This document shows positions 1 through 64,000 of a stretch of 64,000 nucleotides of DNA, one piece after another. The notes beneath the pieces were generated by a model. It had not been told where the DNA came from. It saw only the letters and a program-made list of their open reading frames with translations, and ran no database searches. The DNA comes from an uncultured Caldilineaceae bacterium (GTDB lineage Bacteria; Chloroflexota; Anaerolineae; 4572-78; J111), in assembly GCA_964443075.1 (NCBI GenBank), contig CAYUCB010000001.1, positions 23,778-87,777 of the forward strand, read 5' to 3'. The position numbers and the translations under genes were made by a program. How positions within the stretch are numbered: the first letter of the stretch is position 1; each line of letters opens with the position of its first letter.

Positions 1-2294
1 TGGTTGACCTGCTTCTCTCTGGCATGGATGCCGCGCACCAGGCAGTCATCCCCTCGCACGTATTTATGGCCCTGGATAAACGAATTGACCGGGACACCGC
101 CGAGCGCCTCAAAAGTATTGAGGGCGTGGAAGATATTGAAGTGCTTAACGAGGTGGCGGTGCGCTACAAAGTGAAACCTACAGATGAGTGGCGGGCCGCC
201 CGGCTGATTATGCGTGACAATTACTACGAACAAACCTACGACTTACTGACGCTTAAAGAAGGCCATTGGCCTGAAAAAGACACCATGGCGATTGAGCGCC
301 TATCCAGCCAGGTGTTTAATATAGATATTGGCGACAAGGTTATTTTTGAAACCGATAAAAGCGACCGCGCCCTGACCATTAGCGGCAAAATCCGTCACCC
401 CTTTATCGAGCCGCCCCAATTTGGCGGCGACGCCGTTTTTTTTGCCAACGCTCAAGGTATGGAACGCTTTAACGTGCCGGAGGGAGAATACGGTTCGCTA
501 TTTGTCCGCGTTACCCCCTACAGCGCCGAGTTTACCCGCCAGATATCTTCTGATATTAAAGACCGGCTGGGCAAAGAAGGAGTTGGGGTAGGTTTTACCT
601 CTTATCAAGACCCGGTAGAACATTGGGGCCGCTTATTTGTTGAGGGCATCAACCTGGTGCTACAAATTTTGGCGGTGGTTTCGCTGTTTATGAGCGTCAT
701 CCTGATTACTAATACCATGACCGCTCTCATTACCCAACAAATTAACCAAATTGGTATGATTAAAGCCATTGGCGGCGGAACTGGAGTCATCCTTAAAATT
801 TATATGGTCACAGTGCTCATTTATGGCGGACTGGCTTTTCTTATCTCGCTGCCGTTGGGGGCGCTGGTGGCCTTTGGCTTGAGTAAATGGTTTTTGAACG
901 TGTTTAATATTGATTACGATACTTTTCAAATTTCCACCCAGGCCGTTATTTACCAGGTCATCGCCGCCACGCTCATTCCGATGTTGGCCGCTTTGTGGCC
1001 GGTGCTGCGCGGGGCCACCATGACCGTGCGTGAAGCCATTGCCACCTATGGCATTGGCAGCGATTTTGGCTCTAACTGGCTGGATCGCACGGTAGAACGC
1101 CTCGGCAGCCGCTTTTTGGCCTCATCTTACGCCATCACTCTGGGCAATATGTTCCGGCGCAAAGGCCGCCTCATCTTAACCCAATTGGTTTTGATAGGGG
1201 CCGGCACCATGTTTCTAATGGTGATGAGCCTGTCGGCTTCTATCACCCACACCCTGGAAACCGATTTGCAACGGCGGGGCTTTGATATCCGCATTGGCTT
1301 TGAAGATCAACAAAGCCAGCGGCGGGTGATGTCCATTCTGCGCGATATTCCAGAGGTGGTCCAGGCCGAACTCTGGTTTGTCAACCCCACTTCTATCCTA
1401 AAACAGGGTCAGCGCCTTAAAGAGGCCGGGGTAGGGGCGCAGGTGGTGGGCCTTCCCACCGGCAGCAGTATGTATCGGCCCATGATAATTTCAGGCCGTT
1501 GGTTTGAGCCGGGCGATGGCCGGGTCGTGGTCATCAGCCGCGATACCGCTGACGATAATAACCTCAAAGTGGGCGATACCGTCACCTTGAATATGTTTGA
1601 ACTGGGCGATTCGGAATGGAAAGTGATTGGCCTGTTTCAGGTGATTTTTGGGGGTGGGTTTGATGCCGAGCCGATTTACGTCTCGCAAGAGGCAGTGGCG
1701 GCGGCCACCAAGCAATACAATAAAGGGGTGCGGCTGCTGGTACAGACCACCCGCCCCGATGAAGAAACCGTTACCCGCATTAATGACCGGCTAAAAAATC
1801 TGTACGAGGCCCGGCAGATGGATGTGGATGTGTTTAGTTCCGGCACCACCCCCCAGGACCGTAAAGATGCGGTGAGCCAGTTTGCGGTGACCACCAATAT
1901 GCTGCTGGCTCTGGCGATTATTGTGGCTCTGGTGGGCGGCATTGGCTTGATGGGATCGCTTTCTATCAGCGTGGTTGAGCGCACCCGCGAAATTGGAGTG
2001 ATGCGGGCCATTGGGGCGCGCTCGCGTACCTTGATGGGCATGTTTGTGATGGAAGGAATCTTGCAAGGGTTGTTAAGCTGGGTCATTGCTGCACCCCTTT
2101 CCTACGCCTTGTTCCGCCCCCTGGCCGACGCTCTGGGTCAGGCTATGTTTGAGGCCAATCTGGATTCGCAATACAATTTTACCGCCGTGCTGGCTTGGCT
2201 GGCGGTGATTCTGCTGATCTCTATTTTGGCTTCCATTGTACCCGCCCGTAATGCCACCCGCATCAGTGTGCGCGAGAGTTTGGCCTACACATAA
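1..2294 (+). CDS. ABC transporter permease, FtsX/MacB(DevC)-like with two FtsX domains; 5' end lies beyond the window (frame open to position 3)
   Basis: ORF 24..2294 is open upstream to the window edge. Two FtsX-type 4-TM modules (res ~200-330 and ~640-750) with an 'ERTREIGVMRAIGA' motif. Paralogous to the downstream 3235..5667 protein, which carries about 60 extra N-terminal residues. Confidence 0.8.
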   Translation, partial: VDLLLSGMDAAHQAVIPSHVFMALDKRIDRDTAERLKSIEGVEDIEVLNEVAVRYKVKPTDEWRAARLIMRDNYYEQTYDLLTLKEGHWPEKDTMAIERLSSQVFNIDIGDKVIFETDKSDRALTISGKIRHPFIEPPQFGGDAVFFANAQGMERFNVPEGEYGSLFVRVTPYSAEFTRQISSDIKDRLGKEGVGVGFTSYQDPVEHWGRLFVEGINLVLQILAVVSLFMSVILITNTMTALITQQINQIGMIKAIGGGTGVILKIYMVTVLIYGGLAFLISLPLGALVAFGLSKWFLNVFNIDYDTFQISTQAVIYQVIAATLIPMLAALWPVLRGATMTVREAIATYGIGSDFGSNWLDRTVERLGSRFLASSYAITLGNMFRRKGRLILTQLVLIGAGTMFLMVMSLSASITHTLETDLQRRGFDIRIGFEDQQSQRRVMSILRDIPEVVQAELWFVNPTSILKQGQRLKEAGVGAQVVGLPTGSSMYRPMIISGRWFEPGDGRVVVISRDTADDNNLKVGDTVTLNMFELGDSEWKVIGLFQVIFGGGFDAEPIYVSQEAVAAATKQYNKGVRLLVQTTRPDEETVTRINDRLKNLYEARQMDVDVFSSGTTPQDRKDAVSQFAVTTNMLLALAIIVALVGGIGLMGSLSISVVERTREIGVMRAIGARSRTLMGMFVMEGILQGLLSWVIAAPLSYALFRPLADALGQAMFEANLDSQYNFTAVLAWLAVILLISILASIVPARNATRISVRESLAYT

Positions 2295-2300
2295 TTTACT

Positions 2301-2335
2301 CCTCTCGTTCCCAAACTCTGTTTGGGAACGAGAGG
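2301..2335. repeat. Perfect 15-bp-stem hairpin (cctctcgttcccaaa/ctctg/tttgggaacgagagg) directly after the permease stop; first copy of a TTCCCAAAC..GTTTGGGAA palindrome
   Basis: Read directly from the sequence. No T-run follows. Confidence 0.7.
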
Positions 2336-2415
2336 AAGGGGGAAGTTATTTAACGTGTCCCCACGCTTCGCAGTCTGTTTGGGCACAAGCTGAATGGGTT
2401 ATAATACCATTATAC

Positions 2416-2444
2416 CCTGTTCCCAAACTCTGTTTGGGAACAGG
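2416..2444. repeat. Second copy of the GTTCCCAAACTCTGTTTGGGAAC palindrome (12-bp stem), flanked by two 'g[t/c]tataatacc' -10-like boxes
   Basis: Direct reading. A degenerate third copy 'cagtctgtttgggcac' sits at 2371-2386. Confidence 0.65.
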
Positions 2445-2494
2445 ATATAAGTGGGCTATAATACCGGTTAGAAAACGAATTTGGGAGAAGCAAA

Positions 2495-3070
2495 ATGTCT
2501 CAGGAACCCTGGCAAGAAGCCGTTACTGAAGTTTGGCAATTATTCAAAGAAACCGATGCCAAATTCAAAGAAACCGATGCTCGGTTAGACCGGCTCTTTA
2601 AAGAAACCGACCAAAAGATTAACCGTTTAGAAGGCTTGTTTGGCGCTCAATGGGGCCGGTTTATCGAAGCATTGGTTCAACCCAACGCCTTGCGTCTCTT
2701 TCAAGAGCGAGGTATTCGGGTTCATTATGTTTACCAACGGGCCAAGAGCCAAATAAACGGCCATACTCTGGAACTTGACTTGCTCTTAGAAAATAGCGGC
2801 GAGGTGGTGGTGGTTGAGGTAAAAAGTACCCTGCGCGTAGCCGATGTGAAAGATTTCTTGGCCGATTTGGCCCAACTTCTGGATTTCTTTCCTAAATACC
2901 GGGGTTATCAGGTCTATGGCGCGGTAGCGGCTTTAGAAGTGATTGAAGAAGCCGACCGTTACGCTTATCGGCAGGGACTGTTTGTGTTAGGGGTAATGGG
3001 CGACGGCTTGGCCCAGATTAAAAATGATGCCAACTTCAAACCCAAAGATTTTGCCAAGCCGGTAGAGTGA
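2495..3070 (+). CDS. Hypothetical protein with a PD-(D/E)XK-like nuclease core and an N-terminal 'FKETDAK' heptad repeat
   Basis: 'ELDLLLENSGEVVVVEVK' fits a D...(E/D)xK signature. The N-terminus is a repeated FKETDxK coiled-coil-like segment. No confident family name. Confidence 0.45.
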   Translation: MSQEPWQEAVTEVWQLFKETDAKFKETDARLDRLFKETDQKINRLEGLFGAQWGRFIEALVQPNALRLFQERGIRVHYVYQRAKSQINGHTLELDLLLENSGEVVVVEVKSTLRVADVKDFLADLAQLLDFFPKYRGYQVYGAVAALEVIEEADRYAYRQGLFVLGVMGDGLAQIKNDANFKPKDFAKPVE

Positions 3071-3090
3071 CCGGTTAAGTTTATGATTTA

Positions 3091-3123
3091 AGAGGGTAGG
3101 TTTTTGCCTACCCTCTTTTTGTT
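3091..3123 (+). terminator. Rho-independent terminator (agagggtagg-tttttgc-ctaccctct + T-run)
   Basis: GC stem followed by TTTTTGTTT. Confidence 0.7.
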
Positions 3124-3234
3124 TGGTTGTGACCTCATCTTTTCCTCTGACCTTTTTTTGGGGTACACTACCCCAGGAAAAGGATTTTTGCTTTTCCTGA
3201 CCATACGGCCAGGTGTTAAGTATCTAACCTATCT

Positions 3235-5667
3235 TTGGAAAAGAGATTGATCATTATGGGTGTGATTCGACACAAAATTTGGAGCGATGTGTGGCATAAC
3301 AAGGCCCGCACCTTGCAGGTCGTGCTCATTATTGCGATGGGCGCGTTTGCCATTGGGGCCATTATCGGCGCCAGCGATATTATGAACCGGGTGATGTCGA
3401 ATGATTGGCGGGCTTCTTCGCCGGCGATGATTTGGATGAGGGCCAACCCTCGCCTTGACGATAATGAACTCATCGCTCTGAAGAATATCAAAGGGGTGGA
3501 AGAGGTGGAAGGCGTGCTGACCACCAATATCGAATGGCGGGTTAGCCCCACCGACCCCTGGCAGTCGGCCGGGTTACTGGCCCGCGAGGATTACCAGGAA
3601 CAGCATTACAACCGGGCCACCCTGATTAGCGGTCATTGGCCCACCGACAAAACCTTTGCCATGGAAAAAGGGGTGGATGCCCAGTTTGGCTTGCAGCCCG
3701 GCGACCAGATTTACATTAAGGTTGACGATAAAGAACGCCTGATTAAACTGGAGGGGGTCATCTCTAGCCGGGTAATCTTTCCGGTAACCATGGGCGGCCC
3801 GGCCCAATTCTATACCACCCGCGACCGTTTTGGCGATTTAACCGGCGAGCGCAACTTTAATGAATTTATGGCCGGAGCGCCCGTTTACGATGAGGCCAAA
3901 TTAACCGAAATTGCCGACCGCATGCAGCGCCAATTAGAGAAGCAAGAGATTGAGTCGAGCGGGGCGGCCATTGGCGAAGGTAATACCCGCGTGGCTGACC
4001 CCAACCGCCACTTTTTGCAGGATATTCTGGATGGCCTGTTTATGGTGTTGGGGATTATGGGCGTTCTCATCCTGGTTTTGGGGTTGTTTCTGGTTTACAA
4101 TACCATCAATGCCCTGCTGACCCAACAAGTCAATCAGATTGGCATTATGAAGGCCATTGGCGGCCACACCCGGCAGATTTTATGGGTTTACCTCACCCTG
4201 GTGCTGGTGTATGGCCTGCTGGCTCTGGCCGTAGCCGTGCCGTTGGGGGCGTTGGGCGCTTACGGGATCAATATTTTTCTACTGGGCTTTTTTAATATAG
4301 ATCCCGGCCCCTTTACCTTTTCTATCCGGGCAGTGCTGGCGCAGGTGGCCATTGCGCTGCTGGCCCCCTTGCTGGCGGCGCTGATACCCATCTTTAGCGG
4401 GGCACGTATCACCGTGCGCGAGGCTATCAGCTCGTACGGGTTAGGTGGGGCAGTGGGCCTGCTGGATCGGCTGGTCGCCGGGGCCAAACGCACCCCCCGT
4501 CTGGTACTGCTGACTCTGAGCAACACCTTTCGTAACAAGGGACGGGTGATATTGACCCAGATAACCCTGGTGGGCAGTGGTTTGATTTTTATGATGATTA
4601 TGAGTGTGCAAGACTCGGTTACTTACACCTTTAACGACATGCTGTTTGGCATTCTGCGTTTTAATGTCAGCCTTTTGTTTGAGGATGCAGAGCGGATTGA
4701 CAAGGTTGAGCCGTTAACCCTGGCTCAACCGGGCGTAAAAGCAGTGGAAATGTGGGGTCTTACGAACGCCAAAATCCGGCTGGCTAACCAGCCCGAAACC
4801 GAGGATGACAAGGGGTCTACCTTATTTGGCGTGCCTTTGCCCACCACTCTGTATGGGCCGCAACTGCGGGCCGGGCGCTGGCTGCAACCGGGCGATACTG
4901 AGGCGGTGGTGCTTAACCAAAAACTGGCCGAAGACACCGGGGTAAAGGTGGGTGATTGGGTTGCATTTGACCACGGTCTCAAGGGCGAATCAATCTGGCG
5001 GGTGGTGGGGCTGTTGTTTGACCCGATTATTACCAACTCGGCTCACGTGCCCCGCGAAACGATGCTGCGCGAAATTGGCAGCGTCAACCAGGCCGAAACC
5101 CTCTGGATTCAAACGGTTGATACCACTGCTGCCGGTGAGAAACAGGTGGCCCAACAGTTGCGAACCCTATTCGACGCCCGTAAACTCAAGGTTAATCCTC
5201 AAAGTGTGTTTGGAAATGAAACCGCCTCAGAGATTGTCGAAGGCATCATGTTTCGCTTTGGCATTATCATTACCCTGCTGGCCTCGATGGCGGTGATTAT
5301 TGCCATTGTGGGCAGCATCGGCCTAAGCGGGGTGTTATCGCTCAGCGTATTAGAGCGGCGGCGCGAAATTGGGGTCATGCGGGCTATCGGGGCTTCATCG
5401 GGCACAATTGCCTGGCTGTTTATCGGTGAGGGGTTGATTTTGGGCCTGCTCAGTTGGGTCATTGCCCTGCCGTTGAGCCTTCCCGCCGGCTACGCTATGA
5501 CCCAGGCTCTGGGCGCGGCCCTGCAAGGCGAAATTGTCTACCGTTACACCCCCACCGGGGCGTTGTATTGGTTGGGTATCATCATTGTGTTGTCGGTGAT
5601 TGCCAGTTGGTTCCCGGCGCGCGGAGCCACGCGCGTCAGCGTGCGTGAGAGTTTGGCGTATCAGTAA
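3235..5667 (+). CDS. ABC transporter permease, FtsX/MacB(DevC)-like with two FtsX domains and large extracytoplasmic domains
   Basis: 'RREIGVMRAIGAS' motif and two 4-TM FtsX modules. Start may instead be the ATG at 3256 (MGVIRHK...). Confidence 0.8.
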   Translation: MEKRLIIMGVIRHKIWSDVWHNKARTLQVVLIIAMGAFAIGAIIGASDIMNRVMSNDWRASSPAMIWMRANPRLDDNELIALKNIKGVEEVEGVLTTNIEWRVSPTDPWQSAGLLAREDYQEQHYNRATLISGHWPTDKTFAMEKGVDAQFGLQPGDQIYIKVDDKERLIKLEGVISSRVIFPVTMGGPAQFYTTRDRFGDLTGERNFNEFMAGAPVYDEAKLTEIADRMQRQLEKQEIESSGAAIGEGNTRVADPNRHFLQDILDGLFMVLGIMGVLILVLGLFLVYNTINALLTQQVNQIGIMKAIGGHTRQILWVYLTLVLVYGLLALAVAVPLGALGAYGINIFLLGFFNIDPGPFTFSIRAVLAQVAIALLAPLLAALIPIFSGARITVREAISSYGLGGAVGLLDRLVAGAKRTPRLVLLTLSNTFRNKGRVILTQITLVGSGLIFMMIMSVQDSVTYTFNDMLFGILRFNVSLLFEDAERIDKVEPLTLAQPGVKAVEMWGLTNAKIRLANQPETEDDKGSTLFGVPLPTTLYGPQLRAGRWLQPGDTEAVVLNQKLAEDTGVKVGDWVAFDHGLKGESIWRVVGLLFDPIITNSAHVPRETMLREIGSVNQAETLWIQTVDTTAAGEKQVAQQLRTLFDARKLKVNPQSVFGNETASEIVEGIMFRFGIIITLLASMAVIIAIVGSIGLSGVLSLSVLERRREIGVMRAIGASSGTIAWLFIGEGLILGLLSWVIALPLSLPAGYAMTQALGAALQGEIVYRYTPTGALYWLGIIIVLSVIASWFPARGATRVSVRESLAYQ

Positions 5668-5679
5668 GTATCACTCAAG

Positions 5680-5726
5680 AAAAGACCCTGAAGGTTATAA
5701 AAACCTTCAGGGTCTTTTTTATTTTT
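5680..5726. terminator. Bidirectional intrinsic terminator between convergent genes (aaagaccctgaaggtt-ataaaa-accttcagggtcttt + T-run)
   Basis: 16-bp stem with a T-run on the plus strand and an A-run on the minus side. Confidence 0.7.
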
Positions 5727-6135
5727 CCAGCGACCCAGCCCCATGCGCCTGCACCCAGCCGGCCATGCCGCCTTGCAGGCTGGCTACCTGCTCCGCCGGC
5801 CAGCCGCGCTCCAGCAAATAGCCGGCCGCGCCGATACTGGTATTGCCATGCCAACATTGAAACACTACCTCTGCGTCTTGGGGTAGCTCGTTAACCCGGG
5901 CGGGAATCTCATTCACAAACATATGCACCGCCCCCGGAATATGACCGTATTGATACTCCCAGGTCTGGCGCATGTCTATCACCACCAGGTTGTCGCCGTT
6001 AGCTAAACGGGCCTTTAACTCCTGGGGCGAAATCTCCTGAATTTTTACCGGTTCAGGTCTGGGTGGCGGAGGAGCTGACGGTGTGATTGGAGTCGCTTCT
6101 TCTTTGCCGCCAAAAAATTTCTTAAAAAAACTCAT
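5719..6135 (-). CDS. Rhodanese-domain sulfurtransferase (single domain, Pro-rich N-terminal linker)
   Basis: Active-site loop 'CWHGNTS' and 'LVVIDMRQTWEY..GHIPGAVHM'. Sits immediately downstream of the E1-like gene, as in split MoeZ. Confidence 0.75.
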   Translation of the reverse strand: MSFFKKFFGGKEEATPITPSAPPPPRPEPVKIQEISPQELKARLANGDNLVVIDMRQTWEYQYGHIPGAVHMFVNEIPARVNELPQDAEVVFQCWHGNTSIGAAGYLLERGWPAEQVASLQGGMAGWVQAHGAGSLEK

Positions 6136-6167
6136 CGGTTGGATGCTCCTGCAAATTAATTTTATCT

Positions 6168-7199
6168 CTAATTGCCCACGTATTTAGCGTACAAACCCCG
6201 CGCCACACTTTCATCTTCGGTGCCTTTGATGATGGCCCGCGCATCGGCAAAGAGGGTGATTTCATAGGCGTCTACGCTAAAGCGCAGCAGATAATCATTC
6301 TGGGCCAGCATCCGGCTGACTCCCGCCAGCCGTTCGGCCAGTTGGGCCAGGGGCAGCCGGTTGCTCCCCGGCATTCGTAGCTGCACCGCGTTGCGCCCGC
6401 ACAGGTTAGCCACCTGCCCGCCGCGCGCCTCGTGGAGAAATTCAAAATTTCGCTGGCCGCAGGCCGGGCAATCGGGGCGCGGCCCGCCGGTATCAAACTG
6501 TTCAAAGGTGTTATACCATATATCAAAATGGCTGACCCCCTGGTTGAGCGTCCCCTGACCCACAATGAGTTTAAGGGCCTCGGCGGCGCTGATGCTGGCG
6601 ACCACCCCCACAATTGGGCCAACCACTCCGGCGGTATCGCAAGTAGCCACTGTGCCGGGCAGCGGTATATCGTTAAAAAGGCAGCGCAGGCAGGCCGTTT
6701 GGCCGGGGATAATGGTCTGACTCATCCCGTAAGAAGCCACCACGCCGGTGTAAATCCAGGGGAGATTATGTTTGAGGCAGGCATCGTTGAGCAGATAGCG
6801 CGTTTCAAAATTATCGGTGCCATCCATCACCAGCGTGGCCCCGGCGATGAGCGCCTCGATGTTCTCCGCGTTGACATCGCTTACCAGGCCGGTTACCTCA
6901 ATTTCAGAGTTGATGGCCCGCAGTTTGCGCTCGGCGGCCACCGCTTTGGGCAGGTTATCGGCCAAATCTTGCTCGTCAAACAGCATTTGGCGCTGCAAAT
7001 TATTCAGTTCGATGAAATCCCGGTCAACAACGGTTAAGTGGCCCACCCCGGCTCGGGCCAGGTGATTGGCGATGTTGGTGCCGGTGGCCCCGCAGCCGAT
7101 GATGACGACGCGGGCCGCCAGTAATTTTTGTTGACCTTCCACGCCAATGCCGGGGAAGATGGTTTGGCGCAAGTAGCGGGAGAGGTTAGGGTTAGCCAT
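6168..7199 (-). CDS. ThiF/MoeB-family E1-like adenylyltransferase with a C-terminal MoeZ/MoeB-like zinc (CxxC..CxxC) region
   Basis: Rossmann 'GCGATGTNIANHLARAGVGHLTVVDRD'; 'CLRC' ... 'CPAC'; about 343 aa. Confidence 0.85.
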   Translation of the reverse strand: MANPNLSRYLRQTIFPGIGVEGQQKLLAARVVIIGCGATGTNIANHLARAGVGHLTVVDRDFIELNNLQRQMLFDEQDLADNLPKAVAAERKLRAINSEIEVTGLVSDVNAENIEALIAGATLVMDGTDNFETRYLLNDACLKHNLPWIYTGVVASYGMSQTIIPGQTACLRCLFNDIPLPGTVATCDTAGVVGPIVGVVASISAAEALKLIVGQGTLNQGVSHFDIWYNTFEQFDTGGPRPDCPACGQRNFEFLHEARGGQVANLCGRNAVQLRMPGSNRLPLAQLAERLAGVSRMLAQNDYLLRFSVDAYEITLFADARAIIKGTEDESVARGLYAKYVGN

Positions 7200-7207
7200 A
7201 GTTTTTA

Positions 7208-8365
7208 TTAACCCAAAGGTTTATTGACTTTAATCCAGGCTTGTAAGCAGCCACTGGTAAAGGTGTATCGGCCTACCTGCTCGTACAAAAAACCAAGCTG
7301 TTTCAGCCGAGTCAGGTCATCAATCAGATGTTGCGTCGCTTGCTTATCCCCTTCAATCAGTTTTTTATCTTTGAGATTATCAAGAATTTTGGGATGATTG
7401 TAGGGGCCAACTTGAGGGGCTGTCAATGATAATACCTTTTGTTGCGTTTCAGTGGTATGGGTATTCCAGAGATGGGTGAAATGCAAACCGAGTTCAGGTT
7501 CGCTCAAAAATAAGGTTTGTGCAGTTTGTAAAATATTGATACCGATGTGACGATCAATTTGTTGTTGATTGAGAGCCTCAGCGGTTTTTGATAAAAACCA
7601 CTTCAAAAAATAAGGTTTCTGACCGGTCCAATCTAAAATAGGCTCATACAAATCTGGCTCAGTGGTCGCTTCCATGAGCCTCAAGGCATTATCAATCAAT
7701 TGTTGAGCCACTACTGGATTTAACCCTTCTAGCCTGACATGCCGAAAGGCGTTGAAAAAGGGGGACCACTCGCTGCGACTGGATAGGGTGTAAAGTACAT
7801 CATAACCGGCTACTACCATGCGAAAATCGGGGTCAGTTTGAGCCAATGGGCGGAGAAATGTAAAAAGTTCAGTTTTTTCATAACCTCGCAGAGTTTCGAT
7901 TTCATCAATTAACCAGACTAAACGGCGTTTTTTGTCATTACCCTCAAGGGGAAGTTTTACCCTTAACTCTTCAAGGTCATTCTCAAAGGCTTGATAGGCT
8001 TGTTCATCCGATTGGACTGTCAACGTACCTATCTTTAACGGCTTTTTTGAATCAATCGTTGTTTCAATGGCTTTGGCGGCGCTTCTGGCTAAACGCCCCA
8101 AAAATATTTTGTCGGTTTTAGGCGCTACTCCCTGAGCATCTACAAAAACGGGGATAAATTCAGTGGAGGACAGATGAGCCAAGAGATAATTGAGAAACGA
8201 GGTTTTACCGGCTTTACGCTCGCCTACCAGGGAAACACTGTCACCGGCCCGCAGTAGGTTTTGCACAGTGGTGAAGAGTTCATCACGTTCATAAAAATCG
8301 GGCGCATTGGCGGGCAAAGGGCCTTTACCGGGGAAGGGGTCTGAAACTAATTGAGCTAGAGGCAC
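7208..8365 (-). CDS. P-loop NTPase, Arch_ATPase/STAND-like (AAA+)
   Basis: Walker A 'GERKAGKTS' and Walker B 'LVWLIDEIE'. Paralogous to the ATPase core of 8394..10364. Region is AT-richer than its flanks. Confidence 0.7.
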   Translation of the reverse strand: MPLAQLVSDPFPGKGPLPANAPDFYERDELFTTVQNLLRAGDSVSLVGERKAGKTSFLNYLLAHLSSTEFIPVFVDAQGVAPKTDKIFLGRLARSAAKAIETTIDSKKPLKIGTLTVQSDEQAYQAFENDLEELRVKLPLEGNDKKRRLVWLIDEIETLRGYEKTELFTFLRPLAQTDPDFRMVVAGYDVLYTLSSRSEWSPFFNAFRHVRLEGLNPVVAQQLIDNALRLMEATTEPDLYEPILDWTGQKPYFLKWFLSKTAEALNQQQIDRHIGINILQTAQTLFLSEPELGLHFTHLWNTHTTETQQKVLSLTAPQVGPYNHPKILDNLKDKKLIEGDKQATQHLIDDLTRLKQLGFLYEQVGRYTFTSGCLQAWIKVNKPLG

Positions 8366-8393
8366 GAAAATAACTCCTATAATCGTTTGTAAC

Positions 8394-10364
8394 TTATTGA
8401 CGACTCTCAGGCTTTATTTGACTTAAAAGCTTCTCAATCCTTGATATTCTCGTTTTTGTTTCTTCTATCCCAGCTTGAAGGTATAGAGGAACATAAGAAG
8501 ACGAACCACCATATTTTACCATTTTTATCTCTAACTGATGTAGATTTTGATAGTAAACACGCAAAGTTTCTTCAAGGTACTTTATGCGATCAGGAATAGG
8601 AAGAGAATCTTCCAGTGTTAAGACTTTCTTCTCACGAATATTATCAATCACTTCTTCTTTCTTTATTTTTGCATAGACCCAGTCAGCAAAAAGTTGTATA
8701 ACAAACCAATACTCTGATTCCTTAATTTGCTTAATAGGTTGAATAGTTTGTTGACGTGATAATTTTGCAAAAATATCACGCTGCTCCTGTTCTGACAGAT
8801 AGATATCTACTAGATCGAGCAGTTCTTTAGTAAGGCTGGGAGCTGTTTGTGGTATTTTCTTTTGGGCTAACAAATAAAGCAATCCTTGTTCTACAGCCGT
8901 AAAACTGCGCCAAAAATAATTGAATTGAAATGAAAGATGGTCAATTACTTGAGGCACAATTTTATCAATATCACCAGGCTTAATCTCTGTCCACTCATTC
9001 TGGTTAAGTAACTCGATTAAATAGTGACACAAGGCCTGAATAAAATAAGGATTTCGACCAGTATAATGTAAAATGCGATCAACTTCTGTAGTGGGGTATG
9101 TTAACCCAATAGAAACACCAGGTTCCGTGATGAGTAATTTGGCGGCTTCTGTGGAAAGGGCACGCACTTCAATGGTTTTGAAGATATTGTAGAATGGAGA
9201 AGTATAATCTAGAGTTAGCTCATATAAAAGGTCTGAACCAGCAACAATAAAAATGCAATAGCTCAGGCTTTGAATCAAACTCCGAAACCACTCTAGCGTA
9301 CTGATGCCACCAAACTCTGTGAGTAATTCGATTTCATCAAACATTAAAATCAGTCGAGGAAGTTGTTTTTGATCAATCACCTCATTGAGGTTATCCAAGT
9401 CATCCCCAAAGGTTAGAAATTGCAATTGTTTAGGAACTTGATTGAGATTGAGCGTTTCAAAAGGTGGTAGGACATCTGCCAATTGAAGATGTTTAAAAAC
9501 GGTTATGATCTTACTAAGAATAGTTACAAATAAAATTTGAGGATCGCGCGGCTCAACACTCTGTAAATCAATATAAATAGATAAAAAATCGTTTGGAGCA
9601 ATATCTAAAAGTCGCAGAAGAATAGATGATTTTCCAATACGACGTGGTCCCATGACCACAATATCTTGCTTTTGGCCACGCGGTACATTTTCTAAGGTGT
9701 CAAAAATCAGCTTTAACTCTACCTCACGACCAAAAAACCTACCCTCCCCACGGGCTGGTACACCAAAGGTATAGGGGTTTTTGAACCTGACAAATTCGGT
9801 ACTCCTAGAGGTATCCTCAATAGCCTGCAACTCCATATGCAATTTGGTAATCTCCGTCTCTAAATCCTCTATCTCTGTTAAAATTTCAGGACTGGCGCGA
9901 AGACCAAGTTGGGTTTGCCGCTCTTTAAGGCGATACAAACTACGAGTTTTGAAAATTATCAGTTTTCCCAAGTCACCCTTTTCATTAAGCTTGATTGGCT
10001 CTATAGACTCTAGTTTTTCTTGTAATTGCCCAATTTCTTCCTCTAAATCTTTTATCTCATTAAGAATTTCAAGGTTAATGTCCCAACTATTAAGTTGAGA
10101 TTCTTGTACTCTAAGTGTTAGCAAACGTTGCTCTTTTATCTCTATTAGTCTTCTTAACTCATCTTTTTCATCGAACTCCCTTAGCTCATTGACAGTCCGT
10201 GACTCTTTATATAGCTGCTCAATCTCTGCCTCAAGTTCTTCTATCTCTGTAAGAATTTCAGGGTTTGTAGACAAACCAAGTTTAGCTTGTTTCAGTTGCA
10301 GTGTTTGCAAACGGCGTGTACGGGTAATTATTAGCTTTTTTATATCATCTTTTATATCAAACAT
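8394..10364 (-). CDS. P-loop NTPase, Arch_ATPase/STAND-like, with three N-terminal ~45-aa coiled-coil tandem repeats
   Basis: Repeats of the form 'L(I/V)..(K/R)T..L..L..Q..LGL...PEILTEIE(E/D)LE.EI..L' occur three times. Walker A 'GPRRIGKSS' and Walker B 'LILMFDEIE'. Markedly AT-rich DNA. Confidence 0.7.
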   Translation of the reverse strand: MFDIKDDIKKLIITRTRRLQTLQLKQAKLGLSTNPEILTEIEELEAEIEQLYKESRTVNELREFDEKDELRRLIEIKEQRLLTLRVQESQLNSWDINLEILNEIKDLEEEIGQLQEKLESIEPIKLNEKGDLGKLIIFKTRSLYRLKERQTQLGLRASPEILTEIEDLETEITKLHMELQAIEDTSRSTEFVRFKNPYTFGVPARGEGRFFGREVELKLIFDTLENVPRGQKQDIVVMGPRRIGKSSILLRLLDIAPNDFLSIYIDLQSVEPRDPQILFVTILSKIITVFKHLQLADVLPPFETLNLNQVPKQLQFLTFGDDLDNLNEVIDQKQLPRLILMFDEIELLTEFGGISTLEWFRSLIQSLSYCIFIVAGSDLLYELTLDYTSPFYNIFKTIEVRALSTEAAKLLITEPGVSIGLTYPTTEVDRILHYTGRNPYFIQALCHYLIELLNQNEWTEIKPGDIDKIVPQVIDHLSFQFNYFWRSFTAVEQGLLYLLAQKKIPQTAPSLTKELLDLVDIYLSEQEQRDIFAKLSRQQTIQPIKQIKESEYWFVIQLFADWVYAKIKKEEVIDNIREKKVLTLEDSLPIPDRIKYLEETLRVYYQNLHQLEIKMVKYGGSSSYVPLYLQAGIEETKTRISRIEKLLSQIKPESRQ

Positions 10365-10367
10365 AAG

Positions 10368-11273
10368 TTACGTGGTATTCTCCAAAATTGCTATTAGAAC
10401 CGTCAAGTCATCAATAAGGTAGGTCAAAAAACTTCCCGTAAGATTCTCTTTTGTACGCCGCTCGTTGTAATCGGCCAGCGTAATTGACAATTCGGCCAAC
10501 CGTTTGGATAACTCCGGCTTGCCCAATTTGCGGCCCAATTGATGCAGGGCCGGATAAAGGTTGCCTTTTACAATAGCTTCTTCCCACAAATTAAAAGAAA
10601 CCTGCCCTTGCGCTTCTACTCCTTTTCGCGCCCCTTGTAACATAGCCAGGGTAATGCCTCTGGCCTGTTCTTCGCGCTGGCGATTCTCCCGACGCTCTTT
10701 TTGCCTATCGGTGAACCAGGCAATGAATTGACCCAAAAAAGCGCCTATCACCAGCGGGATGAGATAATCAGGCCATCTAAACGCAAAGGGAGATATTACC
10801 TCAATTTTTTCTACCGATACCGTCTCAACCCATTGAGACGTTGTTCCGGTATCCGGGTTATCCCAAGAATATTGTACCGCAAAGATAAGATTCTGTGAAC
10901 CGGCATTTTGGCTTTGGAGGGTGTAGACAGCCTGGGCGCTGGTGTAGGGGGAGAGGGTATCGGGTAAATCTATCGAGTTGACAACATTAAAAGAGGTACC
11001 TTGAAGTTGAGCCGTAATATTGGATAAGGTGTAAGGGGTAGTGTTACGTAGAACCAGAACGGCCTGGACAGACTCGCCGGTGTTGAGGCTAGTCCGGTCA
11101 ACCGCAAGTTGAATTTGGGGGGAAGGAGAGCTATTTTCTTCTTGGGCATAAACTACAGTCCCAAAGAAGAACAGGAATAACAGTATCGTGAGGTGTAATA
11201 GGTTTGTGCAGGCTCTTATTAAAGTCTTTGGTTTAGCCCCAAGGTTAGTTTCCAAATCACAATACCTTTTCAT
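10368..11273 (-). CDS. Bitopic membrane protein (signal/TM, extracytoplasmic domain, TM, charged cytoplasmic tail); hypothetical
   Basis: Hydrophobic 'LHLTILLFLFFFGTVVYA' and 'YLIPLVIGAFLGQFIAWF'; ER-rich tail. The gene overlaps the 3' end of the JAMM gene by 17 nt. Confidence 0.55.
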   Translation of the reverse strand: MKRYCDLETNLGAKPKTLIRACTNLLHLTILLFLFFFGTVVYAQEENSSPSPQIQLAVDRTSLNTGESVQAVLVLRNTTPYTLSNITAQLQGTSFNVVNSIDLPDTLSPYTSAQAVYTLQSQNAGSQNLIFAVQYSWDNPDTGTTSQWVETVSVEKIEVISPFAFRWPDYLIPLVIGAFLGQFIAWFTDRQKERRENRQREEQARGITLAMLQGARKGVEAQGQVSFNLWEEAIVKGNLYPALHQLGRKLGKPELSKRLAELSITLADYNERRTKENLTGSFLTYLIDDLTVLIAILENTT

Positions 11274-11685
11274 CCATAATTTCTAACGCCACTCCCTTAA
11301 AGCGGCGCGGCTCATCATCGGCCAGTTGCCATATCTGGGTCTGAAAAGGTTTACCCTCATGCACCGACACTATTAGATAATACACCTCTTCCCAGGCGTT
11401 ATCCATATCGGTTTGGGAGGGGATGGCCGGCCAATCGGGGTGGGAGTGGTAAATGCCGATGATCTCCAGCCCGGTTTCGTCGGCGGCCAGCTGCACCTCG
11501 GCAAATTCTTCGCCGCTGATGATGAAGCGGTCGGTGCGCTCGCTGTTTTGATTTATTGCGGGGCGCACCTGGCGCACCTGACCCCCGTTTTCAAAGCTGC
11601 CCAGCAAAAAGCCGCAGCACTCCGGCGGATAGGTTTCTTTGGCCTGAGCGTAAATTTGTTTCAGTTGGGCGTCGGTAATTTTCAT
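11257..11685 (-). CDS. JAMM/MPN+ (Mov34) metalloprotease, Mec+/CysO-deconjugase-like
   Basis: Glu in 'PPECCGF' and 'HSHPDWPAIPSQTD' (H-x-H-x7-S-x2-D); 142 aa. Confidence 0.85.
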   Translation of the reverse strand: MKITDAQLKQIYAQAKETYPPECCGFLLGSFENGGQVRQVRPAINQNSERTDRFIISGEEFAEVQLAADETGLEIIGIYHSHPDWPAIPSQTDMDNAWEEVYYLIVSVHEGKPFQTQIWQLADDEPRRFKGVALEIMDEKVL

Positions 11686-11691
11686 AGCCCA

Positions 11692-13101
<1,410 letters not shown>

Positions 13102-13120
13102 AGGGCAAATGAGCGAATAG

Positions 13121-13174
13121 GCGAACGGCGAATGAGCGAATGGCGAAAAAATTATTCGCTCATTCGCCGTTCGC
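13121..13174. repeat. Perfect 21-bp-stem hairpin (gcgaacggcgaatgagcgaat / A-rich 12-nt loop / attcgctcattcgccgttcgc) between the DnaD-like stop and the DnaC-like start
   Basis: Direct reading. Built from GAGCGAAT-type direct repeats. No U-run on either strand. Confidence 0.7.
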
Positions 13175-13182
13175 TCATTCGG

Positions 13183-13884
13183 TTAATGTTGAATCAAATA
13201 CTTAAACTCTTCATCTGTATACCAGGTTTTGTTCTGGCTCTCTTCTTTTTTGTTTTTGCCGTCGTCGCGGCCAACGGTGGCCATCCGCTCCAGAATGGCC
13301 CGGATGTAGCTCCATTTGCGCACGTTGTTTTCAACGGCAATTTTAAAGGCATCTTCAATCCAAATTTGAGGGTAGGTGGCCTCGGCATCCTTTAGCTCGT
13401 CGGCCAAAATGGGCGAAAGCAGGCCAATGTTGGCCTCGTACAGCTCAAAAATGTTCGAGCGTTTGGTCGGCGGGGCTATTTCGGCCCCGCTGACAGCTAC
13501 CACGCCCATTTCGCCGGCCAATACTTTGGCATGGGCCTGTCGCCCGCGCTCGCTGTTTAGAAAGTACAGGTCGTGCAGACCGGCTTCGTCTTCGACCTGG
13601 GCGTACAGCAGCGTGCCGCGTTCCACCGCTCGATTCAACCCCTGGCTGAGGGCGGTTTCGACATCCTCGTCAATCAGCGCCAGGCTTTGGGCCAGGGTTT
13701 CATCGGCCAGCAGTTCGCTTAAGGCAATCACCTGGCGGGCCTGGCGGTAATGTACCCACAAGAAATGCAGCGACACCTTTAGCTCTACCAGGCTGTCAAT
13801 TTGCGGTAATAACCGGGCAAAAAACAAATCCGGCACAGAAGTAAAGCGTAATTCACCTGCGGGAAAACCGTTGAACCGATCCAT
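13183..13884 (-). CDS. DnaD-domain (DnaB_2) replication-initiation/primosome protein-like
   Basis: C-terminal 'IFELYEANIGLLSPILADELKDAEATYPQIWIEDAFKIAVENNVRKWSYIRAILERM' matches the DnaD/DnaB_2 domain pattern. The upstream extension of ORF 13183..13950 is read through a TTCAC repeat and is rejected; start taken at the ATG at 13884 (MDRFNG). Confidence 0.6.
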   Translation of the reverse strand: MDRFNGFPAGELRFTSVPDLFFARLLPQIDSLVELKVSLHFLWVHYRQARQVIALSELLADETLAQSLALIDEDVETALSQGLNRAVERGTLLYAQVEDEAGLHDLYFLNSERGRQAHAKVLAGEMGVVAVSGAEIAPPTKRSNIFELYEANIGLLSPILADELKDAEATYPQIWIEDAFKIAVENNVRKWSYIRAILERMATVGRDDGKNKKEESQNKTWYTDEEFKYLIQH

Positions 13885-13966
13885 AATTGTGAATTGTGAA
13901 TGGTGAATTACGAATTGTGAACGATAAACAATTAACCATTCACAATTCACTATTCACCATTCACTA
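13885..13966. repeat. TTCAC-rich inverted/direct repeat element (aattgtgaattgtgaatggtgaat ... ccattcacaattcactattcaccattcactat)
   Basis: Direct reading. Shares the 'attcaccattcactattcacaatt' motif with 27693..27732 and the 'cattcaccc' repeats at 16912..16945. Confidence 0.65.
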
Positions 13967-15328
13967 TTAATACTCCATCGTTTGCTTTCTGACTTCTAAA
14001 TCTACAAATTGGGCCAGGTGTTTCTTGAAGTAGACGGAAAAGATGCCGGTGGGGCCGGAGCGGTGCTTGCCGACGATGATTTCGGCAATGTTGGGGAATT
14101 CGGTGTCGGGGTTGTAAACGTCATCGCGGTAGACAAACATCACCACGTCCGCGTCCTGCTCTATCGAGCCACTTTCTCTCAAATCCGAAAGCATGGGGCG
14201 TTTATCATGCCGCGATTCTACCTGGCGCGAAAGCTGGCTGAGGGCCAGAACCGGCACATTTAACTCGCGGGCCAGAGCTTTGATGGAGCGGGAGATAAAG
14301 CTGATTTCCTGCTGCCGGTTTTCGCTGCGGGTATCGCCGCGCATCAGTTGCAGGTAGTCAAGGATAATCAAATCCAGGCCGTGTTCGGCGTGCAGGCGGC
14401 GGGCTTTGGTGCGTAATTCCAGCACCGAAATGGCCGGAGTGTCGTCAATAAAAAAGGCGGTGCTGGAAAGCAGGTTGGTGGCTTGAATAAAAGTGGCCCA
14501 CTCATCTTTTTTAATATCACCCAGGCGCAGGCGCTGGCTGTCAATGCCGGTTTCGGCGGAGATAAGACGCTGCACCAACTGCTCATCGCTCATTTCCAGG
14601 CTGAACATGGCCACCCGTTTATGCCAGCGCCGGGCCGCTTGCAGGGCAATACTGAGCGCCAGTGAGGTTTTGCCCATCCCCGGCCGGCCCGCCAGCACAA
14701 TCATATCAGAGCGCTGCATCCCGCCCAGCAGTTTATCCAGGTCGGTCAGGCCGGTGGGAATACCGACAATTTCGCCCTGGTGCTTGGAGAGGTAATCAAT
14801 TCGGTCAAAATATTTCTCTAACACCTGCCGGATGGGGCGCAAATCGCGCTCAACCCGGCGCGAAGCCACCCCAAAAATAATCTCTTCGGCCCGGTCCATC
14901 ACCGCGTCCGCGTCCTGGCTGGGGTCGTAAGCCAGGCGGGCAATCTGACCGGCGGCGTCAATCAAGCGGCGTAATACGGCGGTGCGCTCAACAATGCGGG
15001 CGTAAAATTCTACGTGAATTGAGGTGGGCGTCGTATTCATCAGGCCGGTCAGGTAGGCCGATCCGCCAATATCGGCCAATCGGCCCTGCCGTTCCAGGGC
15101 GTCGGCCAGCGTCACCAGGTCGGCCGGTTCGCGCCGCTCGTGCAGCTCGCGGATGGTTTCAAATACCCAACTATGCCGCTCTACGTAAAAATCACCCGGC
15201 TGTAAAAACGTCGCCACCCGGATGATGGCGTCGGGGTCAATCAGCAGCGAGCCAAGCACGGCCTCTTCCGCTTCTACATTATGGGGTTGGAGTTTATCGG
15301 GCACAGTGCCGGGTAGAAGGTCAACCAT
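13967..15328 (-). CDS. dnaB: Replicative DNA helicase DnaB
   Basis: Walker A '[15 protein letters not shown]' with typical DnaB N- and C-terminal domains; 453 aa; no intein. Confidence 0.9.
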
Positions 15329-15534
15329 TAATTTAGCATCTGAACAAAAGTTCTAATCTGATATAATAACACGAGCGCGGGGTTTCGTCAAAGAAGTTTC
15401 AACGACCTTCCGCGCACGTGAAAAGCTTATAAGAAAGGCTAATTTTTGATTATAGCGATTTTTAGAATTGACTCAAAAGTTGGGGGCTGCTGGCCTTTGA
15501 GTCGGTGCTTTTTAGGCAGCCCAAGAGCGGCCGG

Positions 15535-16059
15535 CTAATTTTTGCCCAGGTCATCCAGGTCCAGTTCTTCGATAAAATCTCGAAAAATGGCCAGTTGTTG
15601 TTGTTCTTCTTCTGACATGGGTTCAGGTTGGCCTTCTCTGTCGGAGTCTTCCAGGCTGGTTTCGGGCACAATCGAGGCTGCCGCCATGACGTCATCGGCT
15701 ACAAACAAGGGGGCGTTGGCCCGAACCGCCAGGGCTATGGCATCGCTGGGGCGGGCGTCAATTTCCATCCGCTGACCGTCCACGTCCATCACGATGCGGG
15801 CAAAAAAGGTGTCGTTCTTTAACTCATTAACCATCACGTGAGAAATTTTGGCGCCCATTTCATCAATGAGGCTCTTGAGCAGGTCATGCGTCAGTGGGCG
15901 GGCCACCTGAACGCCTTGTAACTGGATAGTGATGGCATCGGCCTCAAACGGGCCAATCCAGATAGGCAGGTAGCGCTCCGTGTCAACGTCCTTTAGAACC
16001 ACTACCCGGTGTTGCGACATCAGGCTAACCCGAATACTATCAATTTTTACCTGAATCAT
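15535..16059 (-). CDS. Bifunctional nuclease (BFN/DUF151) domain protein
   Basis: 'LPIWIGPFEADAI...ARPLTHDLL' DUF151-like core. Start taken at MIQVK. Confidence 0.55.
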   Translation of the reverse strand: MIQVKIDSIRVSLMSQHRVVVLKDVDTERYLPIWIGPFEADAITIQLQGVQVARPLTHDLLKSLIDEMGAKISHVMVNELKNDTFFARIVMDVDGQRMEIDARPSDAIALAVRANAPLFVADDVMAAASIVPETSLEDSDREGQPEPMSEEEQQQLAIFRDFIEELDLDDLGKN

Positions 16060-16167
16060 GCACATCCTCCTGCCCAATTAAGGCTTTTCAGGTATTATCA
16101 GATATAATTGCGCTAGGCTTTGGGGGGAGGTAATGGCTCAGTTAATTAAGCGGAGCGCAAACGCGAT

Positions 16168-16830
16168 GTGGCTGGATTATACCACATGACCGATTGGCTT
16201 ACAAGTGCTTTTTACCGATATGCTTTAACTGTGTTTAGCCTGTTAGGGTTTTGTTTCCTGGCGGCCTGTAACCCTGCGCCGCAGCCGCTTGACCCCGCCG
16301 AAGCTCAAGCTGCTTTGACCGTCGCCTGGCGCGCTGACCAGCACACGGTTTGGGAGCTTGATTGGCCGTCAGCGCCGGTAGGTGGCCCGTTAACGGTTGA
16401 AACCTGGCGGGCCGGCCTGCGTTACCGTTATGAAGTTTTAGAAGCCACCGCGCCGGCCCTGGTAGGCCAAACCCTGGCCTTTGATGGCCGCCGGGCCTGG
16501 CTACACAACCGCCTTGAACCGGAACCGCCAGTTCGGTTGTCCACGCCGGCCCTCTCGCCTGTATCCGATGCTTTTACTTTAGTTGACCGGCTGCTGACCG
16601 CCACTCCCCAGGCGGCCACCACCGAAATGGTTCAGCTTCCCTCTGGTCCGGCCCAAAAAATTACCACCACCTTTGCCAGCGGCGATTCACTCAGCCTGTG
16701 GCGCGATTCCTCCTTCGGCCTGCCGGTGCGGGTTGAATTGGTTTGGCAGGGCCAGCCGATAACCCTGCAAGCGCGCAGTTTTGTGCCTCTGGTCAATCCC
16801 CCCGAAGCTTTGTTTAAGCCGGTAAAATAA
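16168..16830 (+). CDS. Hypothetical lipoprotein
   Basis: Lipobox 'FLAAC' after a hydrophobic segment. Confidence 0.5.
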   Translation: MAGLYHMTDWLTSAFYRYALTVFSLLGFCFLAACNPAPQPLDPAEAQAALTVAWRADQHTVWELDWPSAPVGGPLTVETWRAGLRYRYEVLEATAPALVGQTLAFDGRRAWLHNRLEPEPPVRLSTPALSPVSDAFTLVDRLLTATPQAATTEMVQLPSGPAQKITTTFASGDSLSLWRDSSFGLPVRVELVWQGQPITLQARSFVPLVNPPEALFKPVK

Positions 16831-17093
16831 ACTGCTTTAGCCAGATTCCCCAATTTTGACCCCAATAAAGCCGCCGGAGATTGAATCGCTGAAACGCTGG
16901 TGAGGTTGGTCCATCACCCCATTCACCCCATTCACCCCAAATTTTTATTTTTGGCCTAATAGCTAAATCGTCAGAAAAGAAGTAAAATCAATAAGCTAAA
17001 GGAACTTGTATAGAATCGGGCTGACAACGAGTATCTTATTGCCACCCAGCCGCCATTGCAAATTGAAGGCGATTTTTTGTAAGCGTAGGAGGT

Positions 17094-17354
17094 ATGATGA
17101 CCTTAGCAGAATTGACGAGCAAAGTTCAATATGTAACTGATGCTGAAGGCAACCGGCAAGCAGTGGTTCTGGAGATGGCTGTTTGGGAAGAGGTGGTAAA
17201 TGCTTTGGAACAACTGGAACCCACTCAGCCCCAAAAGCAGAGTAAAGGCCGAAAGCGGCTTATGAAGCAAGTGGCTGACTCTCGCCAGGCTTATGAGTCA
17301 GGTCAGGTACGCCGGGGTACAGCTAATGACTTGATTGCGGAGTTGACTGCGTGA
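17094..17354 (+). CDS. Type II toxin-antitoxin antitoxin (RelB/DinJ-like), hypothetical
   Basis: Small acidic protein. Its stop overlaps the downstream toxin start by 4 nt (ATGA). Confidence 0.5.
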   Translation: MMTLAELTSKVQYVTDAEGNRQAVVLEMAVWEEVVNALEQLEPTQPQKQSKGRKRLMKQVADSRQAYESGQVRRGTANDLIAELTA

Positions 17355-17635
17355 TTTCGTTGGTTTGGAGCGCCAGTTTTAGCCGAGCCTTAAAGCGTAA
17401 AATTCGCCGTAATCCTCAATTACAGGCATCGGTTGAAGAGGCCTTGCGCCAATTGTCTAACGACCCGTTTCACCCTTCGTTGGAGAGCCACAAACTAAAA
17501 GGCGAATTGGCCGGAACGTGGGCATGCAGTGTGGAGTATGATTTGAGAATTTTGTTTGAATTTGGGCAAAACCCAGAGTCCGGTGAACAAGAAATTTTGC
17601 TGTTGGCTTTTGGAACTCATGATGAAGTCTATTGA
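17351..17635 (+). CDS. RelE/ParE-superfamily toxin, YafQ-like mRNA interferase
   Basis: 'HKLKGELAGTWACSVEYDLRILFEF...LLLAFGTHDEVY' fits the YafQ/RelE C-terminal pattern. Confidence 0.6.
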   Translation: MISLVWSASFSRALKRKIRRNPQLQASVEEALRQLSNDPFHPSLESHKLKGELAGTWACSVEYDLRILFEFGQNPESGEQEILLLAFGTHDEVY

Positions 17636-17653
17636 GATAACCCTATAAAATCT

Positions 17654-17796
17654 ATGATTCTGTATAAGTTCCAGATTTCACACCCAAAAGTGGGCGATAT
17701 TTCTTAAATTTGTCCCACTTTAGGCCATAAAATAGGTCAAAATGGGGTGTTTTTGCGATAAAATAGCTGTGAAAAATCAAACTTATACAGAATCAT
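17654..17796. repeat. 143-bp element bounded by a perfect 17-bp inverted repeat (atgattctgtataagtt / aacttatacagaatcat) with nested internal hairpins; MITE-like or structured RNA
   Basis: Direct reading; inner inverted repeat aaagtggg/cccacttt. Confidence 0.6.
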
Positions 17797-17957
17797 CTAT
17801 TACCTATATTTGAATCCTAATTTTTCTATACCAAATTAAAAGCCCCCTGAATATTCACTTCAGGGGCTTTTTTTATTTTTCATGAGATGTTCGTTGTAAA
17901 CTTTGTATGCACTATCCGCAAGAGTAATATGCGGCTAATGCATATGATGCAAATATA

Positions 17958-17994
17958 GTGACATTTGTCACCCTATTTATGTGACATTTGTCAC
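17958..17994. promoter_or_regulatory. Two copies of the perfect palindrome GTGACATTTGTCAC, 23 bp centre to centre, plus gtgcatcaaatgcac at ~18005, upstream of the HTH regulator gene; candidate operators
   Basis: Direct reading; AT-rich promoter context. Confidence 0.55.
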
Positions 17995-18057
17995 TATTTT
18001 CTGTGCATCAAATGCACTATACTTAATAGTAGATGATTTCACAAGTGGGGATGATAA

Positions 18058-18795
18058 ATGGCTGACCTGCTGACCGCCAAAGATTTACAAGAGTTGCTTC
18101 AGATAGACCGTTCAACCATTTACCGGATGGCTGAAGATGGTCGGCTGCCCGCCATTAAGGTGGGCAAACAGTGGCGTTTTCCCGCCGACCAGATAGACCG
18201 CTGGCTAAAAAATCAAGCGGCTGCGCCCGCTCCTGCCACACCTACGCCTGCCCCGCCCTCTAAAAATGGGTTTGCCAGTTTACTGCCCCAGCAATGTGTC
18301 CAACTTATTCAAGATACTTATGCCGATGCCCTGGAGGTGATGTTGGTAATTACCGACCTTGAAGGCCGGCCGGTCACCCAGGTAAGCAACCCCTGCGGCC
18401 TGTTTAAAGTGGTTAATCAAGAGGCCGGTGCTCTGCAAAAATGCCTTGATAGCTGGTATCAACTGGGCCAGGCTATTGACCTTGAACCCAAATTTACCCC
18501 CAGCCATTTAGGGCTGCTCTGCGCCCGCTCGCTGGTGCGGGTAGGCACTGAATTAAAAGGGATGGTGATTATGGGTGGCATTGCCCCCGAAAATTGGCCG
18601 CCTTCCCCGGAGCAGATTCAAACCATTGCCGCCGAATTTGGCGTTAGCCCGGAAGTGATGTCGGCGCACCTGGATGAAGTGTATCACTTGGATGACTCTA
18701 ACCGGGCCAAAGTGCTCTCGCTCATGCAGCGCATCGCCGATGTGGTGGCCCATATCATTAATGAGCGTCATCAGTTGCAAAACAATGCCCGGTAA
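18058..18795 (+). CDS. Transcriptional regulator, N-terminal MerR/excisionase-type HTH (HTH_17) plus C-terminal PocR-like Cys-containing sensory domain
   Basis: 'LLTAKDLQELLQIDRSTIYRMAEDGRLPAIKVGKQWRF' HTH. The C-terminal 'CGLFKVV...HLGLLCARSLVRVGTELKGMVIMGG' resembles PocR. Confidence 0.55.
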   Translation: MADLLTAKDLQELLQIDRSTIYRMAEDGRLPAIKVGKQWRFPADQIDRWLKNQAAAPAPATPTPAPPSKNGFASLLPQQCVQLIQDTYADALEVMLVITDLEGRPVTQVSNPCGLFKVVNQEAGALQKCLDSWYQLGQAIDLEPKFTPSHLGLLCARSLVRVGTELKGMVIMGGIAPENWPPSPEQIQTIAAEFGVSPEVMSAHLDEVYHLDDSNRAKVLSLMQRIADVVAHIINERHQLQNNAR

Positions 18796-18873
18796 GTGAA
18801 ATGTAATCAGTGAAAAGTAATCAGTTAAACTGTTCACTGACCACTTTTCACTATAATTAAGGAGTTTACCCCT

Positions 18874-20109
18874 ATGAAAAATTTAGTAGTTCTCGGCGCC
18901 GGGACCGCCGGCACCATGGTGGTTAACAAACTCAGCCACGAACTGGACATGACTGAGTGGAAGGTTACTATCGTTGACCAGCATGAAACTCATTATTACC
19001 AGCCTGGTTTCCTCTTTATCCCCTTTGGTATTTACGGTCCCAACGATGTGGTCAAACCCAAGCGCGATTTCATCCCCGCCGGGGTAGAAATGATTGTTTC
19101 TGAAATTGTGCAAATTGAGCCGGAACAGAACCGGGTGCGGCTGGCTAAAGATAACCGCTCGCTTAACTATGATTTTCTGGTCATCGCCACCGGCACCCAT
19201 CCCCGGCCCGATCAAACCCCCGGCCTGACCGAGGGCGAATGGCGCAAATCTATCCACGATTTTTACACCTTTGAAGGCGCGGTAGCTCTGGCCAAACATT
19301 TGCGCACCTGGCCCGGCGGCCGCCTGGTGGTCAACATTATGGAAATGCCCTTTAAATGCCCCGTCGCCCCGCTGGAATTTCTCTTTCTGGCCGACTCGCA
19401 CTTTCACAAATTAGGTATCCGCGACAAGGTTGACCTGACTCTGGTGACACCCTTACCTGGCGCTTTTACCAAGCCCCTGGCGGCCAAACTGCTGGGCAAT
19501 ATGCTCGATGAAAAGAACATCAAAGTGGTGCCTGAGTTTATGGTAGAACACGTTGACCCGGAGCAAAAACTACTGGTGGCCTACGACGAAACCGAAGTGC
19601 CCTATGACCTGCTGGTGACGGTGCCGGTGAACATGGGCGCCGAAGTGATTGAGCGTTCTGGCCTGGGCGACGAACTCAACCACGTGCCGGTAGACAAACA
19701 CACCTTCCTTTCCACCCAATATGATAACATCTTTGCTCTGGGCGATGCGGCCAACCTGCCCACCTCTAAAGCCGGCTCGGTGGCCCACTTTGCCGTTGAA
19801 ATCTTTACCGAAAACTTCTTGCGCTACCTTGACGGCCAGGTTATGACCGGTCAGTTTGATGGTCACGCCAACTGCTACATTGAATCTGGTTTTGGCAAAG
19901 GTATTTTGATTGATTTTAACTACGATGTCGAACCGCTGCCGGGCAAATTCCCCCTGCCGGGCATTGGCCCCTTCTCCTTGCTGCAAGAATCAGAAATGAA
20001 CCACTGGGGCAAAATGATGTTCCGCTGGATTTACTGGAATATTCTGCTCAAAGGCAAAGAAATGCCCATCCCCGCCCATATGATGATGGCCGGCAAATGG
20101 CAAAACTAG
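18874..20109 (+). CDS. FAD-dependent pyridine nucleotide-disulfide oxidoreductase, sulfide:quinone oxidoreductase/NDH-2-like
   Basis: 'VVLGAGTAGT' FAD-binding GxGxxG; about 411 aa. Operon context with DUF1641, TusE and DsrE. Confidence 0.65.
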   Translation: MKNLVVLGAGTAGTMVVNKLSHELDMTEWKVTIVDQHETHYYQPGFLFIPFGIYGPNDVVKPKRDFIPAGVEMIVSEIVQIEPEQNRVRLAKDNRSLNYDFLVIATGTHPRPDQTPGLTEGEWRKSIHDFYTFEGAVALAKHLRTWPGGRLVVNIMEMPFKCPVAPLEFLFLADSHFHKLGIRDKVDLTLVTPLPGAFTKPLAAKLLGNMLDEKNIKVVPEFMVEHVDPEQKLLVAYDETEVPYDLLVTVPVNMGAEVIERSGLGDELNHVPVDKHTFLSTQYDNIFALGDAANLPTSKAGSVAHFAVEIFTENFLRYLDGQVMTGQFDGHANCYIESGFGKGILIDFNYDVEPLPGKFPLPGIGPFSLLQESEMNHWGKMMFRWIYWNILLKGKEMPIPAHMMMAGKWQN

Positions 20110-20119
20110 GAGGCATCTG

Positions 20120-20797
20120 ATGGAACAACTCCTCAGCCCGGATCAAACCCTGTTGGAATTAAACCAGAAGCTCGACAAGCTGGCCGTGCAGGTTGAATTT
20201 TTAACCGAAGAAGCCCTGCGTCAAAAGCGCCGCCAGCAAGAGTGGGATGAACTTAAAGATGACTTGATTCCAATTGGCAGTGAAGCTTTTCGCCTGACGG
20301 TAGAACAGCTTAACGAAGTAGAGCAGTACGCCCAGTTAGAAGACGTGCTGCGGCTGGCCAAGCGGTTATTACGCAACACTCGCAACCTGGAACTCATGCT
20401 GGACCAATTAGAAAGCATGGCCGAGTTGGTGCAGAATGTCAGTCCGCTCTCACGCGATGCCTTTATGACCTTGATGTATCGCCTCAACGAGATGGAGCAA
20501 AAAGGTTACTTTGTTTTCTTGCAAGGTGGGCTGGATATTGCCGACCGGGTAGTAACCTCTTTTAGCCAGGATGATGTGCGCCAGTTGGGCGATAACATCG
20601 TGCTCATCCTGCAAACCGTTAAAGAGATGACCCAGCCCCAAATTATGGAAATGCTGCGCCACACCGCCCAGGCGGTTAACGAAGAAGAACCGGTGGATAC
20701 CTCATTACTGGGAATTGTGCGCCAGTTAAACGATCCCTCGGTGAAAAAGGGACTGGCTAAAACCCTGCAAGTCTTAAAATCAGTGGGAAATAATTGA
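20120..20797 (+). CDS. DUF1641-like helical protein
   Basis: Helical protein directly downstream of the flavoprotein, as typical for DUF1641. Confidence 0.45.
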   Translation: MEQLLSPDQTLLELNQKLDKLAVQVEFLTEEALRQKRRQQEWDELKDDLIPIGSEAFRLTVEQLNEVEQYAQLEDVLRLAKRLLRNTRNLELMLDQLESMAELVQNVSPLSRDAFMTLMYRLNEMEQKGYFVFLQGGLDIADRVVTSFSQDDVRQLGDNIVLILQTVKEMTQPQIMEMLRHTAQAVNEEEPVDTSLLGIVRQLNDPSVKKGLAKTLQVLKSVGNN

Positions 20798-20861
20798 GAG
20801 ACGGCTGTCCGTCTCCGGCTGAATAAAAAATATAAACAAAGCTACAAAAGGAGCTATATCT

Positions 20862-21179
20862 ATGTCAACCCGAGAAATTGCTGGTAAAACTGTTGAATTT
20901 GATGGCGAGGGCTTTCTGGTTAACCCAACGGATTGGACTAAAGACATCGCCCTGGCCCTGGCCGAGGATGAGGGTCTGGCCCAACTCAACCCCGATCACT
21001 GGAAAGTGATTGATTTCTGCCGCGCCGATTACCAGAAGCAAGGCGAAGCGCCCACCCTGCGGCGTATCACCAAAGAAGGCGGCGTTTCTACCAAAGAGCT
21101 GTACACCCTCTTTCCCAAAGGGCCGGCCAAAAAAGTCGCCCGTATTGCCGGTTTGCACAAACCCACCGGCTGTATCTAA
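20862..21179 (+). CDS. TusE/DsrC-family sulfur relay protein
   Basis: C-terminal 'AGLHKPTGCI' with the conserved penultimate Cys. Confidence 0.7.
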   Translation: MSTREIAGKTVEFDGEGFLVNPTDWTKDIALALAEDEGLAQLNPDHWKVIDFCRADYQKQGEAPTLRRITKEGGVSTKELYTLFPKGPAKKVARIAGLHKPTGCI

Positions 21180-21301
21180 ATAGAACAGGTAACAAAGTAG
21201 CACGCCCTTCGGCGCACCCGAAGGGGTGAGGTAGCATTATCATCTTTATTCGACGGTCGGCGGTCTGCCGTCGGCGGTCTATTTACAAGGGAGATTAACT
21301 A

Positions 21302-21775
21302 ATGGCTGACAATAACGGCACGCGCAAACTTTCTATCATTTGCTCTAAAGGCACCCTGGATATGGCTTACCCTGGTCTGATTCTGGCTAACGCCGCCCTG
21401 ATGGAAGGCATTGATGTTAATGTATTTTTCACCTTTTGGGGCCTGGATATGGTTAACAAAAAGAAGATGACCCACCTTAAGGCCACCCCGCTGGGCAACC
21501 CCAGCATGGGCATGCCCAACATTGTGAGTATTTTGCCGGGCGTGACCAGCATGGCCACTAGCATGATGAAAAAAGAGATTGAAAAGCTCGACTTTCCGCC
21601 GGTGGATGAATTCTTGGAAATGATTCACGATGCCGGCGGTCACCTGTACGGCTGCCGCATGGCTATGGACATGATGAAACTCACCAAAGACGACCTGTGC
21701 ACCGAGGTTGATGAGGTCATCGGGGCCATGGAATTTATGGAAATCAGCGACGGCGGGCAGATTATCTTTATTTAG
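21302..21775 (+). CDS. DsrE/DsrF-like family protein
   Basis: 'SIICSKGTLDMAYPGLILANAA...' DsrE-like fold with the conserved Cys. Confidence 0.6.
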   Translation: MADNNGTRKLSIICSKGTLDMAYPGLILANAALMEGIDVNVFFTFWGLDMVNKKKMTHLKATPLGNPSMGMPNIVSILPGVTSMATSMMKKEIEKLDFPPVDEFLEMIHDAGGHLYGCRMAMDMMKLTKDDLCTEVDEVIGAMEFMEISDGGQIIFI

Positions 21776-21794
21776 GCTTCCCCCCTTCTTCTTA

Positions 21795-21836
21795 AAACAA
21801 AAACGGCCAGAACTGATCTGGCCGTTTTTGTTTGGA
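21795..21836. terminator. Bidirectional intrinsic terminator (aaaacggccag-aactgatc-tggccgtttttgttt)
   Basis: Hairpin flanked by A- and T-runs between convergent genes. Confidence 0.7.
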
Positions 21837-21848
21837 GAAGCAAACAAA

Positions 21849-22148
21849 TTACTCGTAATGATAACGCGCCTGGATAAAATCCACTCGGTCGCCGCTGACT
21901 ACATAAACCAGGCGATGTTCCTGACTAATCCGGCGCGACCAAATACCGGCCCCCAAATATTTGAGAGGTTCAGGCTTGCCGAGGCCGCTAAACGGCTCAC
22001 GCATAACCTCTTCAACCAGGGTTAAGATACGCAAGGCAGTGCGCCGGTCCGTTTCAACCCAATAGCGCAAATCTTCTCTAAATTCAGGCTGAAAGACAGC
22101 GACACGTTGAACTGGCGGGTCATTTGGCCGAGTCAAGGCCAACCTCAC
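21849..22148 (-). CDS. yoeB: YoeB/Txe-family toxin
   Basis: 'FREDLRYWVETD...EHRLVYVV..DRVDFIQARYHYE' with the C-terminal RYHY hallmark. Start uncertain (GTG/TTG around 22142-22148). Confidence 0.7.
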   Translation of the reverse strand: MRLALTRPNDPPVQRVAVFQPEFREDLRYWVETDRRTALRILTLVEEVMREPFSGLGKPEPLKYLGAGIWSRRISQEHRLVYVVSGDRVDFIQARYHYE

Positions 22149-22407
22149 GGCGCAATTCGGCAATGGTTTGGGGTGAGATGACTTGCTCTGATACGCGCGT
22201 CAGGGCCGTAAATAGCCGTTGCGCATTGGCCGGTGAGCGCAGCAGGTGGGCCGTTTCTAACAGCCCAGATAACTCATCGGCGGCAATTAACGCCACTGAC
22301 TCGCCGCTGCGACGGGTGATAATCACCACTTCTCTATCCTCAGTAACCTGATCAAACAGGTGAGCCAGATTTGAGCGAGCCTGAGTGTAAGTTGTTTGGA
22401 TGGTCAT
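22120..22407 (-). CDS. yefM: YefM/Phd-family antitoxin
   Basis: 'MTIQTTYTQARSNLAHLFDQV..REVVIITRRSGESVALIAADELSGLLETAHLL'. Confidence 0.7.
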   Translation of the reverse strand: MTIQTTYTQARSNLAHLFDQVTEDREVVIITRRSGESVALIAADELSGLLETAHLLRSPANAQRLFTALTRVSEQVISPQTIAELRREVGLDSAK

Positions 22408-22566
22408 AATTTTACCCGAATGTACAGACTTACTGTACATTATAGCCGAAAGCCTCTAACCTGGCAAGAATTGATTTAAAAAGAGCAGACCCTAAAGGTT
22501 TCATTTAGGGTCTTCGATTTAAAGATAAAAAGTGTGACGATTTAAACCTGTCACACTTTAGCGTAA

Positions 22567-22640
22567 GGGTGGCTGAAGGGGCTCGAACCCTTAGCCTTCT
22601 GGGCCACAACCAGATGCTCCACCATTGAGCTACAGCCACC
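22567..22640 (-). tRNA. tRNA-His (GTG)
   Basis: Manual fold: acceptor GGTGGCT/AGCCACC, anticodon loop TTGTGGC, T-loop GGTTCGAGCC. No G-1 or CCA encoded. Confidence 0.8.
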
Positions 22641-22655
22641 ATAAGCCTGCGGCGA

Positions 22656-22728
22656 TGCCGCATACGGGATTCGAACCCGTGTTACCGCCTTGAGAGGGCG
22701 GCGTCCTGGGCCACTAGACGAATGCGGC
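22656..22728 (-). tRNA. tRNA-Glu (CTC)
   Basis: Manual fold: acceptor GCCGCAT/ATGCGGC, anticodon loop CTCTCAA, TTCGAATCC T-loop. Confidence 0.8.
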
Positions 22729-22743
22729 CAATTGCTTGAGGCA

Positions 22744-22828
<85 letters not shown>

Positions 22829-22979
22829 TCGTCCATCAGTTTTTAAGCGCGTTACCGCGCACCGCAATTGACGGGGGCTATTTTACCTCAACTCGCCCTA
22901 CCCGTCAATTCCTACCGCTTCATAAAGAAGCGAAGAGGCGACAAAACTCCTCGCGTCCTCGCCTCATCGCGTCCTCGTT

Positions 22980-23747
22980 TCACCCCTCCACAATATCACC
23001 CTTTTGCAGTTCCAACTCGCGCAGGCGGCGCTGAATTTGCCCAATATCTTCGGTGCGGTTGCCGCCGTTGGTTAACTGGTCAACCAGTTGGCCGTCCATT
23101 AAAAATACAATCCGGTCGGCAAAACTGGCGGCAAAGGCGTCGTGCGTTACCATCACAATCGTCTGCCCCAGTTCATCGCACGAGTGGCGCAGCAGCCGTA
23201 AAATCTCGCTGCTGGTCTGGCTGTCGAGGTTGCCGGTTGGCTCATCGGCCAGCACCATATCGGGGTTGGTGACAAAAGCGCGGGCAATCGCCACCCGCTG
23301 CTGCTGCCCCCCGGAAAGCTGATCTGGTTTGTGGCTTTTGCGCTCGCTCAAGCCGACCATTTTTAGCACCCCCTCAATTCGCTCCTGGTGGGCCTTAAGG
23401 TTTTGCCCGTCAATCAGTAGGGGCAGGGCCACATTTTCTTCGGCGCTCAGGGTGGGCAGCAAGTTGAAAAATTGAAAGATAAAACCCACATTACGCCGCC
23501 GGATGAGCGTAACCTCGTTGTCATTCAACAGCGAAAGCTGCCGTCCCCCCAGCTTTACCTCCCCCTCCGATGGCCCATCCAGCCCGCCCAGCAGGTGCAG
23601 CAAGGTGCTTTTACCACTGCCGCTTGGCCCCATAATGGCTACAAACTCGCCCCGCTCTACCGTAAAATTCACCCCGGCCAGCGCGTCAACCGTTACCTCG
23701 CCCATTTTGTAACGCTTTTTCAGGTTTGTTGTTTCCAGAATTGGCAT
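22980..23747 (-). CDS. ABC transporter ATP-binding protein (MacB/LolD/FtsE-like)
   Basis: Walker A 'GPSGSGKST', signature 'LSGGQQQR', Walker B 'VLADEPTGNLD'. Confidence 0.85.
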   Translation of the reverse strand: MPILETTNLKKRYKMGEVTVDALAGVNFTVERGEFVAIMGPSGSGKSTLLHLLGGLDGPSEGEVKLGGRQLSLLNDNEVTLIRRRNVGFIFQFFNLLPTLSAEENVALPLLIDGQNLKAHQERIEGVLKMVGLSERKSHKPDQLSGGQQQRVAIARAFVTNPDMVLADEPTGNLDSQTSSEILRLLRHSCDELGQTIVMVTHDAFAASFADRIVFLMDGQLVDQLTNGGNRTEDIGQIQRRLRELELQKGDIVEG

Positions 23748-23872
23748 ACACTTCTTTCTCTATGATATAATTACCATAAAATTTAGCCGGTTGGGAGATT
23801 GAAAGGGACTTACTCCACCCTAAAAATCTCCGTTCCTCAATCCTCTATTGAGCATACTTTCCGCAAAGTGAC

Positions 23873-24901
23873 TTGTCAACAAGTTCGGGTAAAAACAAAG
23901 CCATGAAAATTCAAATCAAATCACTTGAAGTAAAAAATTGCGGGCCATTGCGTGATGTTGAGATTGATTTTACCACCAATGGCCTGCCCCGACCTGTTAC
24001 CATTATCGGGGGAGCCAATGGGAGTGGCAAGACGACAATCTTGGAATTAATTGTGGCCCTGGCCCATTTTTGGTTGCGTCATGATGTTTTATCTGAAGAA
24101 ATAGATGAAGATTTGATACCTCCAGAAATGGGTATTTTGAGGCAGACAGAAGCCGCCAGAATAAACTTGTTGATTGATGGTGACGATTTTAGTATCATCT
24201 GGCAAAGATCCACCGGAAAAAGACATTGGAATAATAAAAATCAGATTTCTACAAAAAATAAAATCAAAAAATTTCTAAATGCCCTGAAGAAACAAACACA
24301 AAAAGAACCAGTTGAAACCATAGTCGGGGTGTCTCTCTCTCAGTTGCCACTTGATTTAGCCTCTATTCTATACTTTCCTCATTATCGCCGCATCCAACCA
24401 ACGGCAAGTTCTAGCATAACTAAAGAAGACATCTCTTATAAATGGGTCTATCGTTATGAGATAGTAAACTCATTTGCCGGTTCTCTTGATAGTTATTTTG
24501 TTTGGCTTGATTACGCTTATTCAACACAGTTCATAGCGGTTAAGCAATTTCTTAATGAAACTGTTTTAGTTAATAAAGCGATTGATAACGTAGATCGCTC
24601 TAAATTAGTCACCATGGTTAAATTAGCCAATGGCCAAACCCACCGACTGGATGAACTTAGCTCTGGCGAACAAAACCTGCTCATTATCATGTTAGAACTT
24701 TGGCGGCGGTTGTTGCCCGGCAGTATCGTGCTCATTGACGAAATCGAAAATAGCCTGCACCCTGCATTTCAACATCGCTTGGCCGAAGCTTTGCTTAAGT
24801 TGCAAGCAAAAGTGCCCTTCCAATTAATTGTAACTACCCACGCCCCCAGTTTCTTGGATACGTTTGGGCCTGAGTCTACCCTTTTGCTAACGGAGTTTTA
24901 G
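23873..24901 (+). CDS. ABC-type (AAA_21/AAA_15-like) ATPase, PARIS AriA-like / AbiL-like defence ATPase
   Basis: Walker A 'GANGSGKTT', Walker B/H-loop 'VLIDEIENSLHP'. AT-rich; real start probably MKIQIK at 23903. Confidence 0.6.
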   Translation: MSTSSGKNKAMKIQIKSLEVKNCGPLRDVEIDFTTNGLPRPVTIIGGANGSGKTTILELIVALAHFWLRHDVLSEEIDEDLIPPEMGILRQTEAARINLLIDGDDFSIIWQRSTGKRHWNNKNQISTKNKIKKFLNALKKQTQKEPVETIVGVSLSQLPLDLASILYFPHYRRIQPTASSSITKEDISYKWVYRYEIVNSFAGSLDSYFVWLDYAYSTQFIAVKQFLNETVLVNKAIDNVDRSKLVTMVKLANGQTHRLDELSSGEQNLLIIMLELWRRLLPGSIVLIDEIENSLHPAFQHRLAEALLKLQAKVPFQLIVTTHAPSFLDTFGPESTLLLTEF

Positions 24902-24902
24902 C

Positions 24903-25754
24903 ATGACCACCCGCAAAATTAAACCTCTGCCGGTTGATTTGACCTGGATACTTTTTGACTTGGGGCCGCGCAAACTTGTGTTGGTTGAAGGGGCTGATGA
25001 TGTTGAGGTTTTTCAAATATGGTATCGGGACCGCCGGAGTCAAATAGAATTTTATGCGGCGGAAGGGTACTCCAGTGTTGAGGTATTTTTAACGGAAATA
25101 CTCAACTATAGTTCCACCCGGCAAGCCTATGGCTTTATTGATCGAGATTTTCGTAGTGAAGCCGAAGTTGAGGCGCAATTAGCTAATCCTGAAACGCGCC
25201 TTTTTATCTTGCGTCGTTACGCCTTGGAGAACTATTTATTAGACCCAAGAGCTGTATTTGAAGAATTAAGCCTCTTATACCCCGGTCAAAATTTACAAAT
25301 TACCGATGTATCAGATATGACTCGTGATTTGCTTAATCTGTGCTCTCAACTCAAACCTATTATGGCGGCCAACTGGGTTTTTTGGGATGAAAATCTTGTC
25401 AGAGATACCAACCGTATCAACTATTTTTCGATAGGCTTTCCAACCAATAACCGGCTTTTGTTAATCCAAGAAATGGCTAAAAAGTTAGAGTGGGTGGAAG
25501 CAGAGGCCGAACGCGGTATTTTAGAGAAAGAGACTTTTTTAGAAACCGCATTAGCTCATCTGGATTCTGCCTACTGCTACATTGATGGAAAACGATTACT
25601 AAGGTTATTGGGACAAACGTATCATATTCCTCATTTGGGCCATTTCCGTCGCCTCTTGGCTCGAACTACCCAGCAATTTGAATTGCCCCCCGACATTCAG
25701 ACGATTGTTGAAAAACGTATCCTCGGTCGAGGCGGCGAAGAGCAAGCCTTGTGA
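24903..25754 (+). CDS. DUF4435/TOPRIM (OLD-family-like) nuclease-domain protein, PARIS AriB-like
   Basis: 'LVLVEGADDVEVF' TOPRIM Glu and 'GFIDRDF' DxD. Separated from the upstream ATPase by 1 nt. Confidence 0.6.
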   Translation: MTTRKIKPLPVDLTWILFDLGPRKLVLVEGADDVEVFQIWYRDRRSQIEFYAAEGYSSVEVFLTEILNYSSTRQAYGFIDRDFRSEAEVEAQLANPETRLFILRRYALENYLLDPRAVFEELSLLYPGQNLQITDVSDMTRDLLNLCSQLKPIMAANWVFWDENLVRDTNRINYFSIGFPTNNRLLLIQEMAKKLEWVEAEAERGILEKETFLETALAHLDSAYCYIDGKRLLRLLGQTYHIPHLGHFRRLLARTTQQFELPPDIQTIVEKRILGRGGEEQAL

Positions 25755-28700
25755 AAGTAAATGCTCCGCCAGCCAAAAGACAACTCCCTTGGGGACTCAT
25801 TCTTTTTACCTTCTTCATTCTCAGCCTGACCGCCGCCGGCTATTTTGCCTGGCAACTCCGGCGGGCCGCGCCTCTTCCCCTCGCTAACTTTTTGGCCGCC
25901 GACAAAGGTTACGGCGTCACCCTGCCTCTGGCCCAGGTCAACGAAACCGTTTTGGCCCAACTGCGTCAAAACGACCTCACCTGGCTGCGCTTACCGCTCG
26001 ATTGGGCCAGCCTGGAACCGGCCCCCGGCCAATTCAACTGGGCCGAGCTTGACCGGGCGCTGGCGGAAGCAGGGCCAGATTTTAAGATAATCGCCGTTTT
26101 GCAAACCACGCCGGAGTGGGCCAGGCCGGCCAACTCCCCGCCGATGACCCCGCCCGCCGAAACCGGCGATTTTGGCAACTTTGCCCGCGCCCTGGCCGTC
26201 CGTTACGGCGATAAAATTGAGGCTTACCAAATCTGGCATGAGCCAAACCTCAGCGCCAACTGGGGTAATGGCTTTGTTGACCCCTCCGCCTATGCCGACC
26301 TGCTGCGCGAAGCCGCCCTTAACTTGCGCGCCGCCGACCCACAAGCGCTGATTCTGACCGCCGCCCTGGCCCCCACCCTGGAAAACGGCCCGCTCAACCT
26401 CAACGAACCAGCCTACCTGACGCAGCTTTATCAGGCCAAAGCCAACCGTTGGTTTGATATTGTTGCCGGGCAGCCTTACGGCTTTGACGCCGAGCCGGAC
26501 GACCCCGCCCGCCCCGACGCGCTCAACTTTGCCCGTTTGGAACTGCTGCGTCAAGTTATGCTGGCCCAGGGCGATGCCGCCACGCCCATTTGGGCCACCG
26601 CTTTTGGCTGGAACGCCCTGCCCGCTGATTGGGCCGGTCAGCCTTCGCCCTGGCGCAGCGACACTCCGGAAACCCAAGCCCATCGCACCGCCGCCGCCAT
26701 CGCCCAGGCCCGCCAAAACTGGCCCTGGCTTGGCCCCATGCTGGCTATTCGTTGGGACGCCGATGATTTGCCCGCCGCCGACCCGGTTCGCGGCTTTGCC
26801 TTAAGCCAAAACGAGCCGGTTTTGGCGGCGATTCGTGCCGCCGCCACCCAGTCTCCGCTGGCCTCCCCCGGCCGCTATCCCGTTGATCACCCCAGCGGCC
26901 TTTACAGTTCCGGCTGGCGTCTGGCCCAAACGAACGCTGACATTCCCCGCGAGGCCCCGCGCACCCTCACTCTTCCTTTTGAAGGCACTCGCCTCGATTT
27001 AACCATCCAACGCGGCCCGTTTCGCGGTTACTTATGGGTAACGGTTGACGGCCAACCGGCCAACGCCTTGCCCCGCGATGAGTCAGGCCGCAGCTACGTG
27101 GTGCTGTATGACCCCCTGCGCGAGTCAGCCGAAGTGACTTTGGCCCGCTATTTATCCCCCGGCCCGCACCAGGCGGTGATTGAAGCCGAGGGCGGCTGGG
27201 GGCAGTGGGCCATCACCGGCTGGACGGTTTCCCAGGAGCCTGACCCGCGCCCGGCCCCGCTGGGCTTAACCGTTGCCGGCACGTTGGCTCTGTTGGCCGG
27301 TTTGGGCTGGCTGCTCTGGTTATTACGCGCCCCGGCTGCCCTGGCCCGGCAACTGTGGGCCTGGGGCGAGGTTCTGGTGGCTCTTTTCGCTATTTTAGGG
27401 CCGCGCGGCCAGCTAGTAGTCACCTTTGCCCTGGCCCTGGCGGTTTATCTGCTGCCGGGGTGGGGCAGCTTGCTGTTTTTACCCCTGTTGGCTCTGGCGG
27501 TACTCATCCGGCCCGATTTGGGACTGGCCCTGGTTGCCTTTACCCTCTCCTTTTTTCTGGCTTATAAACAGTGGCCCATTGGCAGCTTTTCCCCGGTTGA
27601 GTTAGCCCTGGCGCTCTGCGCCGCCGGACTCGTTTTTCGGGTTTTACTGAGCTGGGGCCGCACTCGCTTTACTCCAGAAGAAGACCCTTCTTCCATTTAC
27701 CATTCACCATTCACCATTCACTATTCACAATTAGATTACGCTGCCCTGGCCTTGGTCGCCCTGAGTCTGGCCGCCACGATTGCCGCCGAAAACTTTGGCG
27801 TCAGTCTGCGCGAATGGCGAGTGGTGGTGGTCGAGTCGGTTATCTTCTACTTCTTGGTGCGCCTGGGCCTGGATTTTACCCCTCCCTCCCCGGTAGACCG
27901 CCGACCGCCGACCGCCGACCGCCAACCTGTCCCCACTCAACCTTCTAACCTTCCAACCCGCCAACCTTCTAACCTTCTAACCTTCCAACCCGTCAACCTT
28001 CCAACCCAATGGGTCTGGCGGCTGGTTGACGCCTTTGTAGCCGGAGCCGTACTCCAGGCGGCGATTGCCCTTTACCTCTACTTTTTCACCGAGCAAGCCA
28101 TCACCGCCGAGGGCGTGCGCCGGGCGATGGGGCTGGCCTACGGCTCACCTAACAACCTGGCCCTCTTTCTGGGCCGGGCCTGGCCGATTTTGCTGGCGGT
28201 AGCGCTCTTTCCCCATAACTCAACGAAACGCGCGCGCCGCTGGCTTTATGGAGTCGGGTTGGTGGTGGTCAGCCTGGCCCTTTACCTGACCTTTTCTAAA
28301 GGGGCTTTGCTGTTGGGGTTGCCCGCCGGGCTAGGGGCGATGGTTTTGCTCTATCTATGGCGCAGCCGGGCCGACCGGCCCCCATGGCGGCGGGCAATTT
28401 TCATCGCTGTGGCTGGGCTGGCGGTATTGGCTTTAGCCCTGATTCCCCTCAGCCAAACCGAGCGCTTCCGCACCACCTTTGATTTGAACCAGGGCAGCAC
28501 CGGCTTTTTCCGGTTGAAGCTGTGGCAGGCTTCGCTCAATATGCTGGCCGACCATTGGCCGCTGGGCGTTGGCCTGGATAACTTTTTGTACCAATATCGC
28601 ACTCGCTACATTTTGCCCGAAGCCTGGCAGGAACCCAACCTCAGCCATCCTCACAATTTAGTCTTAGATTTTGGCACGCGCCTGGGCCTGGGTGGGCTAG

Positions 28701-28909
28701 CCCTGCTGCTGTGGCTGCAAATTGCTTTCTGGCGCAGCGCCTGGCGCTTGTACCAACGTTGGCCCAACCCGCTGGCCCTCGGTTTAAGCGGCAGCATGGT
28801 TGTTTTTCTAGCGCACGGCCTGGTAGACAACTCTTACTTCCTGGTGGATTTGGCTTTTGCTTTCTTTTTGGTGGCCGGCCTGGTGCAGCGGTTGGCAGAG
28901 GAATCATAA
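25751..28909 (+). CDS. Large polytopic membrane protein: N-terminal TM, clan GH-A-like glycoside hydrolase domain, then multi-TM O-antigen-ligase/Wzy_C-like region with a Pro-rich repeat linker
   Basis: 'LRLPLDWASLEP..FNW', 'IWHEPN' (NEP-type catalytic motif) and at least 12 TM helices. Linker 'PTQPSNLPTRQPSNLLTFQPVNLPTQ' is encoded by ccaaccttc DNA repeats. Confidence 0.55.
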   Translation: MKVNAPPAKRQLPWGLILFTFFILSLTAAGYFAWQLRRAAPLPLANFLAADKGYGVTLPLAQVNETVLAQLRQNDLTWLRLPLDWASLEPAPGQFNWAELDRALAEAGPDFKIIAVLQTTPEWARPANSPPMTPPAETGDFGNFARALAVRYGDKIEAYQIWHEPNLSANWGNGFVDPSAYADLLREAALNLRAADPQALILTAALAPTLENGPLNLNEPAYLTQLYQAKANRWFDIVAGQPYGFDAEPDDPARPDALNFARLELLRQVMLAQGDAATPIWATAFGWNALPADWAGQPSPWRSDTPETQAHRTAAAIAQARQNWPWLGPMLAIRWDADDLPAADPVRGFALSQNEPVLAAIRAAATQSPLASPGRYPVDHPSGLYSSGWRLAQTNADIPREAPRTLTLPFEGTRLDLTIQRGPFRGYLWVTVDGQPANALPRDESGRSYVVLYDPLRESAEVTLARYLSPGPHQAVIEAEGGWGQWAITGWTVSQEPDPRPAPLGLTVAGTLALLAGLGWLLWLLRAPAALARQLWAWGEVLVALFAILGPRGQLVVTFALALAVYLLPGWGSLLFLPLLALAVLIRPDLGLALVAFTLSFFLAYKQWPIGSFSPVELALALCAAGLVFRVLLSWGRTRFTPEEDPSSIYHSPFTIHYSQLDYAALALVALSLAATIAAENFGVSLREWRVVVVESVIFYFLVRLGLDFTPPSPVDRRPPTADRQPVPTQPSNLPTRQPSNLLTFQPVNLPTQWVWRLVDAFVAGAVLQAAIALYLYFFTEQAITAEGVRRAMGLAYGSPNNLALFLGRAWPILLAVALFPHNSTKRARRWLYGVGLVVVSLALYLTFSKGALLLGLPAGLGAMVLLYLWRSRADRPPWRRAIFIAVAGLAVLALALIPLSQTERFRTTFDLNQGSTGFFRLKLWQASLNMLADHWPLGVGLDNFLYQYRTRYILPEAWQEPNLSHPHNLVLDFGTRLGLGGLALLLWLQIAFWRSAWRLYQRWPNPLALGLSGSMVVFLAHGLVDNSYFLVDLAFAFFLVAGLVQRLAEES

Positions 28910-28938
28910 CGAACCGCATCTGGCCTAAATAACCCAAA

Positions 28939-29088
28939 TTATGGGTTTGTCCGTTGACCAGCCTCCAGTTTCGCTATGCGCTCAACCAAAGCGGCCAGCC
29001 ACAGCAAAATCTGACCGATGGCTTGCTCCACCGTCAAATCTCCCCGTTCCCACCGTTTGATGAGTTCCGTTAATTCGTACCGTTTCAT
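28939..29088 (-). CDS. Small hypothetical ORF (49 aa, MKRYELTELIKRWERGDLTVEQAIGQILLWLAALVERIAKLEAGQRTNP)
   Basis: Found manually; not in the supplied ORF track (<60 aa). Preceded by palindromic sites. Confidence 0.3.
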   Translation of the reverse strand: MKRYELTELIKRWERGDLTVEQAIGQILLWLAALVERIAKLEAGQRTNP

Positions 29089-29108
29089 GATGCTGCCTCC
29101 TCATTTGC

Positions 29109-29200
29109 GTAGTAACACGAATACGTGTATAACCTGATAAAAATTAAGCGAGTTCAACTCGCTACAAGATTTATATTAACACGAATTCGTGTGATTGTCA
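29109..29200. promoter_or_regulatory. Two ACACGAAT(A/T)CGTGT palindromes (one perfect ACACGAATTCGTGT) flanking a hairpin aagcgagttcaactcgct; candidate operator pair
   Basis: Direct reading. Confidence 0.45.
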
Positions 29201-29698
29201 AGAGTCAGTTTTTTCGGTTGAGCCGGTCTGATAGGGAAAATCAACCTCTTCGGCCACCATTTGCAGCAGTTTGTTCATGGAGCGGCGGGCGGTGTGGTGG
29301 CCTACTTCCCAATCGCTGATGGTTTGCTGGCGCACCTGTAACCGGTCGGCCAGTTCTTGCTGCGACCAGCCGGCATGGTCGCGCAGCGATTTAATCTGCT
29401 CGCCTGTCCAACCCCGCGATTTGCGAATGGGCGTGATCCGGTAACTAATACGGGCCGGGCGAAACACCACCGCGCCGCCCTCAAAGTTGACATCATCCAC
29501 CCACCAGCCGGCTTCTTGCCAGGTGCGCCCCTGGGTGGTGGGACTGTTGGCCCACCAGGCTCGGGCCACCCGGGCGGTATCGGGCAAGGGGCGGCCTAAA
29601 ATGGCTTCCAACTCGGCAAAACTCAGCTCTAGCAGGGTGGCGTCGGGCTGCTGCCGTAAATATTCATATAAGGGATGATATTTGCTTCGCGGCGACAT
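29198..29698 (-). CDS. XRE-family HTH domain protein with an N-terminal domain of unknown function
   Basis: C-terminal 'GEQIKSLRDHAGWSQQELADRLQVRQQTISDWE' HTH_XRE. Confidence 0.55.
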   Translation of the reverse strand: MSPRSKYHPLYEYLRQQPDATLLELSFAELEAILGRPLPDTARVARAWWANSPTTQGRTWQEAGWWVDDVNFEGGAVVFRPARISYRITPIRKSRGWTGEQIKSLRDHAGWSQQELADRLQVRQQTISDWEVGHHTARRSMNKLLQMVAEEVDFPYQTGSTEKTDS

Positions 29699-29812
29699 AG
29701 GGTTTGTTTGTCCGTTTAACTTTAAACCTGGGGATATTGTATCATAATTTACATAACCCCAAAATTGACCCGCTTATGGCCGGGTTGATGAATTCCGGCT
29801 CAGGGGTCGGTT

Positions 29813-30631
29813 TTAGCCGGGGGCGGTTTTATGCACCGGCAGGCTGACATACAGGCCCAACCGGCCATTTTTTTGCCGTCTGGCCCAGGCTCGCCCCTGA
29901 TGTTTTTCGGCCAAAAGGCGGGCCAGGGGCAAATCAAGCCCGCCCCGCCCCAATTCAGTGCGGCCGGCCGAGTCAACATGCACTGCCAGGTCAAATAATT
30001 CTTCAACCTCTTCAGGGGGCAGGTGGGGGGCGGTTATATCCACCCGAAACGTGACCATGCCTTCTTCCCGCAGGGCGGTCAGGTGAATATCGCCCTTTTG
30101 CTGTTGTTTGGCGGCAAAGCGCAGCAAGCCTTTAAGCATCTGGCGCACCCGTTCCCGGTCGGCCCAAATGGGCGGCAGGGTGGGCGGCAGGTACGCCACC
30201 AACTGAACCGGCTGGTCCGATTTTAGCGGCCCCAAATCATTTGCAACAATTTCATCAATCACCGGTTTGATTTCCACCGGGGCAAAATCGCAGGTGAGCC
30301 GGTCGGCTTCCAGTTTGCTCAGGTCAACCATATTGCTGATTAAGGTGAGCAGGTTGAGGGCGCTCTGGTAAATAGCGGTCAGGTCGGCCCGCTGGATATC
30401 GTTAATTGGCCCTTCAATTTCTTCCAGCATCAGCTCGCAAAAGCCCAAAACGGCGTTGAGCGGCCCGCGCAGGTCGTGCGAGAGGTGATATACCTCTAAG
30501 GGGGGGCGCGATGGCCCAACCTGGGTGTTGACAGTAAACGAATTTGGGTGAGGTGGTGCAGCGTCGCTCATAAACCCTCCGGTAGACATATTGGATGGTA
30601 TCATTTTACCATACGCGGTCATATTTCTCAA
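29813..30631 (-). CDS. Sensor histidine kinase (cytoplasmic HisKA + HATPase_c core, no sensor or TM)
   Basis: H-box 'LSHDLRGPLNAVLGFCELM'; C-terminal 'GRTELGRGGLDLPLA' G-box. Confidence 0.7.
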   Translation of the reverse strand: MRNMTAYGKMIPSNMSTGGFMSDAAPPHPNSFTVNTQVGPSRPPLEVYHLSHDLRGPLNAVLGFCELMLEEIEGPINDIQRADLTAIYQSALNLLTLISNMVDLSKLEADRLTCDFAPVEIKPVIDEIVANDLGPLKSDQPVQLVAYLPPTLPPIWADRERVRQMLKGLLRFAAKQQQKGDIHLTALREEGMVTFRVDITAPHLPPEEVEELFDLAVHVDSAGRTELGRGGLDLPLARLLAEKHQGRAWARRQKNGRLGLYVSLPVHKTAPG

Positions 30632-30672
30632 TTGACTTTCTGCTATTGCTCTGCTAAAATATGCCTTGCTCT

Positions 30673-30762
30673 GGAGGGATGGCAGAGCGGTTTAATGCGG
30701 TGGTCTTGAAAACCATTGAGGCCGCAAGGTCTCCGGGGGTTCGAATCCCTCTCCCTCCGCCA
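30673..30762 (+). tRNA. tRNA-Ser (TGA), CCA encoded
   Basis: Manual fold: acceptor GGAGGGA/TCCCTCC, anticodon loop CTTGAAA, long variable arm, TTCGAATCC; ends GCCA. Confidence 0.8.
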
Positions 30763-30850
30763 GAACAATGAACAATGAACAATGAACAATTAGTAATGAA
30801 CAAAGGGCTATTTTTGAAAATTCTTGTTCATTACTAATTGTTAATTTGTA
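30763..30850. repeat. (gaacaat)4 tandem heptamer followed by a 17-bp inverted repeat (caattagtaatgaacaa / ttgttcattactaattg) between the two tRNA-Ser genes
   Basis: Direct reading. Confidence 0.6.
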
Positions 30851-30853
30851 TAT

Positions 30854-30942
30854 GGGGAGGTGCCAGAGTGGACGAATGGGACCGCCTGCTAAGTGGTTGT
30901 CGGGGTAACTCTCGACCGTGGGTTCGAATCCCACCCTCCCCG
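30854..30942 (+). tRNA. tRNA-Ser (GCT)
   Basis: Manual fold: acceptor GGGGAGG/CCTCCCC, anticodon loop CTGCTAA, long variable arm, TTCGAATCC, discriminator G; short terminator hairpin follows (30957..30985). Confidence 0.75.
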
Positions 30943-31243
30943 CTGTGATAACCGTCTCGCGCCTTAGCCGAGGCGGTTTTTTGTTGCCTGCTTCTCTAGG
31001 AATTATGAACCATAGCCAAATGGTTAAAAACCCCCTAAAGTTAAAGTGAAATCGGGAGCCGCCGCCCAAACCTTAAAAAAGCGGCTTGATTTTAGTAGTC
31101 AAACGTGATATTATGTGAATGTGGAAATTTTAACAGAATTTTGCTCAGAATGGCCTGACCCCAAGACCCAACAACGCGCAAAGTCCGGTTAGGACATGGC
31201 GCGTTGTTTTTATTCAAAACAACTTTAGGCGATAACAGGGAGT

Positions 31244-32752
31244 GTGGCAATGTTTCTAAATATTATTTTAGCGGGGTTGACTCTCATTGGAACAGCGGCT
31301 TTTATAGCCGCTCCCGACCCGATGTGGTGGGCGGGCGTCGGGTTGGTTGGTTTAAGCTGGGCGGCCTATTTATTGATCTTCATTCCACGCAAGCAGCCCC
31401 AAAAGCGGGGCTGGTGGGCGTTAGGAGCTATCTTTTTTATCCTGGCTGCCCTCGCCGGAGCTGTTTTGTTGCTTTACTGGCAGGCAACTGATATGACGGT
31501 ATTAATGGGGGGTGAGGCCCTTACTTCGGATTCATGGGGCGGCCGTGTCTTGTTGGTGCTGCTGGGGGGTGTGGTCTCGCTGGTGTTGACCCTGCTCTTT
31601 TTTGCGGCGGTGGGCTATTTTAGTGTTATTTACATTTTGGACCTGCCCCATGAAGAAAATTTAAGGTTTTGGACGGCCTTTCGCTCTTATATTTCTCTGG
31701 TGCTAAATATACAATATTTGTGGCTTGACGTAGCCGAAGGCAAAGTGATTGAAATCAAGCAGAACGGATTTCTCAAAACCGGGCTGAGTATGGGCAAAAT
31801 TATCGTCCGGCCTGGCAATGCGGTAGTGCTGCAAAAGGGTGGTCAGATTACCCGTATTTGTGGGGCCGGGATTGTCCCCACCACGCGTAATGAGTTTATC
31901 AGAGGCCAGCCGATTGATTTAGGGCCACAATTCTATGTTGAACGGCTTGAAAATGTTATCACTATGGATCAGGTTCCTCTGGAAATAGAGGTGGGGATTA
32001 GTTATAGAATTAAACCGGCCGTTAACCCAGATGCTCCGGGGGTGAAAAAAGAGGCCACCTATGGGGTTTTTCCGGTTGAAGAAAAAACGCTGTTGGATGC
32101 GGCCTTCAAAGTAAAAGATTGGCATGTTCTGGCCCAGGGCGCGGTCAAGAATAATCTGCGCGACCAGATGATGACCTATAAAGTGGATGACCTGTTTCAG
32201 ATGCTGCCAAAAGGTGACACGCTGAGGGCAAACAACCGGCAAATCAGAGAAATTGAGGAAACGGCCCAAAATGCGGTCAATGGATTTGCTACCAATGTGG
32301 GGATAGAGATTACCGGGGTGGATATCCGGCAGGTTACGTTATCGGGAGATCTGCGAGAAGCGGTGAAAATGAGGATTCAAGCCCAGGCTGAAGCTGAAAG
32401 TATTAAACACAAATCTCTGGCCGAGGCCCAGGGTATCCGGCAAATTGAAGGTCAACGTAATGTGGCCCGAGGTGAACTGGTTACAAGAATTTTGGACAGT
32501 ATTTCTCTTAAGACCGGGCAGATTGGCGAAATGGAATTACAATTAGCTACAGTCTTTGCACACATTACTCGCCGGGCCTTAACCGACGATGTGCTAGGGC
32601 ATCAATATGTTGAGATGTTAAAGACGCTGGCTGAAGGCAAAGGGACCAATATTTTCAACGCAATGTCTGGTAGTCAGCAGGTTGAGTCATCCGGAGTGTT
32701 ACCAGAATTATATTTACGGCAGCACGACCAGTCTCAAAACGATCATCGTTAA
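31244..32752 (+). CDS. SPFH/band-7 (stomatin/prohibitin-like) domain protein with an extended N-terminal multi-TM region
   Basis: 'VITMDQVPLEIEVGISYRIK' SPFH core and coiled-coil tail; about 4 N-terminal TM helices. Confidence 0.65.
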   Translation: MAMFLNIILAGLTLIGTAAFIAAPDPMWWAGVGLVGLSWAAYLLIFIPRKQPQKRGWWALGAIFFILAALAGAVLLLYWQATDMTVLMGGEALTSDSWGGRVLLVLLGGVVSLVLTLLFFAAVGYFSVIYILDLPHEENLRFWTAFRSYISLVLNIQYLWLDVAEGKVIEIKQNGFLKTGLSMGKIIVRPGNAVVLQKGGQITRICGAGIVPTTRNEFIRGQPIDLGPQFYVERLENVITMDQVPLEIEVGISYRIKPAVNPDAPGVKKEATYGVFPVEEKTLLDAAFKVKDWHVLAQGAVKNNLRDQMMTYKVDDLFQMLPKGDTLRANNRQIREIEETAQNAVNGFATNVGIEITGVDIRQVTLSGDLREAVKMRIQAQAEAESIKHKSLAEAQGIRQIEGQRNVARGELVTRILDSISLKTGQIGEMELQLATVFAHITRRALTDDVLGHQYVEMLKTLAEGKGTNIFNAMSGSQQVESSGVLPELYLRQHDQSQNDHR

Positions 32753-32772
32753 TCTGGTTACAATTTTACCGG

Positions 32773-33039
32773 CTAACGCCTCGTTCCATTATGCGGAATA
32801 ACAGCCGGGCTAACTTCAAGATGGCCTGGCTGGCGTTTGATAGACTGAAATTCGTCAGCCAGGCCAATCATTTGGGCAATGGTTTGCAGGGCATCTTCAA
32901 ACCCTTCTTTATAACCGCAAGTATAGCTATCTTCTTTGAGCAGGCGGTTAAATCGGTATTGGGCTAAATATAAAGCTTGCAGACCGTCTAACACATCGGC
33001 CCGTTGAATTGTCATCGCTCCATTTTTAAGTTCAGCCAT
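32773..33039 (-). CDS. Hypothetical small protein
   Basis: ORF only. Confidence 0.3.
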   Translation of the reverse strand: MAELKNGAMTIQRADVLDGLQALYLAQYRFNRLLKEDSYTCGYKEGFEDALQTIAQMIGLADEFQSIKRQPGHLEVSPAVIPHNGTRR

Positions 33040-33515
33040 TTTGTTTTACCTCGAACATATGTTCTATTATACCATAAAGAGGGTAGACTTTGTCAAGCCC
33101 CGTCAATAATTTTAAGAGAAAATTTAAGGCGTAAGGTAAACAAGAAATTCCTTTAGTCCAACCGCAGTTTTTACCCCTGACTGCGGCGGTAGGCTGGCTA
33201 GATTATCAGCCGTTAAAGGGTGGCTCAAAAGTGGGGAATTGAAGAGTCAATAGTTTCTCTTTCCTACGGTTCCCCCAAATAATGGGCCTAATCTTACACA
33301 AACGGCTGGTTTTGGCAAAAATCCTTAAGATTTATGGTAAAAAAATACCCCCTGCGGGCTTGGTTCAACCGGGTAACGGTAAACGCAGGGAGTATCTAAA
33401 ACCAATCTCACAGTTTAATTTTTAAGCAATCTGAGTGAAGGCTGTATTTTTCAGGGTAAACCAATTCGCCGGAAAATACAAGCGCTAAAAATGAGAAATT
33501 TGTCTCACTTTTCCC

Positions 33516-34802
33516 CTACCCAATCATCTCCAGCCCCCCCATATAGGGCTGTAACACCTCCGGCAGCACCACACGACCATCGGCCTGCTGGTAATTTTCC
33601 AGAATGGCAATCATCAAGCGCCCCGGCGGCAGGCCGCTGCCGTTGAGGGTGTGCATAAATTCGGGTTTAGCCCCGGCCTCGGGCCGAAAACGCAGGTTGG
33701 CCCGCCGGGCTTGAAAATCGGTCACATTGCTGCAACTGCTAATTTCCATCCACTCGCCCTGACCGTGTTCGCCGGGCACCCAGGCTTCCAAATCGTACTT
33801 TTTGGCGGCGGCAAAACCCAGGTCGCCGGTGCAGATTTGCACCACCCGGTGGGGCAGATTCAGGCGGCGGCAGAGGTCTTCGGCGTTGGCCACAATCTCT
33901 TCCAGGTGGGTGTAGCTCTCTTCGGGCCGGGTGTAATGGTACATCTCCACCTTTTCAAACTGATGGACGCGCTTAATGCCGCGCACGTCGCGCCCGGCGC
34001 TCATCTTCTCCCGCCGAAAGCAGGGGGTGTGGGCCAGGTATTTGATGGGGAGTTGGTCGGCCTCTAAAATTTCATCGGCAAACAGGTTGGTTAGGGGCAC
34101 TTCGGCGGTGCCGATAAACCAGTAATCCTCTTCGGCGTCGTGGTACATATTATCGCGGAACTTGGGCAGGTGGGCCGCGCCAATCATGGCCTGCTCGCGC
34201 ACCATAAAGGGTGGGTAGATTTCGGTGTAGCCGTGTTCGCGCACGCCCACATCAATAAACCAATTCGCCAGGGCGCGATGCAGCGCCGCGCCCGCCCCTT
34301 TGAAGACGTAAAAGCGGGTGCCGCTCATCTTGACCCCGCGCTCAAAATCAATAATGCCCAGCCCCTCGCCTAATTCCCAGTGCGGTTTGGGGGCAAAATC
34401 AAAGGTGGGCGGCTGGCCCCAGCGCCGCACCTCAAGGTTGTGGTTCTCGTCCGGGCCAACCGGCACGCCGGGGCCGGGCATGTTGGGCACGTATAACTGC
34501 CGGTCGAGCAGGTCGGCCTCAATTTGGCGCAGAGTTTCATCAAGTTGGCTGATTTTATCGCCCAGCCCGGCCATTTCGGCCTTTTTAGCCTCCGCTTCGG
34601 CCTTTTTGCCCTCGCGCATCAACAGGCCGATGGCTTTGCTGCCGCTGTTGCGTTCCTGGCGCAGCGCCTCCACCTCGCGTAAAATATCCCGCCGCTGCCG
34701 GTCTAACTCTAAAATCTCGTCAATCGGCGCTTCGGTGTTCAAATCGCGCAGGGCCGCTTTCACCTGCTCCGGGTTTTCGCGGATAAAGTTTAGGTCTAAC
34801 AT
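33516..34802 (-). CDS. serS: Seryl-tRNA synthetase
   Basis: N-terminal coiled-coil 'MLDLNFIRENPEQVKAALR' and class II core motifs. Start taken at MLDLN. Confidence 0.9.
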   Translation of the reverse strand: MLDLNFIRENPEQVKAALRDLNTEAPIDEILELDRQRRDILREVEALRQERNSGSKAIGLLMREGKKAEAEAKKAEMAGLGDKISQLDETLRQIEADLLDRQLYVPNMPGPGVPVGPDENHNLEVRRWGQPPTFDFAPKPHWELGEGLGIIDFERGVKMSGTRFYVFKGAGAALHRALANWFIDVGVREHGYTEIYPPFMVREQAMIGAAHLPKFRDNMYHDAEEDYWFIGTAEVPLTNLFADEILEADQLPIKYLAHTPCFRREKMSAGRDVRGIKRVHQFEKVEMYHYTRPEESYTHLEEIVANAEDLCRRLNLPHRVVQICTGDLGFAAAKKYDLEAWVPGEHGQGEWMEISSCSNVTDFQARRANLRFRPEAGAKPEFMHTLNGSGLPPGRLMIAILENYQQADGRVVLPEVLQPYMGGLEMIG

Positions 34803-34879
34803 CAGTTCCTCCTTATGGTCAATTACAATTGGTATCAGGGTAATCAGGTAGCAAGTGTAGCAAGGTTGCATTTGCTACC

Positions 34880-35165
34880 CTGCTACTTGCTACCCTGTAA
34901 ACAAAAACCCCCGCCCGTAAAAGGGCGAGGGCTAACTCGCGGTGCCACCTTTTTTTGCCGGGGGCTGGCCCCGGCAATCTCTCGGCGCGATAACGGGCGC
35001 ACCCGGAGCGACTCATCGCCGCCGGCTCAAGAGCGGAATTCAGCCTTCCCTTTGCGCGCCTCGCACCAACCGGCGCGTCTCTGAGGCCAGGGAAGTGGCT
35101 TACTTTTCTCCATCACAGCCGTTAAAGGGATTATAGCATAACCATTTAATTGCGCAACCGGGATG
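34880..35165 (-). ncRNA. Probable T-box riboswitch leader for serS (Ser specifier)
   Basis: Minus-strand -10 'tataat' at ~35130-35135. AGAGA motif, 'GAAUUCCG' candidate specifier with the Ser codon UCC. T-box sequence 'AAAAAAAGGUGGCACCGCGAG' with a UGGC bulge matching discriminator G of both tRNA-Ser genes. Followed by terminator gccctcgccc-tttta-cgggcggggg + UUUUU (plus 34901..34935). Confidence 0.6.
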
Positions 35166-35249
35166 ACAGACCACCGGTTTAGAGAAATTTCGTTAACGGT
35201 TAGGGGCGTGATATAATGACTGCATCTTTTGACAGGAAAAACCTAACCT

Positions 35250-36020
35250 ATGCGCTCTCAATATTATTATGAACCACCTCGTTCTAACTTGCTGGAGAAC
35301 CTTCGTTTTCTGATTGAACCGCCCACGGCCTATATCACCTTTTTGGGAGGGATTGGACTGGCTCTGGTTTTGTTAGCCTTTCCCGATATTAGCCGTTACG
35401 GGGCCAATATTTTGGTGCTGTTAATTGCCTTCCCCATCCATGAATTGTCCCATGCCCTGGTGGCAGACCGGCTGGGCGACTCGACCCCCCGCATTAATGG
35501 CCGGATTACCCTCAACCCTTTTGCCCAACTGAATCTAATCGGTTCTATCTTGATGGTAATTGTGGGGCTGGGGTGGGCTTATGTGCCTATCAACCCCCGC
35601 TATCTGCGGCCTAATCCGCGCACCGGGCATATGCTGGTCGCCATTGCCGGCCCAATTTCTAACCTCATCCTGGCGTTTTTGTGCGCCGGTTTGTGGCATC
35701 TGGTAACCTTTTCTCTGCAATCGTTGGGGCTGCTGTCTGTACTGGAATATCTATACCGGCTTTTATTCTGGTTTTGTTTCATTAATCTGGGCCTGTTCTT
35801 CTTTAACCTGATCCCGATTTTTCCGCTGGATGGTTTTGCCGTGCTAAAAGGGTTACTGCCTTATGAACTGGCTTATCAACTGGAGCGGGTGCAGCAATAC
35901 GGCATGTTGATTTTCCTGGGCCTTTTCTTTATTGCGCCGCTTATGGGGCTGCCGATTTTGGAATGGCTGGTTTGGGGCCCGGCCAATAATATTGCCCAAT
36001 TTTTATTTTTTGGGCTATAA
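35250..36020 (+). CDS. Site-2 protease family (M50) intramembrane metalloprotease
   Basis: 'HELSHALVADRLGD' HExxH within a TM helix; 'NLIPIFPLDG'. Confidence 0.8.
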   Translation: MRSQYYYEPPRSNLLENLRFLIEPPTAYITFLGGIGLALVLLAFPDISRYGANILVLLIAFPIHELSHALVADRLGDSTPRINGRITLNPFAQLNLIGSILMVIVGLGWAYVPINPRYLRPNPRTGHMLVAIAGPISNLILAFLCAGLWHLVTFSLQSLGLLSVLEYLYRLLFWFCFINLGLFFFNLIPIFPLDGFAVLKGLLPYELAYQLERVQQYGMLIFLGLFFIAPLMGLPILEWLVWGPANNIAQFLFFGL

Positions 36021-36026
36021 ACGCCG

Positions 36027-36638
36027 ATGGTTTCTCTCAAACCTTCTCACCCGGCGCTTTACCGGGCCGGGCAATTTTTTGCGGCCCTTAAAGCCAGCCT
36101 GCCGATCTGGGCCGGGGGTGGTCTGTCTGCGGGTGATGAAGCCGTACCGGCGGCCATTTTGATGACCCCGACCCAACAACACCTGTTTAACGGCATGTCC
36201 CCCAACGACCGGCGGCACGCCATTGCCGTAGCCCGCACTTTGCAGCAAGCCGGCTACACTCAGCCAGCCCTCTTACAGGCCGCCCTGCTGCATGATGTCG
36301 GCAAAAGTCTGGGCCAGCCGGTTATCTATCGCGTAGCCATTGTGTTCTTAGAAGCCTTTTGGCCCGCCGCCTTAGCCCGTTTAAGCGCCTCTCAAATCCC
36401 AGATGACAAAACCCCCTCACCCTTCATCCTTCATCCCTCATCCTTCCCCCGCTGGCGTCGCCCGTTTGTGATTCACGCCCAACACCCCGCCATCGGCGCG
36501 GCCTGGGCCAAAGAAGCCGGCTGTGACCTGTTGGCCGTGCGTCTGATTGCCCGCCATCAGGATTCGCTGACCGGCTTGCCGCTTGATGAAGCGGATAATT
36601 TGTTAGCCGTCCTGCAATGGGCGGATGATTTGAATTAA
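36027..36638 (+). CDS. HD-domain phosphohydrolase-like protein
   Basis: 'RRHAIAVA ... LLHDVGK' HD motif. Confidence 0.6.
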   Translation: MVSLKPSHPALYRAGQFFAALKASLPIWAGGGLSAGDEAVPAAILMTPTQQHLFNGMSPNDRRHAIAVARTLQQAGYTQPALLQAALLHDVGKSLGQPVIYRVAIVFLEAFWPAALARLSASQIPDDKTPSPFILHPSSFPRWRRPFVIHAQHPAIGAAWAKEAGCDLLAVRLIARHQDSLTGLPLDEADNLLAVLQWADDLN

Positions 36639-36639
36639 A

Positions 36640-36712
36640 GACAAGGAGTAGGGAGTTAAGAAGTAGGAAGTAAATTCACCTACTCTTACTTGCTTACTCC
36701 CTACTCCCGTTA
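36640..36712. repeat. Long nested hairpin (ggagtagggagttaag...cttactccctactcc; ~15-bp outer stem)
   Basis: Direct reading; no T-run. Confidence 0.55.
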
Positions 36713-36722
36713 AGGTGAATTT

Positions 36723-37691
36723 ATGAGCAATTTTACTCTCGCTATTATTGGCACCGGCGTTGTTGGCGCGTCTTTAGGGCTGGCCCTTAAACGCGATAAA
36801 GACGCGCCGTATCTGATTGGGCATGATAAAGTATCGGATACGACTAAGGCCGCCGTAAAAATGGGTGCGCTTGACAAAGCCGAATGGAATCTGATTAACG
36901 CCTGCGAATCGGCCGATGTGATTATTCTGGCCTTGCCTTTCAGCGGTATCCGGCCCACTTTGGAGGCCATCGCTCCCTATCTCAAACCCGGCGTGGTGAT
37001 TACCGATACGGCCCGCAGCAAAGTCCCGGTCTTGGCCTGGGCTAAAGAATTGCTGCCACCGCATGTCCATTTTATTGGGGGCGACCCACTGGTGCATACC
37101 GCCGGAACCGGCCACCCCCACGCCACCGCCGACCTGTTTCGAGAGCGGCTCTACTGCCTGACCCCGGCCGTCTCTGCCGCTGAAGAAGCGGTTGAATTGA
37201 TGGTCGGTTTGGTCTCTATGCTGGGGGCTAAACCCTTTTTTCTGGATGCGGCCGAGCATGACGGCTTGACAACCGCTGTTGACATCCTGCCGAGCCTGGT
37301 GGGAGCCAGTTTGATGCAAACCGTGGTTTCCCAGCCTTCCTGGCGGGAAATGCGCAAAGTAGCCGGCGCTCTGTTTGAGCAAGCTACCGCCGGAGCCGGC
37401 GACGACCCGGCTTCGCTGCGCGATAATCTGCTGGCTAACCGGGCCGATTTGCTGATCTGGCTGGATCGTTACCTGGAACAGTTGCACCAGGTACGTACCC
37501 TGCTGACCTCGCCGGATGATTCCGCTCCAGCCCTGACCCAACTGCTGGAAAAAGCTGCCACCGAGCGCGTCAATTGGCTGCTTGACACCCAACAGAGCCG
37601 CTTTGATGACCCGGAAATGGCCCTCCCACCGATTGAACAGCCTGGCTTGATGAGACGGCTCATTGGTTTGGGCGGCCCCAGAAAGCAGTAG
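36723..37691 (+). CDS. tyrA: Prephenate/arogenate dehydrogenase
   Basis: 'LAIIGTGVVGASLGLALKR' NAD-binding fold and TyrA-like core. Confidence 0.75.
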   Translation: MSNFTLAIIGTGVVGASLGLALKRDKDAPYLIGHDKVSDTTKAAVKMGALDKAEWNLINACESADVIILALPFSGIRPTLEAIAPYLKPGVVITDTARSKVPVLAWAKELLPPHVHFIGGDPLVHTAGTGHPHATADLFRERLYCLTPAVSAAEEAVELMVGLVSMLGAKPFFLDAAEHDGLTTAVDILPSLVGASLMQTVVSQPSWREMRKVAGALFEQATAGAGDDPASLRDNLLANRADLLIWLDRYLEQLHQVRTLLTSPDDSAPALTQLLEKAATERVNWLLDTQQSRFDDPEMALPPIEQPGLMRRLIGLGGPRKQ

Positions 37692-37706
37692 GGGAGTGGT
37701 ATATGA

Positions 37707-38003
37707 GTGAGAAGTTGGTCCGAACACATCGGGATTTGGAGGTGTATCACGTACTTCGTCTACATCCTTGAGTGCGCCGACCAAACCCTTTACACCGGTT
37801 GGACCACCGATATAAACCGGCGCTTGGCGGCTCACAACGCCGGACGCGGGGCGCGTTACACCCGTCAGCGCGGCCCGGTGCGCCTGGTTTACCAGGAAGA
37901 AGTGGCCGACCACCGCGCCGCCCTCGAACGCGAACAGCAAATTAAACGTCTCCCTCGCGCCGCAAAACTCAAACTGGTTGAAGGTTTTAAGGTTGAAAGT
38001 TAA
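37707..38003 (+). CDS. GIY-YIG nuclease family protein (stand-alone URI domain)
   Basis: 'YFVYILEC.DQTLYTGWTTDINRRLAAHN'; GTG start. Confidence 0.7.
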   Translation: MRSWSEHIGIWRCITYFVYILECADQTLYTGWTTDINRRLAAHNAGRGARYTRQRGPVRLVYQEEVADHRAALEREQQIKRLPRAAKLKLVEGFKVES

Positions 38004-38101
38004 AAGTTGAAGGTTAAAACCTTCCAACCTTTAACCTTCCAACCGTTTAACCCGCCAACCCTTTTTGCTATTCCCTCTGGCCTGGTATAAAATCGAAACT
38101 G

Positions 38102-39388
38102 TTGGAGGTTAGTGATATTTTGCCCGAACAAAATCCCCCCGCTAAAAGCCTGGAAATCCTCATGCTTTCGCCCACCATGTTCTTTGCCGATTATGGGGCG
38201 CACGTGCGGATTCTGGAAGAAACGCTCACCCTGCAACAACTGGGCCATCGCGTCACCATTCTGGCTTATCCTAATGGCCGCGATATCCCAGGGGTGCAGG
38301 TGCGGCGCTGTTGGGGTGTCCCCTTTAATTACCGGGTGATTGTTGGCTCCTCGCGCCACAAAATTTACCTGGATGGCTTGCTGGGGGCGATGTCGCTGCT
38401 GTATGTCTTGCGCCACAAACCCGATATTATTCACGCTCACCTGCACGAAGGCGGGTTGATGGGCTGGGTTCTCAGCAAGCTAACCGGCGCGCCCCTGGTG
38501 TTTGATTTTCAGGGCAGCCTGACCGCTGAAATGGTTGACCACAATTTCTTGTCGGCCCAAAGCCCTTTTTACCGCGTGTTGCGCTGGCTGGAAGGGCGTA
38601 TTAATCATGCCGCCGATGTCATCCTGACCAGTTCGACCCACGCCGCTAATCTGTTGGCAGATACCTTTGACGTCGCTACCGCTAAAATCAATCCCACCCC
38701 AGATTGTGTTAACGCCGACACCTTTTCGCCGGAGCGCTTTTCAGCCGAAGAAACGGCGCAATTAAAAACGTCGCTGGGCCTACCGGCCGGTAAAAAAGTC
38801 ATCGCTTACCTGGGCGTGTTGACCCCTTACCAGGGGATTGACCTGCTGCTGGAAGCGCTGCTTTTGCTGCGCCAAAGCCGGCAGGATTTTCATTTGTTGT
38901 TGATGGGTTATCCGGGGGTGGAGCGTTACCACGCCAAAGCGCATGTCCTGGGCTTGCAAGATGTCGTGACCTTTACCAACAAAATCCTCTATGAAGAAGC
39001 CCCCCGCTACCTGGCTCTGGGCGATTTAGCCGTGGCTCCCAAAATATCGGCCACCGAAGGCAGTGGTAAAATTCTTAATTATATGGCGATGAGTTTGCCC
39101 ACCGTGGCCTTCAACCTGCCGGTCAGCCGGGAGTTTTTGGGCGATGGCGGCATCTACGCCCCCGAAACCACCGCCGAGAGTCTGGCGGCCGCCTTGAACC
39201 GGGCGTTGGACCTGTCTGCTGCCGAGCGGGCCAGGTTGGGCCAATATTTGCGGCAGCGGGTAATGCGCCATTTTTCCTGGCAGCGGGCCGGCGAACAGAT
39301 GCAAGCGGTTTACCAAGCCCTGTTAAATGGTGAACCTCTGCCCGCCCCAACCCTAAAGCCAGCCCCCCCCATGCCGGAGAATTTTTAA
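38102..39388 (+). CDS. Glycosyltransferase family 4 (GT-B fold)
   Basis: GT4 N-terminal domain plus C-terminal Glycos_transf_1-like 'E.L..G.PVVA'-type region. Confidence 0.75.
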   Translation: MEVSDILPEQNPPAKSLEILMLSPTMFFADYGAHVRILEETLTLQQLGHRVTILAYPNGRDIPGVQVRRCWGVPFNYRVIVGSSRHKIYLDGLLGAMSLLYVLRHKPDIIHAHLHEGGLMGWVLSKLTGAPLVFDFQGSLTAEMVDHNFLSAQSPFYRVLRWLEGRINHAADVILTSSTHAANLLADTFDVATAKINPTPDCVNADTFSPERFSAEETAQLKTSLGLPAGKKVIAYLGVLTPYQGIDLLLEALLLLRQSRQDFHLLLMGYPGVERYHAKAHVLGLQDVVTFTNKILYEEAPRYLALGDLAVAPKISATEGSGKILNYMAMSLPTVAFNLPVSREFLGDGGIYAPETTAESLAAALNRALDLSAAERARLGQYLRQRVMRHFSWQRAGEQMQAVYQALLNGEPLPAPTLKPAPPMPENF

Positions 39389-39694
39389 CGGTTATCTCCC
39401 TCTTCTTTGAAAATAGACCGGCTGAGGCGTGAAAAACTATAGTTTTTCATGCCTGTGACAAGGGGCGACACAACCTCACCTTAAAACCCCATAACCGCAA
39501 ATCTCACCTTAAAAAATGGCTGCCCTTGTTTTTTGTCGTACCTTTTTTAAGCAGAGTTAGACTGAATCATCAGGACTCATAGTTATAGAGTCCTCTTGTT
39601 TTGAATGGCAGAATCTTGATAAAATAGGATGGGCAAGAAATTTTAAGCTAATTCAAAGGTTTGTTTGTTAAGCTGAAATGGGTTAATTGATAAA

Positions 39695-41272
39695 ATGAGC
39701 GTGTTTAAATCTATCATCACAATTTTAATGTTTTTGTTATTGTTTAATCTGGCTGTTCTGCCGGCGCTGGCGCAGGGGCCAGAACCTCAAGCCACACCGG
39801 GTTATATCCCTGGCGAGATTATTGTTAAATTTCAGCCCAATGTCGGTTTGGCGGGGGAGCGTAATTCATTGCGGGCCAAAGGATTACAGCCCTTACAAGT
39901 CGCCCCGGGTGCCGAATTGCTGCGCGTTCAGGTTGAACCGGGCCATGAGGCCGAAGCCATTGCTGATTTAATGGCTCGCGGCGATGTGGAATTTGCCACT
40001 TATAACCACCTGGTTCAAGCTTTGGGCGACCCCAACGACTCCTCTTATTCCTTGCAATGGGCGCTCAAAGATCCAGGGGATCACGATATTGACGCTCCCG
40101 AAGCCTGGGATTTGTACACGGGCGGTAATAATATCACCCTGGCCATCATTGATACCGGGGCCGATTTGGACCACCCCGATTTGCAGGCCAATATTGGCCC
40201 TGGCTATAACTACATCCACCCCGGCGCTCTACCCGATGATGACCAGGGGCACGGCACACACGTGACCGGTATTGCGGCGGCTGTGGGCAATAACGGTCTT
40301 GGGGTGGCCGGGGTCAATTGGAAGGCCAGGGTGATGCCCCTTAAAATTCTTGATGCTTCTGGCAACGGCAGCACCTATAACCTGGCCCAGGCCATTCGCT
40401 ACGCCGCCGATAACGGGGCACGAGTGATTAATATGAGTTTGGGCGGGAGTTGCGGCATGGGCTGGCCGGAGATAGAAGCAGCGGTTAATTACGCGGTGAG
40501 CCAAGGGGTGCTGCTGGTGGCGGCTGCGGGCAACTCAGGCTCTACCCCGGTGATGTGCCCGGCGGCCATAGATGGGGTGATGGCCATTGGGGCCACCGAC
40601 TCAACTGATTCGCGGGCATATTATTCCAACTATGGGGCCAATCTGGCTGTCTCTGCACCCGGCAGCAGTATTTATAGCACCTTGATGGGCGGCGGGTATG
40701 GTTATAAAAGTGGCACCTCAATGGCTACGCCGCACGTGGCCGGTTTGGCCGCGCTCGTCTGGTCTTACGCTCCGTCGTTAACCAGCAGCCAGATTCGTGA
40801 CATTCTGCAAAACACCGCCGACGACCTGGGCCCGCCGGGTTGGGATCAATATTACGGCTATGGCCGCATTAATGCCAGCCGCGCTCTGGAAATGATGGCT
40901 CTCTGGCCTTCTCCGGCCCAACCTGTGCTGGTGGTGGGCGATAACCAGCCAATCACCGTGGTAAATGTTCAGATTGGCACGGTCAACCCTGAACCGATTG
41001 CCTGGACTGCCAGTATCTCGCCTTCAATACCCTGGTTAACTCTGGCTCCGCCTGCCGTGGGTCAGGTTTCGGCGGCCTCAACCGACCAATATATCACCTT
41101 AAGCACCGATAAAAATCAATTGCCCGGTAGTTATAATACCTACACGGCCACGTTAGTATTGACTGGCATGACTCTGACGGGGGTCAAGGTTGGCCCTATT
41201 ACCTACCCGGTGCAGGTCAACTACATGCCCGAAGTGCGCCTCTATTACATGCCGCTCATCTTTAAAAATTAG
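39695..41272 (+). CDS. Secreted S8 subtilisin-like serine peptidase with a C-terminal beta-rich domain
   Basis: Signal peptide; catalytic triad 'DTGAD', 'HGTHVTG', 'GTSMATPHVAG'. Confidence 0.9.
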   Translation: MSVFKSIITILMFLLLFNLAVLPALAQGPEPQATPGYIPGEIIVKFQPNVGLAGERNSLRAKGLQPLQVAPGAELLRVQVEPGHEAEAIADLMARGDVEFATYNHLVQALGDPNDSSYSLQWALKDPGDHDIDAPEAWDLYTGGNNITLAIIDTGADLDHPDLQANIGPGYNYIHPGALPDDDQGHGTHVTGIAAAVGNNGLGVAGVNWKARVMPLKILDASGNGSTYNLAQAIRYAADNGARVINMSLGGSCGMGWPEIEAAVNYAVSQGVLLVAAAGNSGSTPVMCPAAIDGVMAIGATDSTDSRAYYSNYGANLAVSAPGSSIYSTLMGGGYGYKSGTSMATPHVAGLAALVWSYAPSLTSSQIRDILQNTADDLGPPGWDQYYGYGRINASRALEMMALWPSPAQPVLVVGDNQPITVVNVQIGTVNPEPIAWTASISPSIPWLTLAPPAVGQVSAASTDQYITLSTDKNQLPGSYNTYTATLVLTGMTLTGVKVGPITYPVQVNYMPEVRLYYMPLIFKN

Positions 41273-41564
41273 GGAAGGAGTTATAGGACGAATTTCCTGT
41301 TGATAAACGGAGTAAATGAATGATATAATACGTTTATTAGAGTTAGTCCCTTACTAACCTGACGTTTGCTTGGCCCAACGAAGGGGACAGGGAGATTATG
41401 ATGATAACTGAGCGACTCGCTGGTAAAGCGGCGCAATTGGCAGGCATAATGGGTCTGGGGTTAAACCCGGTCTATAGCCTGCTTTTTTTGTTGATGGGGC
41501 TGGCCTGAGTAAAGGTCGCCCCATTTTTGTTATCCAATAAAGTTTTTTAGGAGGAGGTAGCGCT

Positions 41565-44500
41565 ATGAACAGGCAGCTAGTCAATGGAAATGCAGGCCAG
41601 AGGATAGCTTTCGGGCTGGCGATGATGCTTATCGTCGGGTTGATGTGGGGGATAATGTTGGCTCCCATAGCCCGAGCCGCTCCCCCCTTAGCTGAACAAA
41701 TTACTGATGCGCAAATGGTTGTTTTGCCTTATGCCGGCCATCTTCCGCCCGATGCGTTTATTTCGGCTATGGCGGTAACAACACTGACCGTAACTAAAAA
41801 CGACTCGCCCGACCCGGCAGAGGCTAATAAACCTTTGACCTATACCATTTCTGTTATCAACCCTGGCCCTGGAACAGCTTTTTCGATAAGTTTGATTGAT
41901 ACCTTAGGCTGGCAGACCAATGCTGTCACCTTTAAATCGGTTACGTCTACCCTTGGCGGCCCTTGTGTTTCGTCAGTTGTGGCTAATGTGTGGGTTATTG
42001 GTTGCCCTAACATAGATTTAAGCCCTAGTCAGATGGCTACCATGACCGTGGTTGTTACCCCTACAGCCGCCGGGGTATTACCTAATACCGCCACGGTTAA
42101 CCCTTCTGATACCACAAATTTTGCCGGTACGAGCGATACTGAATTTACCCAAATCATCGGCCAAACCGATTTGTTGGTGAGCAAGTCAGATTCGTCCGAC
42201 CCGGTAGTAGTTGGGCTGCCCTTCACCTATACCCTGGTGGTCACGAATGTCGGCCCCAACGGCGACTACGCGACAACCACTCTCACCGATACCTTGCCGA
42301 CTGGTGTAACGCCGGGGCCGGAACCCCCCGGCTGCGTGTATAGCGCGCCTACTCTGACCTGTACTTTAAGTTCTTTAGATGTCTTTTCCAGCACGACTAT
42401 CAATTGGGTTGTCACCCCAACGGTTGTGGGAGTCATCACCAACACCGCCGGGGTTACTGTCACCGGTGGGGCTACCGACCCTAACCCGACCAACAACTTT
42501 GACACCGAAACCACCACCGTCATTGGCCCGGTTGACCTGCTGATTACCAAAACGGTCAAATCTATCGCCCCCAGTTTGGGCAAAGTGACCACCTTTACCA
42601 TCGCTTACCAGAATTTGGGGCCGCTGACCGCCACCGGCGTAGTGATCACCGATTTTCTGGCCAGTAATGTTAATTATGTGACCGATACGCTGGGGATTGC
42701 GCCCATCACCACCCCCACCACCATCCGCTGGAATTTACCTGGTACTTTGGGGCCGGGGGAAAGCGACTCGTTTGATCTGGGTGTCAACTTAACCCCCACT
42801 TCTTGCTCTGGCTCGATTTCGTTTACCAATACCGCCCAAATTGCCGCCGCTCAAACTGAGAGTGACCCGGCCAATAATATCCGTATCGTTACCGCCGGCC
42901 CTATCTCCTGCCTGTCCGATTTAGTGGTGGTTAAAAATGATGGGATTGGGACGGGCAACTCGCGCCTGCAAGCGATGGGCGGGGAATATATTACCTACAC
43001 CATCAGCGTTAATAACGTGGGTGGGGGAACCGCTACCGGAGTGGTGCTGACCGAAACCTTACCGGCTAATACGATTTTTGTTGGCCCGTCCATCTGGACA
43101 CCGATAGGGGGAAATCAATATATCTACCCAGTACCGGGGGGGAGTCTGGCCCCTGGGAATGGCCGGATACTAACCTTTGTGGTGCAGGTTGCACCCACCT
43201 TAACCTGCGGGATTACCCAAACGGTTAATATGGTGCAGGCCGGCAGTAATAACGGGGATGCCGCTTTGGCCGATAATACCTCGTTTGAGCAAACGTCGTT
43301 GATTTGTGACCCAACCAAGCAATTGCAAGTGAGCAAAAACGATGGGGTGAGTTGCGCCGCGCCTAACCAGATTATCACTTACACCATTACTTACAGTAAC
43401 AACGGCACTTTACCGGCAAATAATGCCTTCTTAAGCGATCTGAAATCGCAATACACCAACTTTTTACCCGGTGGCCCCAACACCGGCTGGGTTGACCAGG
43501 GCAGCGGCGTTTACAGCCGTACCCTGGGCACGGTGCCGACCGGCGGGCCACAGGGGCCGCTTTACTTCCAGGTGCAGTTGGTTGGCCCTAACACCATCCC
43601 CTCGAATGTCACGGCCATTACCAACGTCATTACCATCAACGGGACTAATCCCTTTACCGAAGTGACCCTGGTGCCGCTCCAGCCCGATTTGGTGGTCGCC
43701 AAGAATGATAATATCGGCCTCACCGGGATGTCGGCTGAGTTTGCCGCGCTGTATGAGCAAGTTACGGGCCAGCCGCCTGTCGCGCCGGATGTGTCGGCCC
43801 AACAAAGCGCGGTGGGGCCGGGCGACATCATTGACTATACCATTGTCTATGTTAATAATGGCCGCGCCCCGGCCACCAATGTCGTGCTTACCGAAACGCT
43901 GCCGCTTTACACGACCTACGCCGGCGGCCCGGAATGGACGAATGTTTCCGGCTCGTTGTATCGTTACAACGCAGGTACGCTGAACCCCGGCCAGGGCGGG
44001 TATGTTAACTTCCGGGTGCAGGTGGCCGGCACCCTGCCGCCCACGCTGACATACATCATCAACCGCGCCGATGTTGGCGGCGATGGCAGCGCCGCCGAAT
44101 GTAACCTGAGCAACAGCGTTTCTTATGAGCAAACGCCGGTGACACCCATTATCGTTACCACTACCCTTTATCTGCCCATTATCATGAAAAACGCTGCGCC
44201 TCCTACGTCCCCTTCGGCCGGTATGAACTGGTCGGGCCAAAATCAAGATAAAGTGCGCGATGTGGATGGCAGCGACTCCCAATCGTTTGCCCCCGATGGG
44301 CGCAATGATGGCGCGTTTCTGGTCAATTTAAATGTGGGCAGTGGCCCCAAAACCATTGCCCACATGAGCCTGGTAAGCAGCCAGGGCGGTGGCAGCAGTT
44401 GGGATACCCTGGCGGGGAATGGCGTTTGGGTTTTAGGCGTTTTTGATGGCGGAGCGCGCCTCAACGGGGCCAATGGTACCCTTAACCAAATTGTCAATGG

Positions 44501-45716
44501 CTCGGCCACGGTGACAATTTATGGTTCAGATACCAACCCCAACAGCCGCTTTCCGCCGGATACTTATAATTACACCGTGAACATTGCCTTTACCGATGGT
44601 TCTTCGGTTTCGGCGGTGGCCCGTATCCCCAAAGTGGTTACGCCCCCTCCCATTCTTTTGGCTAATGTTTCTGATGTTAAAGCCGACCCGGATACCAACC
44701 AGGTTTTTGTCGCCAGTCCCCGGCAGGATGGGGTGTATGTTATCAACGGCAGCAGCGACACTCTGGCCCGCAACGTGCCGGTAGGCAATGGCCCTACCGG
44801 CTTAACGGTTTTAAAGGGGAATAGCTCGGCCAGTAATAAGGTTTTTGTGGCGCATCAATATGGGGCTAATGATTGGCATCCCGGTTTTATGGCCTTTGGC
44901 GTTAATGATACCTCGGCCCATAACACGATGGATACCGGCTATGCCGGCGCGGCCCCGATTAAAACGGCAGCCAATTCGCTCAATAACCGCCGGGTGTATG
45001 TGTCAAACTATTATGATAAGCTGGCGGTGTATGAGGGTGACTCCGGGCCGCCGGAGAATCGCCTGGGATGGGTGGTGCAAAAGGGTTTTCAGGGTGCTTA
45101 TGGCATTGATACCAGCGCCGCCACTAACCGGGTTTACCTGGCTACCCGCGATACCGGCGAACTGGTGGTGTTTGATGGGAATGGTGACCGCCTGTTACAA
45201 TCTGACTATATTCCCACCCACCTTAAGCCGCCGCAGCCATGCAGTTTGTGGAGCGTGGGGGTCAATGAAACCACCGGCCATGTGTTTGTGCCCTGCCCGC
45301 AGTTGGGCCGGGTGTTTGTGCTGCAAGAGAGTCAATTCAGCTTGCTTGATTTGGAGGCATTAGGGGTGTTGGAAGTGCGTGAAGGGGGTCTGGCCCTGGT
45401 GGTTTCGCCGCAGGTTGCGCCCTGGCTGGTTGAACTCAATATCCCCAATGGCGTAGGGCTGGGCGAAGAGGGAATTGCGGTGGACACGACCACCGGACGG
45501 GTGTTTATTACCAATGCCCGTACCAATTCGCTGGTAATTTTACAAGATGGCCCCATCCCTGTTTATGTGACCACCATACCCGTGGGCACGACTCCCCAAG
45601 GGGTTGATGTTAACCCGGCTACCCAGAAAGTATACGTGGGCAATACCGGCAGCAACAGTGTGACGGTATTGAATGCCGCCTCCCCGTTTGCGGTTATCAA
45701 AACCATCTCCTTTTAA
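41565..45716 (+). CDS. Giant secreted cell-surface protein: multiple DUF11 (conserved repeat domain) repeats plus a C-terminal YVTN-type beta-propeller
   Basis: Repeated 'TVTK(N)DSPDPV..G..LTYTI.VTN.GP' units. C-terminal 'YVTTIPVGTTPQGVDVN..KVYVGNTGSNSVTVL' YVTN repeats. Confidence 0.7.
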   Translation: MNRQLVNGNAGQRIAFGLAMMLIVGLMWGIMLAPIARAAPPLAEQITDAQMVVLPYAGHLPPDAFISAMAVTTLTVTKNDSPDPAEANKPLTYTISVINPGPGTAFSISLIDTLGWQTNAVTFKSVTSTLGGPCVSSVVANVWVIGCPNIDLSPSQMATMTVVVTPTAAGVLPNTATVNPSDTTNFAGTSDTEFTQIIGQTDLLVSKSDSSDPVVVGLPFTYTLVVTNVGPNGDYATTTLTDTLPTGVTPGPEPPGCVYSAPTLTCTLSSLDVFSSTTINWVVTPTVVGVITNTAGVTVTGGATDPNPTNNFDTETTTVIGPVDLLITKTVKSIAPSLGKVTTFTIAYQNLGPLTATGVVITDFLASNVNYVTDTLGIAPITTPTTIRWNLPGTLGPGESDSFDLGVNLTPTSCSGSISFTNTAQIAAAQTESDPANNIRIVTAGPISCLSDLVVVKNDGIGTGNSRLQAMGGEYITYTISVNNVGGGTATGVVLTETLPANTIFVGPSIWTPIGGNQYIYPVPGGSLAPGNGRILTFVVQVAPTLTCGITQTVNMVQAGSNNGDAALADNTSFEQTSLICDPTKQLQVSKNDGVSCAAPNQIITYTITYSNNGTLPANNAFLSDLKSQYTNFLPGGPNTGWVDQGSGVYSRTLGTVPTGGPQGPLYFQVQLVGPNTIPSNVTAITNVITINGTNPFTEVTLVPLQPDLVVAKNDNIGLTGMSAEFAALYEQVTGQPPVAPDVSAQQSAVGPGDIIDYTIVYVNNGRAPATNVVLTETLPLYTTYAGGPEWTNVSGSLYRYNAGTLNPGQGGYVNFRVQVAGTLPPTLTYIINRADVGGDGSAAECNLSNSVSYEQTPVTPIIVTTTLYLPIIMKNAAPPTSPSAGMNWSGQNQDKVRDVDGSDSQSFAPDGRNDGAFLVNLNVGSGPKTIAHMSLVSSQGGGSSWDTLAGNGVWVLGVFDGGARLNGANGTLNQIVNGSATVTIYGSDTNPNSRFPPDTYNYTVNIAFTDGSSVSAVARIPKVVTPPPILLANVSDVKADPDTNQVFVASPRQDGVYVINGSSDTLARNVPVGNGPTGLTVLKGNSSASNKVFVAHQYGANDWHPGFMAFGVNDTSAHNTMDTGYAGAAPIKTAANSLNNRRVYVSNYYDKLAVYEGDSGPPENRLGWVVQKGFQGAYGIDTSAATNRVYLATRDTGELVVFDGNGDRLLQSDYIPTHLKPPQPCSLWSVGVNETTGHVFVPCPQLGRVFVLQESQFSLLDLEALGVLEVREGGLALVVSPQVAPWLVELNIPNGVGLGEEGIAVDTTTGRVFITNARTNSLVILQDGPIPVYVTTIPVGTTPQGVDVNPATQKVYVGNTGSNSVTVLNAASPFAVIKTISF

Positions 45717-45754
45717 CAATTTAAAGCTTGAATGACGGTTTATTTCTCCCTGGC

Positions 45755-47212
45755 CTACTTTAGCCACCTTTCGGCCAGCGGGTTGAGGTTTTGCCCCGAG
45801 ACCCGCTGCGCCGTAACCAAAAACGTAGGCGGGCTGACCAGCCGGTAGCGGTTTTCGGCGTAGTAAGCTTGCATGACCTGCTCAAAAGCGGCTTCGCCAA
45901 TTTGCTGGCGGATAGCCCTAAAAAAGAGGGCCGCTTTGACATAAACCAGTAAATCGTAATCCGCCGGATTAAATTGAGCCGCCGGGCGATCCACTACCCC
46001 CTTAATGCCGCCCTTGACGGCGCTCTCAAACGGGATAAACCAGCGTTCGGTTAAGAATCGCTCGGCCTCAGCCCGGCCAAACACCCCTTGCAGATAAACA
46101 AAAGCGCTGTACTCGGCCAACCCTTCATCCAACCAGGGAGATTGGTAAGGATTGTTCCCTACCACCGCGTACCACCACTGATGGGCCACTTCATGAGCGG
46201 TTAGAAACGCTTGGTGGTCGCGGGGGCCGTTAAACGCTGCCTCGCCAATCAGCAGCAGGCCGCTGTACTCCATACCGCGCAGATGGAGCGGCGCTTCAAC
46301 CACATCCAATTCGGTATACGGATAAGGGCCATACCTATCGCTATACAGGCGCAAGGCGGCGGTCGCGTGGGCCAGCACCGACCGGGCGGCATCGTGTTGG
46401 CCGGGCAAGAAATAAGTGGTTACCGTGGCCCCGGCGGCGCTTTCGCTGATGGCCTGAAACGGCCCGATGATAACCGTCATATCGCGCAGCGGCCCGCCGG
46501 TAATTTGCCAGGTGCGAGTCTGGTCGGGGTTATTGCTAACGTTAACCGTCACCCCACCGGCTGCGGGCAGCAGATTGTTGGGCAGAGTCAAATCAAGCTG
46601 GTAAAGGGCCACCTCGTTAAAAAGCGCATCGCCGTGCGGCGGCGGCGCATCTAAAATCCACTCGTTCCCCTGCTTTACGGCCAGCGTGGGGTAAAAACCC
46701 GGCAGGCTCAAAATTGGGCCATCCCAGCCAAATAGGGTATAATCCGACTCGTCCAGCCAGCGTTGCCTTGGCAACTGTACCGTAAAAGCCAAATCAACCG
46801 TTACAAAATTAGCTTGGGTGGGAGGCACTGCCAACCGCACCGCCGCCCCATCGGCCAGTGGCGTGACTTCTACGGCCATTTTGTTAATTTGAGCCGCCGT
46901 AACCTGAGCGTGTCCGCCATAGTTGTCTAAATTGGGGTACAATCGAAAAACCAGTTCCGTCCCTGGTTGGGGGACACTCACCTGCGCGAGGCCTTGCAGT
47001 GTTTGGCCGCTTTCATCCAACCGAATGGTAAGGTGATAACTGGGGAGCGGGCCAAGCGTTTCGATGTCTGCCTGAGCCGAGGGTTGCAACGCCGCTCGAT
47101 AATGAAAATAAGGGTCGGGCACGGGGGTCGGCGTGATGAGGCCGGTTTTGACCAACAAAGAATCAACCGGGGTGCAGCCGGTGAGCCAAAAAAGGCAAAC
47201 GGCCCCCATCAT
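45755..47212 (-). CDS. M1-family (gluzincin) metallopeptidase, lipoprotein
   Basis: 'HEVAHQWWY' + 18 aa + 'E' (WLDEGLAEY). Lipobox 'WLTGC'. Start taken at MMGAV; the upstream extension of ORF 45755..47338 lies in ttgaaggttaaa repeats. Confidence 0.75.
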   Translation of the reverse strand: MMGAVCLFWLTGCTPVDSLLVKTGLITPTPVPDPYFHYRAALQPSAQADIETLGPLPSYHLTIRLDESGQTLQGLAQVSVPQPGTELVFRLYPNLDNYGGHAQVTAAQINKMAVEVTPLADGAAVRLAVPPTQANFVTVDLAFTVQLPRQRWLDESDYTLFGWDGPILSLPGFYPTLAVKQGNEWILDAPPPHGDALFNEVALYQLDLTLPNNLLPAAGGVTVNVSNNPDQTRTWQITGGPLRDMTVIIGPFQAISESAAGATVTTYFLPGQHDAARSVLAHATAALRLYSDRYGPYPYTELDVVEAPLHLRGMEYSGLLLIGEAAFNGPRDHQAFLTAHEVAHQWWYAVVGNNPYQSPWLDEGLAEYSAFVYLQGVFGRAEAERFLTERWFIPFESAVKGGIKGVVDRPAAQFNPADYDLLVYVKAALFFRAIRQQIGEAAFEQVMQAYYAENRYRLVSPPTFLVTAQRVSGQNLNPLAERWLK

Positions 47213-47404
47213 CGGCAAAAACCTTACGCCGCCAAAGTTAGAACGTTTGAAGGTTAAATGTTTGAAGGTTAAAATTGGCGGCTTTACCTTACCAAAGAGG
47301 TTAGAGCCTGGAACTTGATTGAATAAGTGAAAGGCCATAAGAATTGAAAAAAGTTTTTGCTTAAAAATTCAGGGTTTGTGTTATAATCCACGTGGGTATT
47401 ATTA

Positions 47405-47552
47405 TATCATAACTCAAGTTGCTACCCAGAGGTGACAGGCACTTAAAACGGGTAAATTTGAGGTGTTTTGGCCTATAGTGTCCAGAATTTAGGACAAAAA
47501 GTGCCTGTCACCTGGCGTTTAAGTTATAGGTGGCAACTTGAGTTATCATAAG
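47405..47552. repeat. Large interrupted inverted repeat (tatcataactcaagttgctacc..gtgacaggcactt / aagtgcctgtcac..ggtggcaacttgagttatcataag) with a 54-nt spacer; candidate structured RNA or MITE upstream of nuo
   Basis: Direct reading; a possible -10 'tataat' at 47383. Confidence 0.6.
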
Positions 47553-47870
47553 TATCTACTCAACCATTCCCTCCTAACCACTGACGACTGACCGCCCTAC
47601 CGTAAACAACAACCGCTTTCTCTGGCGGTCGGTAGTCTGCCGTTGGCGGTCAGGAATACCCAATTTAGGGTAGTTTGAGCAGATACGATCATAACAAAAT
47701 CTAATCTTTAATACGTTTGAGCTTAAATATCCTTTGACAAGGTGAAATCTTTGTGATAAACTTAACAAAAATTAATTATTATTATTATCATCAATTTTAT
47801 AAAAATTCTATCAAACCCTAAAGGTGTCTAAAACCTTTAGGGTTTACCTACCCCGAAAGGAGTGTGAGTC

Positions 47871-48227
47871 TTGCCCTCCGATTATCTGCCGTTGCTGATT
47901 TTTTTTCTGGCCTCCAGCTTCATTGTGGTTGTTTCGTTATGGCTACCCCACTATCTGGGGCCGTTTCGCCCCAATAAAGCCAAATCAGAAGTGGTTGAAT
48001 CGGGTAAATTAACTTATGGCGACGCTCGCCGCCGTGTGCCCATTCAATACTACCTGGTAGCCATGCTCTTCATCCTGTTCGACATCGAAGTGTTATTCTT
48101 TTATCCCTGGGCCGTGCTCTTTTGGGATTTAAAATGGTATGGTTTACTGCAAATTGGCGTTTTTGCTTTGCTGCTGGTAGAAAGCTTCATTTACATCTGG
48201 AAGAAAGGAGCGCTGGAATGGGAGTAG
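47871..48227 (+). CDS. nuoA: NADH-quinone oxidoreductase subunit A
   Basis: TTG start after an 'aaaggag' RBS; NuoA 3-TM sequence. Confidence 0.85.
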
Positions 48228-48748
48228 CTGTTGGTATCCCCACACCCCAGGAACTGGAAGCTGTCCAGGCCGAAGGAAAAACCGGCAGTATGGGCTTTGC
48301 CCTGGCTCATCTGGAAGATGCGGTTAATTGGGGGCGCTCTAACTCTATTTGGCCGCTGTTGTTTGGGCTGGCCTGCTGCGCCATTGAGCAAATTTCGGCG
48401 GGGATGCCCCGCTTTGATATTGCCCGCTTTGGCTCAGAAGTGTTTCGCGCCTCTCCCCGCCAGGCCGATTTGTTGATTGTTTCCGGGCGTGTTTCTAACA
48501 AAATGGCCCCGGTGATTAAGCGGGTGTATGACCAGATGTCTTACCCCAAGTGGGTGATTGCGATGGGTGATTGCGCTTCGTGCGGGGGGCCGTTTAATAA
48601 TTACGCCATTGTGCAGGGGGTTGATAAAATTTTGCCGGTTGACGTGTATGTACCCGGCTGCCCTCCCCGCCCAGAGGCGCTTTTCTACGCCATCATTATG
48701 CTGCAAAAGAAAATCCGGGCTGAAGAAAAATTAGGTATTCGAGAGTAA
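48218..48748 (+). CDS. nuoB: NADH-quinone oxidoreductase subunit B
   Basis: 'CCAIEQ..GMPRFD', '[10 protein letters not shown]', 'VPGCPPRPE'. Start at ATG 48218, overlapping nuoA. Confidence 0.9.
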
Positions 48749-48856
48749 AAAAACATAATCCAGAGGTAGCCGACTCTATAGGCGTAAAACTTGTTTTGGG
48801 CCTGATTGGGCTGCCTGGGGTTTTGTGGCGCTTGTTTATAATGGGATACTCATGCC

Positions 48857-50617
48857 ATGACCGATATTGTTGAAAAATTACAGGCAACCTTTCCGGCGGG
48901 TATAACCGGGCGCACTGAATTTCAAGGGGACCTGACTTTGCATGTCGCCCCCGAAAATTGGTCCGAGGTGGCCCTTTTTTTACGTGATGACCCGGACATG
49001 CAGTATGACCTGCTGGTTGACGTGTACGGCACCGACCGGCTCAAGTTGGGCCAGTCGCCCCGTTTTGCCGCTAACTACGAATTATATTCTATCCTCCACA
49101 ACAAATTTTTACGGATTATCGTTGCCGCCCCCGACCCGGCGATCACCGGCAATGGCGCAGATGCCTTACCGACCCTCTCTACGGTGACGAATGTTTGGCC
49201 TACAGCCGATTGGCTGGAGCGCGAAACCTACGACCTGATGGGTCTTAATTTTAAGGGCCACCCCTGGATGCACCGGATTATGATGCCCGATAATTGGGTG
49301 GGCCACCCCCTGCGCAAAGATTATGCTCTGGGCGGTGAGCCGGTCTATTTTAGCCATGACCGCCATAACCCCCGTTTTGCTCACCTGGGCAAAGAAATTA
49401 TGGTGGGGCCATCTTACATGACCGACCTGCCCGAAGACATGGACAGCGACGAGCATATGGTCATCAACCTGGGGCCGCATCACCCGGCCACGCACGGAGT
49501 ACTGCGTCTGGCGGTTGAACTGGATGGCGAGGTGGTGCTAAAAGTTAGCCCGGAACTGGGCTACCTGCACTCCGGCTTTGAGAAAACCGGCGAAAATAAA
49601 CGCTACGAAAAATTCATCCCCTACTGCGACCGGATGGATTACGCCGCGCCGATGAACAACAACCTGGCCTACGTGTTGACGGTTGAGCGCTTGCTGGAGG
49701 TGGAAATTCCTGAGTACGCTCAATACGTGCGGGTTATCTGCGCCGAGTTGCAACGTATCGGCAGCCACATGATTTGGCTGGGGACTCACGCCATGGATGT
49801 CAGCGGTACCGGCCACGCCCTGGTCATGTACTGCTTTAACATGCGCGAGCGCATCCTTGATCTGTTTGAAATGGTCTGCGGCGCGCGGATGACCACCAGC
49901 TACTTTAGCGTGGGCGGCTTGCGTTGGCCGCTGCCCGGCGCATTTATCGAGTCTACCCGCGCTTTTTTAAAGGAATTTACCTGGAACCTTAAAGAGTTTG
50001 AGACCATGCTGACTCGCAACCCCATCTGGTTGAGCCGAACCAAGGGCGTGGGTTTTCTGCGAGATAAAGAGGCCATTGGCCTGGGCATCACCGGGCCGCT
50101 GCTGCGGGCCGCCGGCGTGCCGCTCGATTTGCGCAAAGTGCGCCCTTATTCCGGTTACGATCAGTTTGATTTTGACATTCCCACCTCTACCAACGCCGAT
50201 TGCTACGCTCGCTACGAGGTGCGGATTCTGGAGTTGGGCCAGAGCATGCGGATCATTGAACAGGCCCTCAACAAACTCAAACCCGGCCCCTACCGCACCG
50301 AAGACCGCAAAGTGGCCTTGCCCCCCCGCGAAGAAATTACCACCAGTATGGAATCGCTCATTCACCACTTTAAACTGGTCACCGAAGGCTATCGCCCGCC
50401 GGTGGGGCAGATTTACAATGTGGCTGAAAACCCCAAAGGCTGGTTGGGCTTTGGCCTTATCAGTGATGGCACGTCCGTGCCGCACCGCTTGCGGGTGCGC
50501 GGCCCCTCGTTTGTTAACCTCCAAGCCACCGACCCGATGGCCCGCCATGGCTACATGTCGGACTTGATTACCATTATCGGCTCTATTGATATTGTACTGG
50601 GTGAGGTAGACAGGTAA
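48857..50617 (+). CDS. nuoCD: NADH-quinone oxidoreductase fused subunits C/D
   Basis: N-terminal 30-kDa NuoC-like plus 49-kDa NuoD 'NLGPHHPATHGVLRL'. Confidence 0.9.
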   Translation: MTDIVEKLQATFPAGITGRTEFQGDLTLHVAPENWSEVALFLRDDPDMQYDLLVDVYGTDRLKLGQSPRFAANYELYSILHNKFLRIIVAAPDPAITGNGADALPTLSTVTNVWPTADWLERETYDLMGLNFKGHPWMHRIMMPDNWVGHPLRKDYALGGEPVYFSHDRHNPRFAHLGKEIMVGPSYMTDLPEDMDSDEHMVINLGPHHPATHGVLRLAVELDGEVVLKVSPELGYLHSGFEKTGENKRYEKFIPYCDRMDYAAPMNNNLAYVLTVERLLEVEIPEYAQYVRVICAELQRIGSHMIWLGTHAMDVSGTGHALVMYCFNMRERILDLFEMVCGARMTTSYFSVGGLRWPLPGAFIESTRAFLKEFTWNLKEFETMLTRNPIWLSRTKGVGFLRDKEAIGLGITGPLLRAAGVPLDLRKVRPYSGYDQFDFDIPTSTNADCYARYEVRILELGQSMRIIEQALNKLKPGPYRTEDRKVALPPREEITTSMESLIHHFKLVTEGYRPPVGQIYNVAENPKGWLGFGLISDGTSVPHRLRVRGPSFVNLQATDPMARHGYMSDLITIIGSIDIVLGEVDR

Positions 50618-51105
50618 TGTGGTCTGATAAAGAACAACAAGCCCTTGACGAAATTTTGAAAAAGTACCCGCCCGAGCGCAAAATGTCGGCGGTTTTGCCG
50701 GCGTTATATCTGGCCCAGCAGGAGAAAAACTGGTTGGATGAGGCTGACATCGCCGCCGTGGCTGAGGCGCTGGATATATCTGTCACCCACGTTCATTCCA
50801 TCATCGGTTTTTATACCCTCTTTCGCAAAGAGCCGGTGGGCAAATATATGCTGCAAGTTTGCACCGATTTGCCTTGCGCCCTGCGCGGCGCGGAAGCCTT
50901 TTTCAAGCGGCTGTGCCAGCGCATGGAACTCGGCCCCGAAGGCGGTACCACCGCCGATGGCCTTTTTACCGTCGAGCCGGTGGTTTGCCTGGCCGCCTGC
51001 GATAAAGCGCCATGTATGCAGCTTAACCTGGATTATTACGAGAACCTGACCGACGCGGAAATTGACGCGATCATCGCCCGGCTGCGGGCAGCGGAGACAA
51101 AGTAG
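50617..51105 (+). CDS. nuoE: NADH-quinone oxidoreductase subunit E
   Basis: 'CTDLPCALRGA ... CLAACDKAPCMQLN' 2Fe-2S motifs. Confidence 0.9.
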   Translation: MWSDKEQQALDEILKKYPPERKMSAVLPALYLAQQEKNWLDEADIAAVAEALDISVTHVHSIIGFYTLFRKEPVGKYMLQVCTDLPCALRGAEAFFKRLCQRMELGPEGGTTADGLFTVEPVVCLAACDKAPCMQLNLDYYENLTDAEIDAIIARLRAAETK

Positions 51106-51117
51106 GCTGAGAAGTAA

Positions 51118-51399
51118 TTGGGGGTCATGATGTCATTAAAAACCACATCGGCCTATATTACCACCATTAATCCTGACCATACGGTGGTACTGCCGCCAGA
51201 AATGCCGGTAGGGGCAACCATTGCCGTAATTGTTATGCCTGAAACAGTTGTTGGGGCTGACGACATGGCTCGCCACACTCGTTTTGAGGCTACCTTATCA
51301 GCTATTCGGGCTGCTTCTGCCGCTCAACCAATAGTTATTTCTGATGAGAAATTGGATATCTTGATTGAGCAAGCGCGGAAGGCTTCTAATTTTCTGTGA
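51118..51399 (+). CDS. Antitoxin-like small protein inside the nuo operon
   Basis: Small ORF overlapping a truncated PIN-like ORF. Confidence 0.35.
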   Translation: MGVMMSLKTTSAYITTINPDHTVVLPPEMPVGATIAVIVMPETVVGADDMARHTRFEATLSAIRAASAAQPIVISDEKLDILIEQARKASNFL

Positions 51400-51559
51400 C
51401 CCTTATGATGATAAAGTGATTGCTACCGCTATCTTTGGGATGGCTGATTATTTAGTAACGGAAGATAACGACTTGAGAACCCCTGCTATCCTCAATGCGC
51501 TTTTTCAATCTGGCATTGAGGTTATTTCGATGACTGAGTTAATCAAGCTGCTTGATTAA
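51365..51559 (+). pseudogene. Truncated PIN-domain (VapC-like) toxin remnant
   Basis: 'DDKVIATAIFGMADYLVTEDNDL' matches only the C-terminal half of PIN domains (D..IAA.A...A.LVT.D.D). Only 64 aa. Confidence 0.45.
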
Positions 51560-51644
51560 TAAGGATACCGAAAAAGCAGGTTATCGTTATGAAGATTTAC
51601 GATGAATGATATTATACTTGTAAAGTAATTCTTGGAGGTGTTGG

Positions 51645-51899
51645 ATGGTTGCGCCTTTTGAAATGACCAAAGCCTACGAGGAAGTGATTGATTTTATCGC
51701 CGCCGGAACGGATCCTGGTAGTATTATTGCCTTTCAACCCTCAGTTGCGGTTAAAGAGCGTATCGCTGATTTAATTTACCGTGAGAAAGCGGTAGGGCTT
51801 TCAGCCGAAGAAAAGGCTGAATTAGACAATTACATGCAACTTGAGCATTTAATGCGGTTAGCCAAAGCTCGCGCCCGTCAATACCTTGTCAATGAGTAG
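51645..51899 (+). CDS. Hypothetical small protein preceding the HNH endonuclease
   Basis: Overlaps the HNH gene start by 14 nt. Confidence 0.4.
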   Translation: MVAPFEMTKAYEEVIDFIAAGTDPGSIIAFQPSVAVKERIADLIYREKAVGLSAEEKAELDNYMQLEHLMRLAKARARQYLVNE

Positions 51900-52332
51900 T
51901 CATGTTAGTGCGGCTTTGCGCCAGTTAGTGTTTGTTCGGGCTGATTATTTGTGTGAATACTGTTTGATTCATGAAGATGACACCTTTTTTGGTTGTCAGG
52001 TTGACCATATCATTAGCGTAAAACATGGGGGTGCTACCGAAGCGAATAATTTGGCTTACGCTTGCGGTTTTTGCAATCGTCAAAAAGGCAGTGATATTGG
52101 TTCTATCTCTCGCCAAAGCGGACAAATCATCCGGTTTTTTAATCCGCGAACAGATAATTGGTCTGACCATTTTGAACTTGAGGGTGCTGTTATTAAATCT
52201 TTAACCGAAATTGGTGAGGTTACGGCTCGAATTTTGGGGTTTAATGATAGTGATCGCCTTTTAGAACGGCGAATCTTGATGGCTGTGGGGCGGTATCCCA
52301 CTATTGATGCATTGGCTCGTATGAGAGGATAG
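51886..52332 (+). CDS. HNH endonuclease
   Basis: 'CEYCLIHEDDTFFGCQVDHIISVKHGGATEANNLAYACGFCNRQKGS' zinc-HNH motif. Confidence 0.8.
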   Translation: MSMSSHVSAALRQLVFVRADYLCEYCLIHEDDTFFGCQVDHIISVKHGGATEANNLAYACGFCNRQKGSDIGSISRQSGQIIRFFNPRTDNWSDHFELEGAVIKSLTEIGEVTARILGFNDSDRLLERRILMAVGRYPTIDALARMRG

Positions 52333-52333
52333 T

Positions 52334-53605
52334 ATGGCCAACAAATTCCTAGAAAAACACGTCCTATTTCGACACCGCGACGTAGAAAATATCCGCGATA
52401 TTGACGTTTACCTGGCTAACGATGGCTACAAAGCGCTGGAACGCGCCCTGAAAGAGTCAACCCCCGAGGGGGTGATGAATGAAGTAAAAGCCTCTGGTCT
52501 TCGCGGGCGTGGTGGAGCCGGTTTTCCGGCGGGCGTCAAGTGGAGTTTCATCCCCAAAAATATCTCGCCCAAATACATTGTGGTTAACGGCGATGAAAGC
52601 GAACCCGGCACCTTTAAAGACCGGGAGATTATGGAGAGCAACCCCCACCAATTCATCGAGGGGGTGATTTTGTGCGCTTACGCCGTCGGCGCGGAAACGG
52701 CTTACATTTACGGGCGCGGCGAATTTAAACCCGTTTTTAACGGCTCTCAAGGGCTGCAACAGGCGGTTGACGCGGCTTACGCCAAAGGATTTTTGGGTAA
52801 AAACATCCTCGGCAGCGATTTTTCAATGGATATTTACCTGCACCTCGGTGCGGGAGCCTACATTTGCGGCGAAGAAACCGCTCTGCTCAACAGCCTGGAA
52901 GGGCTGATGGGCCAGCCGCGCAGCCGCCCTCCTTTTCCGGCGGTAGAAGGGTTGTACGCCAAGCCGACCGTCATCAACAACGTCGAAACGCTGACCAATG
53001 TACCGCCGATTGTGCTCAATGGGGCGCAGTGGTATCGCCAATTTGGCACCGAAAAAAGCCCCGGCACCAAAATCTTCAGCCTCAGTGGGCGGGTCAACCG
53101 GCCCGGCAATTATGAGCTGCCTCTGGGCCTGCCCATCCGCTATCTGATTGAGGAATGTGGCGGCGGTATTATTGAGGGCAAACAGGTCAAAGGGATTTTA
53201 CCGGCAGGGGCCTCATCGGCCATTATTGGGCCGGATAAGCTGGATACGCCGATGGATTACGAAGCGATGGCCGCCGCCGGAACGATGCTCGGTTCGGCCT
53301 CCTTCATTATTCTCGATGAAACCATTGACGCGGTTTGGGCCGCCGAGAAAAACGTGAAATTCTTTAAGCACGAAAGCTGCGGCAAATGCAGTCCCTGCCG
53401 CGAAGGGACTCACTGGTTAGCCGGTGTTTACGCCAAACTGCGTGAGGGTCGCGGCTCTCAAGAGGATGTGCAAATGCTGACCACCATCATCGAACAGATG
53501 GAAGGCAACTGCTTCTGCCTGCTGGGCGAGTTTGTGGTTCCCGGTGTGCGCACCAGTTTGAAGTTATTTGCTAATGAGTATGAGGCGCTGGCGGTGGATA
53601 AGTAG
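52334..53605 (+). CDS. nuoF: NADH-quinone oxidoreductase subunit F
   Basis: 'GRGGAGFPAGVKW', 'ESCGKCSPCREG'. Confidence 0.9.
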   Translation: MANKFLEKHVLFRHRDVENIRDIDVYLANDGYKALERALKESTPEGVMNEVKASGLRGRGGAGFPAGVKWSFIPKNISPKYIVVNGDESEPGTFKDREIMESNPHQFIEGVILCAYAVGAETAYIYGRGEFKPVFNGSQGLQQAVDAAYAKGFLGKNILGSDFSMDIYLHLGAGAYICGEETALLNSLEGLMGQPRSRPPFPAVEGLYAKPTVINNVETLTNVPPIVLNGAQWYRQFGTEKSPGTKIFSLSGRVNRPGNYELPLGLPIRYLIEECGGGIIEGKQVKGILPAGASSAIIGPDKLDTPMDYEAMAAAGTMLGSASFIILDETIDAVWAAEKNVKFFKHESCGKCSPCREGTHWLAGVYAKLREGRGSQEDVQMLTTIIEQMEGNCFCLLGEFVVPGVRTSLKLFANEYEALAVDK

Positions 53606-53814
53606 TTGGGTGGAATTACTGGAATTATTTTTGAATCAACTCAGAGGGTGTTTCTTAAAGGTCATTCTGAGGCCGAAGGCCGAAGAATCCCTGAAACGGC
53701 CTCTTGCAAGTGGCGGTTTTAGGGACTCTTCGCTCTCGTTGGTCGCTCTGAGTAACATGGTGAGGTTGATTTTTAACCAGGTTCGATTTAAGAAACACGC
53801 TCTCAGGAGAAACT

Positions 53815-55521
53815 ATGGCAATTTGGAAATCATATAGAGTATCCGACATCATAACCGAGATTGAGGATAAAAAATTTGTTCTTCCCGTTATTCAAAGACG
53901 CCTTGTCTGGGATGAGGAAAAAATGGAACTCCTCTTTGATACCTTACTTAAAGGTGACTCCTTTGGTGGAATAATGGTTATTGAAGAAGAGAAAAATAGT
54001 AAACCACTTTTTAGTTTTAGAACTTTCACAAAAGATGGTGATATTATAGCTTCTATACAGGTTGACCAACTAACACAACTTCAAGACTTCGTAATTGACG
54101 GACAACAAAGACTTCAATCATTTTACATTGGTCTGAAAGGTAGTATTAATGGGCAAGTACTATACTTTGACTTGTTTAGTGACTACAAGATTCAATTTGA
54201 GTTCAAATTTGAAAACGATGCTAATAAATTACCCAAACAATCAAAAGATAATAATGCTGATAGAGCAATCCCGGAACATAATTGGTATTTAGCAAGTAGC
54301 TTACTAAAAAGATTGAAGGAAACTCACGATAATGAGCAGGTTGCCAGCGAAATTATCGCAAATCAGAATATAATAGACGACATCAAGAAGACCCACATAA
54401 ATAGAAATGTTAGCGCATTCTTTAGAAATGTTATAACTTCCGAGACTCTTGGTATATCTAAGGTTGTCATAAACAAATCCTACGACGAAACTGCTAACAG
54501 GCAAAGAATAGTTGAATTATTCAGAAGATTAAATGACGGCGCGACAAAACTTTCATCGTTTGATTTGGTTGCATCTAAGCTTAAAGGATTTGCCTGGGAG
54601 ATGGAAGGCTTTTTAGAAGAAACATTAAGGAACTACGAAGAAATCGGACTTTCTCAAGATAACCTGATAAAACTTATTTTTCTCCTTCAAGGCAATCACA
54701 ATAAGGAAATGGCTTCTATTGAAGGGACTGATGCTGATTTTGCAATCAAAAATAGAGAAAGAATAAACTCTACCTTAAAAAGTCTTAAAGACTTTTTAGT
54801 TCACTCCAAACTATATGATTATTACAAAGACGGCAATCGTTCTTTCATTCCCTTGTTTTTTATAGCGCATCACATTTTTCATAAACAAATCAGTAATGAT
54901 GAAGTAAATAGATTTTTCGACAACTTTGATGCCGGTAATACAGAATTTTCAAAAATGAAAATATGGGTTTTCCATTCTTTGATTAATGGCGTTTTCCGTA
55001 GCAGAGGAGTAGGTTGGATACCTTATAAAACAGGAATAAGAAAACTTCTTGAAGAAATACGAAAATATAAAAACTTCGATTTTCCTGTTGAAAAACTATT
55101 TCAAGTCTACCGGGACCATCCAATTACTTTTACGACACAATATGGAACTTCTAATTTAGACCAACTTGACAATTCATTTTTGTTTTACTTAATGTATGAT
55201 CTCAATCGGACTATAAGAATTCAAGATACTGATCACATAATGCCAAAATCAATTTTAGAAGCAAAACATTATGATCAGTCAAAAATTAACAGTATCAAAA
55301 ACTATCAGCTCATAGACTTTGGAACTAATCGGGGGGAGAAAAATGCCAAACCTTTTAAGGATTGGATTAATAATCCGGCATACGTTTCTGACAAACAGGC
55401 ATTTGTAAAGAGACATTTAATTCCGTCCGATGAAAGAATTTGGATTGAGGATAAGTTTGAAGAATTTATAAATGCAAGAGCGCAACTTATTCTTACTCAA
55501 ATGAGAAACTCTATACAATAA
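53815..55521 (+). CDS. GmrSD-family (DUF262 + DUF1524) type IV restriction-like nuclease
   Basis: N-terminal 'VIDGQQRLQS' (DUF262 DGQQR), C-terminal 'DTDHIMPKS' (DUF1524 His-Me finger). Strongly AT-rich relative to the flanking nuo genes. Confidence 0.75.
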   Translation: MAIWKSYRVSDIITEIEDKKFVLPVIQRRLVWDEEKMELLFDTLLKGDSFGGIMVIEEEKNSKPLFSFRTFTKDGDIIASIQVDQLTQLQDFVIDGQQRLQSFYIGLKGSINGQVLYFDLFSDYKIQFEFKFENDANKLPKQSKDNNADRAIPEHNWYLASSLLKRLKETHDNEQVASEIIANQNIIDDIKKTHINRNVSAFFRNVITSETLGISKVVINKSYDETANRQRIVELFRRLNDGATKLSSFDLVASKLKGFAWEMEGFLEETLRNYEEIGLSQDNLIKLIFLLQGNHNKEMASIEGTDADFAIKNRERINSTLKSLKDFLVHSKLYDYYKDGNRSFIPLFFIAHHIFHKQISNDEVNRFFDNFDAGNTEFSKMKIWVFHSLINGVFRSRGVGWIPYKTGIRKLLEEIRKYKNFDFPVEKLFQVYRDHPITFTTQYGTSNLDQLDNSFLFYLMYDLNRTIRIQDTDHIMPKSILEAKHYDQSKINSIKNYQLIDFGTNRGEKNAKPFKDWINNPAYVSDKQAFVKRHLIPSDERIWIEDKFEEFINARAQLILTQMRNSIQ

Positions 55522-55557
55522 AGAGGTCGTCAGATTGTAAAAACGTAAGGCTATAGA

Positions 55558-55760
55558 GATGATAGGGGATGCGGTAAAACTGGCTAAAATAGAGTCTCTT
55601 GAATTAACGGTTGAAGAATTGGCCCAGATATTGCTGACACTTGACTAGGACGAACTGGATACTTTAGAGATTCTTTTAAACCCGCAAGCGTGTCTCACGA
55701 TTGAACAATCTCTGCAAGACATTGAGGAAGGTCATGCCCTTCCGTTTGAAAAATGGTAAC
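55558..55760 (+). pseudogene. Possible frameshifted YefM/Phd-like antitoxin remnant
   Basis: Two short frames: MIGDAVKLAKIESLELTVEELAQILLTLD and ...LDTLEILLNPQACLTIEQSLQDIEEGHALPFEKW. The latter resembles the YefM C-terminus. Confidence 0.3.
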
Positions 55761-55797
55761 GATGGATGAGTTATCAAATTGATTGGAAAGGTTCCCA

Positions 55798-58458
55798 ATG
55801 CCAGATAGCACTGTTACTGTAACCATAGATGGCATTCAAGTCGCCGTTCCCAAAGGAACGTTAATTGTCGAAGCGGCCAAACGGGTAGGCCTTGAAATCC
55901 CGGTTTTTTGTTACCACGCCAAGCTTGACCCCGTGGGGATGTGCCGCATGTGCCTGGTAGAAGTGGGCACGCCGGTGATGGACCCGGCGACCAAACAGCC
56001 TACTTTAGACCAAGATGGCAAACCGGTTATCCGCTTTATGCCTAAACCCACCACCGCCTGCACCACCCCGGTGACCGATGGCATGGCCGTTAAGGTCAAT
56101 TCCGAGGCGTCGCTGGCCGACCGCAAGGCGGTACTGGAATTTTTGCTCACCAGCCACCCCCTGGATTGCCCCATTTGCGATAAAGGCGGCGAATGTCCCC
56201 TGCAAGACCTGACCATTCGCCACGGGCCGGGTAACAGCCGCTTTGATTACGAGGACAAGCAGCATTTCCCCAAAAAATATCCGCTGGGCGACCTGATTGT
56301 GCTGGATATGGAGCGCTGTATCATCTGCACTCGCTGCACCCGCTTTCAATCAGAAGTGGCCCACGACCCGGTGCTGGCGGTAGAAGAACGGGGCCGACAC
56401 GCCCATATCGTCAGTTATTCTAACCCGCCCTTTGATAGCCACTATTCCGGCAACACCACCGATGTCTGCCCAGTGGGGGCTTTAACCACCCGCGATTTTC
56501 GCTTTGGGGCGCGAGCCTGGGAACTGACCAATATCCCCAGTATTTGCAACCATTGCAGCGTGGGCTGTAACACCGTTTTGAGCACGCGGGCCGGCCAGAT
56601 TAAACGGGTCATGCCCCGCCAGAACGAAATCGTCAATGAAATTTGGCTGTGCGACAAAGGCCGCTTTGGGCATCACTTTAACGGCAGCCCTAATCGTTTA
56701 ACCACCCCCCTGGTGCGTCAGGGCGACCAGTTGGTTGAAGCGACTTGGGGCGATGCCCTCAGCCTGGTAGCCCGCAAATTTGGCGAAATCAAAACCGCGC
56801 ACGGGCCTAACGCTTTGGGCGGTCTGGCCGGAGCGCGCCTATCGAATGAAGACCTCTACCTCTTTCAAAAATTCTTCCGCCAGGTGATTGGCACTCACAA
56901 TATAGACCATCGTATCGGCCTGAGTGCGGCCCTGGAAGATGAAACCGCCTACACCGTAGGGGTCGGCGTGGGCACCGACCTGGGGCGCGTAGGCAAAGGT
57001 TCTACCATTCTGGTTGTCGGTTGTGATCTGGATCAGGAAGCCCCTATTCTTTACCTGCGGGTGGCCGGAGCGGCGGTTAAGCGAGGCGCGCATGTAATTA
57101 ATGCCGGCGGGCGGCGCACCAAGCTCGATGCCCAGGCCAAAACCAGCCTGCACTACCGTTATGGGACGGCGACGCACCTGGCTCTGGGGCTGTTAGCTTC
57201 GGTGGTGCAGCAGGGCTTGGTGGCTCAAGCTTGGGTTGACAGCCATACCACCGGTTTGGCCGATTTAGCGGAGTCATTAAAGAATTACACCCCTGAGCAG
57301 GTGGCGGCAGTAACGGGTATCGCTGCCTCTGAAATTGAGGCCGCCGCCAAAGCCTTTGCCGAGGCTCAGAACGGTATCATCCTCTTTGGCATGGAAGCGG
57401 GCAACGACCCGGCCCTGCGAGCGGCTTTAGAAAATTTGGCTCTGATTACCGGCCATGCCGGTAAACCTGATAGCGGCCTCATCGCCGTACTGCCTCACGT
57501 CAACAGCCGGGGCGCGGCGGATATGGGCCTGGTGCCTCACCGTCTGCCCGGTTATGTGCCGGTTGAAGCGGGTCAAGAAGGGCTGTCAGCGGTAGAAATG
57601 TTGACTGGCAAGGTCAAGGCGATGCTGATTGCCGGGGCCGACCCCGCCGCCGAAAGCGCTGCTTACAAAGCGTCTCTGGAGCAGTTAGACTTTTTGGTGG
57701 TGCAAGAGTTGTTCCTCACCGAAACGGCTCAACTGGCCGATGTGGTGCTGCCCGCGCAGGGCGTGGCCGAGCGTGACGGCTCTTTCACCAACGCCGAGCG
57801 CCGGGTGCAGGCGTTTGACTCCGGCGTTCCCGCTCCGGGCAAGGCCTGGGCCGACTGGTTGATTGTGTCGGTACTGGCGGGGCAGATGGGGACCGATTGG
57901 CCTTACGCTTCAGCCGATGGGGTGATGGCTGAAATTACCCAAACTGTGCCGCTTTACGCCGCTACAAAATTTGAAAATCTGGTCGCGCCGGTTTCGCTGA
58001 CCCGCCAAACGTCGCACTACATTTACTCCGGCATGAGTTTTACCGCTGATGTGCGCGAAGGCGTGCAGTGGCCTACGCTGGCCGAGCAAGAGTCGGCCAA
58101 AATTGCTTTGCGCTTCATCGCCCCGGCCCAACCGTCGGACGACAGCGGCTTGACTCTGGTAGCGCCACGTTTTCTTTATGATGATGGTCGTCTGCTGGCC
58201 GAGACCGAGCTGGTTCAGCCGCATCTTCACCGGCCCAAACTGCTGATTTCCCCGGCAGACGCGCAACAGTTAGGGCTTAATAACGGCGATATGGTAACAG
58301 TCTCGCAAAACGGGAGCGCCGTAACCCTGCCGGTGCAGGTCAACCGGCAATTAAGCCAGGGCGTGGCCCTCACCCCTCGCAATCTGGCCGGTCGCCCGGC
58401 GGAGCAGCTTTTGGGGCCGGGTGGTTTGTACGGAACGGTTAAAATTAAGAAGGATTAA
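55798..58458 (+). CDS. nuoG: NADH-quinone oxidoreductase subunit G
   Basis: N-terminal 2Fe-2S/4Fe-4S Cys clusters and a molybdopterin-oxidoreductase-like domain. ATG at 55798. Confidence 0.9.
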   Translation: MPDSTVTVTIDGIQVAVPKGTLIVEAAKRVGLEIPVFCYHAKLDPVGMCRMCLVEVGTPVMDPATKQPTLDQDGKPVIRFMPKPTTACTTPVTDGMAVKVNSEASLADRKAVLEFLLTSHPLDCPICDKGGECPLQDLTIRHGPGNSRFDYEDKQHFPKKYPLGDLIVLDMERCIICTRCTRFQSEVAHDPVLAVEERGRHAHIVSYSNPPFDSHYSGNTTDVCPVGALTTRDFRFGARAWELTNIPSICNHCSVGCNTVLSTRAGQIKRVMPRQNEIVNEIWLCDKGRFGHHFNGSPNRLTTPLVRQGDQLVEATWGDALSLVARKFGEIKTAHGPNALGGLAGARLSNEDLYLFQKFFRQVIGTHNIDHRIGLSAALEDETAYTVGVGVGTDLGRVGKGSTILVVGCDLDQEAPILYLRVAGAAVKRGAHVINAGGRRTKLDAQAKTSLHYRYGTATHLALGLLASVVQQGLVAQAWVDSHTTGLADLAESLKNYTPEQVAAVTGIAASEIEAAAKAFAEAQNGIILFGMEAGNDPALRAALENLALITGHAGKPDSGLIAVLPHVNSRGAADMGLVPHRLPGYVPVEAGQEGLSAVEMLTGKVKAMLIAGADPAAESAAYKASLEQLDFLVVQELFLTETAQLADVVLPAQGVAERDGSFTNAERRVQAFDSGVPAPGKAWADWLIVSVLAGQMGTDWPYASADGVMAEITQTVPLYAATKFENLVAPVSLTRQTSHYIYSGMSFTADVREGVQWPTLAEQESAKIALRFIAPAQPSDDSGLTLVAPRFLYDDGRLLAETELVQPHLHRPKLLISPADAQQLGLNNGDMVTVSQNGSAVTLPVQVNRQLSQGVALTPRNLAGRPAEQLLGPGGLYGTVKIKKD

Positions 58459-58462
58459 GGCA

Positions 58463-59506
58463 ATGGATCCGCAACTTATTCAATACCTGGTAGTGCTGAT
58501 TCAGTCGTTTATTATCGCTACCGTGCTGATGCTGGGGTTTGGCCTGCTGACGGTGGTTGAGCGTAAAACCGTGGCCCGTTTTACCTTACGCTACGGCCCT
58601 AACCGGGTGGGCAAATTCGGCTCGCTGCAAATTCTGGCCGATATGCTGAAGATGTTCTTTAAAGAAGAAATCATCCCCGGCCATGTGGATAAAATTGTGT
58701 ATCTGATGGCTCCCGGTATTGCGTTGGTGCCGGCGCTGCTGGCGATTGCGGTCATTCCCATTGCCCGCGAGCCGGTGGTGCTGCCGTTTGAGGTGTTTGG
58801 GGCGACGATTACCATTTACCCCTGGATTGCTGATGTGAATGTGGGGGTACTCTACTTGCTGGCTGTCGGCAGTTTAGCCACGTACGGAGTTATTTTGGGG
58901 GGCTGGTCAAGCAATAACAAATACTCGTTGTTGGGCGGGCTGCGCACCAGTTCGCAGATGCTCAGTTACGAGCTGCCGTTGGGCGCGGCGATGTTAAGTG
59001 TAATTTTGATGGCCGGCTCATTTCAGTTGACGACTATTGCTGAAATGCAGGGAAAATTGGGCGGGTTGGGCTGGTTTATCTTTGTTCAGCCGATAGCCTT
59101 TCTTATTTTCTTTATCAGCGCTCTGGCCGAATCGGGCCGGGCGCCGTTTGACCTGCCGGAAACCGAAAATGAGTTGATTGGCGGCTTTGCCACCGAGTAT
59201 GGCGGTATGAAGTTTGGCCTCTTCTTTGGGGCGGAATACGTTCACGTCATTATTCTAAGTTGTATTGCCACTGCTCTCTTCTTGGGCGGCTGGCAGGGGC
59301 CGCTGGCAATGCAAATTCCCTTGTTACAGCCGCTTTACTTTGTGCTTAAAGTGGGGGTGATGATTTTTGTGATTATGTGGGTGCGGGCCAGCGTACCCCG
59401 CGTGCGCTTTGATAAGATGATGCGCTTCTGCTGGCGCTTTTTACTGCCGCTGGGGATGATTAACCTGGCGGTAACCGCCTTAGTTTTAGCCGTATTGAAT
59501 TTTTAA
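58463..59506 (+). CDS. nuoH: NADH-quinone oxidoreductase subunit H
   Basis: Typical NuoH TM protein; start MDPQLIQYL. Confidence 0.9.
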   Translation: MDPQLIQYLVVLIQSFIIATVLMLGFGLLTVVERKTVARFTLRYGPNRVGKFGSLQILADMLKMFFKEEIIPGHVDKIVYLMAPGIALVPALLAIAVIPIAREPVVLPFEVFGATITIYPWIADVNVGVLYLLAVGSLATYGVILGGWSSNNKYSLLGGLRTSSQMLSYELPLGAAMLSVILMAGSFQLTTIAEMQGKLGGLGWFIFVQPIAFLIFFISALAESGRAPFDLPETENELIGGFATEYGGMKFGLFFGAEYVHVIILSCIATALFLGGWQGPLAMQIPLLQPLYFVLKVGVMIFVIMWVRASVPRVRFDKMMRFCWRFLLPLGMINLAVTALVLAVLNF

Positions 59507-59600
59507 TAAAGAGACGGGGACGCGAGGAGGCGGTGAGACGAGGAAAATTTTCGCGTCTTCGCATCTTCAAGTACGGTCTGGCCGGATGAAGGATTAAGCT

Positions 59601-60128
59601 ATGATCAACGAAGTTAAAGATGTCTTAACCGGTTCGGTAGAAATTGCGCGGGCCATGGGCGTGACTTTAAAGCATCTGTTCCGCCAGCCGGTCACCAACC
59701 AATTTCCCGATGAGCCGGTGGCGGTTTACCCCCGTTTTCGGGGGCGACATGTGCTGAAACGCTACGAAAACGGCCTGGAGCGCTGCATTGGGTGCTCGCT
59801 GTGCGCGGCAGCTTGTCCCACCGATTGCATCTTTGTGGAAGCCGCCGAAAATACTGACGCTGACCGTCGTTCGCCGGGAGAACGCTACGCCAAAACTTAC
59901 GAAATCAACATGCTGCGCTGTATTTTCTGCGGCTACTGCGCCGAAGCCTGCCCCACCCAGGCCATCGTACTGGAACATGATTTCGCTCTGGCTGAGTACA
60001 ATCGCTGGGATGCGATTTACACTAAAGAACGGCTGCTGCAACCTCACGACCCGCCGCATTTGATTATTCGAGATGACCAGGTATATGTGGAACAACTAAC
60101 CTGGGGAAAAACCAAACGTAAAACGTAA
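59601..60128 (+). CDS. nuoI: NADH-quinone oxidoreductase subunit I
   Basis: Two 'CxxCxxCxxxCP' ferredoxin motifs. Confidence 0.9.
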
Positions 60129-60215
60129 AACGTAAAACGTAAAACGTAAGGGTTGATGGTGTAACATGACTTTCTCTAACCTTCATTACGTTTTACGCAA
60201 TACGTTTTACCTGAT
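60110..60215. repeat. (aacgtaa)x5 tandem heptamer overlapping the nuoI C-terminus, followed by inverted copies (ttacgttttacg...acgttttac) forming a hairpin
   Basis: Direct reading. Confidence 0.6.
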
Positions 60216-60239
60216 TTGCCACATTTTGGGTAAAACGAT

Positions 60240-60788
60240 ATGTTCACACAAATACTCTTTTTTATCGTGGCGGCGATTGCCGTCATTGCGGCCCTGGGGG
60301 TTATTTTTAATAAAAACCTGGTGCACAGCGCCTTGAGTCTGCTGGTTAACTTTGGCTCGTTGGCGGTGCTCTATTTTATGCTCAACGCCCAATTTTTGGG
60401 CATAGTGCAGATTATGGTTTACGCCGGGGCCATTGTGGTGCTCTTTCTCTTTGTGGTGATGCTGTTGGGCGCAGAATTGGGCGAAAAGGTCACCACCTGG
60501 CTGACGACCCGGAACATAATTATGGCGGTTTTAAGCCTGGGCTTGTTGACCATCATTGGCACCGCCGTATTTGAAAATTACACCTATGGAGCCAAAGGCA
60601 CTCTAACCCCGGAGGCCGTGCAGCAGTACGGCCAAACCCAAATGATCGGGGCGGCCCTGTTTACCGATTATATGCTGGCCTTTCAACTGGTGGGGGTGCT
60701 GTTATCGGTGGGGGTTATTGGGGTAGTTTGGTTAGCGCAGCATCACAAGCGCCAAAAAAGCAATGCGGGAGGACAACTCAATGACTGA
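60240..60788 (+). CDS. nuoJ: NADH-quinone oxidoreductase subunit J
   Basis: NuoJ-like TM protein. Confidence 0.85.
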   Translation: MFTQILFFIVAAIAVIAALGVIFNKNLVHSALSLLVNFGSLAVLYFMLNAQFLGIVQIMVYAGAIVVLFLFVVMLLGAELGEKVTTWLTTRNIIMAVLSLGLLTIIGTAVFENYTYGAKGTLTPEAVQQYGQTQMIGAALFTDYMLAFQLVGVLLSVGVIGVVWLAQHHKRQKSNAGGQLND

Positions 60789-61089
60789 AATTCCGATCCA
60801 ATGGTTTCTTTTGTTGGGGGCAATTTTATTTGCGATTGGTGCCGCCGGCGTACTCATTCGCCAGAATGTCATTGTCATCCTCATGTGCGTTGAGATGATG
60901 ATGAATGCGGTTAACCTGACTTTTATCGCCTTTTCCAGTTATCTGGACTCAGCCACCGGGCAGATTTTTGTTTTTATGATTATGGCGGTGGCTGCGGTAG
61001 AAGTGGCTATTGGCTTGGCCTTGCTGGTTGAACTCAGCCGCCACAAAACGGCGGTTAACATAGACCAAATTGACTCGCTTAAAGGATAA
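60781..61089 (+). CDS. nuoK: NADH-quinone oxidoreductase subunit K
   Basis: Start MTEIPIQWF after a 'ggagg' RBS; 3-TM NuoK. Confidence 0.85.
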   Translation: MTEIPIQWFLLLGAILFAIGAAGVLIRQNVIVILMCVEMMMNAVNLTFIAFSSYLDSATGQIFVFMIMAVAAVEVAIGLALLVELSRHKTAVNIDQIDSLKG

Positions 61090-61094
61090 ATCGG

Positions 61095-61152
61095 TAGACG
61101 GTAAGCAGTAGACGGTAGACGGGGATTTTTCCCCGTCTACCGTCTACCATCT
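61095..61152. repeat. (gtagacgg)n repeats forming the hairpin gtagacggtagacgggg-attttt-ccccgtctaccgtctac between nuoK and nuoL
   Basis: Direct reading. Confidence 0.6.
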
Positions 61153-61176
61153 ATCCTCTACCCCTGAGGGTGCTCT

Positions 61177-63186
61177 ATGATTAACTTAATCTGGCTCACC
61201 ATTGCTCTGCCAATTGTGGGGGTACTGATTAACGGCCTGCTGGGCCGCCGCCTGGGTTGGACGGTGGTCAGATGGATTGGGCCGGCGGTGGTTTTGGGTG
61301 CGTTTCTGGTTGGGGTTGGGGCGTTTATAGAGTTAAATAACCTGGGTGAAGAAACGGCGGTTACGGTGCCGTTGTGGACCTGGGCGACCATCGGCACGTT
61401 TAATGTCCCCATCAACCTGCTGGTTGACCCCCTTTCCATGCTCATGGTGTTAGTTGTCACCGGGGTTGGCTTTCTCATTCACGTCTATGCCACCGATTAC
61501 ATGATTCACCGCGATGAGCACGGTCACGCCCACCCCGACCGGGATTACACCCGTTTCTTTACCTTTCTTAACCTCTTTATCGCTTCAATGCTGGTGTTGG
61601 TGCTGGGCGATAATTATTTGATGATGTATGTGGGTTGGGAACTGGTCGGCGTTTGTTCTTACCTGCTCATTGGCTTCTGGTTTGACCGGGGCGACGAACC
61701 CCAGGCCCCGATTGACCTGGGGTCGGGCGTAGAGCCGGTCAAACTCTCGCCGCTGCTTTCTCCGGCGGCCTCCGGGATGAAGGCGTTTATTGTTAACCGG
61801 GTGGGCGACCTGGGTTTTGCTCTGGGCGTTTTTCTCATCTGGAGCACTTTTGGCACGCTGCAATTTTTGGGTGAAAGCGGCGTGTTTGCTCAGGCTCCGC
61901 ACGTGGCCGAAACCTCGCCCAACCTCATCTTCTGGATAACCTTGCTGCTCTTTATCGGGGCGATGGGTAAAAGCGCCCAAATCCCGCTGTATGTCTGGCT
62001 GCCCGATGCTATGGCCGGCCCGACGCCGGTTTCGGCCCTCATCCACGCCGCTACAATGGTTACGGCCGGGGTGTATATGATTGTCCGCAGTAACGCCCTT
62101 TACTCACTTTCTCCTGGCGTATCTATGTTCATCGCTTTTGTCGGCGCGTTTACCGCCCTGTTTGCCGCTACGATGGCCCTGGTGCAAGTTGACCTCAAAC
62201 GAGTGCTGGCCTACTCCACCGTGAGCCAGTTGGGTTATATGTTTATGGCTGCCGGGGTGGGGGCTTACACGGCGGCTATGTTCCACCTGACCACCCACGC
62301 TTTCTTTAAGGCGCTGCTGTTTCTCGCTGCCGGCTCGGTGATGCACGCCATGCATGATGTAATTGATATCCGGCGGATGGGCGGCCTGAAGAACAAGATG
62401 AAAATCACCTGGATAACCTTCTGGATTGGCAGTTTGGCTTTGGCCGGTTTTCCATTGATGTCTGGGTTCTTCTCTAAAGATGAAATTTTAGCCAAATCTT
62501 ATGAAGAATCGGCCATGTTGTGGGTGATAGGTATCATCACCGCCGCTTTAACGGCCTTTTACACCTTCCGAGCCGTTTTCCTCACGTTTCATGGTCAGCC
62601 CCGCGACCAGCACTTATATGACCATGCCCATGAAAATCGTTCCCCCGTCACCTTTGCCCTGATAGTGCTGGCCGGTTTATCCCTTTTGGGCGGGTTGTTG
62701 GGATTACCTACTTTTTTAGGTTTGCCGCACTGGCTAGAGGGTTGGCTGGAGCCGATCTACCCTCCTGTTGAACAGCTTGCCGAACATCACCTATCGCCGA
62801 CGATGGAATTAACCCTGCTTTTCATCTCGGCGGTTATCTCTGTGGCAGGTATAACCCTGGCTTACTACTTCTATATGGTTCGACCCTCCATTCCCCAAAA
62901 CCTGGCTCGTCGAAATCGTACTGTCTTTAAATGGCTGGCTAATAAATATTACGTGGATGAACTTTACAACGCTGTGTTTGTCCAGCCTGGCCTCAAACTG
63001 GCTCATGGCCTGTTTGGGGGCATTGATAAAGCCGTGATTGACAACATTCTAGTAGATGGCACGGCCCGGCTGTTTGGCTGGTTGGGAGAGCAATTGAGCT
63101 GGTTACAAAGCGGCTATTTGCGCCACTATGCCCTGGCCACGTTTATCGGGGTGTTGGTGGTGGTAAGCTATTTCTTCTTACGCTAA
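61177..63186 (+). CDS. nuoL: NADH-quinone oxidoreductase subunit L
   Basis: Large antiporter-like subunit; 669 aa. Confidence 0.9.
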   Translation: MINLIWLTIALPIVGVLINGLLGRRLGWTVVRWIGPAVVLGAFLVGVGAFIELNNLGEETAVTVPLWTWATIGTFNVPINLLVDPLSMLMVLVVTGVGFLIHVYATDYMIHRDEHGHAHPDRDYTRFFTFLNLFIASMLVLVLGDNYLMMYVGWELVGVCSYLLIGFWFDRGDEPQAPIDLGSGVEPVKLSPLLSPAASGMKAFIVNRVGDLGFALGVFLIWSTFGTLQFLGESGVFAQAPHVAETSPNLIFWITLLLFIGAMGKSAQIPLYVWLPDAMAGPTPVSALIHAATMVTAGVYMIVRSNALYSLSPGVSMFIAFVGAFTALFAATMALVQVDLKRVLAYSTVSQLGYMFMAAGVGAYTAAMFHLTTHAFFKALLFLAAGSVMHAMHDVIDIRRMGGLKNKMKITWITFWIGSLALAGFPLMSGFFSKDEILAKSYEESAMLWVIGIITAALTAFYTFRAVFLTFHGQPRDQHLYDHAHENRSPVTFALIVLAGLSLLGGLLGLPTFLGLPHWLEGWLEPIYPPVEQLAEHHLSPTMELTLLFISAVISVAGITLAYYFYMVRPSIPQNLARRNRTVFKWLANKYYVDELYNAVFVQPGLKLAHGLFGGIDKAVIDNILVDGTARLFGWLGEQLSWLQSGYLRHYALATFIGVLVVVSYFFLR

Positions 63187-63198
63187 AGAACGTTTGAT

Positions 63199-63459
63199 AT
63201 GCCTGGGGTTAGCCGCTTTTTTGGTATTGTGATTGCGATGTTTTATGATGACCATTGGCCGGCCCATTTTCATGTTAAATATGCCGAGCATAGAGCAAAA
63301 ATTACAATTGACACGCTGGAAATTGAAGAAGGCTATCTTCCCCGTCGAGCTTTGGCGTTGGTTTTGGAGTGGGCAGCGTTACACCGGGCTGAACTTAGAG
63401 ATAATTGGGAAAGAGCGCGCCAGGGTTTACCCTTAAACGATATTGAGCCGTTAGACTGA
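63199..63459 (+). CDS. DUF4160-family small protein
   Basis: 'FFGIVIAMFYDDHWPAHFHV.Y' pattern typical of DUF4160. Confidence 0.55.
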   Translation: MPGVSRFFGIVIAMFYDDHWPAHFHVKYAEHRAKITIDTLEIEEGYLPRRALALVLEWAALHRAELRDNWERARQGLPLNDIEPLD

Positions 63460-63467
63460 GTAGGTGT

Positions 63468-63749
63468 ATGATGATTCTTGTTCATTCGGTTAAGGTGTTA
63501 GACAAATTTAATGTTCAATTAGGGTTTAACGATAATACCGAAAAAATAATTAATCTTGAACCGTTACTTCGTGGACCTATCTTTGAACCAATTCGTTCAA
63601 ACCCGGAAATATTTCGTTTAATTCAGGTTGACGAAGAACTTGGCACAATTATCTGGCCTAACGGCGCGGATATTGATCCAGATGTGCTTTACGGAACTCA
63701 TCTTCCTGCCTGGATGGAAGAATCCGAAGTATTTGTGATTACGGCATAA
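63468..63749 (+). CDS. DUF2442-family small protein
   Basis: Small protein paired with DUF4160, a common two-gene cassette. Confidence 0.5.
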   Translation: MMILVHSVKVLDKFNVQLGFNDNTEKIINLEPLLRGPIFEPIRSNPEIFRLIQVDEELGTIIWPNGADIDPDVLYGTHLPAWMEESEVFVITA

Positions 63750-63788
63750 AATAAACATGGTGATTATTCAACATCATCGGAGTGTTAG

Positions 63789-64000
63789 ATGACCCTCACA
63801 CTTTTAATTCTTATCCCTGTTATCGGCGCGGTGTTGGTAGCCCTGCTGCCGCGCGAGCGCCAGGATTGGGTGCGTTGGGCAGCGTTGGCTGCGGCTCTGG
63901 TTAATTTGGCGGTGTCGCTGCCGCTCTACTTTAATTTTGTGGCCGGCGCGCCGGGCTACCAGTTTGAGCAGACCGCCGCCTGGATTCCCTCACTCAATAT
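63789..64000 (+). CDS. nuoM: NADH-quinone oxidoreductase subunit M (5' part; continues beyond the window)
   Basis: 'MTLTLLILIPVIGAVLVALLPRE' NuoM N-terminus. Confidence 0.8.
   Translation, partial: MTLTLLILIPVIGAVLVALLPRERQDWVRWAALAAALVNLAVSLPLYFNFVAGAPGYQFEQTAAWIPSLN

What the first reader, a model, noticed from the sequence alone, without database searches (positions are those of the whole stretch)
51106..52333. nuoE-nuoF junction invaded by a toxin-antitoxin remnant (antitoxin-like + truncated PIN) and a small-protein + HNH endonuclease cassette
Four small ORFs sit inside an otherwise canonical Complex I operon: a 93-aa antitoxin-like protein overlapping a 64-aa PIN C-terminal fragment (pseudogene), then an 84-aa protein overlapping a zinc-HNH endonuclease. 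Selfish cassettes nested in a core respiratory operon are unusual and imply read-through tolerance.
Basis: partly seen in the sequence, partly recalled or inferred. Interest (0 to 1): 0.6.

Follow-up and report, generated by a model that had tools for sequence, protein, structure and literature searches.

The report
Toxin-antitoxin cassettes inside Complex I operon
Two small, horizontally acquired toxin-antitoxin-type gene pairs, one already disabled and one intact but uncharacterised, sit between two genes of the respiratory Complex I operon of an Anaerolineae bacterium, at a position where related species often carry other such cassettes.

Summary
Four co-directional ORFs fill a 1,228-bp low-GC gap (0.38-0.47, against 0.55-0.58 in the nuo genes) between nuoE and nuoF.

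The first pair is an antitoxin gene plus the 3' third of a PIN_3 toxin gene. An intact homologous pair in another genome shows that about 261 bp were deleted here, removing the toxin's first ~83 codons.

The second pair is intact: an 84-aa helical protein and a 146-aa zinc-HNH nuclease, overlapping by 8 nt. It belongs to a large, unnamed two-gene module family found in Chloroflexota and Cyanobacteria. It occurs on cyanobacterial plasmids and was not found in phages. The partner was directly upstream in every context I read. I read it as a probable toxin-antitoxin or defence pair; this is not tested.

None of 80 related nuo loci carries any of these genes, and several close relatives have empty sites of 55-206 bp. 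It is therefore an insertion, not an accessory subunit.

The rarity claim does not hold in this class. The nuoD|E, E|F and F|G junctions are recurrently occupied (33 of 221, against 3 of 359 at other junctions), often by PIN, HicB, HEPN, PARIS, HEC-01 or Uma2 cargo. In this window nuoF|G also holds a GmrSD/HEC-05 gene. Read-through transcription is plausible but not shown.

The parts
50617..51105 (+). nuoE (Complex I 24-kDa, 2Fe-2S subunit). Left flank of the insertion.
   Evidence: PF01257 at 1.5e-46, full-length match. Its ATG overlaps the nuoCD stop.
51130..51399 (+). Antitoxin gene of a PIN_3-type module, 89 aa (93 aa from TTG 51118; ATG 51127 is also possible). Its last five codons (ASNFL) are new sequence created by the deletion.
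   Evidence: No Pfam, NCBIfam, PADLOC or PHROG family. Only 4 homologues were found. In L092 a 60%-identical 90-aa homologue lies 4 nt upstream of an intact PIN_3 gene.
51383..51384 (+). Deletion junction. About 261 bp are missing relative to the intact module: the antitoxin's last 4 codons and stop, the spacer, and PIN codons 1 to ~83.
   Evidence: DNA alignment with L092 (intact) and L091 (independently truncated).
51386..51559 (+). PIN_3 toxin remnant (pseudogene), equivalent to residues ~84-136 plus the tail of a 147-aa PIN. The mechanical ORF is 51365-51559.
   Evidence: PIN_3 profile positions 87-114 of 115 only. TIGR00305 positions 85-112 of 115. 53% identity to L092 PIN residues 84-136. 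No upstream PIN sequence in any frame.
51560..51644 (+). AT-rich 85-nt spacer between the two cassettes. It ends in GGAGG, the Shine-Dalgarno sequence for the 84-aa ORF.
   Evidence: Sequence. No significant RNA structure, z = -0.44. No consensus promoter called. Upstream sequence is not conserved among homologous modules.
51645..51899 (+). 84-aa four-helix partner protein of the HNH nuclease (putative antitoxin or inhibitor).
   Evidence: 1,687 clusters and 1,943 representatives at 50% identity. Directly upstream of the HNH gene in every context read. No Pfam model. No PDB relative by sequence or fold. AF2 model is all-helical, pLDDT 75.
51892..52332 (+). 146-aa zinc-HNH nuclease (putative toxin or effector). 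It overlaps the partner gene by 8 nt (ATGAGTAG). Its last codons contain the nuoF ribosome-binding site (AGAGGA).
   Evidence: PF01844 at 6e-12. PADLOC PtuB models down to 6e-9. 3,551 homologues. C21, C24, D38, H39, N53, C58, C61 and N62 are invariant in the family and present here.
52334..53605 (+). nuoF (Complex I 51-kDa FMN subunit). Right flank. It starts 1 nt after the HNH stop codon.
   Evidence: PF01512 at 2.3e-44, plus PF10589 and SLBB. 90% identical to the closest relatives.
53640..53806 (.). Context: a nested inverted repeat (MITE-like hairpin) between nuoF and the next inserted gene.
   Evidence: 20-nt arms at 90% complementarity plus an inner 30-nt palindrome. RNA fold -71.6 kcal/mol, z = -4.56. 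Single copy in the window.
53815..55521 (+). Context: a second insertion in the same operon, between nuoF and nuoG. A 568-aa GmrSD-type (DUF262) protein, GC 0.30-0.36.
   Evidence: PF03235 GmrSD_N at 1.7e-22. PADLOC HEC-05 at 1.3e-44, full length. GC profile. The nuoF-nuoG gap is 50 bp at the median in relatives.

Best explanation
The nuoE-nuoF spacer holds a recent, horizontally acquired insertion of two tandem, co-directional two-gene cassettes built like type II toxin-antitoxin modules.

Cassette 1 was a VapBC-like pair: a small antitoxin plus a PIN_3 ribonuclease. A ~261-bp deletion removed the toxin's start and its first ~83 codons, including the N-terminal catalytic acidic residues. An antitoxin ORF and a dead toxin stub remain.

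Cassette 2 is intact. An 84-aa four-helix protein is translationally coupled, through an 8-nt ATGAGTAG overlap, to a 146-aa CCCC-zinc HNH nuclease of the PtuB-like kind. The likely mechanism, inferred and not shown, is that the nuclease is the toxic effector and the small partner binds and neutralises it. If the partner is lost or titrated, for example after loss of the cassette or during phage infection, the nuclease would be freed.

Both cassettes lack recognisable promoters and terminators and are packed 21 nt after nuoE and 1 nt before nuoF. They are therefore most likely transcribed with the nuo operon, with nuoF translated from a ribosome-binding site inside the HNH 3' end (inferred).

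The site is not special to this genome. Across Anaerolineae, the borders of nuoE, nuoF and nuoG repeatedly receive such cargo.
For: Insertion.
- GC dip.
- Empty sites of 55-206 bp in close relatives L007, L010, L011, L012, L013 and L023.
- No homologue of any of the four ORFs in 80 related nuo loci.

Cassette 1.
- The intact antitoxin + PIN_3 pair in L092.
- Alignment showing the ~261-bp deletion, and an independent 5' truncation in L091.

Cassette 2.
- The HNH domain is significant and its catalytic and zinc residues are intact.
- The partner is directly upstream in each of the seven distinct loci read at ~70% identity, six of them with the same ATGAGTAG overlap.
- The partner is also upstream on two cyanobacterial plasmids, where the nuclease is 48-51% and the partner 37-41% identical. 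The partner therefore diverges faster, as antitoxins usually do.
- Neighbourhoods are unrelated to each other and rich in other toxin-antitoxin-like pairs (XisH/XisI, DUF433/DUF5615, DUF6883/DUF4926).
- 32 plasmids and 0 phage records carry a relative.
- PtuB-like PADLOC hits.

Co-transcription.
- Same strand and tight spacing.
- Terminator-like sites are no more frequent than in shuffled sequence.

Recurrent site.
- Junction occupancy above 300 bp is 33 of 221 at D|E, E|F and F|G, against 3 of 359 at the other six junctions.
- Cargo includes HEC-01, PARIS, MazE-PIN, RHH-PIN, DUF4258 with an MqsA-like protein, NTase-HEPN, HicB and Uma2.
Against: - No toxicity, neutralisation, binding or expression data exist for the 84-aa/HNH pair. 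The toxin-antitoxin label rests on architecture and distribution only.
- The partner matches no known antitoxin family or fold.
- The 93-aa ORF matches no family. Its antitoxin status rests on synteny in a single genome (L092).
- No target-site duplication, inverted repeats or integrase mark the borders, so the insertion mechanism is unknown.
- The junction statistics are not corrected for shared ancestry, and part of the cargo in relatives is native-GC housekeeping-type genes (PMT_2-like, Big_5/PHP, OB-fold proteins).
- Sister lineages with 3-5 kb between nuoE and nuoF suggest nuoF may not depend on read-through at all.
Confidence: 0.7

Rival explanations
1. The 84-aa/HNH pair is a two-gene anti-phage defence system, a minimal Septu or retron I-A type effector without the ATPase, rather than a classical addiction module. 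The small protein would act as sensor or inhibitor, and the PtuB-like HNH would cut phage or host nucleic acid (possibly tRNA) on infection. This overlaps with the main explanation and differs in the trigger.
For: - PADLOC PtuB models match residues 23-132 at down to 6e-9, and the retron I-A HNH model also matches.
- The best PDB fold hit is a chain of the retron-Eco7 complex, but it is not significant (E 2.6).
- The same operon holds a HEC-05/GmrSD gene, and relatives' slots hold HEC-01 and PARIS.
- The abstract of PMC13096335 states that Septu acts by cleaving tRNA-Tyr.
Against: - No PtuA-like ATPase or reverse transcriptase is nearby.
- The protein is about 100 aa shorter than the PtuB models.
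- No NCBIfam PtuB-type model is hit.
- The partner has no PADLOC hit.
- No phage-challenge data exist.
Confidence: 0.3
2. The HNH gene is a free-standing homing endonuclease that targets the conserved nuoE/nuoF region and copied itself into the spacer by 'intronless homing', as phage T4-type mobile endonucleases do.
For: - It lies exactly between two highly conserved genes, with almost no spare sequence.
- The HNH domain is typical of homing enzymes, and PHROG HNH families match it.
Against: - Homologues at ~70% identity sit in unrelated neighbourhoods, none near nuo genes.
- None of 80 nuo loci carries it.
- No phage record has a relative at E <= 1e-10.
- It always travels with the small partner gene, which homing endonucleases do not need.
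- No DNA-binding extension (NUMOD or IENR type) was detected.
Confidence: 0.05
3. The four ORFs are lineage-specific accessory or assembly factors of Complex I, kept in the operon because they act on NuoE or NuoF.
For: Co-orientation and tight packing within the operon.
Against: - Absent from all 80 related nuo loci and from 12 metagenomic relatives.
- Foreign base composition.
- One ORF is a truncated pseudogene.
- Homologues of both pairs occur away from nuo genes.
Confidence: 0.02
4. The arrangement is an assembly chimera that joins a toxin-antitoxin island to nuo genes.
For: The window may come from a metagenome-assembled genome. The nuoE-side junction is not covered by independent contigs.
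Against: - Two contigs from separate runs are identical across the deletion junction, cassette 2 and 114-127 nt of nuoF.
- Reading frames, the ribosome-binding site and the spacing are coherent.
Confidence: 0.03

Closest known systems
VapBC-type type II toxin-antitoxin modules with a PIN_3 (PF13470 / TIGR00305) toxin
   Same: Cassette 1 has the order antitoxin then PIN. An intact relative has a 90-aa antitoxin and a 147-aa PIN_3 toxin 4 nt apart. Decay by loss of the toxin with the antitoxin kept is the usual fate of such modules (established knowledge).
   Different: Here the toxin is a stub lacking residues 1 to ~83. The antitoxin family is tiny (4 clusters found) and matches no named antitoxin family such as AbrB/MazE, RHH or Phd.
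PtuB, the HNH nuclease of Septu, and the HNH effector of type I-A retrons
   Same: A CCCC-zinc HNH core followed by a helical C-terminal region. PADLOC PtuB and HNH_I-A models match most of the protein. The nuclease is held in check by a partner until triggered (published for Septu and retron I-A; abstracts listed).
   Different: There is no PtuA ATPase, reverse transcriptase or msDNA. The partner is an 84-aa helical protein of an unnamed family. The protein is much shorter (146 aa against ~200-250 aa). No significant sequence or fold match to solved PtuB-type chains.
Free-standing HNH homing endonucleases of phages (T4 Mob/Seg-type 'intronless homing')
   Same: A small HNH gene wedged between conserved genes with minimal intergenic sequence.
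   Different: The family was not found in phage records. Its genomic contexts vary. It has an obligatory partner gene. It is absent from all other nuo operons examined.
Defence-island and integration hotspots flanked by core genes
   Same: The same inter-gene positions in different species hold different defence or toxin-antitoxin cargo: HEC-01, HEC-05, PARIS, PIN, HEPN, HicB and Uma2.
   Different: The hotspots lie inside a single essential-type operon, between cistrons. They hold one or two cassettes rather than islands. They show no integrase, tRNA gene or repeats at the borders.

Membership tests
Type II toxin-antitoxin, VapBC / PIN_3 (cassette 1) | The toxin carries a complete PIN domain with its conserved acidic residues. 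| tested here: not met
   Only profile positions 87-114 of 115 are present. Residues 1 to ~83 are deleted relative to L092. This is a remnant, not a functional member.
Type II toxin-antitoxin, VapBC / PIN_3 (cassette 1) | A small antitoxin gene lies immediately upstream of the toxin, co-oriented. | tested here: met
   The o93 homologue lies 4 nt upstream of an intact PIN_3 gene in L092. The order is the same in the window.
Type II toxin-antitoxin, VapBC / PIN_3 (cassette 1) | The antitoxin belongs to a recognised antitoxin fold (AbrB/MazE, RHH, Phd, HTH). | tested here: inconclusive
   No hit in Pfam, NCBIfam, PADLOC or PHROGs. Its structure was not modelled.
HNH endonuclease (PF01844, beta-beta-alpha-metal fold) | The HNH motif with catalytic His, the Asn, and two Cys-X2-Cys zinc pairs. 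| tested here: met
   PF01844 at 45.9 bits against a cut-off of 21.4. C21/C24, D38-H39, N53 and C58/C61-N62 are invariant across 38 family members, including the window copy.
Type II toxin-antitoxin (cassette 2: 84-aa protein + HNH) | A conserved two-gene operon, small protein first, with overlapping or adjacent ORFs and a patchy, mobile distribution. | tested here: met
   The partner is upstream in all nine contexts read, and six loci share the window's 8-nt ATGAGTAG overlap. Neighbourhoods are unrelated. Relatives occur on 32 plasmids.
Type II toxin-antitoxin (cassette 2: 84-aa protein + HNH) | The toxin arrests growth, and the antitoxin neutralises it by direct binding. | not testable with these tools
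   This needs expression and rescue assays and a binding test.
Septu (PtuA + PtuB) | A PtuA ABC/AAA-type ATPase is encoded next to the HNH protein PtuB. | tested here: not met
   No ATPase lies in 51106-52333 or in the homologous loci. Only the HNH protein resembles PtuB.
Homing endonuclease (free-standing HNH) | A conserved, site-specific genomic position among homologues, typically in phage or intron contexts. | tested here: not met
   Contexts differ in every locus read. No phage match.
Complex I accessory subunit | Conserved within orthologous nuo operons. | tested here: not met
   No tblastn hit to any of the four ORFs in 80 nuo loci. Empty sites exist in close relatives.
Polycistronic co-transcription with nuo (read-through) | A continuous transcript from nuoE through the cassettes into nuoF. 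| not testable with these tools
   Only indirect support: the same strand, 21-nt and 1-nt spacers, and no terminator excess. No RNA data.

The most novel reading that the evidence does not exclude
Two linked claims.

(1) The cistron borders around the NADH-oxidising module of Complex I (nuoD|E, E|F, F|G) are a class-wide landing pad in Anaerolineae. Promoter-less toxin-antitoxin and anti-phage cassettes settle there, where they gain transcription from an indispensable operon and are protected from deletion by it.

(2) The 84-aa/HNH pair is a new, widespread two-gene toxin-antitoxin or defence family. It comprises about 2,000 partner clusters at 50% identity and about 3,500 HNH clusters. Source names place members in Chloroflexota, Cyanobacteria, Blastocatellia (Acidobacteriota) and the Thermodesulfobacteriota/'Deltaproteobacteria'. 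A PtuB-like nuclease would be restrained by a previously undescribed four-helix inhibitor.
Probability: 0.35. Interest if true: 0.65.

Novelty: new variant of a known kind. Interest (0 to 1): 0.45.

Why it matters
As a single locus this is ordinary selfish-DNA biology: toxin-antitoxin cassettes land in a spacer and one of them decays. Two things go further.

First, the intact cassette belongs to a large, conserved gene-pair family with no Pfam model for the partner, no solved structure and no description in the literature I could search. It is a well-defined candidate for a new nuclease toxin and inhibitor pair related to Septu/retron effectors, and it is easy to test.

Second, one particular part of a core respiratory operon is repeatedly used as an insertion site across a bacterial class, and this genome has two occupied junctions. 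That bears on how operons tolerate foreign cistrons. It also asks whether mobile cassettes exploit essential operons for expression and retention, and whether nuoEFG is a separately regulated unit in Chloroflexota.

Tried and rejected
- Exact-sequence look-ups with the TTG-start HNH, with NuoE and with P0121 found nothing. I could not name the source genome.
- I looked for target-site duplications, terminal inverted repeats or a conserved empty-site sequence at the borders. None were found; only short chance-level repeats appeared, and the spacers of relatives do not align.
- Promoter and terminator scans gave counts no different from shuffled sequence. No + strand promoter was called ahead of the 84-aa ORF or nuoF.
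- Rfam scan of 47000-59000: no RNA family.
- Upstream regions of homologous 84-aa/HNH modules share no conserved operator or promoter.
- The partner protein had no hit by PDB sequence or profile search, by Foldseek, or in a Pfam scan of 60 diverse members. One member carries an AF2212-like N-terminus, and 6 of 60 give weak DUF7667 hits.
- The AF2 model of the HNH protein is poor in the catalytic core (pLDDT below 50 for residues 12-68), so its fold search is uninformative.
- Literature searches for HNH toxins in toxin-antitoxin systems, for toxin-antitoxin modules in nuo operons and for the SRA run numbers gave nothing relevant.
- The metagenome scan with NuoE found no near-identical strain (best 83%), so I could not assess presence/absence polymorphism within the species.
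- Look-up of the closest partner homologue (P0125, 94% identical) returned gene calls but no DNA.
- The accessory-subunit, homing-endonuclease and chimera readings were considered and rejected for the reasons given under the rival explanations.
Full report
**1. What is in the sequence**

The + strand from 47871 to beyond 63000 encodes a Complex I operon: nuoA, nuoB, a fused nuoCD (48857-50617), nuoE (50617-51105), nuoF (52334-53605), nuoG (55783-58458), then nuoH-L.

- 51118-51399, 93 aa. The database-called start is ATG 51130, giving 89 aa.
- 51365-51559, 64 aa.
- 51645-51899, 84 aa.
- 51886/51892-52332, 148 or 146 aa.

The packing is tight:
- 21 nt separate the nuoE stop from the first ATG.
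- The first two ORFs overlap by 35 nt.
- An 85-nt AT-rich spacer follows.
- The last two ORFs overlap by 8 nt (ATGAGTAG).
- One nucleotide separates the HNH stop from the nuoF ATG, so the nuoF ribosome-binding site (AGAGGA) lies inside the HNH coding sequence.

GC falls from 0.55-0.58 in the nuo genes to 0.38-0.47 in the block.

Two contigs assembled from separate sequencing runs are 100% identical to window 51273-52461. The right-hand two thirds of the arrangement, including the junction with nuoF, is therefore independently confirmed.

**2. Cassette 1 is a decayed PIN_3 toxin-antitoxin module**

The 64-aa ORF matches only the last 28 positions of the PIN_3 profile (E 3e-4) and of TIGR00305 (E 1.5e-4). 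Taken alone these hits are below the curated cut-offs.

The 93-aa ORF matches no family and has only four homologous clusters in 5.8 billion proteins. The context of those homologues settles its role:
- In L092 (GCA_040961535.1) a 60%-identical 90-aa protein lies 4 nt upstream of an intact 147-aa PIN_3 protein (E 7e-17, full profile).
- The window's fragment aligns to residues 84-136 of that toxin at 53% identity.
- A DNA alignment shows the window lacks about 261 bp. The missing stretch covers the antitoxin's last four codons and stop, the spacer, and PIN codons 1 to ~83. The junction is at 51383|51384.
- No PIN N-terminus survives in any frame.
- A third genome (L091) carries an independent 5' truncation that keeps residues 52-144.

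The 'antitoxin-like + truncated PIN pseudogene' reading is therefore correct. The pattern of a dead toxin with a retained antitoxin has arisen at least twice in this small family.

**3. Cassette 2 is an intact member of a large, unnamed two-gene family**

The nuclease:
- It has a significant HNH domain (PF01844, 6e-12).
- Every residue that is invariant in 38 family members is present in the window copy: C21, C24, D38, H39, N53, C58, C61 and N62.
- It has 3,551 homologous clusters. The best are 67-74% identical and come from Chloroflexota and Cyanobacteria.

The partner:
- In each of the seven distinct loci I read, an 80-88-aa homologue of the 84-aa ORF (~69% identical) lies directly upstream. 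In six of them it overlaps by the same ATGAGTAG.
- On cyanobacterial plasmids more distant modules keep the pairing. The nuclease is 48-51% identical and the partner 37-41% identical, for example WP_044523710.1 + WP_010999635.1 on pCC7120alpha. The partner therefore diverges faster than the nuclease.
- The partner family is large: 1,687 clusters, or 1,943 representatives at 50% identity, 680 of them at E <= 1e-10.
- It has no Pfam model and no relative in the PDB by sequence, profile or fold. The sources call it 'hypothetical protein' wherever they name it (one JGI record is evidently mislabelled).
- Its AF2 model is four helices at moderate confidence (pLDDT 75).

Distribution and resemblances:
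- Neighbourhoods differ in every locus and often include other toxin-antitoxin-like pairs.
- 32 plasmid records and no phage record carry a relative.
- Upstream DNA is not conserved between contexts, so the mobile unit is essentially the two ORFs.
- The nuclease resembles PtuB of Septu and the HNH of type I-A retrons in PADLOC (down to 6e-9 over residues 23-132). There is no ATPase or reverse transcriptase nearby. No solved PtuB-type chain is matched significantly.

On architecture, coupling, patchy distribution and the relative rates of divergence, I read this as a type II toxin-antitoxin-like or defence pair, with the HNH as effector and the helical protein as its inhibitor. No step of that mechanism has been tested.

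**4. It is an insertion**

A scan of one genome per species with NuoF returned 80 nuo loci from Anaerolineae (record titles: Caldilineaceae, Anaerolineales, Thermoflexales and others). The closest are 90% identical.
- None contains a homologue of any of the four ORFs, or of the GmrSD gene.
- Among the close relatives (NuoF 80-90% identical), the nuoE-nuoF distance is 55-206 bp in L007, L010, L011, L012, L013 and L023.

The borders carry no target-site duplication, inverted repeats or integrase. How the cassettes arrived is unknown.

**5. The site is a recurrent one, so 'unusual' needs qualifying**

In the same 80 loci I measured every junction from nuoA to nuoJ. Spacers longer than 300 bp occur as follows:

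| Junction | Occupied / loci measured |
|---|---|
| A\|B | 0 / 59 |
| B\|C | 1 / 61 |
| C\|D | 1 / 65 |
| D\|E | 6 / 71 |
| E\|F | 12 / 74 |
| F\|G | 15 / 76 |
| G\|H | 0 / 59 |
| H\|I | 0 / 58 |
| I\|J | 1 / 57 |

That is 33 of 221 around nuoE/F/G against 3 of 359 elsewhere (odds ratio 21, p = 6e-12). The test is not corrected for shared ancestry. Counted by distinct cargo, there are roughly 19 types at the three 'hot' junctions against 3 at the six others.

Much of the cargo is low-GC toxin-antitoxin or defence material:

| Locus | Junction | Cargo |
|---|---|---|
| L004 | E\|F | HEC-01 (AAA_21 ATPase + DUF4276) |
| L016 | F\|G | PARIS-type AriA + AriB |
| L032 | D\|E | MazE + PIN |
| L018 | F\|G | RHH + PIN |
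| L018 | E\|F | Uma2 |
| L059 | D\|E | DUF4258 + MqsA-like |
| L047, L065 | F\|G | NTase-HEPN |
| L064 | F\|G | HicB-like |
| L017, L019 | F\|G | AbiEii-like NTase |

Other cargo has host-like GC:
- a ~980-aa PMT_2-like membrane protein at E|F in L005, L008, L009, L015, L094, L095, L098 and L099;
- a Big_5/PHP protein at E|F in L006 and L008;
- OB-fold proteins at F|G in the Roseilinea/Thermoflexales group.

In the window itself nuoF|G is also occupied, by a 568-aa GmrSD/HEC-05 gene at GC 0.30-0.36. It is preceded by a 167-nt hairpin element.

Spacer length does not explain the pattern. E|F and D|E are normally the tightest non-overlapping junctions (medians 3 and 6 bp), whereas B|C, H|I and I|J have 33-53-bp spacers and are almost never used.

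**6. Transcription**

The same strand, the minimal spacers and the absence of any excess of terminator-like hairpins fit co-transcription with nuo. They also fit translation of nuoF from a site inside the HNH gene.

This is inference only. Sister lineages separate nuoE and nuoF by 3-5 kb of native genes, so the clade may already run nuoF-onwards from its own promoter. In that case no special 'read-through tolerance' is implied.

**7. Verdict**

The locus is an example of a known kind of event: toxin-antitoxin cassettes colonising an intergenic spacer, with one decaying.

Two things add value. The intact pair belongs to a large family with no Pfam model and no description that I could find. And the N-module borders of the nuo operon are repeatedly colonised across Anaerolineae, twice in this genome. 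Both are worth a targeted follow-up. Neither is yet shown to be functionally meaningful.

Noticed in passing
window 53815-55521 (+): A second foreign gene in the same operon, between nuoF and nuoG. It is a 568-aa GmrSD_N/DUF262 protein that matches PADLOC HEC-05 over its full length (1.3e-44). GC is 0.30-0.36. The sequence 'DTDHIMPKS' near the C-terminus looks like a DUF1524-type His-Me motif, but no Pfam GmrSD_C hit was returned.
   Followed up: partly
window 53640-53806: A nested inverted repeat (20-nt outer arms, 30-nt inner palindrome) directly after nuoF and before the GmrSD gene. As RNA it folds at -71.6 kcal/mol (z = -4.56). It is MITE-like and occurs once in the window. It might mark the border of the second insertion, or act as an RNA stabiliser or attenuator.
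   Followed up: partly
window 55560-55760 (+): Between the GmrSD stop and nuoG lies a ~65-codon reading frame interrupted by an in-frame TAG (55646-55648): MIGDAVKLAKIESLELTVEELAQILLTLD*DELDTLEILLNPQACLTIEQSLQDIEEGHALPFEKW. By eye it resembles the C-terminal part of Phd/YefM-type antitoxins, but no Pfam family was hit.
   Followed up: partly
L005, L008, L009, L015, L094, L095, L098, L099 (between nuoE and nuoF): A ~980-aa PMT_2-like (glycosyltransferase family 39-type) membrane protein with host-like GC sits between nuoE and nuoF in many members of the clade. In L008 a Big_5/PKD/PHP protein accompanies it. The nuoE|F junction was therefore opened long ago in this lineage, and nuoF may have its own promoter.
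   Followed up: partly
L016 1564-3791; L004 4240-6008: Complete candidate defence systems inside nuo operons of relatives. L016 has a PARIS-type AriA + AriB (DUF4435) pair at nuoF|G (AriB 2.5e-29). L004 has a HEC-01 pair (AAA_21 ATPase + DUF4276) at nuoE|F. Both are low in GC.
   Followed up: yes
L091 5001-5600: An independent 5' truncation of the PIN_3 toxin next to an intact antitoxin homologue (residues 52-144 kept). This is a second case of toxin loss with antitoxin retention in this four-member family.
   Followed up: yes
L130 (pCC7120alpha 64268-66193): On the Nostoc PCC 7120 alpha plasmid, the homologous partner + HNH pair lies immediately upstream of a site-specific integrase gene.
   Followed up: no
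window 7201-10600, 17401-18200, 23601-25800, 32401-33600: Further low-GC islands (minima 0.33-0.42 against a window mean of 0.52). They may be additional foreign insertions. I did not examine them.
   Followed up: no
JGI sample 3300075153, 949-bp contig carrying P0125 (no DNA returned): The closest partner homologue (94% identical) sits on a contig where a gene of at least 91 aa ends 90 nt upstream. In the window the PIN stub ends 85 nt upstream. This may be a related locus with a longer, possibly intact, PIN gene next to the same HNH cassette, which would mean the two cassettes travel together.
   Followed up: no

What the first reader, a model, noticed from the sequence alone, without database searches (positions are those of the whole stretch)
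53606..55797. AT-rich GmrSD-like (DUF262-DUF1524) type IV restriction gene plus YefM-like pseudogene inserted between nuoF and nuoG
The 568-aa ORF has DGQQR (DUF262) and DHIMP (DUF1524) motifs and a GC content far below the flanking nuo genes. Immediately downstream are two short frames resembling a frameshifted Phd/YefM antitoxin. A defence nuclease embedded in the Complex I operon is a striking insertion site.
Basis: partly seen in the sequence, partly recalled or inferred. Interest (0 to 1): 0.65.

Follow-up and report, generated by a model that had tools for sequence, protein, structure and literature searches.

The report
BrxU-like restriction gene inside nuo operon
A horizontally acquired, AT-rich gene for a BrxU/GmrSD-type restriction nuclease (a family that cuts modified phage DNA) sits between two Complex I genes of a Chloroflexota bacterium, beside the wreck of an older toxin-antitoxin pair; the gene is a known kind, and its location is one case of a recurring habit in this clade.

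Summary
ORF 53815-55521 (568 aa) has the lowest GC in the window (0.33; GC3 0.29, against 0.59-0.69 in the nuo genes). It lies between intact nuoF and nuoG on the same strand.

It is a full-length BrxU-like GmrSD-family protein:
- Pfam GmrSD_N, E 1.7e-22.
- PADLOC HEC-05, E 1.3e-44.
- PDB BrxU 7P9K, E 3e-15 by sequence and 5e-17 by fold.
- LLFDT, DGQQR and DHIMP motifs are intact.
- Pfam GmrSD_C is below threshold for this sequence but matches 30 of 39 close homologues.

The "YefM-like pseudogene" is real but mis-described. It is one frame with an in-frame TAG, not a frameshift, and it has no Phd/YefM HMM hit. Intact 64-aa homologues precede a ParE-like toxin directly upstream of nuoG in related genomes. 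Only 17 nt of that toxin survive here. The TA pair was therefore an older resident, and the nuclease gene arrived later as an ORF-only segment of about 1.73 kb.

Close relatives have an empty 56-200 nt nuoF-nuoG spacer. Other Chloroflexota carry PARIS, HEC-01 or TA modules at nuoCD/E/F/G junctions, nearly all co-oriented.

Verdict: a new member of a known family in a moderately interesting recurrent insertion site.

The parts
52334..53605 (+). nuoF (423 aa), intact. It lacks the ~15-20 aa C-terminal tail present in most close relatives.
   Evidence: Pfam Complex1_51K, SLBB and NADH_4Fe-4S. Tail comparison with L006-L016 and L087.
53640..53806 (.). 167-nt imperfect palindrome (nested inverted repeats) filling most of the nuoF-ORF spacer. 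It is not part of the imported gene.
   Evidence: Inverted repeats 53640-59/53787-806 (90%) and 53681-706/53707-732 (85%). RNA fold of the 209-nt spacer 53606-53814 that holds it: -74.1 kcal/mol, z = -3.6, 0/200 shuffles. Its right end (53764-53806) matches the leader upstream of the antitoxin in L086, 0/2000 shuffles. No second copy in the window or the fetched loci. No Rfam family.
53799..55540 (+). Approximate extent of the imported segment (~1.73 kb): Shine-Dalgarno, ORF and about 12-20 nt. Boundaries are uncertain by about 10 nt (left 53799-53807, right 55533-55540).
   Evidence: Nucleotide homology to homologues in other phyla spans only 53803-55508. Removing 53799-55533 restores collinearity with the L086 leader. 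GC trough.
53805..53809 (+). AGGAG Shine-Dalgarno, 5 nt before the ATG
   Evidence: Read from the sequence. A similar AGGAG sits at the same distance in L001, L003 and L005.
53815..55521 (+). brxU-like GmrSD-family gene (568 aa): N-terminal DUF262 NTPase domain, helical linker, C-terminal DUF1524 His-Me finger nuclease.
   Evidence: PF03235 E 1.7e-22. PADLOC HEC-05 PDLC04151 E 1.3e-44, full length. phmmer against PDB BrxU 7P9K E 3.1e-15, residues 10-568 against 9-579. AF2 model pLDDT 79.9, and Foldseek finds only BrxU, E 5e-17, prob 1.0.
53929..53943 (+). LLFDT, the counterpart of the BrxU RLFDS nucleotide-binding motif
   Evidence: LFDTL is invariant in 39 homologues.
54097..54111 (+). DGQQR NTP-hydrolysis motif (residues 95-99)
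   Evidence: Invariant in the family. Aligned with DGQQR of BrxU.
55231..55245 (+). DHIMP nuclease motif (residues 473-477), followed by invariant N496 and N505
   Evidence: Invariant D473, H474, I475, P477, N496 and N505. Aligned with DHIYP of BrxU.
55559..55759 (+). Antitoxin-like pseudogene: 66 codons with an in-frame TAG at 55646-55648, where intact homologues have GAG (Glu)
   Evidence: Sequence. Intact 64-aa homologues P0121 and P0122, 68-72% identical, E 1.5e-17 and 1.2e-15. DNA alignment to L086, L087 and L088.
55766..55782 (+). Remnant of the ParE-like toxin gene: the first 17 nt (ATGAGTTATCAAATTGA). The rest (~275 nt) is deleted.
   Evidence: Aligns to the start of the toxin ORF of L086 (ATGAGTTATCGTATTGA) and L087 (ATGAGTTATAAAATTGA). 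The L086 toxin is PF15781 ParE-like_toxin, 52.6 bits.
55798..58458 (+). nuoG, intact. The likely start is ATG 55798 (MPDSTVTVTIDG), not the TTG at 55783 that the ORF listing gives.
   Evidence: Pfam. N-terminus aligned with relatives, MSDQVTLTIDG.

Best explanation
The 568-aa ORF encodes a single-chain GmrSD-family enzyme of the BrxU type (PADLOC HEC-05). By analogy with BrxU, the N-terminal DUF262 domain (QR, LLFDT, DGQQR and NDG motifs) binds and hydrolyses a nucleotide. This licenses the C-terminal DUF1524 His-Me-finger nuclease (DHIMP...N...N) to degrade DNA carrying modified cytosines, as in phages with 5mC, 5hmC or glucosyl-5hmC. Unmodified host DNA is spared. That would make it a one-gene type IV restriction defence.

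The gene is foreign. It entered a Caldilineaceae/Anaerolineae-like Chloroflexota genome as an ORF-only segment of about 1.73 kb. It landed in the nuoF-nuoG spacer, between the leader and the antitoxin gene of a ParE-type toxin-antitoxin pair that already lived there. That TA pair is now dead: the antitoxin has a nonsense codon and the toxin is deleted after codon 6.

The gene has its own Shine-Dalgarno, no convincing promoter or terminator of its own, and the same orientation as nuo. It is therefore probably transcribed by read-through from the Complex I operon.

Shown here: family membership, intact catalytic motifs, foreign composition, the empty site in relatives, and the older TA. Inferred: substrate specificity, NTP dependence, expression by read-through, and an actual defence role.
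For: Family:
- PF03235 E 1.7e-22.
- HEC-05 profile E 1.3e-44 over residues 1-566. HEC-05 is BrxU according to Payne et al..
- BrxU 7P9K by sequence, E 3.1e-15, end to end, with DGQQR and DHIxP aligned.
- Foldseek of the AF2 model finds only BrxU, E 5e-17.
- GmrSD_C matches 30 of 39 close homologues.
- The catalytic motifs are invariant in the family.
- pN 0.14 against saturated pS 0.85 shows strong purifying selection.

BrxU biochemistry: degradation of 5mC, 5hmC and glc-5hmC DNA with ATP, and loss of defence in the Asp/His mutants of the DHIYP motif (D474, H475), come from Picton 2021 PMC8565348 and Payne 2024.

Foreign origin: GC 0.33 and GC3 0.29 against 0.55-0.59 and 0.59-0.69. The gene has GC 0.31-0.35 in every host, whatever the host GC.

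Insertion:
- All 13 relatives with NuoF at least 80% identical (L006-L017, L026) have only about 56-200 nt between nuoF and nuoG and no homologue.
- Homology to other homologues stops at the ORF ends.
- Deleting 53799-55533 restores the L086 arrangement.

Older TA: L086, L087 and L088.

Homologues elsewhere are lone genes, mostly among defence or mobile genes: MmeI plus integrase, methyltransferase plus UvrD-PDDEXK, an AAA_13 ATPase, and a TA cluster.

No excess of promoter-like or terminator-like sites in the region.
Against: - No experiment on this protein or its subfamily. Identity to BrxU is only about 18-20%, so specificity may differ.
- PF07510 is below threshold on this sequence.
- The RLFDS motif reads LLFDT.
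- Expression inside the nuo operon is untested. The long hairpin upstream could attenuate it.
- Only one genome carries this insertion, so selection for it in situ cannot be assessed.
- No insertion mechanism was identified: no significant target-site duplication and no recombinase.
Confidence: 0.8

Rival explanations
1. Inert passenger. The gene is a recent, neutral or slightly harmful arrival that is silent or not used for defence, tolerated because the nuoF-nuoG spacer is permissive, and headed for the same decay as the neighbouring TA pair.
For: The adjacent TA module and the nuoE-nuoF insert (truncated PIN) are decaying. The insertion is seen in one genome only. GC is unameliorated, which suggests recent arrival.
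Against: The ORF is full length (568 aa against 565-567) with every invariant family residue intact, including all catalytic motifs. It has a strong Shine-Dalgarno at the proper distance.
Confidence: 0.12
2. A GmrSD-family enzyme with a different trigger or role. It could be SspE-like (sensing of phosphorothioated DNA, nicking) or aimed at another modification, rather than BrxU-like cleavage of modified cytosine.
For: The family is functionally diverse (GmrSD, BrxU, SspE, HEC-06). Identity to BrxU is only about 18-20%. The subfamily is unusually conserved across phyla, 69-78% identity with saturated synonymous sites, which hints at a constrained, specific target.
Against: Only BrxU is recovered from the PDB, by sequence and by fold. 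The BrxU-type LFD(S/T) motif, said to be absent from SspE, GmrSD and HEC-06, is present. Homologues have no conserved partner genes.
Confidence: 0.15
3. A selfish, homing-type nuclease gene. The ORF spreads by itself, using its HNH nuclease to cut a target and copy itself in, and the conserved nuo operon is a homing site, like the free-standing HNH gene between nuoE and nuoF.
For: The mobile unit is the bare ORF, with no recombinase, terminal inverted repeats or significant TSD. Many metagenome contigs are only gene-length, 1.8-2.2 kb. A second HNH gene sits at the neighbouring junction. One homologue (L001) also abuts a complex-I-like operon.
Against: Homologue flanks are unrelated to each other, whereas homing needs a conserved target. 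The closest characterised relative is an experimentally shown defence enzyme. Logan contigs are short in general.
Confidence: 0.05
4. Assembly chimera. The AT-rich segment was joined into the nuo operon by metagenome mis-assembly.
For: The source is probably a MAG contig (one NCBI contig of 96 kb). There is an abrupt GC change.
Against: The segment is flanked on both sides by collinear operon genes. The flanks match the arrangement in L086, L087 and L088 to within a few nucleotides. A chimera would break synteny, not sit inside it.
Confidence: 0.02

Closest known systems
BrxU of Escherichia fergusonii pEFER (PDB 7P9K/7P9M; PADLOC HEC-05)
   Same: Same length class (568 aa against 587 aa). End-to-end collinearity: DUF262, helical linker, DUF1524. 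LFD(S/T), DGQQR and DHIxP motifs. Single-gene system. Embedded co-directionally inside another operon.
   Different: Only about 18-20% identity. It belongs to a separate, very conserved subfamily found mainly in Bacteroidota-like AT-rich contexts. It is embedded in a housekeeping respiratory operon rather than a BREX, Hma or type I RM locus. Its activity is untested.
GmrSD (Eco94GmrSD / CT596 GmrS+GmrD) type IV restriction enzyme
   Same: Pfam GmrSD_N plus GmrSD_C architecture. Presumed NTP-dependent cleavage of modified-cytosine DNA.
   Different: More distant than BrxU and not recovered in the PDB searches. GmrSD lacks the RLFDS-type motif that this protein keeps as LLFDT.
SspE (phosphorothioate-sensing GmrSD-like nickase)
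   Same: DUF262 plus DUF1524 architecture.
   Different: No significant sequence or fold match here. No partner genes are conserved next to homologues.
Core defence hotspots (variable defence cargo between conserved core genes, e.g. Pseudomonas aeruginosa cDHS, PMC10250203) and defence genes embedded in operons (Payne et al. 2024)
   Same: The same pair of core genes (nuoF/nuoG, nuoE/nuoF) brackets different defence or TA cargo in different genomes: BrxU-like, PARIS, HEC-01, VapBC, ParE-type TA and NTase-HEPN. Nearly all are co-oriented.
   Different: The site lies inside a housekeeping operon. Cargo is one or two genes with no integrase or tRNA. Some occupants are lineage-resident non-defence genes. 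No enrichment test against other operon junctions was done.
ParDE/RelE-family type II toxin-antitoxin modules
   Same: A small acidic upstream ORF lies 5-6 nt before a 96-aa ParE-like toxin (PF15781) in L086 and L087.
   Different: In the window the pair is dead. The antitoxin matches no Pfam or NCBIfam antitoxin family.

Membership tests
GmrSD family / BrxU-like (PADLOC HEC-05) | N-terminal DUF262 (Pfam GmrSD_N, PF03235) domain | tested here: met
   80.9 bits, E 1.7e-22, residues 10-256 covering 2-198 of 199 profile positions.
GmrSD family / BrxU-like (PADLOC HEC-05) | DGQQR NTP-hydrolysis motif | tested here: met
   Residues 95-99. Invariant in 39 homologues. Aligned to DGQQR of BrxU.
GmrSD family / BrxU-like (PADLOC HEC-05) | RLFDS nucleotide-binding motif (BrxU-type) | tested here: inconclusive
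   The aligned segment reads LLFDT. LFD is kept, Ser becomes Thr and Arg becomes Leu. LFDTL is invariant in the subfamily. The functional consequence is unknown.
GmrSD family / BrxU-like (PADLOC HEC-05) | C-terminal DUF1524 His-Me-finger nuclease domain with DHIxP motif | tested here: met
   DHIMP at 473-477, plus invariant N496 and N505. Aligned to BrxU DHIYP. Foldseek hit to BrxU over the full length, E 5e-17. PF07510 matches 30 of 39 homologues at 69-78% identity, best 6e-7. Caveat: on this sequence alone PF07510 scores 14.7 bits, E 0.03, below the 23-bit cutoff.
GmrSD family / BrxU-like (PADLOC HEC-05) | Match to the HEC-05 (BrxU) profile over the full length | tested here: met
   PDLC04151 E 1.3e-44, residues 1-566 against 20-592 of 600. 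PDLC04150 E 7e-28.
GmrSD family / BrxU-like (PADLOC HEC-05) | NTP-dependent cleavage of modified-cytosine DNA; phage protection | not testable with these tools
   Known for BrxU only.
Phd/YefM antitoxin | Match to PF02604 PhdYeFM_antitox or the corresponding NCBIfam models | tested here: not met
   No hit for the read-through 66-aa sequence or its 36-aa C-terminal part at E up to 10 in Pfam, nor for the 66-aa sequence at E up to 1 in NCBIfam. No hit for the intact homologues P0121 and P0122 at E up to 5.
Type II TA module of the ParE/RelE toxin class (remnant) | Small antitoxin ORF immediately upstream of a ParE/RelE-fold toxin | tested here: met
   Met in the homologous loci. In L086 the antitoxin is 64-258 and the toxin is 265-555, PF15781 at 52.6 bits against a 28-bit cutoff. 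L087 is the same. In the window only 17 nt of the toxin remain and the antitoxin carries a TAG.
Defence/TA integration hotspot between core genes | The same flanking core genes bracket variable, unrelated cargo in related genomes, with empty sites in others | tested here: met
   nuoF-nuoG: median 64 nt, 15 of 76 loci above 400 nt. nuoE-nuoF: 8 of 74. nuoCD-nuoE: 6 of 71. nuoG-nuoH: 0 of 59. Cargo: AriA/AriB (L019), HEC-01A/B (L007), PDC-S03 (L021), VapBC-like (L021, L035), RelB-like/ParE plus NTase-HEPN (L068, L050). Enrichment relative to other operons was not tested.
Transposon / IS / integron cassette | Recombinase or transposase, terminal inverted repeats, target-site duplication or attC | tested here: not met
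   No such gene lies between nuoF and nuoG. Homology to other copies ends at the ORF. The only boundary repeat (GCTCTCAG / GTCGTCAG, 6 of 8) is within my own estimate of chance for a 6-of-8 match near the two boundaries. The 167-nt palindrome predates the insertion.

The most novel reading that the evidence does not exclude
The junctions around nuoE, nuoF and nuoG of Anaerolineae/Caldilineae-type Chloroflexota may be a true integration hotspot inside a housekeeping operon. Promoter-less, co-oriented one- or two-gene defence and TA cassettes (BrxU-like, PARIS, HEC-01, VapBC, ParE-type, NTase-HEPN) would be repeatedly gained, replaced and eroded there. They would ride on the constitutive transcription of Complex I and move as bare ORFs by a mechanism that leaves no recombinase or repeat signature.
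Probability: 0.3. Interest if true: 0.55.

Novelty: new member of a known kind. Interest (0 to 1): 0.35.

Why it matters
The gene adds a well-conserved, untested subfamily to the BrxU/GmrSD type IV restriction enzymes. Members are 69-78% identical across Chloroflexota, Bacteroidota and Zixibacteria and are AT-rich in every host. The subfamily could be a source of modification-dependent nucleases.

The more general point is genomic. In this clade the spacers between the N-module genes of Complex I are tolerated landing sites for defence and addiction modules. The window preserves a layered history: an older TA pair, then a nuclease gene, then decay of the TA pair. If the hotspot reading holds up in a census, defence genes can be housed and expressed inside essential operons, outside classical islands. 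That matters for how defence systems are searched for in uncultured phyla.

Tried and rejected
- Exact-sequence look-up of the source contig failed twice, and the cluster look-up gave no accession or name. The organism is known only as Caldilineaceae/Anaerolineales-like, from 90% NuoF identity.
- A metagenome scan for the antitoxin found nothing. The informative loci came from the protein database instead.
- Target-site duplication or terminal repeats: the repeat finder at both boundaries gave only short chance-level repeats. The best candidate (6 of 8) is not significant by my own estimate.
- Is the 167-nt palindrome a multicopy MITE? There is no second copy in the window or in 87 loci, and no Rfam family. 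I recalled similar 'GTCATTCTGAG...GAAGAATC' repeats from other genomes, but could not verify this, so it is not used.
- Is the palindrome or the downstream ORF part of the mobile unit? Rejected, because homologues in five other loci share only the ORF.
- Integron attC reading of the upstream hairpins seen in the window, L001 and L003: the sequences are unrelated and there is no integrase. Left as unexplained.
- Plasmid or phage vector: only 23-27% identical relatives were found.
- dN/dS could not be computed because synonymous sites are saturated.
- A literature search for nuo-operon insertions in Chloroflexi found nothing relevant.
Full report
**1. What is at the coordinates**

The + strand of 48.8-63 kb carries a Complex I operon:
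- fused nuoCD, 48857-50617
- nuoE, 50617-51105
- nuoF, 52334-53605
- nuoG, 55798-58458 (ORF listing reports an upstream TTG at 55783)
- nuoH and nuoI, followed by ORFs of the size and order expected for nuoJ and nuoL (not scanned)

Between nuoF and nuoG lie 2.19 kb that do not belong to the operon:
- a 209-nt spacer
- a 568-aa ORF, 53815-55521
- a 276-nt tail

The ORF has GC 0.332 and GC3 0.290. The nuo genes have GC 0.52-0.585 and GC3 0.585-0.685. It is the lowest-GC 1.7-kb stretch of the whole window, z = -3.5.

**2. What the protein is**

- Pfam gives GmrSD_N (PF03235) at E 1.7e-22.
- GmrSD_C (PF07510) reaches only 14.7 bits, E 0.03, against a 23-bit cutoff, even when the C-terminal half is scanned alone.
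- Other evidence settles the C-terminal domain:
  - PADLOC's HEC-05 profile matches residues 1-566 at E 1.3e-44.
  - phmmer against all PDB sequences returns one real hit, BrxU (7P9K), E 3.1e-15. The alignment runs from residue 10 to 568 against 9-579 of 587, with DGQQR on DGQQR and DHIMP on DHIYP.
  - An AlphaFold2 model (mean pLDDT 79.9) searched with Foldseek against the PDB finds only the BrxU chains: E 5e-17 to 1e-14, probability 1.0. The next hit has E 0.9. The global TM-score is low (0.36). This is expected, because AlphaFold does not reproduce the relative domain positions of BrxU (Payne et al.).
  - 30 of 39 homologues that are 69-78% identical to the window protein do match PF07510, best 6e-7.
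- In an alignment of those 39 sequences the invariant residues include Q27-R28, L40-F41-D42-T43-L44, D95-G96-Q97-Q98-R99, N240-D241-G242, D473-H474-I475, P477, N496 and N505.
- According to Payne et al. (bioRxiv 10.1101/2024.01.29.577857), the tested HEC-05 representative is 99.2% identical to BrxU.
- According to Picton et al. (PMC8565348), BrxU degrades DNA containing 5mC, 5hmC or glucosyl-5hmC in an ATP-dependent manner and not unmodified DNA. The motifs are RLFDS, DGQQR and DHIYP. Payne et al. report that mutating the Asp and His of DHIYP (D474, H475) abolishes phage resistance.
- The window protein has LLFDT in place of RLFDS.

I therefore file it as a BrxU-like member of the GmrSD family. 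Its activity is inferred, not shown.

**3. The family elsewhere**

- The database search found 1193 relatives. The best 120 are full length and 69-78% identical. Those with a source name come from Bacteroidota (Elizabethkingia, Capnocytophaga, Hydrotalea, Rikenellaceae) and Zixibacteria.
- In seven neighbourhoods the gene is always a lone gene with unrelated neighbours:
  - an integrase and an MmeI-type R-M gene
  - a methyltransferase, a UvrD-PDDEXK helicase-nuclease and HTH/M78 genes
  - an AAA_13 ATPase
  - a cluster of TA genes
  - redox genes
  - once, the end of a complex-I-like (Mbx/Hyf-type) operon
- Nucleotide similarity between the window and these loci (about 72%) begins about 10 nt before the ATG and ends inside the ORF, 53803-55508. 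The flanks share nothing.
- The gene has GC 0.31-0.35 in every host, while host flanks range from 0.31 to 0.59.
- Synonymous sites between copies are saturated (pS about 0.85) while pN is about 0.14. The subfamily is old and under strong purifying selection. The window copy did not come from any sampled donor recently, yet it is compositionally unameliorated in its present host.
- Known plasmids and phages carry only 23-27% identical relatives.

**4. The insertion site**

- A scan of species-representative genomes with NuoF returned 80 Chloroflexota loci. The best matches are Caldilineaceae/Anaerolineales MAGs at 90% identity, so the source species itself is not in the set.
- None of these loci has the nuclease gene.
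- All thirteen loci with NuoF at least 80% identical have only about 56-200 nt between nuoF and nuoG. That is the empty site.
- These native spacers share no sequence with the window's spacers. They often consist of heptamer-repeat palindromes.
- Most relatives also have a 15-20 aa C-terminal NuoF tail (…QPQKNLVHMYL*) that the window protein (…AVDK*) lacks.

**5. The downstream "pseudogene"**

- 55559-55759 is one reading frame of 66 codons with an in-frame TAG at 55646-55648. It is not a frameshift.
- Searching the read-through sequence found two intact 64-aa proteins, 68-72% identical, E 1.5e-17 and 1.2e-15. They have Glu (GAG) where the window has TAG.
- Neither they nor the window sequence match Phd/YefM or any other antitoxin model.
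- Their contexts are decisive:
  - In L086 the 64-aa ORF is followed after 6 nt by a 96-aa ParE-like toxin (PF15781, 52.6 bits). After a further 22 nt comes the start of nuoG, MSDQVTLTIDGVEV.
  - In L087 the tail and stop codon of nuoF are followed after 34 nt by the same antitoxin and toxin.
  - In L088, a 20-kb contig with nuoA-B-CD-E-(PMT_2)-F-antitoxin-G-H and NuoF 82% identical, the antitoxin is disrupted by a ~95-nt insertion with terminal inverted repeats. The toxin carries an internal deletion that keeps both ends, MSYKIEMAK|ENFYRLLRRVLGY*.
- In the window the toxin is reduced to its first 17 nt, 55766-55782, ATGAGTTATCAAATTGA.

So a ParE-type TA pair was resident at the nuoF-nuoG junction in this subclade. 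It has decayed independently at least twice.

**6. Order of events and boundaries**

- The 63-nt leader upstream of the antitoxin in L086 matches the window just upstream of the nuclease ORF, 53764-53806. That is the right arm of the palindrome, and 0 of 2000 shuffles reach the score.
- The leader's last part matches the window just upstream of the antitoxin pseudogene.
- Joining window 53764-53798 to 55534-55562 reproduces the L086 leader.
- The nuclease gene was therefore inserted into the TA leader as a segment of about 1.73 kb, consisting of its Shine-Dalgarno, the ORF and a dozen or so bases.
- The 167-nt palindrome 53640-53806 is at least partly older than the insertion and is not part of the imported unit. 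The spacer that holds it (53606-53814) folds at -74.1 kcal/mol, z = -3.6.
- I found no significant target-site duplication, no terminal repeats and no recombinase. The insertion mechanism is unknown.

**7. The wider pattern**

Across the 80 loci, the junction spacers are as follows.

| Junction | Median spacer | Loci above 400 nt |
|---|---|---|
| nuoF-nuoG | 64 nt | 15 of 76 |
| nuoE-nuoF | not noted | 8 of 74 |
| nuoCD-nuoE | not noted | 6 of 71 |
| nuoG-nuoH | not noted | 0 of 59 |

Contents of the larger inserts include the following.

| Locus and junction | Cargo |
|---|---|
| L019, nuoF-nuoG | AT-rich AriA+AriB (PARIS) pair, AriB E 2.5e-29 |
| L007, nuoE-nuoF | HEC-01A/B |
| L021, nuoE-nuoF | Uma2-like PDC-S03 |
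| L021, nuoF-nuoG | RHH+PIN |
| L035, nuoCD-nuoE | MazE/AbrB+PIN |
| L068, nuoF-nuoG | RelB-like antitoxin, ParE fragment, and an NTase-HEPN protein |
| L050, nuoF-nuoG | NTase-HEPN protein |

- Nearly all of these are co-oriented with nuo.
- Other inserts have native GC and look like lineage-resident genes: a ~1000-aa PMT_2 membrane protein, a PHP-type protein and an OB-fold secreted protein.
- The window's own nuoE-nuoF junction holds a second foreign block, described under things noticed.

The nuclease gene is thus one instance of a recurrent use of these junctions by defence and addiction genes. I did not test whether the frequency exceeds that at other operon junctions.

**8. Mechanism and confidence**

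- Best explanation (confidence 0.8 for identity and history, lower for function): a horizontally acquired, intact, BrxU-like type IV restriction gene, expressed by read-through within the nuo operon. It has a Shine-Dalgarno AGGAG 5 nt before the ATG. The region shows no excess of promoter-like or terminator-like sites.
- Rivals:
  - an inert passenger
  - a family member with another specificity
  - a homing-type selfish nuclease, which is unlikely because the flanks of homologues are unrelated
  - an assembly chimera, which is very unlikely because both flanks are collinear with relatives to within a few nucleotides

**9. Novelty and score**

- The protein is a new member of a known family.
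- The TA remnant is ordinary.
- The location is unusual, but it is part of a pattern visible in public genomes.
- A specialist would find the layered junction history and the hotspot-inside-an-operon idea mildly interesting rather than surprising.
- Interest: 0.35.

Noticed in passing
window 51118-52332: A second foreign block (GC 0.40-0.47) fills the nuoE-nuoF junction, all on the + strand. It holds a 93-aa ORF, a 64-aa fragment matching only the C-terminal end of a PIN_3 domain (a truncated toxin, so a decayed VapBC-like pair), an 84-aa ORF overlapping a 148-aa HNH endonuclease (PF01844 E 6e-12; weak PtuB and IscB-HNH matches), and then nuoF 1 nt later. None of the 80 related loci has these genes.
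   Followed up: partly
window 23873-25754: An AT-rich (about 0.41) two-gene PARIS-like system: a 342-aa AAA_15/AAA_21 ATPase (AriA E 3.8e-26) plus a 283-aa DUF4435 protein (AriB E 3e-13).
   Followed up: partly
window 7208-10364 (- strand): The second-lowest GC region of the window (0.37). It holds two STAND-type NTPases (AAA_16, nSTAND1/2; 385 and 656 aa) and a 301-aa ORF with no family. There are no PADLOC hits. It may be another acquired island.
   Followed up: partly
window 53640-53806: A 167-nt nested imperfect palindrome lies directly upstream of the nuclease ORF. It is a single copy in the window and has no Rfam family. Its right end is shared with the TA leader of L086. Its function is unknown (attenuator, RNA stabiliser, operator or a MITE relic).
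   Followed up: partly
L019 1495-3828; L007 5219-7000: In related Chloroflexota, the nuoF-nuoG junction holds an AT-rich AriA/AriB (PARIS) pair (L019). The nuoE-nuoF junction holds HEC-01A/HEC-01B (L007). Both are co-oriented with nuo.
   Followed up: yes
L088 about 8190-8385: The resident antitoxin is disrupted near its 3' end by a ~95-nt element with terminal inverted repeats (TCAGTAAATCCA...TGGATCTACTGA). The ParE-like toxin has an internal deletion that keeps both ends. This is an independent decay of the same TA pair.
   Followed up: partly
window 61093-61162; L006 about 8320-8390; L007, L008 nuoF-nuoG spacers: Intergenic spacers of this clade are often palindromes built from heptamer repeats (GTAGACG-type in the window, L006 and L007; TAATTAC-type in L008). 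Similar heptad arrays occur at window 13884-13975, 27685-27733 and 27924-28006.
   Followed up: no
homologues P0002-P0120; loci L004, L090, L092, L093: The BrxU-like subfamily is unusually conserved for a defence gene: 69-78% protein identity across phyla with saturated synonymous sites. Many metagenome contigs carrying it are barely longer than the gene (1.8-2.2 kb), as if assemblies break at its ends.
   Followed up: partly
L001 1-7704: One homologue (77% identical, GC 0.35 in a GC 0.59 host) lies right after a complex-I-like membrane-bound hydrogenase-type operon (Proton_antipo_M, NADHdh, Complex1_49kDa). This is probably coincidence, but it is the second respiratory-complex neighbourhood among eight.
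   Followed up: no
L005 5630-5908 and 7789-8066; L001 5807-5962; L003 5926-5965: Homologues are preceded or flanked by host-specific repeats. L005 has a 283-nt direct repeat (74%) on both sides of the gene. L001 has an array of CATCTA-N5-TAGATG palindromes upstream. L003 has a perfect 19+19-nt palindrome 35 nt upstream. The sequences are unrelated to each other.
   Followed up: no
window 53590-53605: NuoF ends ...EYEALAVDK*, without the 15-20 aa tail (...QPQKNLVHMYL*) found in most close relatives. The tail may have been lost when the spacer was remodelled. L017 also has a short end.
   Followed up: partly
window 34918-35125 (-); 22568-22828 (-); 30673-30942 (+): A T-box leader (106 bits) lies upstream of the 451-aa ORF 33516-34871. 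There are also two tRNA clusters.
   Followed up: no
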